The notes under the pieces: generated by a model
The model's input: the letters and a program-made list of their open reading frames with translations, nothing else
The model's database searches: none
Told to the model about the DNA's origin: nothing
Shown: in pieces, positions 1 to 64,000 of the stretch
How positions within the stretch are numbered: position 1 is the stretch's first letter
Layout of the letters: each line of letters starts with the position of its first letter
DNA from: Takakia lepidozioides
Taxonomy: Eukaryota > Plantae > Bryophyta
Assembly (NCBI GenBank): GCA_030704615.1
Contig: CM060734.1
Span: forward strand, 63,823,426 to 63,887,425
DNA length: 64,000 bases
Direction of reading: 5' to 3'
Program-made: the position numbers and the translations under genes

Positions 1-72
1 GCTTCACCTCATCACATCTTTCCATTTTCCACATGCACACATGTATACACTCAAGCAAAAGACGGTGGGAAC

Positions 73-5116
<5,044 letters not shown>

Positions 5117-5217
5117 GAGCCCCTGATCGTTCCCACTGAGACTCTCAGTCCCTGATCTCGGGAGGAGATCTGCAGATGGCAATGCCATGTACACGCTGCC
5201 TGTGCGAGACGAGTGTG

Positions 5218-5229
5218 TTTGGCGGGAAT
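5218..5229. promoter_or_regulatory. E2F-binding site upstream of the MCM3 start codon
   Basis: TTTGGCGGGAAT (ATTCCCGCCAAA on the gene strand) lies ~100 bp upstream of the ATG at 5116. It matches the E2F consensus typical of MCM promoters. Confidence 0.7.
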
Positions 5230-5550
5230 CCGATGTTGGCTCCAAAACACCCGATTGGCTCATGTATATGCCACGTCACCAGTTTGTTTTGAAGTTGAAT
5301 CCCCTCTTCACCAGAGCAACTCCACCGTCCCCTCCCCCATCAAACTACCATGCACATCTCTTTTCGGCTGACGTGCCTTGCTCGGGAAGGACCACCTAGA
5401 CAACACGTGTCCCAGGTATTTATCAGGCCTCTCATTTTTTAATAATTGGGTCTTGAATGCACCTATGGGCCCCGCCAGAACGGCCCATGGGGTGAGCTCG
5501 TGAACCCACCCCCCTTTCACTTGGTCTAGATTCTCGATTTTTTCTAAGTC

Positions 5551-6020
5551 CTAGTTCTTTAACGGTGGCGGACCTTCTAGCGGACTCGCCAAACCCAGAC
5601 TGACTCCAACTGGCGAGCGGACTGACCGGCAGATTGGCGATTAGCGAGCGGATTGATTTAGTCCGACAGATTGGCGAGCGGACTCACCGGCAGACTGACG
5701 ATTGACGAGCGGACTGACTGGCGACGGACTCCAACTGACGAGCACCTAACTCCAACCTTCAGACCCTCCTCAAACAAAATATATATTTATAATTAACACA
5801 CATTACCACCACAATGTCACCTGCCAAGATTTGAACAACAAACCTCACGATCGTCACAAGTTGCTCTTTACCATCACACTAGCTGCTGCTAGAAAGCAAA
5901 CCCTTGAAATAATTATTTATTTATCTACATATCTTCAGGTGTTTTGTGGGCCCAACAGACTCGCTCCCCTTCTCGCTTCCCCTACGCGCGCCCTGGGGCT
6001 CACCCGAGCGGACTGACCCC
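5551..6020. repeat. Cluster of GAGCGGACTGAC-like motifs, possibly the subterminal array of a truncated DNA transposon
   Basis: Imperfect GCGAGCGGACTGAC(C/T)GGC copies at 5580-5745 and again near 6006. No matching second terminus found. Confidence 0.4.
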
Positions 6021-7375
6021 GCCAGATAGGGTTGCCCCACCCTGCGCGACCCCCTATGCCACCCGCGGCCCCGCCACAACCACACGTGCCCGCATTCAAG
6101 TCCCAATTATCAAACAATGAGAAGCTTTATCATGACCCTTAGTGGTAGTTGTAAAATAAAAATAAAAAACTTCTATATTTCACAGCCTATATTAATTTAA
6201 AATTTAAACCACGATTTATTGGTGCCCATATTTATTTGTAGTTTTTTTTTATAAATTTATCTGTCAATAATATATTGTACTCTATATTTTCTTGCACGTA
6301 GTATTGGAATATTTGGAAGTAGCCTTCCCTAGCTCACATACCTGTTTTTCACATGAAAAGCAATGAAATATTATGTGGTGAAGGGCTAAATTCCAGGAAT
6401 ATTCTTTGTATTATGCTCTGTTCATGCTCATATGTGCTCATGTTCATGCTCACCGCTCATGCAACATACACACCTGCTACTACCTCAAAAAGAATGGAGA
6501 AAGAAAATAATGGCCAGCCGCAGCGAACAGTCAGATTGACGCTTCCCACCAGCAACTCATTTCCCAAAATCATCATAGGAATAGCGTGCAATTCCAGCTT
6601 TGCTAATGCTTCTCCAAATCTGCTCATTCCCACAAGTGGATCTCAAGGGCTGCTCTGCACTGGACGTTATGGAAGCACAAAAGGCTTCTTGTGTTACCCC
6701 CTCTCTTATTCAGAAAAAGTAAGCCCCAACTATTCTAATTACATCAGATGATTTTGAATGTGTAGAGTCCATATGGATTACTACTGCCGACATCAAACAT
6801 TTGTGCAATCAACCCCCCCAACAGCAGCCCAGAGATCTTATTCAAAATTCAAAATTCAGGAATATTTCCAGAAATTGCAGCCTCACTATTCACTATCACC
6901 ATTTACAAAAAATCTCATGGGGAGCGTACCTGGAATATCACCCTAGACTAAGTGTCAAGCCTTCAACTCAAATTCTGGCTTTTGTGAAGGATGCAGAAAT
7001 CTACTCTACGCCTCCACCTATGGAGGCAATCTGGACTACGAAGAATGGTTGTTTGCTCCGGGTGGGGAGTCACAGTTGGAAATCCGCAATCAAGACACGT
7101 TGGTGAGTGAATTTCAGCTTCTGGGGGCCCACCTAGATTCTGAAATTGATCATGACAACTATAGATTGGAAATACAAACAAGTCGAAATAACGTGCATTA
7201 ATCAAGTTGATTACGAATTGTATTCATTTGCATCTCCAAGCTTTTAGGAAAAGCTCAACTCCACCATCCACAACAACAGAATTAGGACACCGTTCTTGCA
7301 CTATCACCAGGGAGAGTACAACATCCCCCTGTGCACATTATATACTCCAGTCAAGTGCAATTTAAAGCTAACTTC

Positions 7376-7448
7376 TATAGGGCCCACCTCCGAACAGGGG
7401 GGGCACTAGACGTAAGGCGAAGTGGCTAGTTACGCCGGTTTCGGCAGG

Positions 7449-7484
<36 letters not shown>
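7376..7484 (+). mobile_element. 5'-truncated non-LTR retroposon 3' end with a (CT)n tail
   Basis: 109-bp insert ending in about 16 CT repeats, flanked by an exact 11-bp direct repeat AAGCTAACTTC (7365-7375, 7485-7495). Confidence 0.75.
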
Positions 7485-7485
<1 letters not shown>

Positions 7486-7669
7486 AGCTAACTTCCCACC
7501 TATAATCTCATTAACATTATCACAATTACCATTATAAAAAAAATTAGATATACTAACGGTATGTTAATAATAGAGAACTCAATGCATGCGTACAACCTCT
7601 CTGACAGGATGGTACACCAGTTGGCATGTCGAATCCTCCCCACCCTCTCTTGAGAGTGACATGGAACTG

Positions 7670-7915
7670 AAAGAGTGTAAATTCCAGTCGGTTACACAAT
7701 AGGAAGTGTAACTCTACTTGGGGTTACACTAAGTTACATGACAGGGTGTGTAACTCCACTCGGTGTAACTTACAGTTCATCTCAAGATTTGACTCTGTCC
7801 AAATTTGACTAAGTATAAAATAGACTAGGAAGAGTTACATGAGAGACTGGGGTTACAGAGGGTTACACCGATTGGGATAGGAGTTACCTGGGCTACACTG
7901 CAAGAGGGTTACACC
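7670..7915. repeat. Cluster of GGTTACAC/GTGTAACT motifs in both orientations (probable MITE remnant)
   Basis: About a dozen GTTACA/TGTAAC motifs; no clear TIR or TSD. Confidence 0.35.
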
Positions 7916-8262
7916 TATTTGGGTATAGGTATCCGGGTCCCACTACCATACTCTCCCATCAAGAATCAAACCCAGAATCTGCCGCCTACATTGCAATCAC
8001 CATACCAATACGCTGAAGCAAAAACAGCTCTCGTTGCTTAAGGGTTAAGGATTATTTCTTAAGGACTATTTCCAGAGGTAAAGATCATTCTCCAATAAAG
8101 GAAATGAAGCATGATACGTCATGGAAACAGTAGGATTTCAACTGTTGGCACCAATGTCATTGTGGTCAAATAAGAAACGGGGGAATGTACACAGGATCCA
8201 CCTTTCCACAATAACAATTTTTTACCAGCAAACCCCACAAGAACAAACCCCATCTTCAAAGT

Positions 8263-9110
8263 CACTACAACAGATCGTGGTTGTTATGACTGCCACACCG
8301 TGGTAGTCATGGTTTTCAATGACTTTGACCATGACTGCACCATGTTTTTATATGAAATTGACCTCCCGCAGTTGTTCATACGACTATAGTCATATGAACG
8401 ACTATCTAAGTAGTCGTCTGTATGACTACATGGCTCCGGAATGGGCGGAAGGCTGGTCAACGGCAATTGACCAGATTTAGCTCATCATTCATAGTCATTT
8501 CCATGACTACAGTGTACATGGATGAGGTTACATAGTCATGATGACTACTAGGGATTTTGTAATTTGGTGTGTATAATACAATTAAAACACTATATGATCC
8601 TAAGAATGACTGATGGATGTATTGGTTAACAGGTAGTGAACTATAATTCTTATAGTAAAGAGGTTGTAGGTTCAAACTCCTCTAAGTACAATCAAATGGA
8701 TAAGATGCCCTAGAGTTAGTAGGCGAGCTAGGGATAGTGCGTATTATCCTAGATGGACTACCACGTGGTTTTTTTCACTATTATAAAATGCATTATGCCA
8801 CGTGGCACAATGCGGTGCGACGCGGCGTCTGACATATGTTTTTATTTTTTAGTTTTTTTAATTTAATTTAATTTTTTTAATCAATTGCGCCTCGCCACGT
8901 GGCGCGGCTGCGGCGGCTGCAGTATGGTATATATGACTGCAGTGAGAGATATCACTTGGTACATCTGACTGTAGTCATCCGGACCGTACCATCCTGTACT
9001 CATTGTATTCACTTGGTTTGCACGACTTACAGTCATAGAAGTCATATGTACCGTTTATGACTGCAGAATAGTCATATATACAGTCATAAATACCGCGATC
9101 TGTTGTAGTG
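8263..9110. mobile_element. Non-autonomous CACTA (En/Spm) element, 848 bp
   Basis: TIRs CACTACAACAGATCGTGG / CCGCGATCTGTTGTAGTG, 3-bp TSD AGT (8260-8262, 9111-9113), and many ATGACT/AGTCAT subterminal repeats. Confidence 0.93.
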
Positions 9111-9344
9111 AGTGATGAAAGCGGTTGGTTTCCTGTACAACAATTGCTCGGCCAAAAATCTGAGATGAATTTGGTGGAGATGTGGCAGTCACCACACCCA
9201 AAGATTGTTGATGAGACAGAGAGGCGTCCTAGGGGTCGTGCTGATGAGCCCAAAACCAATGGCCAGCTTCTCACTGTGGTGACAAAAAAAAAATTCATTT
9301 TACTCCACGTAATACAAAGTGTGTAAGGCACATACCCTGCCTCC

Positions 9345-10450
9345 ACCTACCAGTTGCATTATAGATGTTTGATAGCAACGCATAAGTCACAACATCTTGG
9401 CCATCCACTTAGAATAGATGTTGCCACAGGTTCAGCCATCTCCACATTGCCATGGCTTCTGCAGGCACCAAGCAAGGCCATCCACACCACAACATCTGGT
9501 TCCATTGGCATTTTAGTATTGAGGTCCTCTGCTTCATCCAATTGCTCGCACGTCCAAGAAGTCCACCATGCAGCCAAAGTGCTTTACCGTCGGAGTCACA
9601 CCGTAATCTGGACTCAGGGAATCAAAGTAACATCTTCCTTCATCCAGTAGGCCAACATGGCTACATGCAGAGAGAAACATAGAGAATAGTTGCAGGACCT
9701 CCCTATGACAACCATGCTGGGCATATCCTACGATCATCGCCCTCCACGACAGTATACCTCATTCAGCCATATTGTCAGATACTTCATTGCATCCTCAATG
9801 CTGACATTTGGCATACATGTCCACCTGGGCAGTGTCCAGAATGACATCTGGTACAATTCTGGCTTTGATGATGTCACCATGGACCTCTTTGCCATTTTCC
9901 TGGCATGCCAGGCTTGCACAAGCACACCACAAGCATTGGGGTCAGAAAAGTATTCACTCCACAGCTTCTCCTCATCTTTGTTACCTGTTTCTGGATTCTT
10001 TCCTATTGTCACATTGGCACATTTGGCATACATGTCCACGAGGGTATTGCTCACAATCACATCTGGTACAATTCCAGCTTTGGCGATGGACCATGCACCT
10101 CTTTGCCCTTCTCCAGGGTTGTCAGACTTGCACACGCAAACGCATATAAACGTTAAATGTGGTTGGGCATCACCCCTTCCCCGATCATTTGCTCATAGGT
10201 CTCCAAAGCCTCCATCTAGCACCCCTGCCGCGCATACCCTTCAAGCATTGCGTTCATTAACACCACATCTCGCTCAGCCATACCATTGAACACTTCTTTC
10301 ATACATGTCCACGAGGGTATTGTTTAGAATGACATGTGGTACAATTGCAGTTCTGACAATGTCGCCATGGAGCTCTTTGCCCTTCTACAGAGCTGCCAGG
10401 CTTGTACATGCATTGCAAACTATCGGTTCACTCAACCAGTAACTTGCAGA
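9345..10450 (-). pseudogene. PLS-class PPR pseudogene with E domain (left part of the interrupted locus)
   Basis: Fragments LVDMYAKC, MIVGYAQHG, LSACSHVGLLDEG, KHFGCMVD and VVVWMALLGACRSHGNVEMAE in shifting frames. Contains a non-PPR block KLWSEYFSDPN. Confidence 0.88.
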
Positions 10451-10802
10451 TGTCAAGTTTTTTTACCACTAGTGTGAAACTAGCTAGGAAATAGCTAGCT
10501 TTTACATATTGACGTTTGGGATTGGCCCAAGTGTCAATCCGGGGGTCAAGGCAGATTTAGGCCCTGGAGTGGTTATCTTCACCGCAAGCGCGGGAGGCTC
10601 ATCTTTCTCGAGTTGAGGCTCATCTTTCTCGAGTTGAGCCTCACCGCGCCTAGCTATGGCGCCGTAGTGTGGATTCCCCATGGCGTGGGGTGCACTTGGC
10701 TTGATTTGTATTTGAGTGATGAGGGTATATATGCATGAGTTTATGCTTCAGCTTTGTGAGCTCTCATGAGCTTGTGCTTGTATGTCTTCTTCTTCTTTAT
10801 CA
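10451..10802 (+). repeat. Terminal repeat A1 (downstream half of the LTR)
   Basis: Near-identical to 62450-62780 apart from a 21-bp tandem duplication near 10594-10635; runs TGTCAAG...TTTATCA. Confidence 0.93.
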
Positions 10803-10803
10803 T

Positions 10804-10818
10804 TCGAGAAAGATGAGC
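10804..10818 (+). other. Putative self-priming primer-binding site
   Basis: TCGAGAAAGATGAGC, 1 nt after the A1 end, is the exact reverse complement of GCTCATCTTTCTCGA inside A (10597-10611, 10618-10632, 62596-62610). No TGG tRNA-type PBS is present. Confidence 0.75.
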
Positions 10819-11509
10819 TCGAGTCTGTGAGTGCCAGGTCCGAGTTAGTTGTAGCACTTGTGGTTTTTGCTTGAGAATGAGAGAAACCAGGTTGTTATTC
10901 AAGGAGCACCGTGGAGCTCTTGGTTGTTAGAAGCGGAGGCGATGTGGGTTACGAGGTGGTAGATCTTGGCATTCGATCTTCAGCTTCAGAGATGAAAGCA
11001 CCATGCTGCAGGTAATTCCAGAGCACTTTGATGGTTTCAGATTGTGTACATGCATGAGCAAGCACGATTGGGAAGAGGACCAGTCAAGAGCAGGTTAGAG
11101 TGGCTTTGGTGGCAAAGCTGAGAACTGGACTTGGGAATGCGAACTTTCATTGTGTGAAGGATTGTAAGACCAAGCGAAAGGGCTGATTTGGCTTGGGGCA
11201 AATCAGTGCACTTTGTGGAGTATGTGGAGATTGGGTTTCAATCTCGAGCTTCAGCATTGAGAGGGCTCTTGTCATGGCAAGAGCAGGGCTGGAACAAGAG
11301 CTAAGAGGTGCAGCAAGGCCATGGAATGTGCACCTAGGGTTTCAGAGCTTGGAAGAAGAGCTTTTGCACCACAAGAGGAGTGTCTTGTGGCTGGAAATAT
11401 AAGCCTTAGGGTTTCAGGAGCTTGGCAAGGGCTGTGGAGTGCTTAGTCTTGTCTTAGAGAGCATCAAGGAGCCAAGGAGCCAAGATAGGGGGCTGATACC
11501 TCTTGTGTG

Positions 11510-11854
11510 AAGAGGTTGCATGTGTGGAGCATATATTCAGCTCATTGAAGCTGCCATCTTCAAGCTTGGAGGGCAAGCAAGGAAGAGGGAAGGGCTAACT
11601 TCCCTTATGTGAGGGCAATGCATGTGTGGAGCATGCTAGCAGCCTGGTGAAGGCTTGTACGTTCAGGTGTGGTGTGCAAGAAAGGAAGGAAGGGGCTGGT
11701 TTCTCTGTAAGGCATGTGTGGAGCATGCTTTCAGCCTGCTGCAGCTTGTATTTTCAGGTTTGTGGGTGCAAGAAAGGAAGCAAAAGGGCTGATTCTCTTG
11801 TGGTGAGAGTGGGGCATGTGTGGAGCATGCCTTCAGTCCATTGGGCTTTGTTTT
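11510..11854 (+). repeat. Degenerate ~100-bp tandem repeat in the outer element's 5' UTR, interrupted by the CACTA element
   Basis: GCATGTGTGGAGCAT occurs near 11518, 11619, 11712 and 11814; the unit resumes at 25288 (CAAGCTT...GGAAGGGCTAGGGCTGGTTTC). Confidence 0.75.
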
Positions 11855-12824
11855 CACTAGTACAGAAACTGGTTTTTTTAACGGCTCTTCTCACACATTT
11901 TGGTGTGAAAAAAGCGCAAGTTCACACCCCCCCTTGGTGTTAGGTTAACCTAGTCCTTTGCACCACATGTGAACTTTCTTGGTCCTGTGAAAAAAACCAT
12001 CTCACACCAAACTTGCACCTGATGTGGCAGTAGGCTTAGGTGGCTCTTTTGACGGATATTTTGACGGTCGTTTTGACTGGTTAGTTCAACTACTATTTTG
12101 ACTAAGTAATCTTAATGGTCTTTCTACGGTACTTATTACACCTCGGCGCCACCATGTTTGCCACATGTATGTCAAAGGGAATGCCACGTAATAGAGTCCA
12201 TCAGAATTATTAAATAAATAATAGATATTAAGGGCTCTTCTTACGGACTCTCTCACACAGATTTAACACCAGGTTCAAGTCATGGTGTGATCGCAATGAC
12301 ACTAGTGTGAATACTGTCACATCCACTGTTTTGTTCCTATTGGATGAAAAGTAAACAATTATTATTTGTTGACAAATGCCAAAATGAATAGTCATATTAT
12401 TATTATTATTATTATTCTTATAATAAATGGGATAGCACCCCAAAAGCCATTGGCTGCTTGATTTAATATGTAATATATTATTGTTTTAGAATTTTGATTT
12501 GTTTTGTTTCATTTAAACAAAAGCTTATTTAAAACATGGATAATAATTGTATTATGAACCACATTGACCAGTAGTAATGTTATTAATATTAAATATAGCA
12601 AACAACCAGCAAAATACCACATTCATGTCTACACAAGTTTAATTTGGCTTGATGTGGGAAAATGAAGTTGTCTTTGAACAAGGGGATCTTGTGATCATAC
12701 ATGAGAATAGCAAGAGCATCAATTCAAAAAATACTGTTCATGTCAGAAGAGCAGTTTTGTTCACCTGTCTCAGCAACCTTCAATCCATAAAGAAAACTAA
12801 ACTAAACTTGTAGCATCTTCAATA

Positions 12825-15800
12825 TCACGCGTGTTTAATAAACTTTTCAGACCATAAGGTGGCACCTCCCTGCGTGTCACCCAATGTGGTATGATTAGGG
12901 GTAACAGAGTAGTCCGGGTACGGCAACACAACCTCTGAAATCATGACCGATTTCACATGGATACGGTAATAGTTGTCTGGCACATTTGCTTTCGGAAATC
13001 CAGCAATATATCCCACACCTGCCCTTCTTTTTGGTGCACAAGGATCAAACAATAACACCTTGTCGCCGATCTGAAACTGCAACAAAAACCAGATTCCTAT
13101 ATCAGAAATGAACCCTGGAGAACAGAGACTGACAGCTTGGCACTCCTGCAAAATGCATCCTCGTTCTTCCAGCAAACACCCTAACCCTACCTATTGCAGT
13201 ACTTCCAATTCTGAATTGCATTTGCCTGTCTCTATACTCCATGCTGACATGATCAAAGGTGGAACGGTGCCATACCTAGTTGATAGCAGGTTCTTCATGG
13301 TCAACATGGATGTGGTAGGACGATGTCACAAAACTACCTTTGTAGGTTGTCAATCCTGCAGCTACACAGCGATACATAGGGGGTGTATTGATCCAGCATC
13401 AGACAAGGAAACAAAAGAGGACAAATGAAGTACTTACACTGTGCGGATTTTGTTGGTCACCCCATGGTTCAGTTACATCCACTGTGGTTGTAGTCTGATT
13501 GATAGCACATATTGTGCTTTCCCTGCCCATTGAACGCTTCACTGGTTTCACCATCTGCATATTGAATGACACATGATCAAAAAATGAGAATAGCACGAAT
13601 GACACACATTGTGAAGTAACATTAACAATACAAATCCACCCACGCGCCCAAGCATTGAATCTTTTGCTCTCACCTTTCTTTGATTATGCTTTGTTGTTGC
13701 ATCAGGAGGCAAAGTCGTTGGAACTCTGGCAGCATGAAGTCCTGGTTCGGATGCCTTTGCAGATTGTTGTGATCCACTACCCATGGCTGCAGTATTGAAC
13801 AAGTAGTTGGGCTGCCCATATCTGTATGGGTGCCCTGACACATACTCAGGGATGTGTGCAGCCTTGGATACACCCTATAACCAAGGCAGTAATTCTTTCA
13901 TAAGCCTCTTGCAGTTTGGCTGATCCCTCAACTTCCATGGATACGGGAAGATGCAATTATTTGCAGGGTTGGGTAAGCAAGTGAGTGGGGAATCGTCCAC
14001 CAGCAAAGTATTGGTTGGATTGTAATGGTTGTAGTCCTTCCAAAACTTACATAAGTTCTTGTACATGACAGTTTTAGAAGGATTGAGAGGGTCCACCATT
14101 CCCACAGGTTGGTCACAATAGTCTTGGTGAAGCACCATCTTTGGTTGCTTCCCAGGAAACAATGCTTTCACAACTGGAAGGACATTACTCAATGACATGG
14201 AAGACCATACACCTACATCAAAAATCTGAAGGCATCGGTCCAGAAACTCCTGACACCCAGGTCTGGAGGTGACAGTGGGCTCTAGGTGTTCCCTTGTTCG
14301 TAGTCTGCTCTCACATAACAATCCATTCAAGTCGAGTATAAGGATGTGTTTCTGCCTCTCAGTTGCCGAAGGGCAATTACCAACAACTTGTACATGATTA
14401 TCATGTACAAAAGACACACCTTTCTGTGGGGCACTTTGCAAATTCATGGAGACCTCACAGGCATATTGAGAGGGTAGTACATATGCCGGAAGTGCTACTG
14501 GTGTAGGGGACAACAAAACGGATGAACACTTTGCAGTTGCCTCAACAATATGGGGGGATGGATTGAGTTCACCTTCAGACCAACCCTCCATGTCATCATC
14601 CCCCTCCATTTCTGAAAGCCCAAACAATGAGCCTATTGTGTTTGGCTTTGGTGGCGGTGAAGAAATTGCCTTGAACAGGTTGAGTGGTGAGCCCATAACA
14701 TGAGTGTTGTGTGGCGCAAAGGTGGTGCATGGTGGACCTGTAGGTTCCGAATCTGGCACATTCATGCCAAGTTTAGCTGCGAGCGCAATGTTGAATGCAG
14801 CTGCTGCCTCCAGTTGGCCTTGGACTGCTTCCAAAGCTGCCTTGGAGCTGGCTTCCATCTACACTTGTTTGTTTTCCATAGCATCGAGGCGAGCTGCTAG
14901 TGAACCAATTCCCTGCCCCATCACATAGAACACCTCCAAAGTAACAATTCACTACACTGACTGATGAACTAGTAAGAAAACAGAACCAAACGGCAACTAG
15001 CAATGGCATGGAAATCACGAATATGTAATTCACACCAGAATTGGTACTGAGTTTATATACCGTTGTGGCTGCACTGCCTGTACACCCCGAGCCGTAGCCT
15101 TTGTCACTCCTGGCGCTACCGGCGATCTCCTGCAAACTTGGTGTACGTCCAGTCTCCTTCTCCTGTGATTGCAACAAACTTGCAAGTGTTAATGACTAGC
15201 ATAGCACACTGCCAACAGTAAAGAATTATCTAGGATAGCGTCAATGACTCCCCCTCAATAAGAGTGCTTAGTTTCTTGCTGGCGCCCAACTCTGAGAAGG
15301 CCCCCAAGTAGTAGCAATGTGTACTAATTCAATGGTGATAGGAATAGACTCTGAGCTCCAGCCAAAAAAACCCAACACATAAAGTTTGTCAATGCAAAAC
15401 AATGTGGGAACTTCCTATGTTGTAAGAGAAGTACACCAGTCGTGCTACAACACCGCTGATTCCACTACGACCTGATCGAGATGTATTCTTCACACATCCC
15501 CGCGCCTTGACACCATTTGCCTGAAATTTCTTGAAATCAATGGAACCCCAACTAACAACTAGTTGTGCCCATGTCTTGTCTGGCACATGATGGGGTTTGG
15601 GCAGCCCCACACTATAGTAATTTTTGAACAGCTTATTTCGTTGGTACTTGAGCTGCCCGCAAATTGTTTTTGTAATAGCCTTTATGTTAAGACCAGGTGG
15701 TCCGTATTCCCAATCTGAAGCCAGGATCTCCATGATCTTTTCAATTAAGTGTAATGGTTGATCCTGAGCATACAATGACCAGTCCAACAAACGTTGACAC

Positions 15801-16525
15801 TGCCCTCGCAGAGCTGTCATCCACTGGTTCCGAGCAGGACCTTCAGGGTTTCCAAGTTCATCACAAGAAATGAAAAATTTCCTCCTCCCTACAGCCACAT
15901 TCTGAGCAGCCTGGTCTCTCAGATCTTTTGCAAGTGCCCTTCTTTCCCTCCTTAAAGCATTTTTGCGTTCTATAGGAGTCACACCTGATGTCCCCCTAGG
16001 ACTAAGGCTGGAATCCTGCAAGGTTTCAGCAGTACCATGCATGTTACCACCTTCACTCTGTTGGGGCTGGACTGCTGTCTCCCACCCCACAGGATGATGC
16101 GGAGCAAATGCATCCTCGGTCTATTTCAGAATGCCTTTCCCTTTCAGGGTATTAGGTGTACCTGGAGATGTTGGATAAAGAGGTGGCCGCGGTGCAGTGA
16201 AGCTCGAAGGTGCCGGCAGTTGTACTCCACTGTAGTTGGATCCTGAAGGTTGGTGGCCACCATACTGGACCTGCCCCTGGTGTGGTCTTGCAGGGCTGGT
16301 AGGATAGAGGGAGGAAGTAGGTTGGTTGTACATAGGCCGAGGAGGATACATACTATGGGGATGCATTCCATAATGGTGGTAAATGGAATACCCACCTTGA
16401 CTAGGATCATGCATTGGAGCGCCTGCAGGTGGAGCAAAAGAATTGTAATTCTGGCACTGAGAATCATTGTTTGGAGGTTGATAGTGAGGATACGGCATGT
16501 GCCCATGCAGATTATACCCTGACAT
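12825..16525 (-). CDS. CACTA second ORF (TnpA-like, multi-exon) with an FCP1/SCP/NIF-type HAD phosphatase domain; probably disrupted
   Basis: Pro/Tyr-rich N-terminus; TnpA-like block (VPDKTWAQLVVSW...SRSGRSG, 15437-16090). NIF domain at ~13880-14350: LILDLNGLL, RPGCQEFL, VGVWSS, KNL, NTLLVDDSP, NPANNCI. Exon structure is inferred. Confidence 0.7.
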
Positions 16526-16529
16526 GGTA

Positions 16530-17792
16530 TACCTGAATATTAGGAAGGAAGAACTCACCCTGCTAGATGAATCTGACGTGGAGGCTGAAGTGTCTAAGGC
16601 CATGTCAAAAGCATGAAGAATGTCCGAACAAAACAATGTTAGGCATAAACTTCCCTGAACTCGTTTCCAGTTTGTGACATGGGTGAGGACTTTGAGGATG
16701 ATCTGAAGGGTAGACCTACCCTTGGCACTAGACTGAAAATTTAACCTCCGGATGGGGAGTCTACCTTTGAACAATAAACAGATGCAGAGAGGAAAGGGAG
16801 ATTGTCGATGCTCACTGGTGTGGGTGGCCTGAAGACAATGTCCATTTTGTGATACAAGTCTGGGGTATTCTCATCAGAGAGCGACCCTCTTCAGGACCAT
16901 CAAGAACATAGTCCCTGCACCTCTGTTCACCAACTATCAATATCTCAAGGCTGAGTCTAAAGCGGTGGGCCCTGTTGGGGTCTCATTGCTTGGTAGCCCA
17001 CATACAACAAAACTGATGAACGTGTGAAGGGCTTTCTAAAAGGAATCTGGAAAGCCTGAACTAATGTTTATAACACGGTAAGTCCTACTAATGGAGTGAG
17101 CCCCTCATTCTAATGGCAGACAGTTAATTAATTGTCTAGAAGATCTTCAGCTTTTCACCTTGAATATCAGGACAAGAGGTGACCAAGTGCAGTGGACTCG
17201 TGAGAAATCCCAAACTGGGGAACGCTCCATTGTGGATTATATCATAATGGACAAAAATTTGTTCCCCCAGTGTGCGAATGTGTTGATCGACAGAACTGAT
17301 ATTGCTACCTCTGACCAGTTCCTGGTTTGGAATGAGATCAAAAGGTGTTTTCCCAACACCAAGAGATATGTGAAACATTCGATTCGGAAGTGGCGCATAG
17401 AAAAACTTCATAATGAGGAGGTCAAGGTTGAGTATGTCCAGGCCTTGCAAGAGGCTCTCCCTCTCGATGCAATCGCTCCAAGAACTTCAGTCTCGCTCTG
17501 ATAACGCAAGAAATGAAGTCGAAAGAGCAGGGGACTCTTGGGAGAGTTTCGTTTCCTCCGTGGTTGACAAGATCATTGGGATGAAACTAATTGTCTGTGC
17601 TAGAGCTGTTAATTGGTGGACCAATGAGATTAAACTCAAGATAGCTGAGAGACGAGCCCTCTATAAAGAGTGCTGCAATTTGGAAACCAACAGAGAATTG
17701 TGGGCGAGGTACTACCAGCTCCGTAAAGATATCAATCAGCTTGTTAGGTCTCAGAACCCTAAATTATACTGGGACAAGTTATATAGTGTTTG
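16530..17792 (+). mobile_element. Rearranged LINE fragments (RT C-terminus, then endonuclease segment)
   Basis: 17110-17790 encodes SNGRQLINCLEDLQL...SIVDYII (APE-like endonuclease) and VNWWTNEIK. 16540-16800 matches the LINE C-terminal block at 52470-52740. Confidence 0.75.
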
Positions 17793-18456
17793 AAACTCGG
17801 AACTTTGGTGCAGATCGCAAACCTGCTGATGGGTTGGGGAGTTTGCAGGGTGCTTTGCGCGCTTTCTCTTTGTTGGGGCTTCTTTCATCGTTTCCATCTC
17901 TGACTCCGAGCTGGTCTCATTCAAGTCTTCATGTGCGGCATAATCTTGGTCTCGCTCCCGTCTCGCTGCAATTCTTGCTCTCGTGCCTCCTCTGTGTCTG
18001 ACTCCGCTACCACCTGCGCTTCCTCCTCTTGCTCTACCTCTTTCTCCCGTTGTGACATTGCAGAGTGCAGGAGTTGAACTCTGTGACTTCGGCGAGGAGG
18101 ACCTGTGTGTTTGAGGATTTCCTCAACGGGCGTTTAGGGCGACTCAATCTCGCTTCGACGCTGCAAAGAAGAAGAAGAAAGACAATGTCAGCAGCAGCAA
18201 AACCCTAACATATCCTCTCTGCAGGTTTGGAGCTTTTAATGCGGTTTCATGGCTAGGGCTAGGTAGGGCATATGAAAAAACGCAAGTTCGGACCTCTTTG
18301 CAATGTCGTAGATCTTCAGTCGTGCGAAGAATGCCTTGTTCTCCGCTTGACGCTTTGCTCGTTCTACCTCCCTCGCTGTAGGCTTGCGCCCTGGTGTAAC
18401 TTCTGGACACTCTATGTCTGTCTCCATTTCCTGACGAGTCTCACTCAGTCGCCAAG

Positions 18457-21400
18457 ATGATCCCTCCTACTGCCCATCGATTGCAAAGGCGGACACAAGC
18501 AGAACATGACGATGACAGATTGTGGAAACTAGAGGAAGCGCGAGCAAGAAGACTGGGTCTTCGGAAAATTCTATGTCCATGCAATGCCTGTCATGGTGGG
18601 AACTGGCAAACCATTGGCCGGGCTAAGCGTCATCTGCTTTTGAACTTGCGAGATCCTAACTTGCGAGAACTCCCGGTGCATATCTGTGGATTCTCTTCCC
18701 TTAACCCTGATGCATACTTTGAAATTATAAGAAACAGTTCAAATTCCTGGTAGCGGGATTGTTGTAAGGTGTAGAGTATTGTACATGCCCGTTTTCCTAT
18801 TGCCACGTGCCTGTATTATGGCACGTTCCACATCCACCATTTCCAACCCTAAACTCCCCATCTTATTGTGGATTGACATGTGGACTGATATGCTTATAAG
18901 CAGGAAAACTCTGGAGACGAACATGAGGGGTTTAGAACGGAAACCAGCCCTGCAGGTGGTCCTGATACCTTGGATCGTAATCTTGACATGCTTAGAATGC
19001 TCCGGGAGACATTCGCAACTACAGATAATGGGGTGCAAACTGGTGATGCACATGAGGAACCGGGAGATGGAACACAGGGCCAATGGGACACAGATGGAGT
19101 GCCAGAGCAGACTGATGGTGGACTGAAGAGCGATGGTGATCGTGGTGCAGCGAGTGCCTTACGTTTTGAGCAGGAGGCATCCAGGGCTTTGTATGTAGGG
19201 AGTTCTTCCTCTCGATTGTCTGCTACCTTACTGCTGTTAAATGCTTGTCAAACCCATGGTGTGTCAAACACCTTTGTCGATGAACTCCTTACATTGTTAG
19301 GAAGACAACTGTTGCCAGCAGACAATTGCCTGCCAAAGTCCCACTATGAGGCAAAACAACTCATAATGGAACTCGGGCTTCATTACGAGAGTATACATGC
19401 ATGTCCGAAAGGTTGTGTGTTGTTCAGAAGGGAGCTTCAAAATTTGGAGGTTTGTCCAAAATGTCAGGCATGTCGTTATGTGGTGGGTACGAAGACACCA
19501 GTACCTCGTAAGGTCCTTCGACATTTCCCTATCATTCCAAGGCTGCTTCGAATGTATAAAGCCAAATCCATCTCAGAGTTATTGTCATGGCACTTTAAGA
19601 ATCGAAGTTTGGATGGCTTGGTTAGGCACCCAGCAGACAGCAAGGCTTGGGCCCACATTGACCAAAAATGGCCTGAGTTTGCAGCGGACCCCAAAATCTG
19701 CGATTGGGTCTCGCATGGGATGGTGTCAATCCTTACAGTGATAAATCAAACAAATGGTCAACTTGGCCTGTCATGTTGGTAAACTATAATCTTCCACCAT
19801 GGCTGTGTACTAAGCCATTTTTCACGATGTTGGCTTTATTGATTCCTGGACCACAATCTGTGGGAAATGACAATGCAGATGTTTATCTGCAGCCCCTTGT
19901 GGATGAGCTGAAATTGTTGTGGGAAGTTGGTGTGGAGGCATTGGATGGAAGTAGCCTAGTGGGGCAACAGTCATTTCGCATGAGGGCCATCTTGATGTGG
20001 TCAATCCACGACTTTCCAGCTTATGGGTTGCTAGCAGGATGCGCACACGGGGGATACAAGGCCTGCCCAGCTTGCGGCCCTAATGTTGATTCCAGGTACT
20101 CCAAGGCATGCAAAAAAGTTTTGTATCTTGGTCATAGGAGATACTTGCCTGCTATTCATCCCTATAGGAATAACTCGTCCCACTTTAATGGACATGTGGA
20201 ACATAGAGCAGCTCCTATGGTGGTCACTGCAAGTGAGCAATTTGACCGGGCTACAACCAGAGAGTTGTATCTCGCAATGGGAGGGGCTGAGGGGGAAAAC
20301 TGGACCCTTCAAAGGAACATGGCATGAAACGGGTCACTGTTTTGAACCAATTGCCATACTGGAAAGACTTACTCATCCGATACACACTGGATGTGATGCA
20401 TTGTGAAAAAAATTTGTGTGAGAATGTGCTGAGAACCATTCTTGGGGAGAAGGACACAGCCACATCTAGGAAGGATATGGAACTCAATGTCATTCGTGAA
20501 CACTTGTGGTTGAGACCCCATCCCTCTCACCCGAACAAGTTGGTCAAGCCTTTGGCCCCATATGTTCTTACTGAAGATGAGAAGGTGCTGTTTTTGGAAA
20601 CATTGGCTGCAGTAAAGGCCCCCACAGGTTATGCTGCCACATTCCAGAAACATGTGGCTGACAATAAACTGTCTACAATGAAAACCCATGACTACCATGT
20701 AATGATGCAGCAGATTTTACCTCTTTGCATTCGAGGGGTATTGGGAAAGGGTCCACGGATGGCAATTATGAGGCTTTCTCGAGTCTTCCAAAAAGTGTGT
20801 GCAAAGATCATTAATCCAGCTGAGGTACCGGCCTTAAAAGAAGATGTTGCAATCACTATGTGTCTGCTGGAGAAAGAATTCCCTCCGTCATTTTTTGATA
20901 TCATGACTCACTTGCTTGTACACCTTGTGGACGAATTGGAGGTGTGTGGTCCCGTGTCTAGCCGTTGGATGTATCCTATGGAACGGTATATGAAGACATT
21001 AAAAGGCTATGTAAGGAATATGAGCCGACCTGAAGGGAGCATGGCGGAAGGGTATGCTTTGGATGAGGCCCTAGGGTTTCTAACTGAGTATATGGCTGAA
21101 TTTCATGCTACAAGCCGAAGGGTGTGGGACTCCAATGAAAAAGACTCAGTTAGTGGGGAGGTGGTTGAAGGATTGGGAACTGTACGAGTCCTCACCATTC
21201 AAGAACGAGACAGTGCACACGAGTATATTTTGCACAACACAGATTGCATGAAACCATTCCTTGAGTAAGTATGTTGCTTATCATATCCTGTGTGTTTCAT
21301 TTCTGCCAATGGTATAAGCTGTAATCCTAATTTGCAATTCTCATTTGGACAGGGCCTATGAAGAGGAGATGGCACTCATAGAAGCATCCCGCACTGAGTT

Positions 21401-22265
21401 CAGAACAGCATACCTTTGTGGACAAGACCAAGACCACCACAATGGAGAAATTCCATACCCAACAGATATGCGCTTACTGGCTCCATTCCATGAATGGATT
21501 GAAGGTGCTGTCCAACGCAAGGTGAGTTCAGGTGAGTCCTATGATTTGGACATATGCCATTTATGTATACCACCAGCAGTACAGTCATTGGGCTTCAAGT
21601 CCATGTATGCTTACGGCAATCACTTTCGAGCAATAAGTGATGGGACTGGCGCCAGAGACAGGGTGACATTTGATTCTGGAGTTGCTCAAGTATTCCATCA
21701 GGAAAGCGAAAACAGAGCAGGTATGTCCAGACGAGTGTTATCCCAATTGGAATATGTGGGTGTTGTAAGAGAAATAATTCAACTGGATTACGGAATTCTT
21801 CACCCAATTCTGTTCTTGTGTACATGGGTGAGGTCACACATGGTGGGCCGGAATGCCACCATGAAACGAGATGATTATGGCTTTCTCTTGGTTGACTTCA
21901 GTCGCATGTTGCCTGGGATGGAGCAGCCCTGGACATTCCCTAGTCAGGTGGAGCAAGTTTTTTTCTCGGATGAAAAAAGTTCACGAGGGAACTGGAAGGT
22001 GGTCCTTCACAAGGACCCTCGATCCCGACGAGTGGTTCACGATATTACAGAAGTGGCACTGGGTGAGGGAGACATTTATGTAGGCATGGTGCCTCCTGAA
22101 ATTCCTCATAACATCATGACTGAGCTTGCTGTTTGTGTTCCTTTGAGTGAGGCAGATGAATTGGCCATTGCCAACTTGAATGCACCTGCAAGGCAGAGGC
22201 AAAATGGTAGAAGGCGGAGGCAAGCTCCACATGGGAGGTACCAAGCCAGTTGTGCTATGGTGTAG
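18457..22265 (+). pseudogene. CACTA TnpD transposase (transposase-associated, Transposase_21, DUF4218 and DUF4216-like regions), frameshifted
   Basis: Motifs CPCNAC...HL, IHACPKGC, RHPADSKAW, DGVNPY, YNLPPW, IHDFPAYG, LDVMHCEKN, FDIMTHL, WMYPMERYM and FPSQVEQVFF. Frameshifts near 19697 and 20300; GT-AG intron at ~21266-21351. Confidence 0.93.
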
Positions 22266-23872
22266 AGTTGGTTTCTGCTATTGCATGTACTTTTCCAGGG
22301 TTTAGACTTGATACAGCATGGTACCTTCCATGGGTGGGAGTGACTGAGCTGTTGGGGTGGGCAGAATTCTGACAAACACACTTTCATTTGTGACAGTGAA
22401 CCCTAAACAGTCATGAAGCTGTGGCATGAATCTTTTCTGACCCTAATCAATGGTGGCCCAATTGTGGGAAAAAGGTGAATGCATGTTGGATTATAGAGAG
22501 TAGCAGATGCAATTGAGCATAGGAACTAGTGTGAGAAGTTGAGTTGGGTGTTTCCTTGAACAAATGTAGGCTGTTATTGTCAGTTGCTACCAGCAAGGCA
22601 AAGATGTATGCATGATTTGTGAGAGGCATGGATAGCTGAAGGAGCAGGGATAGAGTGTGGGTCCAGATTCATCGGTGAGGGCCACATTTCAAGCACAACA
22701 TTGCCTATGATTCCTTGTGGAAGGATTGGTACAAGAAACCTGCATGGGTAGATGGTCAACTGGAAGCCGCAGCAGCAGCGGCACAATTGGTAAAATCAGG
22801 CGATGAGGGCACCTTCTTCAACACATTTCAGCCTGTTTTTCCCCCTTATCACAATCGGCCCTAAATTTCCATGTTGAATTATGCAAGTTAGCTGGTTGAC
22901 TGAATCTTTGATAGATTGGAGTGACTTTGACATGATACTGCCAATGTGACAACAGGAAAGTATCCAAAAACAGGTACAAGAGATGAGGAGAAGGTGTGGA
23001 ATGAATACTTTTCTGATTTGGTCAAGTTTAGGGAGTGTTCAACACCATGGCTGAACAAGATGTGGTGTCGTGGAGCGCGATGCTTGCAGGATGTGCACAG
23101 CAGTGAAGTGGGATGGAGCCTTTGAATTGCTGAATTGGCCATTGCCAACTTGAATGCACCTGCAAGGCAGAGGCGAAATGGTAGAAGGCGGAGGCAAGCT
23201 CCACATGGGAGGTACCAAGCCAGTTGTGCTATGGTGTAGAGTTGGTTTCTGCTATTGCATGTACTTTTCCAGGGTTTATACTTGATACAGCATGGTACCT
23301 TACATGGGTGGGAGTGACTGAGCTGTTGGGGTGGGCAGAATTCTGACAAACACACTTTCATTTGTGACAGTGAACCCTAAACAGTCATGAAGCTGTGGCA
23401 TGAATACTTTTCTGACCCTAATCAATGGTGGCCCAATTGTGGCAAAAAGGTGAATGTCTGTTGGATTACAGAGAGTAGCAGATGCAATTGAGCATATGAA
23501 CTAGTGTGAGAAGTTGAGTTGGGTGTTTCCTAGAACAAATGTAGGCTGTTATTGTCAGCTGCTACCAGCAAGGCAAGGATGTATGCATGATTTGTGCAGA
23601 GGCATGGATAGCTGAAGGAGCAGGGATAGAGTGTGGGTCCAGATTCATCGGTGAGGGCCACATTTCAAGCACAACATTGCCTATGATTCCTTGTGGGAGA
23701 ATAGCTACAAGAAACCTGCATGGGTAGATGGTCAACTGGAAGCCGCAGCAGCAGCGACACAATTGGTAAAATCAGGCAATGAGGGCACCTTCTTCAACAC
23801 ATTTCACCCTGTTTTTCCCTCTTATTAGAATCGGCCCTAAATTTCCATGTTGAATTCTGCAAGTTAGCTGGT
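22157..23872 (+). repeat. Direct duplication of ~740 bp (22157-22895, 23131-23872) covering the TnpD 3' end and captured gene fragments
   Basis: Both copies begin TGAATTGGCCATTGCC and end GCAAGTTAGCTGGT. Confidence 0.9.
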
Positions 23873-24240
23873 GGTGGACACATGTATAGCAAATGTGGGA
23901 GCACTGAGGATGCGTGTTCAACACTATGGCTGAACGAGATTGTGCGTTTGCAGTGCGTGTGCAAGTCTGGCAGCTTTGGATGCATCACCAAAGTTGGAAT
24001 TGTAACAGATGCGATCCAAATGTGGGGAGCATCAAGGGTATGCCAAATGCCTCGTATGCCAAATGTGGGAGCATCAAGGGCAAACCTGGCAGCTCTGGAA
24101 AAAGGGAAGAGGTCCATGGCTTCATTGTCAAAGCTGGAATTCTACCTGATGTGATTCTGAACAATGCCCTCGTGGACATGTATGCCAAATGTGGGAGCAT
24201 CAAGGATGCGAAGGCAGTTTTCCAACACTATGGCTCTTGG
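22900..24240 (+). pseudogene. Captured PPR and OSB-type PDF-motif gene fragments inside the CACTA element
   Basis: YSKCGSTEDA and EEVHGFIVKAGILPDVILNNALVDMYAKCGSIKDAK (PPR); KLWHEYFSDPNQWW (~23389-23431) and PHFKHNIAYDSLWENSYKKPAWVDGQL (~23658-23738). Confidence 0.75.
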
Positions 24241-25349
24241 AGTGATTTTGACATGTACCAGCGAAGGGGAGAAAGTGGGGCCCTCAGTAGACGAGTTGAA
24301 AAGCACTAGTTAAAAAGCACTGGCGCTTGATAGGGTGGGGCAAAATTCAGGCTGGGGTGATCATTGATATCCCGGACGCAATGTAAAAAAGACGGTTGTG
24401 AGTGAAGGACACCCGTAGCAAAAAAACCCTGCTGTCTCAAAAAAGGAGGCAGTCACAAAGAGCAAGGCACTTTGTCCAAGCTTCTCGAATCTAGCAACAA
24501 TGTGGACAGGGATTGAGTCATTGGGAACAATTTATGTAAGGTGGCGAAGAAAACCTTGTCTGAGGATCACTGGATATTTCTCTAGTACGGTTGGACTAGT
24601 AGAGATTGAAATCCGTGCTCAGCTTAGCTTCAGATTGTCTCATTGTGAAGGGTCACGGTTGACTGGACAGAAATGGGATTGACATTGCCGGGCTCCCAAA
24701 TCTCTGAGACGACATGTGGTAGTTTTATCTATAGCTTCTCAAAGCAATTGTTTTACATTGTTCATTATAGTGTGACATTCTCATAACGATATTGTCGTCA
24801 GCTGCATGAGCAGTGCATCTTTTTGGATTGTTGGTCCCCATAACCCTAATAACCTTTTTGAACTTTTTAAATTCTCTAAACAAAAGTCTATGTGTTATGT
24901 CGTCCAGGGCATGTTGAATAGAGGTGGAAGTCATTTTATCCATCCATCTTCCACCTGGATGTCAATGGGCCAAGTCATATCCACCTTGATGGTCAATGTG
25001 CCACGCCATATAGTTGCCCCAAATTCCTGTAGGACATCTGACACTCACCTCACACTCCATGACTCATTTGACACTCATGTCAAATGCCCCATATGAATTA
25101 TCTTGGTCAACATTTGTTGACCGTATGGGTGTCATTTGAGTGTGAAATTTGTAACACCATGTGGCTTTTCCTACAATGATCCAAATCACACCTTGCCTCG
25201 TCTCACATGGGTGTAAGAAGAGCCGTTCAAAGTGCCAGGTGTGAACTATGGGTGGTGTTGGAAAAACCGGTTTCTGTAGTAGTGTTTCAAGCTTTAGAGA
25301 GCTAGAATGGAAGGGCTAGGGCTGGTTTCCACTTGGGTGAAAGAAAAAC

Positions 25350-26560
25350 ACCTGTGAGGGGCTGTGTCGGGCTGTGCCGGTGGCCTTCCGAGCTATGACG
25401 AGTTGTGAGGGGCTGTATCGGGCTGTGCCGGTGGCCTTCCGGGCTGCGCCAGGCTGTGAGGGGCTGTGTCGGGCTGTGCCGGTGGCCTTCTGGGCTGTGA
25501 CGAGCTGTGCCGGGCTGCGCCAGGCTGTGAGGGGCTGTGTCAGGCTGTGACGAGCTGTGCCGGGCTGAGAGGGGCTGTGTCGGGCTGTGCCAGTGGCCTT
25601 CCGGGCTGTGACGAGCTGTGGCGGGTTGCGCCCGGCTGTGAGGGGCTGTGTCGGGCTGTGCCGGTGGCCTTCCGGGCTGTGTCGGGCTGCGTCGGGCTGT
25701 GAGGGGCTGTGTCGGGCTGTGCCGGTGGCCTTCCGGGCTGTGACGAGCTGTGCCGGGCTGCGCCGGGCTGTGAGGGGCTGTGTCGGGCTGTGTCAGTGGC
25801 CTTCCAGGCTGTGACGAGCTGTGCCGGGCTGAGAGGGGCTGTGTCGGGCTGTGCCGGTGGCCTTCCGGGCTGTGACGAGTTGTGGCGGGCTGCGCCGGGC
25901 GGAGAGGGCTGTGTCGGGCTGTGGTCGGTGGCCTTCCGGGCTGTGACGAGCTGTGGCGGGCTGCACCAGGCTGTGAGGGGCTGTGTCGGGCTGTGCCGGT
26001 GGCCTTCCGGGCTGTGACGAGTTGTGCCGGGCTGTGAGGGGCTGTGTCGGGCTGTGCCGGTGGCCTTCCGGGCTGTGACGAGCTGTGTCGGGCTGAGAGG
26101 GGCTGTGTAGGGCTGTGCCGGTGGCCTTCCGAGCTGTGACGAGCTGTGCCGGGCTGCGCCGGGCTGTGATGGGCTGTGCCGGTGGCCTTTAGGGCTGTGA
26201 CGGGCTGTCACGGGCTGCGCCAGTGGCCTTCAGGGCTGTGACGGGCTGCGCCCCTGGCCTTTGGGGCTGTGACGGGCTGTGACAGGCTGTGCCCATGGCC
26301 TTTGGGGCTGTGATGGGCCGTGAGGGGCTGTGATAGGCCGTGCCTGAGGCCTTTGGGGCTGTGACGGGCTGTGACAGGCCGTGCCTGAGGCCTTTGGGGC
26401 TGTGACGGGTTGTGACAGGCCGTGCCTGAGGCCTTTAGGGCTGTGAGGGGCTGTGACAGGCCGTGCCCGAGGCCTTTGGGGCTGGGGCCTATGTAGGGCT
26501 GTGACGACTGTGACCAGTGACCAATGTAGGCTGTGCTGGTCTGTGGTGGCCCGTGTTGAC
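25350..26560 (+). repeat. GC/CpG-rich tandem array of 10-bp GGGCTGTGNC subunits (higher-order unit ~70 bp) in the outer element's 5' UTR
   Basis: Repeated GGGCTGTGTCGGGCTGTGCCGGTGGCCTTCCGGGCTGTGACGAGCTGTGCCGGGCTG, degrading towards the 3' end. Confidence 0.92.
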
Positions 26561-26655
26561 CTGTGGAGGGCCAGTGCTGACTCGTGGAGGCACTGGTGGA
26601 CTGCCTAAGGACTGGCATGTGGTCTTGAAGGCGGAATTTTGACGCTCGTGGAGGG

Positions 26656-27571
26656 TGTTAGAGGGCTGTCTGGGACATAGTCACATTTACAGGGGATCTG
26701 TGGAATACCAGGGGATCTGTGGGACTTAGACACATTACAAGGGATCTGTGGGGTACCCTTAAATTTTGCAGTCACAGCCAGTCACAGCCACACAGCCATA
26801 CCCAGGCCGACACAGCCCGACACAGCCACACAGCCATACCCAGGCCGACACAGCCCGACACAGCCACACAGCCATACACAGCCCGTCACAGCCCGACTCA
26901 GTTGCACAGCTAGTCACAGCCATACACAGCCCGTCACAGTGCACACAGCCAGTCACAGCTTGACACAGCTGTCACAGTCATAGGGAACGACTGTGGGGAA
27001 CAACATCTGCGAAGGGAACATGTAGTTCACGGATGACGGTTAGTGAGGGAAGCGGTTAGAGCAGCTGATAGGAGATAAAATCAGGAGCGGGGACGGGAGA
27101 GGGGGACTTCTTGGATCACTTCTTGGGGGATCATTTCTGGGAAGTGAGAGGGCGGATAGAGGGGAGCTTGGGAGTACAAGGAGGATGTTACCACAGCAGA
27201 AGGGAGGAGGAGACAATTGCGACTTAGTTAGTATAAGCTGGTGAATTACATAGAGAGGTAGATTAGAGAAACTGTGGCATCAATATGTATCTGATTCTTA
27301 TTAATCTGATTCTTATCCGATACAAGCACACTGTGTAGAGAGACCTGAGAGAAGTTGTGCATGAATGGAATCAGGGGATCAAAGGAGCAACCATGAACTG
27401 AGAATATGAAACCAATAAGGAATATAAATTGGAAACCCAACCATGATTCACTAGCTGCACGTCATGTCTGATTGTTCCACGCGGGTTGAATGCTTAGAGA
27501 TATCCAACTCTTCTATCTTGGAGTTTCCCCCTCGGATAACGAAGGGATGGGTGAGTAAAAGCCGCGCGACA
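26656..27571 (+). repeat. 5' LTR (916 bp)
   Basis: TGTTAGAGGGCTG...GCCGCGCGACA; contains CACAGCC tandem motifs. Confidence 0.95.
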
Positions 27572-27573
27572 TT

Positions 27574-27591
27574 TGGCGACCATACTGGGGA
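27574..27591 (+). other. Primer-binding site, probably tRNA-Arg type
   Basis: TGGCGACCATACTGGGGA 2 nt after the LTR; resembles the TGGCGAC...CTGGGG PBS of Tat/Ogre elements. Confidence 0.75.
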
Positions 27592-28259
27592 ACTGAGTCA
27601 TGAACAACCAGATGTGACAGGCATCTGGTGGGATCATGGTGGATGGAGAATTAAAAAATTTGATGTGAATCAAATTCCTTGTGGAACAAAGAAGGAAAGA
27701 TTGTCTAAACAATTCTTTCAGAGGTTCTTGGAATTGCCAGACGGTTGTAAAGAAAATATTCTGAAGAGAGTGCATGATGCTGACCCGGAATGGGGTCTGG
27801 AGAAATGAGTGATACAGATTTATCAGGTAGCCTGTAGAGGAAGAGCACGTTGGTTACCCACACTAGTTTATGTGATAGCCTTGCTATCCATTAAAAGAGT
27901 GGAGTTTGAAAGCTGGGAGGAAAGAAAAGTGAATGTTTACACTCATATGCATGAGGAGCTTGTACTGGTAAAGAATTGGATTCCAAAGGATATTTTGTGG
28001 ATCAAGCTCACACCAAGAACAGCTTTTCAGACTTGTTTACCATATGGGTATATGGTAACAGAGACCTCCAGTATGGCCAGAGGTACATTGAAGCTTGAAA
28101 GAAACCCAGGCATATACGAGAGATACTACAGAAGAGAGTTTTGGTCATTGCCACACTAAAGAAATGAAAGACATGGGACATGAGTGATGAAAGAGAAGCT
28201 AGACTCCAAAGATATTCAGCAAAAAGAGAAATTTATCTGAAAGCTAATTATCCATACCT

Positions 28260-31200
28260 TTGGGACAGAGGAATAGACATTGGGGAATCATCTGGACTCT
28301 CACACCATTGAGATCAGGGAGTACAACACCCATACCGGAAGAGCTAGAGTTGGATACTACACCTTCTTTTTCGTTGCAAGAAAGATTAAGGGATTTGGTA
28401 GAGGAAGAAGATCCAACACGAGGTGGAAGATCGGAGGTACATCCCTGGGTAAAAGACTTGACAGAAATCTTTGATAAGAAATGGCATGGAACACCAAGAG
28501 CAGGAACTCCAGTTTCTGAAACTGAAGATGAGGTGGAAGAGCCAACGGAGAGTTCAAACTCTCCAACACTATTACAAAACAGTTACATGAGTGAAGAAGA
28601 AGAAGCCCAAGGGCAGAACTTGGAAGATGAAAACAGAGAGAGGAAATTGCAAGATGAGGGATATGAAGAAGTAGACCCAGCAGCTGAGGTTGAGACTACA
28701 ACCAGGACATCCCAACCCGTTGGACCTGGATCAAGTGGAGCACTTGGATCACAGGCCAATGAAGGTGTCGGCTCAGAGGGATCAGGCGGAAGACCTGGAT
28801 CTGGCTCTGGGGGGACAGGGAGTGTGGAAAGTAGTGCAACTGAGGCTGGGAATACTGTGAGTATAGTAAGGCCAGGAGCAGGAAGTGCTCAAGGGCCAGT
28901 ACTTGGTGGAAGAACCACCACAACTACTACAGGTCCTCAAGGACCAGCATCAGCCAAGGGGCCAACAACTGTCAGGGGGCAGGGTGTAGGGTCACAGATG
29001 GCGTTACAACCAACACGGGCAAAACCACATTTTCCAATATATTCAGGAAAAGGGGATCCTGATGTGCACATTAGCCAATTTGAGCACATGTGCATAGTGA
29101 ACAATGAGAATGGCGATGATGCCAAGATGAGATTGTTTCCATGTTCACTCATAAAGAAAGCCAGTGAATGGTATACAAGATTCCCTGATAATCATTTCCT
29201 AACCTGGAATGGCTTGAGTACAGCGTTCCGAAATAGGTTCAGGACTAGTAAAACTGAGGATGAAGTGTATGGAAGTTTACAACAGTTTGAAGCAGAAGAA
29301 GCATGAAACTGTTGAAGAGTATATGGAGAAAATGGAATTGATGATGAAAAAGTTGGTTGCTATACCAGCACCAGGATTGCAGAAGGCTTGGTTTGTGAAT
29401 GGACTAAGACCAGAGTTGCAAAAGAAAGTTGACATGTTACCCCACAATACAGTGGAGGAGGCATTTGAAACAGCAAACAGAATTGAGCAATTGGGAATGC
29501 TCAGGAAGGAGAAAAGGGATGAAGAGGACTCTGAGGATGAGTCAGATGAGGAAGAAGAGCTAGAGCAAAAGAAGAAGAGTAAAAGGAAGGAAAAGATGAA
29601 GAGGGAAAATTATGAGAAAAGATTAGAATAAATCTTGAAAAAATATGCCACAGAGGCTGCAACACATTGGAGGAAGGGTGTCTGGTGTGCAAAATGCCAG
29701 AATGAAGGCCACACCACCACTGAATGCCATATGAAGGAAAAACACTGTACTATCTGTAAAATGGATAACGATTCTACTGAGAATTGTTACTACAACAGAA
29801 GGACAGCAGCAAGAGAACCTAGGCAAGTAAGGATGCATCAAGTGCAACCCCAGCCAGGAAGAAACAATGATCAGGACCACTATGGTAGGCTTGATGGTTA
29901 TAACAATGGCATGGGAAGAGGTAATCCAAGAGGGAATTACCAAGGGAATTTCAGAGGCAACTATCAGGGTAATTCAAGAGGAAATTACCAGCCAAGAAAT
30001 CAGGATTACAGAAATAATCCTAGAACAGACCAAGGGCGAGGACCCAATGGAGAAGAACTGTGTTACTATTGTAATCAGGCAGGACATCGCAAGGCGGCTT
30101 GTCCATTCTGGATCAGACACCAGAATGAGATGAGAGCTCATGTGAATGAAGGGCCAGTAGTGGCAGCCCACATGGTTAGGCCATGTGTTGTACCGGAAGT
30201 CAGTACAATGATAGTAACCAGAAGCAAAGCCAAATTAATACCTCCAGTGGAAGAGGAAGTGGATGATAATGAAGATGGCAGTGATGTGCCTGAAGATGAT
30301 GAGGCTTGGAGAGATGAGAAAGAACTACATAAAGAAGTGGCAGATACCATAAGAGAAATGCAGAAGAGTACTGATATTCCCATAGCAGATTCCTCAGACT
30401 CTGAAAGAGAAGAAGAAGTCAGTGAGGAAGAAGGAAAGAAGGAAGCTGCAAAAGTACAGAGTATGGAGGGGACTTTGGCTGAAGTGATATGCCAGTCCAA
30501 GGTGGAAATTACCATTGGACAGCTATTGGCTGTGGCACCTTATTGTAGACACATGCTGTATCAAGCAATCAACAGGATTGCCCATTTGACAGAGAACACA
30601 GACCTGAACAGCAAGGTAACCAGTTATAATATGAAGCCAGAAGGGCGAGGATTTTGATGATTCTATGCCAGTAATCCAATTGAGAATTGGAAGCACAGAA
30701 CTAACTGATGTACTGATAGATGGAGGCTCTGCAGTGAATATCATGACAGATCAGTTGAGGCAGAAGCTTGGTCTAAATAACATGAAATCAGCCCCATTTA
30801 CAGTAACAATGGCAGATCAAAGGAGTGTTCAGCCATTGGGATTGATAAGAGGAGTTAAAATACAGATTCAAAAGATGATCTTTATGATCACAGTAACTGT
30901 GTTGAAAATGGATGAGGTCATGGAAGCTTATTCCTTATTGTTGGGTCGACCATGGCTGAAACAGGCCAGGGTATCTCATGACTGGAATTCACAGTTACTA
31001 ACTGTGCAGGATAGGTTGCACAAGATACAAATCACCACGAAGAAATCTGAAAGATTATCTGTTACAAGAAGACCAAGAGGGGTCAGAGAGTATGATTGGA
31101 AAGAAGGACTGGATGAGGAGCAGGAAGCTACCTTGTTCGCTGCACACCCAGAGTGGGAACAGGTTGCAGAGATGCAATTAGAAGGTCTCAGTTGTCTAAA

Positions 31201-34190
31201 GAGCATCTGTTGTGGTGTAGTGTCAGCAACACCAATTGAGGAAGAAACAAGCAGTTACCCACCACATTTCTATCAAGAAAGAGAAGGGGAAATGGAAATC
31301 GTAGAAGAACCAGCCACTGTAAGTCTACACGATGAAATAGTAACTGGTTGGACAATCACAGCTGACGAGCAGGTGAGGGAAGTGAATGTGGGAACTGAGG
31401 AGAAACCAAGGATGGTGGAGGTAGGAGCGGATTTGGAGCCAGAATTCTTTGAAGCTAAAAGTCTGTTTATCAAATACAGAGATGTATTTGCTTGGAACTA
31501 CGAGGATCTGAAAGGGATACCACCTGAGATCTGTCAACATAAGATTGAACTAGAACCAGGATCAATACCAATTAAACATGCAAGATACAGAATGAATCCC
31601 AACTATGCAGAGAAGGTTGGAGAGGAGATCAAAAAATTGGCTGAAGCTAAATTTATATACCCGATAGAGTATACAACTTGGTTGTCACCCATTGTGATAG
31701 TTCCCAAGAAGAATGGCAAACTAAGAGTTTGTGTGAACTACAAAAAACTGAATGCTTGTACGAGGAAGGATCCTTTTCCCTTACCATTTACAGAAGCAGT
31801 ATTGGACACTGTGGCAGGCCATGAGATGTACTCATTCATGGATGGCTTCAGTGGTTATAATCAAGTGCAAGTGGAAGAAGAAGACCAACATCACAGACTG
31901 GGGTGCTTATGCATACAAAGTCATGCCTTTTGGACTTTGTAATGCACCAGCAACTTTTCAGAGAGTGATGAGTGAATCTTTTCAGGAGTATCTGGATGAT
32001 TTCATGCAGGTATTCTTGGATGATTTCAGTGTGTATAGCTCTAAGAGTGAGCACTTGCATAAATTGGAGTTATGCTTGGCCAGATGCAGGATGAGAGGTC
32101 TGGGCCTGAATCCAGAGAAGTGTACTTTCTGTGTAAACTCGGGGGTGCTTTTGGGACACATTGTGTGTAAGAAGGGACTTCTTGTGGATCCCAGAAAGAC
32201 AGAGGCCATTAAAGCCTCTCCACCTCCATTAAATGTTAAGAGTCTAAGGAGATTCCTGGGACAAACCAGCTATTACAGAAGATTTGTCAGACGGTATACA
32301 CAGATAGCAGCACCATTGAGCAAGCTTCTGAAGAAAGATGCAGTGTTTGCATGGACAGCTGAATGTCAACAAGCTTTTAAGGAACTGACATTGTCAGTGA
32401 CAACTACACTTGTATTGATTAATCCTCACTGACAGGAAATGTTCCATGTTCACTATGATGCTTCAGGAGAAGCATTGGGAGCAGTGCTAGCCCAAAATGT
32501 TACAGGAAGGATAGATTCACCTGTGTACTATGCTAGCCGATTAATGAACAATGCTGAAAGAAATTATAGCACAACAGAAAGAAAAGCATTGGCAATGATC
32601 TATGCAGTAAAGAAATTCAGGCATTACCTGTTGGGAAAGAAGTTTATGTTTTATGTGGATCACCAGGCTCTGATATACCTGGTGAACAAACCTCTGATAA
32701 GCGGAAGAATAGCAAGATGGTTGATAATCTTGCACGAGTTTGAGTTTGAGGTTGTTTACAAGCCTGGGAGGCTGCATCTTGTAGCGGACCACTTGTCACG
32801 GTTATCAACAGGAGAACCAGCCACGGGAGTAGATGATCAATTACCAGATGCGAGTTTATTTGCAGTGGAGGTGCAGGGAAGTGCAGAAGACTGGTTAGAT
32901 TGGCAGTGGCCAATCAGATACTATCTTGCTCATGGTCAATGTCCACCAAGTTATGGAAAGGAGCAGAGAAAGAGAATTGCTATCAAGGCTCTACCTTACA
33001 CTATGGTAGGGAGCAGAATGTATAAGCTAGGACCAGATGGAGTGCTGAAGCGATGCTTATACCACCATGAAGTTAATAAAGTTTTAGAGGAAGTTCATAA
33101 AGGAGTGGCAGGAGGCCATTTTGGAGAAGAGACTACTAGTAGGAAGATACTACTCGCCGGTTACTGGTAGCCTACTTTGTTCAAGGATGTGCACGAGTAT
33201 TGTAAAACTTGTGATGAGTGTCAGAGGCTAGGACCATTACAGAGATCTGGAAAGATGGCTTTGCATCCTACAATGCCTACTGAACCATTTCAGAAATGGG
33301 GATTGGACTTTGTTGGACCAATAAACCCACCAGCCAAAAATACACAGAACAAGCATATAATCACAGCAACTGATTATACTACAAAGTGGGTGGAAGCTAA
33401 AGCTCTGAGAGACAACACAGCTAAGTCCACAGCCAGGTTCTTGTATGAGAACATACTTACACGATTTGGCTGTCCCCTGGAATTTATCAGTGACCAAGGA
33501 AGTCACTTCATAAATGAGACCATAGAACTTCTCACTAGGGAGTTCATGATTGTGCATAGGAAGAGTACGACCTATTACCCACAAGGTAATGGACAGGTAG
33601 AGGCTACCAACAAAATATTATGTACTATCTTGGCTTAGATAGTCAATGCAAACAGAACAGACTGGGATACCAAGCTACTGACAGCTTTGTGGTCATACAG
33701 GACTCCATATAAAGTCACCACTAAATATACACCATTCCAATTAGTTTATGGTATGGAAGCCTTACTTCCAGTGGAGTTTTTGTTACCTACCATGAGAACT
33801 GAATGTGGAAGAAGAATGGAATTGGAAGATTCGATTAAGGTCAGGAAACAAAAATTATACCATGTGGAAGAAGTATGTGCGGATGCAACTGACAACATGG
33901 CCATACAGATGAGAAGGAATGATCAGTTTGATGAAGGGAAGTTAAAGACTTTTAAAACAGGAGATTTGGTTTTGTGGTTGCAAAAGAAGGGAAAGATTAA
34001 AGCTTCTAAGCTTAAATCACCATGGAAGGGACCTTATGTCATACAAAGGATGTATGATAACAATACATGTTACAAACCATCAACAAAGAGATGTTGGGAA
34101 AAGTCAATGCCAACAAGTTGAAAGGATACAGTGGTATCCATGACAAACCGTTGAGACACGATTTGCATATAGAATTACAGGAACAGTCAT
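28260..34190 (+). pseudogene. gag-pol of the Athila/Phygy-like element, with stops and frameshifts
   Basis: Gag (YSGKGDPDVHISQF; zinc knuckles CAKCQNEGHTTTEC and CYYCNQAGHRKAAC), protease (LIDGGSAVNIM), RT (MPFGLCNAPATFQR, FLDDFSV), RNase H (YDAS, YYASR, NYSTTE), integrase (GHFG...CDEC, WGLDF, SDQG, YPQGNGQVE). Confidence 0.95.
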
Positions 34191-34264
34191 AAGTTGTTCC
34201 AATAATACCAACGGAGCATGGAATACTTGTCGTTAAACCAGTTGTGAGCGAAAACACAGGTGTT

Positions 34265-34530
34265 TGAATAGCTGTCACAGCCCAACACAGGGTAACACAA
34301 CCTATCGCAGCCTAACACAAGGTAACACAGCCTGTCACAGCCCAACACAGGGTTACACAGCCTATCACAGCCCAACACAGGGTAACACAGCCTATCACAG
34401 CCTAACACAGGGTAACACAACCCGTCACAGCCCAACACAGGGTAACACAGCCTATCACAGCCCAGCATAGGGTCACACAGTCGCGCACAGCCTGTCACAG
34501 TGCAACACAGCCTGTCACAGTCTAACACAG
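34265..34530 (+). repeat. 30-bp tandem repeat between pol and the extra ORF
   Basis: About 8 copies of CT(G/A)TCACAGCCCAACACAGGGTAACACAGC. Confidence 0.88.
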
Positions 34531-35244
34531 CCTACCAGAATTACACAGTCCATAAGATCAGTGACAGGTGGACGCAGGATAATGTCAGGGAAATGGCCGG
34601 TGCAAGAAAGGACGGAAGCCAGTTTAGAAATAGACACGTGGAAGTCAGGCCGCGACACACAGCTGAGAAGGAAGTGCAAGAACAGGTGTCATCAAGAAAG
34701 AGGACAAGAAGGGCCGTCAAAGTACCTACCTAGCACGTCAATTCAGATGAATGGCGGGGCCATTAATGAATACGGAAAAAGGTCAACGGAACAAACGCCA
34801 AGTAAAGAAAAGCGCATTCCTTGTCACGTGTGTTATCCTAGTGGACAGTCCAGCATGGAAAGTCCACTAAAGGAAATTAAATCTGAAATCCAGTCACAGC
34901 GGTTACATCCAATCATAAACAGGAGGCAGGATCAAGAAATCGAAAGGGTTTTGAGCGCAAGAGTCGGCGTCGTTCCAAGTAACGGGCGTCTCGATGGGAC
35001 AGACCATCAATGCTATAGCTTTGAAGCTATGAAAGAACTAACAGATTATACGCTCGCGATACTACTTACGCAGTGGCACGGGGACAGAAGAACAGAGAGT
35101 ATCTTTTCTCTTGATCGATGCTTGCAAGCCCCGCTGGCTTACAAGAAATTACCCATAGCATTTTGTGGCAACCATACGTTTGTGCTTTGTGCCCTGCAAG
35201 CATTACTTCAGTTGTTACAGCCACAACCTTTCTGTTTCTCTAGA

Positions 35245-38200
35245 ATGAAGAGAGTAAGAGGGATGGAGGACATCAGGGTGAAAAGCACCACAATCCTGCA
35301 GAAACAAACGATTACTACTCCACAGGCGGTGAAGTTACTGAAGGACCTGCGATTAGAAGGATTGCAAAGCAAAGATTGGACATTGCACCATCGACAGTAC
35401 ATGTTACAATTCTTGGAGAACTTTGAGCCTAAGACAGGAGCAACAACGGTGAAGGGAGTTGAATTAGAAGTTACTCCCCTATACCTACAACAATTGTTTG
35501 AATTGCCATCAGGTCAGGTGCATGTGGATGAGCACAGGGCAAGATTGCAGATTAGGGATTTATTTGAAGAAGGGAGTTTCTTTAAAACTCAGGGTTATGC
35601 TTCTACCAAGGCCGTGTACCCAGGGCTAAGGGAGGTAGGCCAGATACTGAACGTTATGTTTGCCATGAAACAGAACCAACAGTATTTGAGCAGATCCTTC
35701 ATAGAGGAAATACTCAAGGCCCTGAGAGGAGAAGAGGTAGCATGGGCGGACATAATGTACAACGGACTGGTAGAGGAGATGAAAAGATTGCAAGGCACTG
35801 CCGCAAAGTCTCCTATCATAGTGTCTGGACCCATCATTGCACAAATTATTCTAGACTCGTGCATACTAGATGCGAGAGAAAGGAAGGAGATGGGAGTGTT
35901 TGAGACAGCAACCACTGCCATAGAAGAGCAAGGTTCTTCACAGGGTGAAGGGGGATTGACAGAGCGAAGGACTGTCACATTGGAAGCAGAACCATTGGCT
36001 ACGAGACAGCCGGAAGAAGAAGTTACTCATACTTTTGTGCAAGAAGGGGCACAACAGCACGGAGGGATGTGGGTGCAGACAACACAACCCGTGGAGAGAG
36101 AACAGGAAGTTACTTCAGTAGCACAGCCATCACAGCCAGATGTTCGGCTTGTCTCAATGTTACCTAGAGTTGTCCATGCAGTTCCACCAGAAATTATTGA
36201 TTTGGAGAAAGAAGGGTTAGATATACCCACTACAGAACAAGTGGTGGCAGACATTGAGAAGGGGGACCTTCTCTATGAAAACTCTAGCTTGGGCAGGGAA
36301 ACAGGGGTACAGGAAGTGCAAAGTCTGTACAGGGAAAGCCCTAATGTGCATGTATTACCCACACCTGTGGAGGAGGTTCCAGAGGTAGAACAACATGACA
36401 CAGCAGCACCTGTGGAGAAGAAGGGGGTTGAGAGAGAGGATCTAGTAGAGTAGTGGCCTGAGTGGTTTGTGAGAAGTAGTACATCAAAGGATGACAGTGC
36501 AATGTGCCACCCTCACAAATGTTCTGGAGCAAGCCACAACAGAAGCCAACAAGCAGAGGGAGAGATGTGTAATGGCAGAAACTGAGGTAGTGAAGCAAGC
36601 CCAACTTATTGTGGACCTCAAAGATACAATATGTCACAACGAAAGTGCTTTGTAGCAGTACAAACAGGTTGAGGCTAACCAGGAGAAGTACATTGTAGAG
36701 TTGCAACAGACACTTATGGCAACTAGGAATCAACTCTCCGTGGCTAGCAAGGCAGCACGGGAAGCCAATAATCTGGCTGCTGCTTATACCAGCTTAGTTG
36801 AACCTCATGAGAAACGCATGCAGGGATTGCAACAGCAGTTAGATGCCTACAGATTCAAGGAGGAGCAGAATCTCAGAGGTGCTACACAGGACAGGGTGGA
36901 TGACCAACTTTTGAAAGTCTGGTTAGCACAAGGGCCAGTGGAAGGGAAAGCACCAAGAAAGCTCAACCAGGAGGAGATGAATGACCTCAGGCTACAAGTG
37001 CAGAACATTGCCACCACTACTATAGACAATGTCTATAGTAGGATAGCAGAGCTACAGGAAGATGTGGATACACTGCAGACTCAAGTGGAGGACTTGAGTT
37101 CAAACATTGACAAGAGGCTCATGATTCCTGAAGAACACCTCATGGATGCTTACTTGAAGGCTAGAGCTCTTATTTTCCAATCTTCTTGCAAAGAGGTGCA
37201 GGAGGCACCAATGGTGGAAGGGCCAGTGGCACCAATACCACAGGAAGTGGTTGTGCAAATGACTGAACCTGTTACTACAACACAGCCGACACAGAATGAG
37301 GTATGGGGAGATGCTGCTTTCAACCCACCAAGAACTCATGCTGCACGTGAATACAATCGAGCTATGATCATGCCATTCAACGAAATTCTTAGTGTCTTGG
37401 ATTTGGCCTGGAAGGAATTCAGTCCTCCACAGTCATTCACACACTATTATCAGATTATGCGCATTTGGTTGTTAGTGGCAACTCGGACTAAGGTTCTTGA
37501 AATGAATCAACTCATTGAAGATCATCATTTTGCGAGATACTGGTCTGAGGCAGGCACCATGTTGAAGGAATTAATTGCCTTCCAAGTGGTTCACGGGCAC
37601 ATCCACACCAAGACCGAGGAGGTAGCCAGTTTAGTCATGGGCTGTGGAGTATACTACACTGCTTGTTTCATTGCACGTTACCACATTGAGCAGCAGAAGA
37701 TGCAATCCAGATTTCTGACTTATTCCAGTGGAAATCATTGGACCTTACCTGTGGTGCCACATCATACGTATTTATATGATGTAAAAACCATGTTGCAGAA
37801 TGATTCACAACTCTGTTCATGGTTTAACTTGGCTTGGAACATCTTGGCCAAAGAAAAATTCGGCTTTGATGATATTTTTGCTAAGGGAAAAGCAGCTTGG
37901 AGGTATTTACACACTTCCCAAGTAATCGGAACACCTCTCATCTATATGGACCAGGAGTTGAGGGTGTTCACTAACATGGCTTGTGACCGCTTACGACAGG
38001 TCATGAATGGTAAACTTCCAGACATGGTGGGCCAACACTGCATGCCAATCATCGTTCCTCAGAAACCAAAGAAGATCAGAAAACCAAAAAACCGCAGGAC
38101 TGACGAAGATTCAGACACTACAAGGGAATCTTCAGAGAAATCTTTTGACATATGGGAAGAGTATGAAAACGCACAGATGGACAAAAGACGACGGGGATCT

Positions 38201-38377
38201 CCTCTGTCTGAGCCATTACAGCCTGTTCAATCAAAGGGCAAGAAATCAATTTCAAGTCAAGCTCAAGCATCTCCATCAAGCAGTCACAGAACTCGGGCAC
38301 GCACACAGAGCCCTCCAAAGAACTCTCACCAACAGACAGGACCAAGTTCACAAAGGTTTGCTGATCCTAAAAAGTAA
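35245..38377 (+). pseudogene. Extra 3' ORF of the gypsy element (~1040 codons, internal stops), function unknown
   Basis: ORFs 34561-36453 and 36701-38377 are linked by a stop-containing segment and lie in different frames. Coiled-coil-like middle; FLENF...VKGVELEVT...LFELP resembles Athila accessory ORFs. Confidence 0.65.
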
Positions 38378-38416
38378 ACCGTGAGGACACGACTTTCTGA
38401 GAGAGGGAAGGGGTAA

Positions 38417-39294
38417 TGTTAGAGGGCTGTCTGGGACTTAGTCACATTTACAGGGGATCTGTGGAATACCAGGGGATCTGTGGGACTTAGACACATTTAC
38501 AGGGGATCTGTGGGGTACCCTTAAATTTTGCAGTCACAGCCAGTCACAGCCACACAGCCATACCCAGCCCGACACAGCCCGACACAGCCACACAGCCATA
38601 CACAACCCGTCACAGCCCGACTCAGTTGCACAGCTAGTCACAGCCATACATAGCCCGTCACAGTGCACACAGCTGTCACAGTCATAGGGAACGCTTATCA
38701 TGACAGGGAACGACTGTGGGGAACAACATCTGCGAAGGGAACATGTAGTTCACGGATGACGGTTAGTGAGGGAAGCGGTTAGAACAGCTGATAGGAGATA
38801 AAATCAGGAGCGGGGACGGGAGAGGGGGACTTCTTGGATCACTTCTTGGGGGATCATTTCTGGGAAGTGAGAGGGCGGATAGAGGGGAGCTTGGGAGTAC
38901 AAGGAGGATGTTACCACAGCAGAAGGGAGGATGAGACAATTGTGACTTAGTTAGTATAAGCTGGAGAATTACATAGAGAGGTAGATTAGAGAAACTGTGG
39001 CATCAATATGTATCTGATTCTTATTAATCTGATTCTTATCCGATACAAGCACACTGTGTAGAGAGACCTGAGAGAAGTTGTGCATGAATGGAATCAGGGG
39101 ATCAAAGGAGCAACCATGAACTGAGAATATGAAACCAATAAGGAATATAAATTGGAAACCCAACCATGATTCACTAGCTGCAGGTCATGTCTGATTGTTC
39201 CACACGGGCTGAATGCTTAGAGATATCCAACTCTTCTATCTTGGAGTTTCCCCCTCGGATAGCAAAGGGATGGGTGAGTAAAAGCCGCGCGACA
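38417..39294 (+). repeat. 3' LTR (878 bp) preceded by PPT GAGAGGGAAGGGGTAA
   Basis: Matches 26656-27571, differing mainly in CACAGCC repeat number plus a few substitutions. Confidence 0.95.
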
Positions 39295-39903
39295 GAGGGC
39301 GGTTCGAGGAGTATCTTCATGATATTCCCATGGTTATGCAAGTGAGAGAGGAGAAGAAGAGTGTTGGGATGAGAGCATGCTGGGGTTAGGCATTGCTTTA
39401 GCTTCTCTTCCTCGTAGTTTTCCACCCTCTCATTAGGCCAAGACCTTTCCGTAGGTGGAGGCAAGAGTCAGTCCGGGTTTGGGCTGGGGTGTCCTTGTAG
39501 GAGCAACACCGTGGAGTTTTTGTTGGTGTGGGGGAGTTGTCGTTCTGATTTCTTGTGTTTGGATCCCCTCCATACCTGCTTGATTGTGCGCCATGTTAGT
39601 TTTGTGTGGGCGCTTGCTTTCATAGGGATTAGGCCGGGTTTGATCACCGGTCAATCCTAGAGTATGCTGTCGGTGGTGAGGCTGGAGTGATGACCAGTCA
39701 GACCATCATTGTTTCTCCTGTGGTGAGGTTGGAGGTGATGACCAGCCAACCATAGGAGTGCTTGCGGTGGATACAGGTGCAGGTGTAGGCTATGTTAGGA
39801 ACCTAGTATTCCAAACCATAAGCCGCAACAGGTTCTCTACCCGGTGGAGAGGGGGTTAGAGACATGTTCATGACCGGTTGAGTGACAGTTTGTCAACACG
39901 GAG

Positions 39904-42814
39904 GTGCCACTAGTTGTTGGGGAGAGTGCCGGTTCGAGCACTAGCAATACTAGTGGGTACACGAGACGAGGTGTGCGGTTTAGGCCACCTTCACCTCCTG
40001 TGTCTTCTACGGAAGGTTCTGTTCGGATTGTGAATCAGGAGGACTCACACCGGCGGTGCAAGTTGTTTCCTTGCCATTATTGTGGGACACAATGGAGGAG
40101 ATGTATGGAGCTACTAAGGGGCCTCGTAGGTACTCTGGAGCTGTGGGCACCATCGAGTTGGATGATTTTATCCAAGAGTTTGATAGTTGGTGTGATTTGC
40201 AGCAAATGCGCAATCCACAACTATTTACACCTTTCACGGCATGGAAGGGGCTGTTTCAGCACCTTGAGGGGCCGCCTATGGATGATTACCATGAGTTCAG
40301 GCGGGGGCATGAGGTTGAGATTGAGGAGTGGAGGATGTACTGGTCACCCGACTATGTCTCCATCACTAGGGGCACTAGAGCCACGAGGGCATTGGCTACA
40401 CCTACCGCTGCAACGGCTGCTTCAGCAAGCAGCAGTGGGATTAGTGGGACTGGTGATACCAGAGCTACGACGTCCACCCAAGCTACTACTGCACCAGCAC
40501 TAGTGGCGGTGCCTGCCTTCAACCCTGTTGTGGACTTCTTCGAAGAGTTAAGAGGGAACTACCAAGGGGTGAGGACAGAGAAGTTGCGGAGCTTGCAAGA
40601 GTTCCAACGGAAGCCGACTGAGAGCTTGAGGGAGGCTTTCACTCGCATGAGGCGCTTGATAAATGTAACCCAAGGGGTTACAGAAGCTCAGGCAGTCCAA
40701 TTCTGGTATGGGATATTGGACAAGGAGCTGAGGAGAAGGGTGCGGGATGCAACTCTCCTACAAGCGGCCCAACCCACCTTAACAAATGTGTTTTTGCTGG
40801 CAGAGCGGCTAGAGCTCAACATGGTGGAGGAATGAGTGGTCATGGTGGGATTTGCTAAGGAGACCCCACGGGGTAGTGGTGCTCCTAGCCAACCACTACC
40901 TCAACGTGCTCAAGGCAACAAGGGGGTCCAGGTGAAGCCAGGGAAGGACAGAGAGGACCTCAGATGCAGGGGTCTCTCCCTTCATTTGCAGGCCAACAAC
41001 GGGTGGATGTGGTGTGCTGGACATGTGGAGGACCCCATGTCAAGAAGGATTGCCTAGAGGGAGGCAAAGGGCTAGCATATGCACAACCTGCACAGTTGCG
41101 GTGTGGGCATTGTGGCAAATATGGGCATGGAGAGGCCCAGTGTTATGGTTTGCATCTTGAGTTGCGCCCAGGCCAGTTCCAAGGGAACAATGGTGGCTGG
41201 GGGCGGGGTGGAGCAGCCCAGAGAGGACGAGGTGGCCAGGCACGAGGTGCAGGCCAAGGGCAAGCTCAACATGGCCAAGGACGCAGAGGTCAGGGTGGTG
41301 ACCAAGGCATGGCCAACCGGCTTCAGTAGCTAGAGCAAAGGCTCGCTGCCATGGCTACAGCTCAGGTGGTACCGGCTCCAAGGCCGGATGGTCCACCTCC
41401 TGCTCCTGATGGAGGAGATATGGGAGGCATAGGATTTATGTGTGGGGCAGCACTACCACTAGTGCAGGTGGAGTCTGCTGCAGCCGTGACTCGAGGAGCA
41501 GCACGAGTTCCTGAGCCACGAGGTGCAGAGGTGGAGTTGGATCCACAGCGTGGGGAGGCAAGCCGTCAGGCTAGGCTTCCTCAGTCATTCACATTGGTGG
41601 AAATATTGTCGACGCCATCTATGGCACCTAGTTCTCGCCCGACTGTTACCGAGGCGGAGGTTACTATGCCATTGGGGAGAGCTACACGGGTAGCACCACT
41701 ACCTAGTGTTGCCAAGGCTACGGCAGCTAGTGTGCTGCTGGGAGCGGCCACATCTATGTGCCAGGCTCCATTGTTCTCGGCTACCATGATTGCGACGCCG
41801 GGGGTAAGACCAGCTGAGGTGTTCAGACTGGCAGCTACACTCTGTGAGAGTGGGGAGGTTACTTCATCTTCTGCGGAGATAGTGGGAGGTGTAGTGCCGG
41901 AGGGATCCTCGGATTTGAGGGTCAAGACTGCCACGGCGGCGCCATGGCAAGCTGCAGCTGCCAGGTTGATGGAGCTGCTAGCTAGGCCAGCCATTGAGCG
42001 CACCATGGTGACACCTAGAGTTGTTTTGTTAGACAACCAGGATGGCATTTTCTGTTTGAGTGGACCGATAGGCAAGAGGTACCGGCCACTGCGGGTCTTG
42101 TTGGACTCGGGAGCTCAGCCATTGATGCTGGGCAAAGCTGCTATTGCAGGCTTGGGCCTCACGGAGGCGGATATGGAGCCTTGTCCTTTCTAGATATAGA
42201 CGTCTCTGGGAGGATTGGAGCAGGCTCGGGGCATGACACGGCATGAGTTGGCTATCAAACTTCGGCCGGATCACCCTACAGATGGCTCAGTGATGCGAGC
42301 CAAGGCCATTGTGACAGACGCAGTCTCGTACGATGTCCTGGTTGGTGGGGCAGTGTTGTACCCCATGGGCTTCACCCTGGATTTTTGGGAGGAGTCAGCT
42401 TCCTATAGGCTTGGATGGCAGTCAGGGAAGGGCCGGCGTGTGCAGCTCCCTGTGACGTTCATAGGAGGAGTTGCGGTTGCCCAACGAGGCAAGATGCCGA
42501 CACTGGCAGCATTCACAGCTGCAGTGACTTGGCCTCAAGAGTTGCTGGAGGGCAATGCCCATGGAGAGGATGTGCCACCTCTAGCAGAGCAGGATGACAT
42601 ACATGGTGCGGCGGAGTTGCCTGCCATGGTTGCTCATACTCCATTGTGGGGTACGAGCAAGGATTTGCAGCAGATTGCTGATTGTCGTGTGCAACAAGCC
42701 TGGGTAGAGGCTTTTGTACCGTCAGGAGAGGAGGAGAGTGCAGGTATTGCACCAGGACCACCTCAGTTGTCACCATTGGATACCACACATATTGTGTGGG
42801 AGTATCCGAATGAA
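39904..42814 (+). pseudogene. gag and aspartic protease of the outer gypsy element
   Basis: LDDFIQEFDSWC, FQRKPTESLREAFTRM, zinc knuckles CWTCGGPHVKKDC and CGHCGKYGHGEAQC, protease VLLDSGA...YDVLVG. Stops at 40833, 41327 and 42191. Confidence 0.88.
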
Positions 42815-45696
42815 GGCATTTGCCTTCTGGAATTGTTTGGCGGGATCAGCACCGGATTGGCTACTGTGCTACATGCAGGTGTGCGGGTAAGGCGTTATGT
42901 AGTGTGAATGCAGGGGAGTAACATTGAAAATTTTGTTGGGAATCAAATTACGGCATTGGTGAAGAAGGGAGTGCCTGGTACTAATGTCGGGAGGGAATTA
43001 CCCAGGCCTACAGGTAATTCCATGGGAACACTATGCTCTTGCTCTGCCAGGACAAAATATGGCTAAGTCATAACATGCGCATTTTTCATCCTTGGAATGA
43101 ATGATTTTCGTCGCGTATGTTTAACCTAGAAACTCGAGCTGAGAAAAACGAGGAGGAAGACGACGGGCAACTCTTCACAGCTGCTGCCGTGGAGTTGTCA
43201 GGCAGGCTGGCTTGGGAACTTACACCTGCGCCATGTGAATCAGCTTGCCTTAAAGCGCGACGTTAAGGGATCTGCTTGGCATTTTGTGCAAAGAGAAGCG
43301 GTGCCTCTTTCTGCGTGGTAATAATCAATTTTGAAAGCTGAGCAGGTGCTAAGAGCGGTGCACTACCGCTGCCGCCATTGTCTTGAAGGGTATAGTTATG
43401 AGGAGATAGAGCGCAGCAACAGCTGTTGGGGAATGAGAAGTGCAGGCTGGTGTGGATGCGACTCGGGTTATCTGTAATTAAGACTTGTAGTTACCTTCTG
43501 TCTTAGAGCTGTAGGAGCACATCAATCCTTAGGGCAGAAGTACACATGTAGAAGGATAGGGTAGAGGTTGGCAAGCACAAGGATGTTGCCAGCTGATGAA
43601 GCAAGCCGTCATGACATGATGAGAACTGGAATCAAGATGAGAAGAAGCGTTGAATATGGCTGATGACAGCGATGGTGAGGTGCCAGCTTAGCAGGCAGAA
43701 CCACCGCTTCACACGAGTATAAGACAGATAAGTTCTAAGAGTGTGGGCTTCTCTTTTTGGGCACTTAGGAATGACTTTGTGAAGTTTTTGGAACTGTCTC
43801 TTGTATCTGCTGAAGGGGACAAAAATGTGAGGAGTAGAAAAGGCCTTTGAAAATGGAATGAAGACACTGGAATTCAAACCAGGATAGGGTGGAGATGGAT
43901 GCACCTGTTGTTACACTGTCATTAGGAAAAAGATAGAGGGGACAAGGATAGCTCACATCAGGGTCAGAATGGTTGCTGTTGTTGTGTTCATTTTCTTTAT
44001 TTTCAGTGTCTTCAGCCAGCATAAGCAAACCAGCCCTGGATGTTAAAACAGTGGAGCCAGTGTAGAATTAGCTTGGTGGATAAAGGAGAACAGGGATGGT
44101 CAGACAGAAACGGATTTGAAGAACTGAGAGGGATGACGTGGATGGGGAAGAAAAGTCAATACTGTTTTGGGGTTTGGATCTGATTTATAGAAGTGTTCTC
44201 AACATGTGAATGACTGAGGTTTGCATTTGAGGAGAAAAAGAGAGCTGTCAGGGTGGGTGATTTGAGATCTGTAGAAGGGTTGTGAAGCACCTTGGCCAAA
44301 TAGGATCCACTTGGGGAAAGATAGTGCAAGGAACAGTCACTGGAGAGAGAGAAAAAGAGAAAGACTGACAGAGGGGCAGATCATGTCTTGTAACCAAGGT
44401 TGACTTCAATGATGGATGCACTGGATGCCTGGCTGGATGTGCATTTGCATTGCATCATAGCCATGCTGTTGTGAAAAAATGAGGAATCCACACACCAAGG
44501 AAAAAGGATTTGAGAGAAAGAAAAAGTGAAAAGGGAGAAGGGTTGATGAGGGATGGACAAATGGAGAGGCAAGGTCAAGAAGACATGAACCCTGAATGAT
44601 CAAACTAGTGGGCCTGCAGTTCATGGCAGATCTGAGCTGTCCACCCGCCTAGACCGTGATCTCATTACAAAAAGGGGCTTCCGACGTGTTGCAGACCAAG
44701 GGCACTGCCCACAAGGGCAGTGTTTATCACTGACATAGGGCTGATTGCATCACTGAATACATCGTGGCAGCATAGTTGGTGCTGTACCTGCAGGTAGAGG
44801 ATGTTGTGTAAAAGGTAGAACCAAGAGTGAACAACAATTTGACTCCCCATCCATGTCTTCTCTTCCGCTGCGGCGTGGATGAGGATTGCTTGAACTCTGA
44901 TCACGAAGGAGCTGAGGGAAACCCACAGCCAAGTGACGACAGTGGGACAGATTAGAAGAACCTTCTTTCTTTTGCTCCGCTTAGAATGGAAGGAAGCACA
45001 ATTAGAATTATACAGAAGGGGATTCACGCCCCTTCTTTTTCACACTACAGTTACTTGTATTGGAGAGGGATGAGACTGCACGACCTGTCTCACTCCGTCA
45101 TGTTGCTCAGATGGTGCAGCAGTACCCTGAGTTGTTGCCGGTGTCTGCAGTTCGTGGATACCAGCAAGCCTTGCTAGCAGACATTTTGTTCCTGGGGGCG
45201 CAGGATTTGGAGCAGGTGGGCTCCATTGATTTGGTAGTGGCATGTTGGCCCTGCCAAGGGCATTCATCAGCCGGACATGGCAATGGATTGCGAGACTCGA
45301 GGTCGGGTCTGTTTTGGGAGATGGTGCGGGTTTTGCGCCACTTGCAGCTTCATCAAGCTGTATCTCCAGCATACATCTTAGAGAATGTGCCACTGATGGG
45401 CGATTCTCGAGCCAGGGTGATGGCCAGTGTGCATCAAGTCCGGTCGTGGCTTGGGTCAGCAGTGTTGCTGGATGCAGCTGCAGTGGGCTCACGGGCTCAT
45501 CGTCCACGGCTATGGTGGACTAACTTGATGCCACCCACACTGCTCAAGCGTGCATTTGATGGGGTGCAGCGGCCAACACACCTCACAATGGATAGCATTT
45601 TGGACACATGGAGGCAGTCTCAACGTGTGAGACACGATGACCGTTCGCCTTTGGCAATGGTCAACAGGGTGGGTCAACCACGAGTAGCATTACCTA
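42815..45696 (+). pseudogene. C5 cytosine DNA methyltransferase domain (DNMT3-like) within pol, split by a 2.15-kb insertion and truncated at the 3' end
   Basis: 42815-42897: LLELFGGISTG (motif I), in frame with the protease. 45054-45696: ERD (II), IDLVVACWPCQGHS (IV), RSGLFWE, YILENV (VI), DAAAVGSRAHRPRLWWTN (VIII). Confidence 0.9.
42898..45049. mobile_element. 2152-bp non-coding TG...CA insertion (solo LTR or Ginger-like non-autonomous element)
   Basis: 11-bp perfect inverted termini TGTAGTGTGAA / TTCACACTACA, 4-bp TSD GTTA (42894-42897, 45050-45053). Removing it restores the methyltransferase sequence RRYLY. Confidence 0.88.
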
Positions 45697-46744
45697 CATG
45701 CCGCACTAACCGTGCACATTGTGTGGGGTGAGGCACAATCCTCACCCAACCATCCTCCCACACTCGAAGTAGGTGTATCCCCTCCCACTTGAACCTCTTG
45801 GCTCGTTGCAGGATCTGATCCCTCTCCTTGGCAGTCACAGTGGCTGTCGTGTCTCCCGTGCGGAGGTAGCCCAACACAGCCGAATCCTCATGTATATCTC
45901 TGGCACCACCTGGCTCATCACTAGCCTCAGGGTCCTCAGACACTCTATCTACAGTCATCCCTGTTGTAGGTCCAACCTGACCTCCCGATGCCAAGATACA
46001 CAAAAATGCAGATGCGTGCCATCCCAGCACCATCTCCTTGTCCGTCTCACCATGCCACCGAGCTCCGGTGTCATCCTGTTGGCTCGTGCATGGATTGCGA
46101 CTCAATCCATCCGCATCCCGATTGACCAAACCCGGTCGATGCACAACCTGAAAGTCATACTCCCGGGGTATGAGTGCCCACTGTGCAAGCTTCCCCATAA
46201 GCTTGTCTGACTCCATCAAGCACTTGAGTGGTTGGTGATCCGTGACAAGGGTGAAGAGATTGCCGTATAGATAGCACCTGAAGTGTGCCACGGCCCACAC
46301 TGTAGCTAAGCATTCTCCCTCATATGAGCTATACTTAGACTCTGCAGCGTTGTTTGAGCGGCTAGCATAAGCTACTACGAACTCTCTTCCCTCATCATCC
46401 ACCTGTGTGAGCACCGCTCCAAGCCCCAGCATGCTCCAATCTGTATGCAGCTGAAAAGGACGCCCCCTGATAGGTCGTCTCAAGATGGGCGCCGAGGTCA
46501 ACCTCGCCTTGAGCTCTTTTTAAAGCTCATTCCTGCTCATCTTCCCACTGCCACTTCTGGTCCATCTTGGTCAGCTTGGTTAGAGCCTTTGCAATGGCAC
46601 TAAATCCCTTAACAAACCGTCTATAATAGATTGCTAACCCCATGAAAGCTCAAACTCGGCTCACATCCGTGGGGCATGGAATCTGTGCAATGGCCTCTAC
46701 CTTAGTCTGCTGCACCCCCAATCCTCAAGGATATATCATGTGGC
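45697..46744 (-). pseudogene. Inverted duplicate of the RT C-terminus, RNase H and linker of the outer element
   Basis: FQLHTDWS...VAYASRSNNAAESKYSSYEGECLA...VTDHQPL; reverse complement of ~59719-60770. Confidence 0.9.
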
Positions 46745-49700
46745 CCCGGGGGGTGCACTCTTTATAAACTGTGCGTATCACGTGCGTTCGTCGCCTAATA
46801 AAAAAACCCCCTGTATACGGGTCCTTGGATAATTTATACCCCCTCTGTACATACTTTTTGAAGAATATAAAATCCCCTCCTGTAAATATACAAAAATTTA
46901 CAATTTTCGAAAAGTACCCCCTTCTGTATGTATATTCTCATTTTTCATCATTAAAAATAACCCTCCAATATGTATATGTATGTTTTTATATTATATCGAA
47001 TTTATTCATTTAAAACATAATAAAATCTAACAAATTAATTAAAAAAATTATTTGCCTTTGATAAAGTTGTCAAAGACTTTTCGGTCATTTGCATCAAGAA
47101 CATATGTGTTTGACTTGACATTGTACTTTAAACATGCTAACGCGATAATGGAATCCAAATCAACCATCATGTTATCCGTCAAATCGTACGTATAGACCCC
47201 TCCTCGAATTTTTTGGTACCATGCTAACCCAATCTCCATATGAGAGGGACGCTCCAATAAATCAACAGAATCCCTACATTCTACAAACCGCTTATTGATT
47301 TTCTTCCGCATTCTTTGAACCCTGCCCAAATACCAAGTGCCTTTGGTTGCTCCTCTGCAGGTTTTCCCTGGTCTACCATTCCTGTTTGTAGTTTGGATCG
47401 CAGTCTCCCCATCAACAAAAAATACAGCACAATCCGAACCCAATCCCAAGCTCGTGGCTTTGTTGCTGGTAGTTGGTTTGTTTTCTCGACAAAACAACAT
47501 CGATGCACTTCTTACTCGTGTCAATCTATCCTTGGATAGAGTAGGGTTGCCATTGAGTTGGCTAACCAAAGTGCTTTTGAATATGGTCTTCCCGTCTACT
47601 TTGACAAATGGAACCACTGCCTTCGATCCATCTTTCTCTTGTTCAAACTCATCAATGACAGCATCCAGAGTATGTCTCAATTCACTTTGAACAAGTACCT
47701 CTTCTGCATGATCATCCAAAGGTTGGCTCAAAACATCCTCCATTGAATTCGAAGGCCCGCACACCAATTCATCTTCCACGACCTCATTTTGAATATGTGT
47801 GTCTGCATTAAGAGGACAAATAGAATCTATGGCATTGACATCATCACCCTCCTCTTCCATGCTTTTGAATAGCTCGACCTCCATTTGTCTCTCAATTGTC
47901 CATGGCTCATTCCACCAATCCAAGTTTGTTGCTTTGTTTGGTTTCATCCCAAGTTTATGGCATAAAAGTTGCGCTTCTAGAAATCCAGTTTTCAAAGCCT
48001 CCACAATGCAATCATCCGATTGGACAGTAGAAAAGTCGGACAAATCAGCAAGGGGGATACCTGGCTTCTTCTCCAAAGAAGACCATATGTGTTCTTGTTT
48101 CTTGTGAGCTCTTGAGAACTTGGGTCCTTTTGGATTTGCCTCGAACTCGGATATGCGTGTTAATGCTCCCGCACTCTCAATCAAATCACACCCGTCATAT
48201 GTCCTCTCATTCCGTGACATACCTCCCACTTTGCTGAAGAATATTTCACACACATCTGAACCAACAAGGCTCAAATGAACTTGCACATGATTAAACTTAT
48301 CCTTGAACAATTTGATAAGTAGAACCACGTAGTGGCATGAAATTTGTAAATCCAAGTATGCTTCCCTGCTAATGAAGAAGGATTTCAGATTATACACCTC
48401 GTGCTGGAATAGCCACAACTTCCACAATCTGAAAAAAAAATGATACCTTCGCAGCAGATTGTACCCTCTCACACAATGACATGTGAGGAGACAAAAAAAT
48501 GTCGATGTAGCATGAAATGATGTATAGGTAAATTTCAGTACCTTTGGTCCTCTCTCTTCGATGATTCACAGTTGATTGTAACTCCCTCAAACAAGCTTGC
48601 ACCTTCCGAGATGCCAGTCGTTGAGCTGCTGCCCAATTCTGTCGATCTTCTCTTTTGATATCACATTCCCGAAGTCCATGCTTGTCCACTGAAAATGAAT
48701 GGTAGACCAATAACACATGATTCAATGTAGCAACCTCATCACCCAACACCAAAGTCCGTGATGCACTGTCCAAGGGATTTACCAATTTTTTCCCATTGTG
48801 GATGAAGTCCTGATCATGGAGTCCGTATATATCTCCCCCGTTGCACACTCGACCTGTAAACAACCATCCTTCCCAAGGGATGCAAAATCTATTTCCAGCC
48901 CCATTGGCATAATCTTCTAACATCACTTTTCTCCTCCTACTATCTCCGTCTGAAGCATGCCCAATTATAGGCCCAACCACGTCCCTCACATATTTGTCCC
49001 ACAACTGTCTCACCACTTCCCATTGTGATCTCACAAAATTGTTGTCAAATCTATTGCAAGTGAGCTGGATTACCAATACCAATCGAGGTAACCGTACATG
49101 TAGAGGATTTGCTATCAACACTCTAGCATAATGGGCAACCACATTGTTTTTGAATGCCTCCACAATATGTTGGTACCCTGATTCCCCTTCTCCCACTTGC
49201 ACCACAAAATTTGAAATACATACATGGTTGTCTTGAAGCCCACAAACCCGAGAAAGGTGTCATCCCTAGCAATCCAACGTACCAATCGCTTCACAACAGT
49301 TTCATCTTCGGCCACCATCACTGGGATGCTTCCCAATGGAATATTTGCATCTTCCATCACATCTCTGTAAATTCCAGCCACATGCTGAAATATATCATCC
49401 GTTTCTCCCGCTCTATACTTCAAACCTTTCCTCAAAGACCGTTTGTAGTATCAATAGAAGGACCCCCCACATTTGAAGCCAAAAAATGATGCAATCTCGG
49501 ACCCCCCCAAAGCTGCACAGTCTCAAACATTGTTTTTGTGCTAGTACCATACCTCTTCCCTTGTGGAGACCTGTCAATATTCTTGCCCATATCAACAAAA
49601 AATCCCACAAACTTTCTTTTCCTTCAAAATCCCCCCTCCTATGTGCATCAACAATATCACGACAAAATTTGAGAACATCTCCTCTTTCAATTGCCTCAAT

Positions 49701-51210
49701 CCCAGACTCCTTCAAACTCCTACATCGCACAGACAATGATGCCACTTTGGTCCTGGCCTCCCACAATTTGAACCTCAACTGCCTCAACTCCTGTCTGTTT
49801 TTGTAAACTTGTTTGACAATCTCCGCATTTCCAAGATATGACAACCTTCTTCCCTTGCCAGTATCTCTCTCCCCTCTACATTCCATGGCACCTCTTTCTC
49901 TATATACCCTCATTCTGAAGTCATTTTCCAAGGGAATGGAAGAACATGCTGAACATCTCAAGTTTGGAAATGGCTCCCCATCCAATGACACTCTAAAACA
50001 ATCCGCGTGCCAAAACGTACCAACAACCTTATGCTCTTGATTGTTTAGAGTGATGGTTGCATTTGTCAACGGCTCGACATACCACTTCTTTCCTCCCTTG
50101 CTATCTTGAAGGAATGGTTTCAGACTTATTCTCTGCTGGTTGTACTCCCACCATTCATCCCATAGGCCCCAACACAAACTGCTTCCACAATCTCAAATCT
50201 GTTTCCAGGATTGTCCTCACAAAACCGAGCGACTTCCTCTAATGCCTCCTTCACCCTGTTCTTCTTTGCGTCTAATGCTTCATCTGCATTTACAGGGCTG
50301 ATGACACATTGTGATGAACCCTTCCCATGACGCCTCTCATAGGCTATGCGATGCCCCTCACTCCTCAAATGAGATCTCATAAAGTTTGCACATGCATCAT
50401 ATGGTTTGTTTTTCCCAGACCGTGCATAAACATCCTCACACTCAACACACCATATGTGGAACATTGCTTGTCCTTGTTGATCCTTTGTCATCAGCTCAAA
50501 CTTGTCACATCGTCCTTCTGCAGAGATTTTCCTTTCAACGGCTCTAATCTCTTTCTGCCATTTTTGAATATCGTTGGATGTAGCCAACGTGCTGCACAAT
50601 CTACCATATCTCTGCTGAAGTGCATGCTCATGTGCATGGTCTTCATTTCCACCATTGCCAGCAAAGGGTGTATCAGGGTCCATCCTCATCTTGGTAGACA
50701 CTGGTGTCGGGTCCTCACCTGGTCTGTCCTCATGCAAGATCGTAGAACCACTGGAAGATAGAGGTCTTTTCAATCCTTGGTCCCCATCATTTTGGTCTGA
50801 AATCTTAATGTGTACAGTATCCCCTTTCAGAACCATCCTCTCTTCTTGCTTGGCTGAAAGGACACTACCCCCCATGGAAAGGAAATGAAATTTTGCTGAG
50901 ACAAGCTCATCACCTATAATTTCTGCTCGGATGCATTTGTATGTGACACCTTGCATAGTGAACACAGAACCAAGCCTGTTTGGTGATGCATCTCCTCCAA
51001 CAAGCAGGACTTTTACTTCCAACCCTTCTTCCATGATGAGTTCACCTGCAAAATGCAATGAAAATATTTCAAATCAGACCTTGATAGACCAATAACAAAG
51101 CACCCGGGTTGGAAGGTTCCAAAGTCCTGTTTTATACAACCCTATAGGCTGTCCAAGTAGGAACTACGTTCATAAGAGGATGAAATGTATACAGAAGCAA
51201 GTACCTGATT
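46745..51210 (-). mobile_element. P-superfamily (P element/THAP9-like) DNA transposon, copy 1; transposase 51034 to 47048, frameshifted
   Basis: Motifs VAEDET, GHASDGD, DFIHNGKKLVN (DxxH..K..N), DRQNWAAAQRLAS, TEIYL...IDIF and GSDVCEIFFS. N-terminal C2H2-like finger. Terminus CCCGGGGGGTGCACTC. Confidence 0.72.
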
Positions 51211-51539
51211 GATGAGTTTGATGTTGTTAATTTTTTGCTGCTGCTATTGACCAAATGCTGCTACTTCCACTGCTGGTAGCCCTCTTGGGTGATCCCGAAC
51301 CCACAGTCCATCCTTGCATCAGCGGCTAGCCCTCCCTCCACACTAACATATTTAAATACAAAGTTATGTCAAACTCCCTACGATGTTGCATGAAGAAAGC
51401 TCACCTTGTTGACAATATTGTCCCACCGCTGTGGATCAAATTTATAGAACTCCTGCCAGCGCTGTTCCTTGCTCCAAATCTGGCCCTCTTGGATGATTTT
51501 GCACCCACGATCCTCTCCCTGCATCAACAGCTACCCCCT

Positions 51540-54160
51540 CCCTCCACACTAACAATGCGTACATCATGCCTCTGCAGCTACTACTGTGGCTTCCAGTTGA
51601 CCATCTACCCATCCAGGTTTCTTGTAGCTATCATTCCACATGGAATCATAGGTAATCTGGAGCTTGGAATCCGCCATCTGGAAATCTAGGGACGACTCTG
51701 ATAATAGGGAAAAACAGGCTGAAATGTGTTGAAGAAGGTACCTTCATTAGCAGTCCCTTGTTCTATCTATTATCTTTTTTTAGGTACTGTCATGCTACCA
51801 CACTCGGCAGCAACTTGCAAAGTCACTCCAGAGCACCGCAGATCCACCCAACGAGCTAACTTACAGAATTCAATACATATGCTTCAGGGCTGAGTCTGAT
51901 GAGAGGGAAAAACAGGCTGAAACAGGTCAAACCAGAAGGTCAGGCTGAAATACGTTGAAGAAGGTACCTTTCATCAGCAGTGCCTTGCTTTATCAATTGC
52001 GCTGTTGCCGCTGCTGTTTCCAGTTGACCATCCACCCACATTGTCCCACCATTGACTGGGGTCAGAAAAGTGTCTCATTCCAAAGCTTCTCTTCATCTCT
52101 GTGGTGCTATTGTAGGGTGGCTTCAATGCCCAAGTGGGCAAAGGGCTCCATCAGGAAGATATCATTGGGTCTTCTGGTGAGGACGAGCTGAATTCTAATG
52201 GCAGACGGTTAATTAACTGTCTGGAAGAGCTTCAGCTTTTGACCTTGATTAACAAGACAAGAGGTGACCAAGTACAGTGGACTCGTGAGAAATCCCAAAC
52301 TGGGGAACGTTCCATTGTGGACTATATCATAATGGACAAAAATTTGTTCCCCCAGTGTGCCAATGTGTTGATCGACAGAAGTGATATTGGTACCTCTGAC
52401 CACTTTCTGGACTGAGATCAAAAGGTGTTTTCCCAAGGCCAGAGTAGAAGAGATTCTCAAGGACCTGGACCTGGATCCGCAAGTCTTGACCCTGCTGGAT
52501 AAATCAGACTTAGAGGCTGTAGTGTCCAAAGCCATGTCTATTGCCATGAGATTGTCTGATGAAAATGAAGTTAGGCATAAAACTTCCCTGAACTTGTTTC
52601 TAGTCAGTGACATGGGGGAGGACATCTTGGATGACCTCAAGGGTCCACCCACTCTCGGCACTAGACTGAAATTTAAACTCAGGGAAGGAAGCCTACCTTT
52701 GAACATGAAACAGAAGCAGAGAGGAAAGGGGGAGTGCACTCTCCCAAGTGAACCTGCATCATTCAGTTGGCAAGACCGTGGCTGAAAAATTGATCCATTT
52801 GAAGACACCACGGTGCAGCTGAGCACAGCCTGACATGACAACAATTAAACATCATACTGAGACAAGAGAAGCAGTCAAGGACACAGTCATGCATATGGCA
52901 GCAAGTGATCACCCTTCAAACATGATTGAAAACATACATGAGGTCAAAGGCAATAAGAAATCAGCGAAGGGTACTGCAGCTAACAGTTGGAGTGTCTTTA
53001 AAGACAAAGGGAAGAGAAAGAAACACTTCACTGGCAATGAGGGGAGGCTGTGGAAACGCCAAGAGGATGGCACAAATGATAGAAATAACAGGCTGGGCAA
53101 AGGATCCTGCAGGAAGAAGAAAGGGTGTGTCAGCATGGAAAGGACGTGCGGCTCATTCCAACAGAAAGGGGAACATGAGTCTGAGTGAGAGGGAAAAACA
53201 GGCTGAAACAGGTCAAACCAGAAGTCAGGCTGAAATACGTTGAGAAGGGTACCTTTCATCAGTCCCAGTGCCTTGCTTTATCAATTGCGCTGTTGCCGCC
53301 TGCTTCGTTTCCAGTTGACCATCCACCCACTATTGTCCCCCCATTGACTGGGTCAGAAAAGTTTCTCATTCCAAAAGCTTCTCTCAAATCTCTGTGGTGC
53401 TATTGTAGGGTGGCTTTCAATGCCCAAGTGGGCCAAGGGCTCTCATCATCAGAATATATCATTGGGTCTTCTGGTGAGGACGAGCTTAATTCTAATGGCA
53501 GACGGTTAATTAACTGTCTGGAAGAGCTTCAGCTTTTGACCTTGATTAACAAGACAAGAGGTGACCAAGTACAGTGGACTCGTGAGAAATCCCAAACTGG
53601 GAACGTTCCATTGTGGACTATATCTAATGGACAAAAATTTGTTCCCCCCAGTGTGCCCAATGTTGTTATCGACAGAAGTGATATTGGTACCCTGGTACCC
53701 CTTGACCACTTTCTGGACTGAGATCAAAAGGTGTTTTCCCAAGGCCAGATAGAAGAGATTTCTCAAGGACCTGGACCTGGATCCGCAAGTCTTGACCCTG
53801 CTGGATAATCAGACTTAGAGGCTGTAGTGTTTACCAACTTTGAAAGTCTCGAGGCTGAGCCAAAAGCCCAGGCCCCTCCTGAGGCCTAGTTTTTGGGCAA
53901 ATCACACACAGCAGATTGATTCTGTGTGAAGTGTTTTCTAGAGGATATCTGGAAACCCGGATTAATACTTATACTTATCGATGGTATCTTACTACCAACG
54001 TCGCCCTGTTCCTTTGTTCCCACTGAACTGGGCGCGGGGTCAATGGCCAAGGCTACGGCAAACAATGTCTTATGAGTACAATCTCATCCTTATCATCCCT
54101 CGCCTTTTGGAAAATTCCACCATAATTGAAGGCAATTGGTTGTTGTACTTAACTGCACGA
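51540..54160. other. Mosaic of PDF-motif/PPR-linker fragments (minus) and LINE fragments (plus)
   Basis: Minus strand: PRFPD...ITYDSMWNDSYKKPGWVDGQL and DEEKLWNE..SDPSQWWDN. Plus strand: NSNGRRLINCLEELQL...SIVDYII...SDH, LGTRLKFKLREGSLPL, and a LINE-like 3' end near 54030-54060. Confidence 0.7.
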
Positions 54161-56179
54161 ATGTTCCCCTTTCTGTTGGAATGAGCCTCACGCACCCAAC
54201 ACGACATGCATGAGCACGCACACACCCTTCTTCTTCCTGCAGGATCCTTTGCCCAGCCCTGTTATTTCTATCATTTGTGCCATCCTCCTTTGCCGTTTCC
54301 ACAGCCTCCCCGTCCCCTCATTGCCAGTGAAGTGTTCTTTCTCTTATTCTTCTTTGTTTAAGACACTCCAACTGTTAGCTTGCAGTACCCTTCACTGATT
54401 TCTTATTGCCTTTGACCTCATGTATGTTTTCAATTTCAATCATGTTTGAAGGGTGATCACTTGCTGGCCTATGCATGACTGTGTCCTTGACTGCTTCCTT
54501 CTTGTCTCAGTATGATGTTTAATTGTTGTCATGTCAGGCTGTGCTCAGCTGCACCGTGGTGTCTTCAAATGGATCAATTTTCAGCCACGGTTTTGCCAAC
54601 TGAATGATGCAGGTTCACTTGGGAGAGTGCACTCCCCCTTTCCTCTCTGCTTCTGTTTCATGTTTCAAAGGTAGGCTTCCTTCCCTGAGTTTAAATTTCA
54701 GTCTAGTGCGAGAGTGGGTGGACCCTTGATGGTCATCCAAATGTCCTCCCCCATGTCACTGACTAGAAACAGTTCAGGGGAGTTTTATGCCTAACTTCAT
54801 TTTCATCAGACAATCTCATGGCAATAGAATGGCTTGGACACTACAAACTCTAAGTCTGATTTATCCACCAGGGTCAAGACTTGGGGATCCAGGTCCAGGT
54901 CCTTGAGAATCTCTCTACTCTACGTCTGGCCTTGGGAAACACAACGACCTGTGATCTGAGAAAAAGAGTTCAGATGATGTCATGAAGTACCAATAACTCA
55001 CTTCTGTCGATCAAACACATTGGCACACTGGGGGAACAATTTTTGTCCATTATGATATAGTCCACAATGGAACGTTCCCCAGTTTGGGATTTCTCACCGA
55101 GAGTCCACTGTACTTCTTGGTCACCTCTTGTTCTTGTTAATCAAGGTCATCAAAGCTGAAGCTCTTCCAGACAGTTATTTAACCGTCTACCATTAGAATT
55201 CAGCTCGTCCTCACCAGAATGAGCCCAATGATATATCTCCTGATGGAGCCTCTTTGCCACCACTGGGCATTGAGTGCACCCTACAATAGCACCACAGAGA
55301 TGAGAGAAGCTTTGGAATGAGACACTTTTCTGACCCCAGTCAATGGTGGGACAATGTGGGTGGATGGTCAACTGGAACAGCACAGCAGCGGCAACAGCGC
55401 ACAAATGATAAAGCAAGGCACTGCTGATGAAAGGTACCTTCTTCAACGTATTTCAGCTGAGGGCACCTTCTGGTTTGACCTGTTTCAGCCTGTTTTTCTC
55501 CCTCTCATCAGACTCAGCCCTGAAGCATATGTATTGAATTCTGTAAGTTAGCTCGTTGGGTGGATCTGCGGTGCTTCTGGAGTGACTTTGCAAGTTGCTG
55601 CCGAGGTGGTAGCATGACAGTACCTAAAAAAAGATAATAGATAGAACAAGGGACTGCTAATGAAGGTACCTTCTTCAACACATTTCAGCCTTTTTTCCCT
55701 ATTATCAGTCGTCCCTAGATTTCCAGATGGCGGATTCCAAGCTCCAGATTACCTATGATTCCATGTGGAATGATAGCTACAAGAAACCTGGATGGGTAGA
55801 TGGTCAACTGGAAGCCACAGTAGTAGCTGCAGAGGCATGATGTACGCATTGTTAGTGTGGAGGGAGGGGTAGCTGTTGATGCAGGGGAGGATCGTGGGTG
55901 CAAAATCATCCAAGAGGGCCAGATTTGGAGCAAGGAACGCGCTGGCAGGAGTTCTATAAATTTGATCCACAGCGGTGGGACAATATTGTCAACAAGGTGA
56001 GCTTTCTTCATGCAACATCGTAGGGAGTTTTGACATAACTTTGTATTTAATATGTTAGTGTGGAGGGAGGGCTAGCCGCTAATGCAAGGATGACTGTGGG
56101 TTCGGGATCACCCAAGGGCTACCAGCAGTGGATAGCAGCATTTGGTCAATAGCAGCAGCAAAAATTAACAACATCAAAC

Positions 56180-59100
56180 TCATCAATAAGGTACTTGCTT
56201 CTGTATACATTTCATCCTCTTATGAACGTAGTTCCTACTTGGACAGCCTATAGGGTTGTATAAAACAGGACTTTGGAACCTTCCAACCCGGGTGCTTTGT
56301 TATTGGTCTATCAAGGTCTGATTTGAAATGTTTTCATTGCATTTTGCAGGTGAACTCATCATGGAAGAAGAGTTGGAAGTAAAAGTCCTGCTTGTTGGAG
56401 GAGATGCATCACCAAACAGGCTTGGTTCTATGTTCACTATGCAAGGTGTCACATACAAATGCATCCGAGCAGAAATTATAGGTGATGAGCTTGTCTCAGC
56501 AAAATTTCATTTCCTTTCCATGGGGGTAGTGTCCTTTCATTTCAGCCAAGCAAGAAGAGAGGATGGTTCTGAAAGGGGATATTGTACACATTAAGATTTC
56601 AGACCAAAATGATGGGGACCAAGGATTGAAAAGACCTCTATCTTCCAGTGGTTCTACGATCTTGCATGAGGACAGACCAGACGAGGACCCGACCCAGTGT
56701 CTACCAAGATGAGGATGGACCCTGATACACCTTTGCTGGCGATGGTGGAAATGAAGACCATGCACATGAGCATGCACTTCAGCAGAGATATGGTAGATTG
56801 TGCAGCACGTTGGCTACATCCAACGATATTCAAAAATGGCAGAAAGAGATTAGAGCCGTTGAAAGGAAAATCTCTGCAGAAGGACGATGTGACAAGTTTG
56901 AGCTGATGACAAAGGATCAACAAGGACAAGCAATGTTCCACATATGGTGTGTTGAGTGTGAGGATGTTTATGCACGGTCTGGGAAAAACAAACCATATGA
57001 TGCATGTGTAAACTTTATGAGATCTCATTTGAGGAGTGAGGGGCATCGCATAGCCTATGAGAGGCGTCATGGGAAGGGTTCATCACAATGTGTCATCAGC
57101 CTGTAAATGCAGATGAAGCATTAGACGCAAAGAAAAACAGGGTGAAGGAGGCATTAGAGGAAGTCGCTCGGTTTTGTGAGGACAATCCTGGAAACAGATT
57201 TGAGATTGTGGAAGCCACAATTGGAGACTATTCGCAGTTGGGTTCCATAAGGATTAGGTGCCCACTGGATTCGAAGTGGCTACTCTTGTTTCCAAGGACA
57301 GGTTCTTTGCAATCTTCTTTGACAGAGCATGTGAAAGGAAAAACTCATGTCGATGCAGAGATTTGCCAAAAGGTTGGAAGTAGTGAAGGACCTTGCAAAA
57401 AGAGAGGAAGGCCTCCAAAGCCTATGATTGCCAAAGATGTAAAGCAACGGGATCTAAGCTCTTTCTTGGTCAGTCAACCTGTGTTGCCGTCCCCACCACT
57501 TGACAATCCAATTGTGGCATCAACAATGGGAGCATCCTCGTCACAAACTCCATACGCTTGTGTTGACGCTGCCCAACGGGGAGATCTGATTGAGGATTGA
57601 CAATTACAGCAAAGGTCCCAATGCAACAAAGGAAGAGACAGTTTGTGTTGGGGCCTATGGGATGAATGGTGGGAGTACAACCAGCAGAGAATAAGTCTGA
57701 AACCATTCCCTTGGAATGTGATATCAAAAGAGAAGATCGACAGAATTGGGCAGCAGCTCAACGACTGGCATCTCGGAAGGTGCAAGCTTGTTTGAGGGAG
57801 TTACAATCAACTGTGAATCATCGAAGAGAGAGGACCAAAGGTACTGAAATTTACCTATACATCATTTCATGCTACATCGACATTTTTTTGTCTCCTCACA
57901 TGTCATTTTGTGAGAGGGTACAATCTGCTGCGAAGGTATCATTTTTTTTTCAGATTGTGGAAGTTGTGGCTATTCCAGCACGAGGTGTATAATCTGAAAT
58001 CCTTCTTCATTAGCAGGGAAGCATACTTGGATTTACAAATTTCATGCCACTACGTGGTTCTACTTATCAAATTGTTCAAGGATAAGTTTAATCATGTGCA
58101 AGTTCCTTTGAGCCTTGTTGGTTCAGATGTGTGTGAAATATTCTTCAGCAAAGTGGGAGGTATGTCACGGAATGGGAGGACATATGACGGGTGTGATTTG
58201 ATTGAGAGGCGGGAGCATTAACACGCATATCCGAGTTCGAGGCGAATCCAAAAGGACCCAAGTTCTCAAGAGCTCACAAGAAACAAGAACACATATGGTC
58301 TTCTTTGAGGAAGAAGCCAGGTATCCCCCGTGCTGATTTGTCCGACTTTCTACAGTCCAATCGGATGATTGCATTGTGGAGGCTTTGAAAACTGGATTTA
58401 TAGAAGCGCAACTTTTATGCCATAAACTTGGGATGAAACCAAACAAAGCAACAAACTTGGATTGGTGGAATGAGCCATGGACAATTGAGAGACAAATGGA
58501 GGTCGAGCTATTCAAAAGCATGGAAGAGGAGGGTGATGATGTCAATGCCATAGATTCTATTTGTCCTTAATGCAGACACACATATTCAAAATGAGGTCAT
58601 GGAAGATGAATTGGTGTGCGGGCCTTCGAATTCAATGGAGGATGTTTTGAGCCAACCTTTGGATGATCATGCAGAAGAGGTACTTGTTCAAAGTGAATTG
58701 AGACATACTCTGGATGCTGTCATTGATGAGTTTGAACAAGAGAAAGATGGATCGAAGGCAGTGGTTCCATTTGTTGCAGAAAAGTAGACGGGAAGACCAT
58801 ATTCAAAAGCACTTTGGTTAGCCAACTCAATGGCAACCCTACTCTATCCAAGGATAGATTGACACGAGTAAGAAGTGCATCGATGTTGTTTTGCCGAGAA
58901 AACAAACCAACTACCAGCAACAAAGCCACGAGCTTGGGATTGGGTTCGGATTGTGCTGTATTTTTTGTTGATGGGGGAGACTGCGATCCAAACTACAAAC
59001 AGGAAAGGTAGACCAGGGAAAACATGCAGAGGAGCAACCAAAGGCACTTGGTATTTGGGCAGGGTTCAAAGAATGCGGAAGAAAATCAATAAAGCGGTTT

Positions 59101-59636
59101 GTAGAATGTAGGGATTCTGTTGATTTATTGGAGCGTCCTTCTCATATGGAGATTGGGTTAGCATGGTACCAAAAAATTCGAGGAGGGGTCTATACGTACG
59201 ATTTGATGGATAACATGATGGTTGATTTGGATTCCATTATCGATCGCGTTATGTTTAAAGTACAATGTCAGTCAAACACATATGTTCTTGATGCAAATGA
59301 CCGAAAAGTCTTTGACAACTTTATCAAAGGCAAATAATTTTTTAATTAATTTGTTAGATTTTATTATGTTTTAAATGAATAAATTCGATATAATATAAAA
59401 ACATACATATACATATTGGAGGGTTATTTTAATGATGAAAAATGAGAATATACATACAGCGGGGTACTTTTCAAAAATTGTAAATTTTTGTATATTTACA
59501 GGAGGGGATTTTATAATCTTCAAAAAGTATGTACAGAGGGGGTATAAATTATCCAAGGACCCGTATACAGGGGGTTTTTTTATTAGGCGACGAATGCACG
59601 TGATACGCACAGTTTATAAAGAGTGTACCCCCCGGG
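56180..59636 (+). mobile_element. P-superfamily DNA transposon, copy 2; transposase 56361-59337, lacking the catalytic core
   Basis: Reverse complement of copy 1. Retains 57216-57639 (CPLD...H...H finger, KKRGRPPK AT-hook), which copy 1 lacks, but lacks ~48670-50108. Ends GAGTGTACCCCCCGGG inside the host RT. Confidence 0.72.
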
Positions 59637-62011
59637 GGTATTTGAGTGCTTGAGAGCGCACGGATTGAAATTGCATCCGGGGAAGTGCAAGTTCTTCCAC
59701 AACCAGATTGAGTATCTGGGCCACATGATATATCCTTGAGGATGGGGGGTGCAGCAGACTAAGGTAGAGGCCATTGCACAGATTCCATGCCCCACGGATG
59801 TGAGCCGAGTTTGAGCTTTCATGGGGTTAGCAATCTATTATAGACGGTTTGTTAAGGGATTTAGTGCCATTGCAAAGGCTCTAACCAAGCTGACCAAGAT
59901 GGACCAGGAGTGGCAGTGGGAAGATGAGCAGGAACGAGCTTTTCAGAGCAGCACTCAAGGCGAGTTGACTCCGGCGCCCATCTTCGAGACGACCTATCAG
60001 GGGGCGTCCTTTTTAGCTGCATACAGATTGGAGCATGCTGGGGCTTGGAGCGGTGCTCACACAGGTGGATGATGAGGGAAGAGAGTTCGTAGTAGCTTAT
60101 GCTAGCCGCTCAAACAACGCTGCAGAGTCTAAGTATAGCTCATATGAGGGAGAATGCTTAGCTACAGTGTGGGCCGTGGCACACTTCAGGTGCTATCTAT
60201 ACGGCAATCTCTTCACCCTTGTCACGGATCACCAACCACTCAAGTGCTTGATGGAGTCAGACAAGCTTATGGGGAAGCTTGCACAGTGGGCACTCATACC
60301 CCGGGAGTATGACTTTCAGGTTGTGCATCGACCGGGTTTGGTCAATCGGGATGCGGATGGATTGAATCGCAATCCATGCACGAGCCAACAGGATGACACC
60401 GGAGCTCGGTGGCATGGTGAGACGGACAAGGAGATGGTGCTGGGATGACACGCATCTGCATTTTTGTGTATCTTGGCATCGGGAGGTCAGGTTGGACCTA
60501 CAACAGGGATGACTGTAGATAGAGTGTCTGAGGACCCTGAGGCTAGTGATGAGCCAGGTGGTGCTAGAGATATACATGAGGATTCGGCTGTGTTGGGCTA
60601 CCTCCGCACGGGAGACACGGCAGCCACTGTGACTGCCAAGGAGAGGGATCGGATCCTGCAACGAGCCAAGAGGTTCAAGTGGGAGGGGATACACCTACTT
60701 CGAGTGTGGGAGGATGGTCGGGTGAGGATTGTGCCTCACCCCACACAATGTGCACGGTTAGTGCGGCATGCCCATGAGGAGTTGGGGCATTTTGGAGTGC
60801 GACGCACTCACAGTTTACTGCAGGGGTAGTATTGGTGGCGTGGTATGCATACAGAGGTGCAACAGTTCGTGGCTAGGTGCATGGTGTGTGACAGGGTGCA
60901 TGCTTCATTCAACCCCTACACCACAGTTGCATCCTTTTCCAATCATGGGATTGGGCTACAGATGGAGTCTTGACTTCGCAAGACCGTTGCCACTGACTAT
61001 ACGCCACCACAGATATGTGTTGGTGATGGTGGAGCACTTCTCCAAGTGGATTGAGTTGGTTCCATTGCCTGACAAGGCTAGTGAGGGGGCTGCGTATGCA
61101 TTCCTGGATCGTGTGCTTAGCCGATTTGGTGCTCCAGCTGAGGTACTCACGGACCAAGGGAGAGAGTTCTTGGGGGAGTTTCAGGCTTTGTGTGATAAAG
61201 CCTTGATAGACCACCGCACCACTTCTCGGGATCATCCCGAGGCCGATGGCTTAGCAGAGAGAGTTGTTCAGACGGTGAAGAGGGGTTTGCGCAAGTATGG
61301 CTTGCAGAAGGGACACCTAGGAGATTGGGATCTTCAGGTTCCTTGGTTAGCCATGGGCTACAGGTTCAGCAAACAAGCATCACTTGCCTCCTTCTCACCA
61401 TATTTCCTTCTCTTTGGCCGAGAGCCGGATTTGCCTACAGCCATTCGTAGGGACACTGCTCAAGTCCTTAACCTTGACGATCCGGACATGTGGGTACGTG
61501 CATGTGATCAGCGTGCAGAGTTGTTCAAGAAAGACATTCCCATGGCTTTTGAGAACCTTGCCATTGCACAGCACCGTGATACGTTGAGGTATGCCACTAT
61601 ACGTGGTGGAGGATATCGTCCTGGGGTTTGGAGGTTTAGCCCTGGTGACTATGTTTATTTGCAGCAGATTGCTCCTACGACCCTGGATGTCACTGCAGGG
61701 CATGTTATTCTGAGGGTTTGAGAGGTGTTGCTCTCAGGGGTCCTGATCTTGGAGGGTCGGGATGACATGACTTGGAAGGACCATGTGCGTAATTGTGCGC
61801 CATGTCACCTTCCCAATGTTGATGGCAGAGTTGACCCAAACTTGGCAGTGGTACCTGCAGGTTTGAGGTGCATGCTCTGTGGGTCTGCCAAAGGGGCAGC
61901 CACCATGCTGGTGTGTGATCGATGCTCAAGAGGTTGCATATGGGATGCTTGACACCACCTCTTGAGAGGGTTCCTGATGGAGATTGGTTGTGTCCACACT
62001 GCTTGGGATAG
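59637..62011 (+). pseudogene. RT C-terminus, RNase H, DDE integrase and C-terminal PHD finger of the outer element
   Basis: GLKLHPGKCKFF, YYRRFVKGFSAIAKAL, AYASRS, HEELGHFG...CMVC, RWSLDF, LTDQGREF, HPEADGLAERVVQTVK, and CMLC...CDRC..HMGC...DWLCPHC (with a frameshift). Confidence 0.93.
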
Positions 62012-62260
62012 TGGCAGTGGACATGACTGGAGGCAACTAACAAGACATGGGAGGCCAAGCTCATAGGAGTCAATACATGAGATCCCAAGCTCAAGTTCAC
62101 CGGTTGCAAGACGGCGACTAACGATGGGGCAACTCTTGCACCCGGCCTCTTGATCTATCGAGTTTGAGTGTAGTAGGGATAGTGGTGGAGGACTTAGTGA
62201 GGCTATGGTCACTATCACATCTTATGGCTACCTAGACTTAGAGGGACCTAAGCACCAGCT

Positions 62261-62270
62261 AGGGGGGCGA
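62261..62270 (+). other. Polypurine tract
   Basis: AGGGGGGCGA, 1 nt before the TG that starts repeat B1. Confidence 0.75.
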
Positions 62271-62271
62271 T

Positions 62272-62957
62272 TGTGTGGACTAGTGACTGCCATAGTAGGC
62301 AGCATAGTGGCAGCCTAATGACTGACTAGTTGTAGCCTAGTGGCTGGACTAGTGGTGGACTAGTGATATACTAGTGTGTGGCGTGCACATGTGTTGTGTG
62401 GTTTTGGACAACGATGTAGTTGTGTAGCGATATGTATGCGCACGACAGCTGTCAAGTTATTTTACCACTAGTGTGAAACTAGCTAGGAAATAGCTAGCTT
62501 TTACATATTGACATTTGGGATTGGCCCAAGTGTCAATCAAGGGGTCAAGGCAGATTTAGGCCCTGGAGTTGTTATCTTCACGGCAAGCGCGAGAGGCTCA
62601 TCTTTCTCGAGTTGAGCCTCACCGCGCCTAGCTATGGCGCCGTAGTGTGGATTCCCCATGGCGTGGGGTGCACTTGGTTTGACTTGTATTTGAGTGATGA
62701 GGGTATATATGCATGAGTTTATGCTTCAGCTTTGTGAGCTCTCATGAGCTTGTGCTTGTATGTCTTCTTCTTCTTTATCATTGTGTGGACTAGTGACTGC
62801 CATAGTGGGCAGCATAGTGGTAGCCTAGTGACTGACTAGTTGTAGCCTAGTGGTTGGACTAGTGGTGGACTAGTGATATACTAGTGTGTGGCGTGCACAT
62901 GTGTTGTGTGGTTTTGGACAGCGATGTAGTTGTGTAGCGATATGTATGCGCACGACA
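62272..62957 (+). repeat. Right terminal repeats B1 (62272-62447), gc, A2 (62450-62780), t, B2 (62782-62957)
   Basis: B1 and B2 are 176-bp near-identical copies (TGTGTGGAC...CACGACA); A2 matches A1; the B1/A2 junction is the palindrome GACAGCTGTC. Confidence 0.93.
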
Positions 62958-62961
62958 CTGA

Positions 62962-64000
62962 ATTCAACATTAAAACTTAAGGTCGATTTCAATAAGAGGG
63001 AAAAACAGGGTGAAATGTTTTGAAGAAGGTGCCTTCATTAGCGGTGCCTGATTTTATCAATTGTGCCGCTGTTGCTGCTGATAGCAACACATAAGTCGCG
63101 GCATCTTGTTCATCCCACTTGAGAATAGATGTTGCAACACGTTCAACCATCTCCACATCGACATGGATTCTGCAGGGGCCAAGCAAGGCCCTCCAAACCA
63201 TGGCATTTGGTTTCATTGGCATTTTGTTAATGAGCTCCTCTGCCTCATCCAATTGCCCCATGTGTCCAAGAAGGTCCACCATGTAACCAAAGTGCTTTAC
63301 TGTCGGAGAGACACCATGATCTTGACTCAGGGAATCAAAGTGACCTCTTCCTTCATCCAGTAGGCCAGTGTGGCTGCATGCAGAGAGAACACATATAAAG
63401 GTGATATTGTCCGGCTTCAAGCCTTCCGTTTGCATTCCTTCAAATAGTTGCAGGGCTTCCCTATGACGACCATGGTGGGCATATCCTGCAATCATAGCAT
63501 TCTAGGACGCCACATCTTGTTAGGCCATATTGTTGAACATCCCCTTTGCATCCTCCATGCTCCCACATTTGGCATGCATGTCCACGAGGGCATTGTTCAG
63601 AGTGACATTTGGTACAATACAAGCTCTGACGATGTCACCATGGACCTCTTTGCCCTTTTCCAAGGCTGCCAGACTTGCATATGCATTGCAAACACAAACA
63701 AACGTGATATGGTTGGGGCTTCACCTCTTCCTCCATCATTTGCTCATATGTTTGCAAAGCCTCAGTCTCGCGCCCCTGCTGTGCATATCCTACAATCACG
63801 ACACCACATCACGTTCAGCCATAATGTTGAACTTACACTCCCTTTGAATATTCAATGCTCCCACATTGGGCATTTGGGCATATAGGTCCACCAGGGTAGT
63901 GTTCAGAATGACGTCTGGTACTATTTCAGCTTTGACGATATCACTATGGACCTCTTTGCCCTTTTCCAAGGCTTCTAGGCTCGCACACGCAAACGCAAAC
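62962..64000 (-). pseudogene. PLS-class PPR pseudogene with E domain (right part of the interrupted locus); runs off the right edge
   Basis: MIAGYAHHG...ITFICVLSACSHTGLLDEG...VWRALLGPCRIH...ATYVLLS, then the linker AAQLIKSGTANEGTFF. TAG replaces the expected TGG near 63502. Confidence 0.88.

Follow-up and report, generated by a model that had tools for sequence, protein, structure and literature searches.

What a retrotransposon gains from a cytosine methyltransferase of its own has been an open question since 2018, and the known hosts of such elements are hard to work with. The same question is raised by a 64,000-nucleotide stretch of DNA from Takakia lepidozioides (hereafter, the window), in which a DNA methyltransferase (DNMT) domain lies among the remains of a Ty3/gypsy element. 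By its sequence, we assign this element to the known Gypsy-DNMT3 family as a new land-plant member: as in that family, the polyprotein region of a Gypsy element contains a DNMT3-like domain without introns, and the Ty3/gypsy order of gag, protease (PR), reverse transcriptase (RT), RNase H (RH), and integrase (IN) is present in its relatives.

The window copy probably spans positions 10451–62957. Its probable 5′ terminal repeat B (10451–10802, + strand) starts with TGTCA and aligns with the 3′ B with 322 matches, 9 mismatches, and 21 gap columns, and its flank is the same as the 3′ flank of the element at three of four bases. A predicted self-priming site follows (10804–10818, +), a 15-nt perfect complement to a stretch within B. 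This B is tied to the coding region via two nested insertions, each with intact target duplications: a CACTA DNA transposon in the 5′ leader (11855–25284; CACTA terminal inverted repeats, TTT target duplication) and an unrelated Ty3 element without a DNMT (26656–39294, +; LTRs with 844 matches and 14 mismatches, GAGGG target duplication). Once both are removed, B at 10451 leads to gag at 40092. Among the public contigs placed on 10300–27000, no joint across the CACTA insertion was found. The nested Ty3 element itself contains two long orphan ORFs of 660 and 573 amino acids between its integrase and 3′ LTR (34471–38377), neither with a Pfam match above the cutoff. Decayed PLS-class PPR genes occur at 9370–10420, 23900–24300, and 62992–64000, with best matches of up to about 60% to gymnosperm and lycophyte sequences; one PPR fragment matched Ginkgo, conifers, and lycophytes at 37–61%, with a single angiosperm among the named matches and no near relative.

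The gag gene with CCHC knuckles (40092–41330, +; PF03732 E 8e-4, below the cutoff; 57% to Marchantia P0008) is interrupted by two stops (40833 and 41327) and a frameshift. It is followed by an aspartic protease (41981–42400, +), which aligns with those of the relatives and weakly matches PF13650. As a preliminary description of this DNA had claimed, motif I of the DNMT (ELFGGI, 42830–42847), in the N-terminal piece of the domain (42803–42897, +), shares its frame with the protease active site (LLDSGA, 42098–42115), although a premature TAG at 42191 intervenes. The domain is then interrupted by a 2,152-bp insertion (42898–45049), also recognized in that description, which has TG...CA ends, 11-bp terminal inverted repeats, and a 4-bp target duplication, and is missing from sibling contigs. 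It is likely the solo LTR of another element, and no ORF of >125 amino acids lies wholly within it. The repeat was far deeper than its surroundings in public run X7, a run guessed to be RNA. Beyond the insertion and a 1-bp frameshift near 45059, motifs II (45060), IV (PCQ, 45246), VI (ENV, 45378), and VIII (AHRPRLWWTN, 45495) were found in the order described, together with the start of the target-recognition region (45054–45696, +). This downstream piece alone matches PF00145 above the curated cutoff (E 1.2e-12), whereas the 31-residue motif I piece alone has no match. The identity of the window DNMT to its relatives is 70% for Calypogeia, 68% for Marchantia, and 35% for Klebsormidium.

An inverted duplication of ~15 kb (45697–60770; arms 45697–~53800 and ~54160–60770) truncates the DNMT beyond motif VIII, and the loss of motifs IX–X and the RT N-terminus, correctly noted earlier, is attributable to it, as is the loss of the linker. 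The arms are 94–98% alike, but 85% near the center, toward which the identity drops, and the left junction has a 2-bp microhomology; the duplication may be either a genomic rearrangement or an assembly fold-back. Within it, positions 45697–46746 are an inverted copy of the RT end and RNase H, with PF17917 matches. At 46747–52000, and in the inverted copy of this region, an element inserted in RT contains four ORFs of 259–505 amino acids with no significant Pfam or PDB match; their motifs may point to P-element-type transposases. The remainder of the element lies on the + strand at 59638–62957. It comprises the C-terminal half of RT with RNase H (59638–60445, located by tblastn with P0004/P0005), a frameshifted integrase ending in a PHD finger (60773–62010; PHD PF00628 E 2.6e-10 in the intact relative L064), a polypurine tract (62256–62270; the same motif precedes repeat A in L047, L063, and L064), and a 3′ terminal block, A-GC-B-A (62271–62957), in which the A copies have 172 matches and 5 mismatches and the palindrome GACA-GC-TGTC lies at 62443. 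With stops at 40833, 41327, and 42191, frameshifts, an insertion, and an inverted duplication, the window copy is dead several times over.

In terms of enzyme class, the C5 cytosine methyltransferase motifs I, IV, VI, VIII, IX, and X occur in order (IX–X only in the relatives). A 15-row DNMT profile ranked DNMT3A first (6e-25), followed by DRM (2e-14), HaeIII (2e-10), and DNMT2 (4e-9), and human DNMT3A was the best match of the window DNMT piece among solved structures. The structure predicted for the DNMT domain of L064, not of the window copy, had a pLDDT of 96.3, with DNMT3A as the best fold (TM 0.71/0.83); an earlier model from nine sequences (pLDDT 41.6) was dropped. Across 84 rows, the catalytic Cys and Glu never vary, and the RxR arginines are conserved. 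With profile and predicted fold nearest DNMT3, and a motif order that is not permuted, we place the domain in the DNMT3 class. Between subfamilies, its dN/dS was 0.09–0.17 in six of eight pairs, the other two being saturated. A value of about 0.1 indicates purifying selection; it is like that of the protease (0.10–0.28), above that of RT/RH/IN (0.02–0.06), and below that of the linker (0.37–0.74). One within-family pair of decayed copies had a DNMT dN/dS of 0.42, like their other domains. The CpG observed/expected ratios (0.44–0.53 in the window copy and 0.27–0.69 in the relatives) exceed the 0.17 of the neighboring DNMT-less Ty3 element, so the DNMT elements show no extra CpG loss of the kind that would support self-methylation.

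The domain is not peculiar to the window copy. In public contigs with the same organism label, sibling copies carry the DNMT, join across the site of the 42898–45049 insertion, and run on past 45696. In run X1, the summed contig depth, which does not represent copy number, was 0.9–1.2 million over the DNMT, 0.5–1.1 million over gag and protease, and 1.0–1.2 million over RNase H, but 0.01–0.05 million inside the insertion. The joined siblings and the similar depths mean that the DNMT travels with the family in this host. A search restricted to longer proteins yielded 25 relatives from 2548 candidates (16 Marchantia, 2 Calypogeia, 1 Sphagnum, and 6 without a name). In a metagenome scan, 80 of 91 loci were kept, most of which resemble the Sphagnum protein, and 61 of the 63 closest had gag, PR, RT, RH, or IN beside the DNMT. 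Two of the loci from the same moss-rich data, L073 and L074, are possibly another lineage: their DNMT is more distant (36%), and RT lies 3.3 kb downstream of it. A profile search gave 442 clusters at E ≤ 1e-30; the names among the 30 looked up of the best 150 of these were Closterium, Klebsormidium, Mesostigma, and Scenedesmus, and a Cymbomonas protein (P0368) was a further relative. The relatives include elements of Marchantia, Calypogeia, Sphagnum, Closterium, Klebsormidium, and Mesostigma. None of the named matches was a protein of a fern, lycophyte, or seed plant, and a search of viral contigs gave nothing beyond seven distant phage methylases. A 913-amino-acid JGI protein (P0375), which combines a protease-like region 56% alike to the Klebsormidium element with a DNMT in which the catalytic Cys and Asn are missing, is either a decayed or a domesticated copy.

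Two layouts were observed: protease–DNMT, in 65 proteins, and RT–RH–DNMT–IN, in 68, of which 49 have a PHD finger. Proteins of the second layout are P0107 (Scenedesmus KAF8056149.1), P0368, and 66 others, the named members being chlorophyte. The two layouts are separate in both the DNMT and RNase H trees, suggesting that the domain moved or was captured twice. In FastTree analyses, the window copy grouped with liverwort and moss elements (support 100 for DNMT and 98 for RNase H), and the two trees agree. The trees contained no host DNMT3 and left out rows with DNMT spans outside 250–400 residues; the DNMT tree was rooted with phage and bacterial rows. All 135 retro-DNMT rows fell on one side of the DNMT tree (support 99) relative to the phage rows, with Klebsormidium outermost, a result from FastTree alone with a long-branch warning and without host DNMT3 rows. 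As for the suggestion that the lineage persists from charophyte ancestors, such descent is compatible with the range of taxa and with both trees; horizontal transfer may also have occurred.

The preliminary description had regarded the DNMT as embedded in pol. A DNMT3-type domain is indeed fixed in a Ty3/gypsy family related to the Klebsormidium element, but an in-frame stop splits the DNMT from RT in all 40 related loci that contain a DNMT and the RT start (TAG in 28 and TAA in 12), so this part of the claim does not hold for the nearest relatives. The loci fall into roughly four subfamilies, and one locus is represented more than once. When translated in the RT frame, 39 of them have a stop followed by Gln at the same place, and the remaining one is frameshifted. 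CARYY follows the linker stop in 40/40 loci, compared with 5 of 442 other in-frame stops; this count is partly by construction, in that the script looked for a stop followed by CAR, although the next two bases were unselected and are pyrimidines in 40/40. The full CARYYA was found in five loci: every one of the four divergent copies, but only 1 of the 36 that are Sphagnum-like. The window copy itself has lost this junction. The four divergent copies keep YYA through three different codons (CCA, TTA, and TCA), and the flanking peptide is barely alignable. After the stop, most of the Sphagnum-like copies read CAA CCC ATG, a sequence at which translation could also reinitiate. Of five copies, only one had a stable structure 3′ of the stop.

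CAR YYA is the readthrough signal described for tobacco mosaic virus (TMV; PMC2754532, PMC2194720), and from this context the stop in the nearest relatives is likely leaky. The intact locus L064 encodes a Gag–PR–DNMT protein of 1369 amino acids, then TAG CAG TTA, then an RT–RH–IN–PHD protein of 1047 amino acids, and the Klebsormidium protein GAQ93235.1 consists of Gag–CCHC–PR–DNMT and then ends. A continuous protease–DNMT–RT ORF, as had been expected of intact copies, proved exceptional: 53 of the 65 protease–DNMT proteins end without RT, and a continuous frame occurs only in an algal side branch and three spliced-looking Marchantia gene models. Given that the DNMT ends the Gag–PR frame at a conserved stop with a TMV-type context, it is likely made at the Gag level. 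Such dosage is not needed family-wide, considering the nine algal proteins with DNMT and RT in one frame without a stop and the 68 relatives of the second layout.

The ends of the elements are equally distinctive. They take the form B...A-NN-B-A or B...A, without identical LTRs on both sides, which we read as a permuted LTR; no A was found before B in any of the 17 5′ B rows. The complete locus L047 is B-coding-A-GC-B-A with AAGG duplicated, whereas L039, L040, and L016 are B-coding-A with exact 4-bp duplications; L044 also has one. Overall, the target duplication was an exact 4 bp in five of seven two-ended copies and agreed at three of four bases in the other two. In the window and in seven other loci, the link between A and B is the palindrome GACA-NN-TGTC, and in all five copies tested (the window and 4/4 others) B is followed by 15–16 nt complementary to a stretch inside it. 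A DIRS-like repeat order (A-coding-B-A-B type) can be seen in L047 and, via the chain of nested insertions, in the window; identity as DIRS was rejected because of the rve integrase and the 4-bp target duplication. Some retroviral integrases cleave palindromic circle junctions. If reverse transcription started at the polypurine tract in the ordinary way, the cDNA would have A-NN-B on either side, and a two- or one-repeat circle opened at the palindrome with loss of NN would give exactly the two end forms seen. The permuted ends fit a route in which circular cDNA is opened at a palindrome within it and then integrated, as judged from the repeat structure, while later A–A recombination can be another route to the B...A copies.

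Taken together, we consider it reasonably probable that the window element is a decayed Gypsy-DNMT3 member in which the DNMT ended the Gag–PR frame before a likely leaky stop, was made and packaged at the Gag level, and likely methylated the element's own cDNA. Readthrough of UAG-CAR-YY(A) would supply RT, RNase H, and integrase–PHD, and the protease would free the DNMT inside the particle. Self-primed reverse transcription would yield A-NN-B...A-NN-B cDNA, and one- or two-repeat circles would be cut at GACA-NN-TGTC and integrated as B...A or B...A-NN-B-A. Before integration, the DNMT would place 5mC on the cDNA, probably at CG by analogy with SymbioDIRS-Dnmt3, and this may shield the cDNA or preset its chromatin state. 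More tentatively, the family may be an old Ty3 lineage of green plants that extends from Mesostigma to land plants, combines a de novo DNA methyltransferase packaged at capsid stoichiometry by TMV-type readthrough with pre-methylated circular cDNA cut at a palindrome by a DDE integrase, and has a chlorophyte sister lineage that moved the enzyme beside the integrase.

Instead of the cDNA, the DNMT could modify the target site or host chromatin close to it, arriving there together with the PHD-tipped integrase. L064 does have a PHD finger behind its integrase, as do 49 of the 68 second-layout proteins, where the DNMT adjoins the integrase, but in the protease–DNMT branch the DNMT lies on the Gag side of the stop and would be unjoined to the integrase in most molecules, which makes this explanation unlikely. 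We also find it quite improbable that the DNMT is a self-limiting device, in which abundant enzyme would methylate copies in the genome in trans and thereby hold down their number: the predicted Gag-level expression would leave free enzyme, and the idea is raised in the discussion section of PMC5890265, but the family is abundant in the host, with a summed DNMT depth (not a copy number) about 50-fold that of the inserted repeat. We give similarly little credence to retention of the domain for nucleic-acid binding or RNA methylation; the inactivity of the Klebsormidium enzyme in yeast (PMC5890265) and the absence of CpG depletion would suit it, but the catalytic Cys, Glu, and RxR arginines are conserved and DNMT2 ranks far below DNMT3. 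That the window copy alone captured a host DNMT3 gene, or that the motifs match by chance, is ruled out by the sibling copies and relatives, algae to mosses, that carry the domain at the same position, and by the agreement of the DNMT and RNase H trees (without host DNMT3).

The stop-codon layout leads to predictions on the dosage and location of the DNMT, and the permuted repeats lead to the prediction of an unusual route of integration. A complete DNMT and open Gag–PR–DNMT gene models are found among the copies of Marchantia polymorpha, a genetic model for which methylation mutants are available, and the question of benefit thereby becomes testable. The permuted repeats also mean that LTR finders would likely miss the family; REXdb demanded ordinary paired LTRs (PMC6317226) and would likely have missed such elements.

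Among open-access papers and preprints (subscription papers being outside the scope), the family was found only in PMC5890265, PMC12344493, and the preprint 10.64898/2026.05.21.726589, the latter two placing it in "streptophytes" in one sentence each; the portions covered of 10.1101/363937, PMC9033089, PMC11982613, PMC10952607, and PMC6317226 do not mention it. Within the same body of literature, in the parts covered, the readthrough-type stop layout and the permuted-repeat integration route were not found in print. The closest known system is KnitGypsy-Dnmt3 of Klebsormidium nitens, reported by de Mendoza et al. in 2018 (PMC5890265) and named Gypsy-DNMT3 in the preprint 10.64898/2026.05.21.726589. 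Like the window family, it has Ty3 domains, an intronless non-permuted DNMT3-like domain under purifying selection, and DIRS-like repeats (A-coding-B-A-B), and the K. nitens protein GAQ93235.1, which shares 35% identity with the window DNMT, is by inference one of the copies in that paper. In contrast to the Pol ORF in which PMC5890265 puts the DNMT, here it ends the Gag–PR frame at a readthrough-type stop, in a land-plant host. The sections covered of PMC5890265 do not mention readthrough, self-priming, or circle integration, although its Fig. 4c may already show two frames. KnitGypsy-Dnmt3 failed to methylate yeast DNA, a result that the authors call inconclusive, while SymbioDIRS-Dnmt3 methylated CG in yeast (PMC5890265). 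The latter resembles the window family in having a DNMT3-like domain in a retrotransposon with split repeats (PMC5890265), but is a DIRS element with a tyrosine recombinase, whereas in the window family the integrase is of the DDE type (rve) and target sites are duplicated; similarity to a Symbiodinium kawagutii protein (P0376) was weak (34% over 100 residues). The Tcn1/Tf1-type and Chlamyvir chromoviruses are likewise Ty3 elements of non-seed plants and algae, with predicted self-priming in Tcn1 and 4-bp target duplications in a minority of plant elements (REXdb, PMC6317226), but the window family has a PHD finger instead of a chromodomain, a DNMT, and permuted repeats. Host plant DNMT3 and DRM belong to the same enzyme class; the domain of the window family differs in its lack of introns and of the DRM motif permutation and in its retrotransposon flanks. 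Finally, in TMV, SIRE1, MuLV, and Tca2, an in-frame UAG followed by CAR-YYA leads to a minor C-terminal extension (PMC2754532, PMC2194720), as predicted here, but the stop of MuLV and Tca2 comes after gag, whereas that of the window family comes after the protease and DNMT and before RT.

Follow-up and report, generated by a model that had tools for sequence, protein, structure and literature searches.

A probable P-type DNA transposon, decayed and inversely duplicated within a Gypsy element of Takakia lepidozioides

Introduction

Whether land plants carry transposons of the P superfamily is the question raised by a stretch of 64,000 nucleotides from Takakia lepidozioides (GCA_030704615.1, contig CM060734.1), hereafter the window. 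Table 1 of a 2022 review gives six TIR superfamilies for land plants, with P not included (PMC9033089). The original prediction, made from the sequence alone, described positions 46745-59636 as two copies of a divergent P-like element with atypical termini. We find that the locus very probably holds one decayed copy of a DNA transposon that exists in multiple copies; this copy inserted in a Gypsy element and was afterwards duplicated in inverted orientation, and its transposase, of about 1,470 amino acids, is predicted to have the P fold and would likely act by P-type cut-and-paste.

Architecture of the locus

The ‘both copies’ of the original prediction are not two insertions, but the arms of one inverted duplication of about 15 kb, derived from a single insertion in a Gypsy element (Table 1) and including some 1 kb of Gypsy flank, the same in both arms. 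Because the arms belong to one duplication that includes this flank, the two termini in view represent a single 3' end, and 46745-59636 is therefore not one TIR-bounded element; no 5' terminus was found in the centre between the arms or elsewhere in the window. The insertion sits in the reading frame of the Gypsy reverse transcriptase (RT), and each arm is missing a different piece: about 428 bp at 50181 on the left, and about 1,440 bp of the core, between 57712 and 57713, on the right. Next to the left terminus, 83 bp of the neighbouring Gypsy flank are deleted, a loss that could be transposase-related.

Table 1. Features of the locus (positions in the window)
Feature	Position	Strand	Remarks
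Likely host Gypsy, 5' part	39984..45696	+	gag, protease-like ORF, C5 DNA methyltransferase ORF
Host Gypsy, 3' part	59637..62960	+	RT end, RNase H, integrase, LTR-like repeat
Inverted duplication, left arm	45697..53176		outer joint with the Gypsy's own methyltransferase ORF, 2-bp overlap
Centre between arms	53176..54160		third, indel-rich copy of 51891-52525, plus 330 bp unique in the window
Inverted duplication, right arm	54161..60770		
3' terminus, left-arm copy, CCCGGGGGGTGCACTC	46745..46760		83 bp of adjoining Gypsy flank absent
Same 3' terminus, right-arm copy	59621..59636		original junction with Gypsy RT
Target adjoining the end, 8 bases, GGTATTTG	59637..59644	+	expected surviving half of target duplication
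Subterminal region	46775..46970	+	ATCACGTGCGTTC motif common to L002-L004 and L010; repeated ACCC(C/T) boxes
Transposase gene, left arm	47048..51034	-	entire catalytic core; finger 2 and AT-hook lost with the 428 bp
Transposase gene, right arm	56361..59337	+	retains finger 2 and AT-hook; many 1-bp indels
N-terminal domain	50798..51034	-	ubiquitin-like (beta-grasp) fold predicted in a relative
C2H2-like zinc finger 1	50351..50452	-	
C2H2-like zinc finger 2	57250-57348	+	degenerate in this copy; right arm only
RGRP AT-hook	57400-57417	+	right arm only
Split RNase H core	48233..49315	-	AEDET, Cys/His insertion, SDGD, D(2)H, helical insertion domain, SDxCE
AEDET (first D)	49295-49315	-	
HASDGD (second D)	48942-48959	-	
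Motif DQDFIHNGKKLVN	48777-48815	-	
Motif DRQNWAAAQRL	48615-48647	-	
GSDVCEIFFS (E)	48233-48262	-	
C-terminal beta-barrel	47075..47449	-	BAH-like, predicted in a relative

We infer that the locus was rearranged by a break followed by repair through microhomology template switching, in which the start of the Gypsy RT and the 5' end of the element would have been exchanged for a copy, in inverted orientation, of the 7.5 kb downstream; the joints of the duplication show short overlaps. Two other origins were considered. Long arms acting as foldback TIRs of the Galileo type were rejected because the arms reach into the Gypsy flank for about 1 kb and their meeting point lies within the upstream region of the element, and a transposase-driven hybrid-end insertion is disfavoured because both joints lie away from the termini.

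A further alternative, which bears on the locus alone and would leave the reading as a P-like transposon intact, is that the element is real but its inverted duplication is an assembly artefact, stemming from a fold-back long read or from alleles joined head to head, so that the arm deletions and many indels would be sequencing noise. Such an artefact seems to us possible, if rather unlikely. It would account for the number of gaps between the arms, which climbs towards the centre (4 across the Gypsy flank of about 1,050 bp versus 52 in the innermost 1.3 kb), and for the finding that two left-arm frameshifts are missing from the listed contigs of three host runs. At least one host contig also bridges both arm deletions and contains the lost stretches, but an undeleted contig can derive from other copies. 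Unlike read error, differences in the outer arms are mainly transitions (12 against 3 transversions in the copied Gypsy flank, and 8:0 in the 5' coding part); besides substitutions common to both arms relative to the host contigs, each arm has private ones; and the left joint links two parts of the same Gypsy element through its 2-bp overlap. None of the host contigs listed crosses the joints of the duplication.

Ends, target duplications and copies in the host

The end of the element, CCCGGGGGG, is real, and its atypical, non-CA character holds as originally described: it reads CCCGGGGGGT(G/A)CACTC at 46745 (+) and 59636 (-). It is placed at the three C by the empty Gypsy site and by three other insertion flanks found in short-read contigs of the host. 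Owing to these flanks and the bridging contig, the family can be taken as multi-copy, with fuller copies in existence. The terminal 250 bp have a higher summed depth in the host than the interior of the element, which resembles Drosophila P in being compatible with internally deleted copies (PMC7776569).

The partner of the 8-base target GGTATTTG is absent from the window, and the original prediction had looked to intact copies for both TIRs and the length of the target duplication. Relatives supply these. Their ends read C(C/T)CGGGG, with CCCGGGG or CTCGGGG in the window and at 13 ends of 10 loci; this motif was seen in only 10 of 80 related loci, many of which are too short to show it, and was absent from L022 and L060 despite 10-kb flanks. 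An 8-bp target duplication is present in two of the three two-ended relatives: L005 has perfect 26-bp TIRs and an exact duplication, L031 has both ends and a duplication, one of its ends carrying two additional C, and L010 has both ends and no duplication. The duplications vary in sequence between sites, and L002-L004 share a common end with three different flanks. G occupies the first target position in 16 of the 30 strand-symmetrised flank ends obtained from 15 flanks (binomial p 0.0008 versus 0.25), a preference that is suggestive only, being post hoc and drawn from mixed hosts. Inside the end, the ACCC(C/T) boxes and the ATCACGTGCGTTC motif are candidate transposase binding sites.

The transposase and its domains

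The left-arm gene is interrupted by three frameshifts, near 49442, 49243 and 48432. Coordinate arithmetic across both arms gives a gene of about 4,412 bp, or about 1,470 codons, close to the roughly 1450 codons first estimated by combining the copies; intact relatives encode 1,420-1,530 amino acids, and the core ORF is uninterrupted in several of them (L005, L010). All the motifs cited earlier were located on the left arm's minus strand and do follow the P element order; the two C2H2-like fingers and the AT-hook were likewise located, in one arm or the other. For finger 1, a weak match to zf-C17orf113 was seen in the relative P0179 (E 0.0014).

Three features go beyond that earlier reading. 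An N-terminal ubiquitin-like domain is predicted for the family, the model of a relative matching ubiquitin-like folds. The catalytic domain contains a conserved Cys/His insertion (C 127/132, H 130/132, C 131/133, C 145/153); neither this region (97-200 of the relative P0004) nor the two fingers gained a match within the whole-model structure searches. Finally, the C-terminal domain is predicted to be BAH-like: the 11 best structure matches of the P0004 beta-barrel (residues 971-1092) are all BAH-containing proteins, at Z 6.5-7.3, values within the range that the tool calls common, with Tudor, chromo and PWWP barrels close behind at 6.4. The predicted barrel aligns over 77-98 residues with the BAH domains of EBS, AIPP3, Rsc2, DNMT1 and ORC1 (5Z8N, 7CCE, 4BB7, 7LMK, 4DOV), but, unlike known BAH domains, the tail has no match by sequence profile. 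An ESM search with this domain gave 0.76 at best, a lead only.

Proposed placement in the P superfamily

As the window protein itself is broken, the structure model is that of P0004, which is 60% identical to the window core (mean pLDDT 80). In Foldseek, its top match was 6P5A, the Drosophila P transposase (E 1.3e-10), followed by RAG1 as the next family (1.3e-5). The VIA comparison with 6P5A gave Z 26.6 and an rmsd of 4.1 A over 410 residues, with Transib next at 11.4, and in a search of 48,161 chains the P transposase (Z 26.6) was followed by a match at 8.9. The match covers the HTH, the split RNase H and the insertion domain (chain 134-569) at 14% identity. Thus the structural comparison proposed with the original prediction singles out P transposase, and not Transib/RAG1, hAT or a MULE-like enzyme. 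ESM features of the core lie nearest to P/THAP9 clusters at 0.92-0.95, with first place taken by an unnamed Basidiomycota cluster (0.95). Fungal P elements, labelled ‘P-Fungi’ in RepeatMasker, likewise have non-animal P-like transposases, and this clade may be the fungal branch itself or its sister. Their Repbase entries include Pucciniales and Allomyces (PMC5751038).

Sequence profiles capture the family poorly. The P-type HTH preceding the catalytic domain, which lies inside the structural match, passed the cut-off of Pfam PF12017 (Tnp_P_element) in 1 of 40 relatives and was weak in 3 more, and Pfam P-family cut-offs were reached by no window ORF and by none of six full-length relatives (best TNP-like_GBD, E 0.13). 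With profile A2, 6P5A was the best PDB match other than acidic-stretch matches (E 0.021); profiles A1 and A5 did not find it, and PDB sequence searches with the core ORF, A1, A4 and A5 returned nothing useful.

The catalytic residues are nearly invariant in an alignment of 156 sequences (D 126/127, D 153/156, D(2)H 153/156 and 156/156, E 141/141), and a helical insertion domain with the P (GTP-binding) fold is predicted between the second D and the E. The first two D are 119-134 residues apart in 9/9 proteins, compared with 73 in Drosophila (D230/D303; PMC7776569). GTP is contacted in P transposase by D528, K385, K400, V401, S409, F443, D444 and N447 (PMC7776569). Mapped by spacing only, a D528-like D is found in 127/143 sequences and a D444-like D in 45/45 of the plant clade, while L stands at the N447 position in 30/45 plant-clade sequences and N at the K400 position; only some of the contacts thus look kept, though the insertion domain is modelled with the P fold.

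No THAP domain was matched in the window ORFs, the six full-length relatives or 40 further relatives, in line with the first description. Canonical animal P families end in 5'-CA, which is absent from the window and from related ends. Since both are lacking, this is not a canonical P family; the structure match, the ESM neighbours and the 8-bp duplications of relatives support the divergent P-like lineage originally proposed, and one that is wider than plants. The trees computed contained only this P-like family.

As in the Drosophila melanogaster P element (transposase 6P5A/6PE2), the family is predicted to combine an HTH, a split RNase H bearing the D, D, E triad and D(2)H, and a helical insertion, in the same order and fold; short TIRs and an 8-bp target duplication are also shared (PMC7776569). 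Unlike P transposase, the protein found here is about twice as long, begins with a predicted ubiquitin-like domain, two C2H2-like fingers and an AT-hook in place of THAP, has about 45 extra residues with the conserved Cys/His between the first two D, and carries a predicted BAH-like tail; the ends are C(C/T)CGGGG and the core ORF is uninterrupted in L005 and L010. Vertebrate THAP9 and zebrafish Pdre elements share the P-type core, the 8-bp duplication and short TIRs, which measure 13 bp in Pdre2 and 15-26 bp in this lineage (PMC10983969, PMC7776569), whereas Pdre2 starts with CATACC and carries THAP (PMC10983969). Galileo and 1360/Hoppel are P superfamily members and likewise have an intronless transposase, but make 7-bp duplications (PMC3698922); the long inverted arms seen here are, unlike those of Galileo, a rearrangement of the locus.

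An improbable alternative is that the family forms a separate superfamily, sister to P, sharing its fold while differing in ends, DNA-binding head, metal-site insertion and tail, and perhaps independent of GTP. The lack of a CA terminus and of THAP, the low identity to 6P5A, the fact that Pfam P models mostly fail to detect it, the family-wide Cys/His insertion and the changed N447 and K400 positions (by spacing; numbering of PMC7776569) would fit, but the fold match extends over HTH, split RNase H and insertion domain, both D(2)H and the length of the target duplication (8 bp) agree with P, one member passes PF12017, and THAP is in any case described as restricted to animals (PMC7776569).

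Membership of another described superfamily (CMC/Plavaka, Transib, hAT, Kolobok or MULE) is very improbable. The model also resembles RAG1, Transib, Hermes and ISCth4, with Z values of 7-11, yet all enzymes compared fall at least 15 Z units below P, the direct comparison having covered families other than Kolobok and Plavaka. An 8-bp duplication is also typical of hAT, but Hermes reached Z 8.8 at most, and no Transposase_21, hAT or MULE Pfam match was found in the window ORFs concerned or in relatives. Kolobok elements duplicate TTAA, whereas the duplications seen in relatives are 8 bp and specific to each site. The window does contain a CACTA element of its own, with Transposase_21 at 4e-66.

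Least probable of all is a domesticated, immobile host gene of P-like origin, which chromatin-type extra domains, hypothetical-gene annotations and a contig spanning 47219-48750 from a run guessed to be RNA might suggest, but which is largely refuted by at least four different flanks in the host, and is opposed by the intact terminus, the insertion within the Gypsy RT frame and the target duplications of relatives.

Relatives and taxonomic range

All 19 species-named sequences among 184 matches come from liverworts or ferns, and relatives in Riccia, Calypogeia and Adiantum are annotated as hypothetical genes. The lineage is much wider than plants: the same end motif occurs at loci outside the land-plant clade, and a wider search gave 5,669 clusters (50% identity, E<=0.001), some of which may belong to other P-like families. 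A profile search for named distant relatives returned 12 proteins, all unnamed. None of 13 pattern matches in viral contigs and 58 in prokaryote genomes was confirmed as a relative. In the literature, as distinct from Repbase and Dfam entries, we found no listing of such a P-like element for land plants.

Proposed mechanism and significance

At this locus, one insertion with one surviving end is seen in two arms with different deletions. For the P-type transposon that we favour, the two fingers and the AT-hook, which occupy the position of THAP in Drosophila, may bind two kinds of site inside each end, the repeated ACCC(C/T) boxes and a motif containing CACGTG; the short C/G-rich terminal repeat may be read by the HTH domain. 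The fold and the invariant residues predict that the ends are cut and joined to a target by the D, D, E triad together with D(2)H. In relatives, the joins lie 8 bp apart and leave an 8-bp duplication. A requirement for GTP could go either way, given an insertion domain with the predicted P fold and partly kept contact positions. More speculatively, the BAH-like tail might tether the complex to chromatin, and the ubiquitin-like head might serve oligomerisation or turnover.

A more far-reaching reading, which we consider doubtful, is that of an old, unnamed P-type branch, handed down in land plants from the bryophyte-vascular plant split onwards, still multiplying in seedless lineages and lost from seed plants, in which a P engine was combined with a ubiquitin-like head and a BAH reader that steers insertion to silenced, retrotransposon-rich chromatin, perhaps without GTP.

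Pfam overlooks the family, and liverwort and fern annotations carry it as hypothetical genes, so that it adds falsely to gene counts and is omitted from repeat libraries. P transposase uses GTP as a cofactor and cleaves with a 17-nt stagger (PMC7776569), and this lineage, with the same core, other ends, another DNA-binding head and partly changed GTP-contact positions, offers a natural experiment on that mechanism, which makes the generality of GTP dependence and of the 17-nt overhang across the superfamily testable. Should the BAH-like tail prove to bind histones, it would parallel, in a DNA transposon, the chromodomain targeting of Gypsy elements. Intact, apparently recent relatives such as L005, which has perfect TIRs and a target duplication, could be developed into a P-type tool of plant origin.

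A probable transposase of the P superfamily

The predicted fold and signature residues of its transposase, and the target duplication found in its relatives, assign the element to the P superfamily, and it probably moves as P does; the copy in the window is dead. All motifs named in the original prediction as following the P/THAP9 order were found, and the proposed structural check bore it out: an AlphaFold model of the relative P0004 (55-sequence alignment, pLDDT 80) matched the Drosophila melanogaster P element transposase structure (PDB 6P5A) with E 1.3e-10; 410 residues align at Z 26.6, whereas Transib reaches 11.4, and among 48,161 chains 6P5A came first, followed by a chain at Z 8.9. ESM features of the catalytic core lead to P/THAP9 clusters. 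A profile search returned 5,669 clusters at E<=0.001 (966 at 1e-30), a Pfam scan recognised almost nothing in the window ORFs or full-length relatives, and the P-element HTH Pfam model was passed by one of 40 scanned relatives. In an alignment of 156 sequences D, D, D(2)H and E are near-invariant, as are four Cys/His residues of an insertion between the first two D, which stretches their distance to 119-134 and, we infer, forms a metal site. Six full-length relatives (1,423-1,530 aa) have the domain order of the window element, whose two arms sum to about 1,470 codons, close to the roughly 1450 expected.

Ends and target duplication

Among 80 related loci, all scanned for the end motif and 35 for inverted repeats around the gene, 13 ends in 10 loci start with C(C/T)CGGGG, as does the atypical, non-CA terminus noted for the window element. 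Both terminal inverted repeats (TIRs) and the target duplication could be read from an intact relative, L005, a complete 6.1-kb element (192-6287 of that locus). Its ORF is uninterrupted, its 26-bp TIRs are perfect and its 8-bp duplication is exact, which makes it the first choice for testing activity. In L031 both ends are present, and the 8-bp duplication is accompanied by two additional C at one end; L010, perhaps a mosaic assembly, also has two ends but shows no duplication. L002-L004 share the CCCGGGG end in three different flanks, and loose ends in short-read contigs of the host add at least three further flanks and an empty Gypsy site, which fix the element's terminus in the window at 59636. 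Twelve subterminal stretches hold 37 ACCC(C/T) boxes, a motif picked post hoc after their inspection; shuffled sequences give 13.5, and at most 25 across 300 shuffles.

Additional domains

Modelling of another relative, L012 (400 aa, pLDDT 81), predicts a ubiquitin-like fold at residues 1-83: most matches listed are beta-grasp domains, with a best Z of 7.3 and Foldseek E never below 0.001. The N-terminus of the window element's transposase aligns with this domain (E 6e-12) and is likewise predicted to be ubiquitin-like. The C-terminal domain, conserved family-wide and outside the plant clade too, is predicted to be BAH-like, the 11 best matches for residues 971-1092 of the P0004 model all being BAH proteins (Z 6.5-7.3, with other SH3-like barrels scoring only slightly lower). 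With a sequence profile of the domain, BAH was not found. Five relatives (P0061, P0062, P0091, P0096 and P0111) have additional C-terminal modules that bind chromatin or DNA, namely PTM/DIR17 Tudor (E 1e-8 to 1e-9), SAP (E 6e-10), C1 (E 5e-6) and a weak PHD; reader-domain capture therefore recurs in the lineage.

One insertion in a probable inverted duplication

What had been taken for two transposase copies is one insertion. Window self-comparison revealed a single large inverted duplication (table), both arms of which run on past the terminus into roughly 1 kb of Gypsy RT/RNase H; the copies therefore derive from one insertion, and both visible termini are the element's 3' end. A motif scan of the window yielded no 5' terminus. 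In the left arm the catalytic core survives, but a stretch of about 428 bp that encodes finger 2 and the AT-hook is gone; the right arm retains these two and is missing about 1,440 bp of core. The Gypsy 3' half adjoins the right-arm terminus; it and the gag-to-methyltransferase stretch are, we infer, two halves of the host Gypsy, whose RT start, with the transposon 5' end, would have been replaced by the inverted copy.

We consider this duplication probably real, with added consensus noise; an assembly artefact is the less likely reading. Differences between the outer arms are mainly transitions, the ratio of transitions to transversions being 12:3 for the Gypsy flank, 11:9 for the element's 3' part and 8:0 for the 5' coding part; indels increase toward the duplication centre, and the joints show overlaps of 1-4 bp. 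Set against the host contigs, from three DNA runs of two studies that possibly include the source sample, the arms show some changes in common and others confined to a single arm; two of the three left-arm frameshifts are absent from these contigs. A contig of 1,444 nt contains the sequence that the left arm has lost and continues into core that the right arm lacks; none of the contigs listed crosses the joints.

Neighbouring features

The CACTA/EnSpm element has head-to-head ORFs on the minus strand; among them is one for an NLI-interacting-factor-like phosphatase (PF03031, E 2e-16) that may be cargo. This plant-type CACTA element and the PPR fragments speak for a land-plant host of the window. 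Neither extra ORF of the second Gypsy has a Pfam match. The methyltransferase ORF apparently lies between Gypsy protease and RT, and summed contig depth suggests that this Gypsy is a very high-copy family. The two blocks upstream of the transposase ATG encode similar short peptides, have host contig depth equal to the element's, and may represent 5' exons or another small gene that belongs to the element. A high-copy LINE-like family is present as many short fragments, several stacked in this upstream region.

Features of the window
Feature	Position	Strand	Remarks
CACTA/EnSpm element	13875-22265	+	Transposase_21 (E 4e-66), DUF4218, DUF4216
Second Gypsy element	28248-38377	+	extra ORFs of 660 and 573 aa after integrase
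LTR-looking repeats of second Gypsy	26656-27571, 38417-39294
GC-rich arrays, 10-bp unit	25345-26500, 34212-34550		adjoining and within second Gypsy
gag, protease-like ORF, C5 methyltransferase ORF	39984-45696	+	probably part of host Gypsy element
C5 DNA methyltransferase ORF	42200-42907, 45006-45696	+	PF00145, E 1.2e-12; interrupted by ~2-kb insertion
Inverted duplication	45697-53176 vs 54161-60770
Intron-flanked block	51035-51540	-
Intron-flanked block	55870-56360	+
LINE-like fragments	51540-52880, 53176-53830, 54500-55830, 17107-17356, 22157-23872, 62960-63080
PHD-like Cys/His motif	near 61870-62010		after Gypsy integrase
Degenerate PPR repeats	9370-10420, 24080-24235, 62989-64000		among transposons

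Relationships and distribution

One search with the core ORF gave 1,259 candidates, of which 71 are longer relatives; another gave 747, of which 113 are relatives of similar size. Of these 184, 19 carry species names (Riccia 12, Calypogeia 2, Adiantum 5); none of the 19 is a seed plant, which is weak evidence of absence because most hits have no species name. In a FastTree phylogeny of 156 sequences the named liverworts, ferns and their neighbours form one clade (support 0.997). With the window sequence added (64 sequences) the plant clade has support 0.983, and the window sequence is placed beside P0001 and P0002 (0.986) rather than within the liverwort-holding subclade (0.985); a link to Adiantum (0.126) is unsupported. 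The trees, in which few hosts are named and there is no true outgroup, are compatible with vertical descent but do not demonstrate it. The predicted divergent P-like lineage stands, and is wider than land plants: L031, L027 and L044 have the same ends and fall outside the plant clade or align to it only distantly. Two family loci are labelled marine metagenome.

P elements are known from Chlamydomonas. Published work describes the P transposase domains, D230/D303/E531 and GTP contacts, with THAP confined to animals (PMC7776569), three insect P families, 7-8 bp duplications and the range of the superfamily (PMC3698922), zebrafish P element ends (PMC10983969), distant homologues in amoebozoa and Aureococcus (PMC3985635), fungal P in Repbase only from Pucciniales and Allomyces (PMC5751038), and six plant TIR superfamilies, P not among them (PMC9033089). 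The available portions of PMC7466625 and bioRxiv 2021.11.30.470311 do not mention the family, and the titles and abstract openings searched showed no paper dealing with land-plant P elements, CCCGGGG-ended P elements or a BAH domain in P transposase. We lean slightly towards the clade being undescribed in print; a database entry may exist. The lineage stands apart from the canonical P families, which bear THAP and end in CA; the finding is this lineage, its ends and its domain set.
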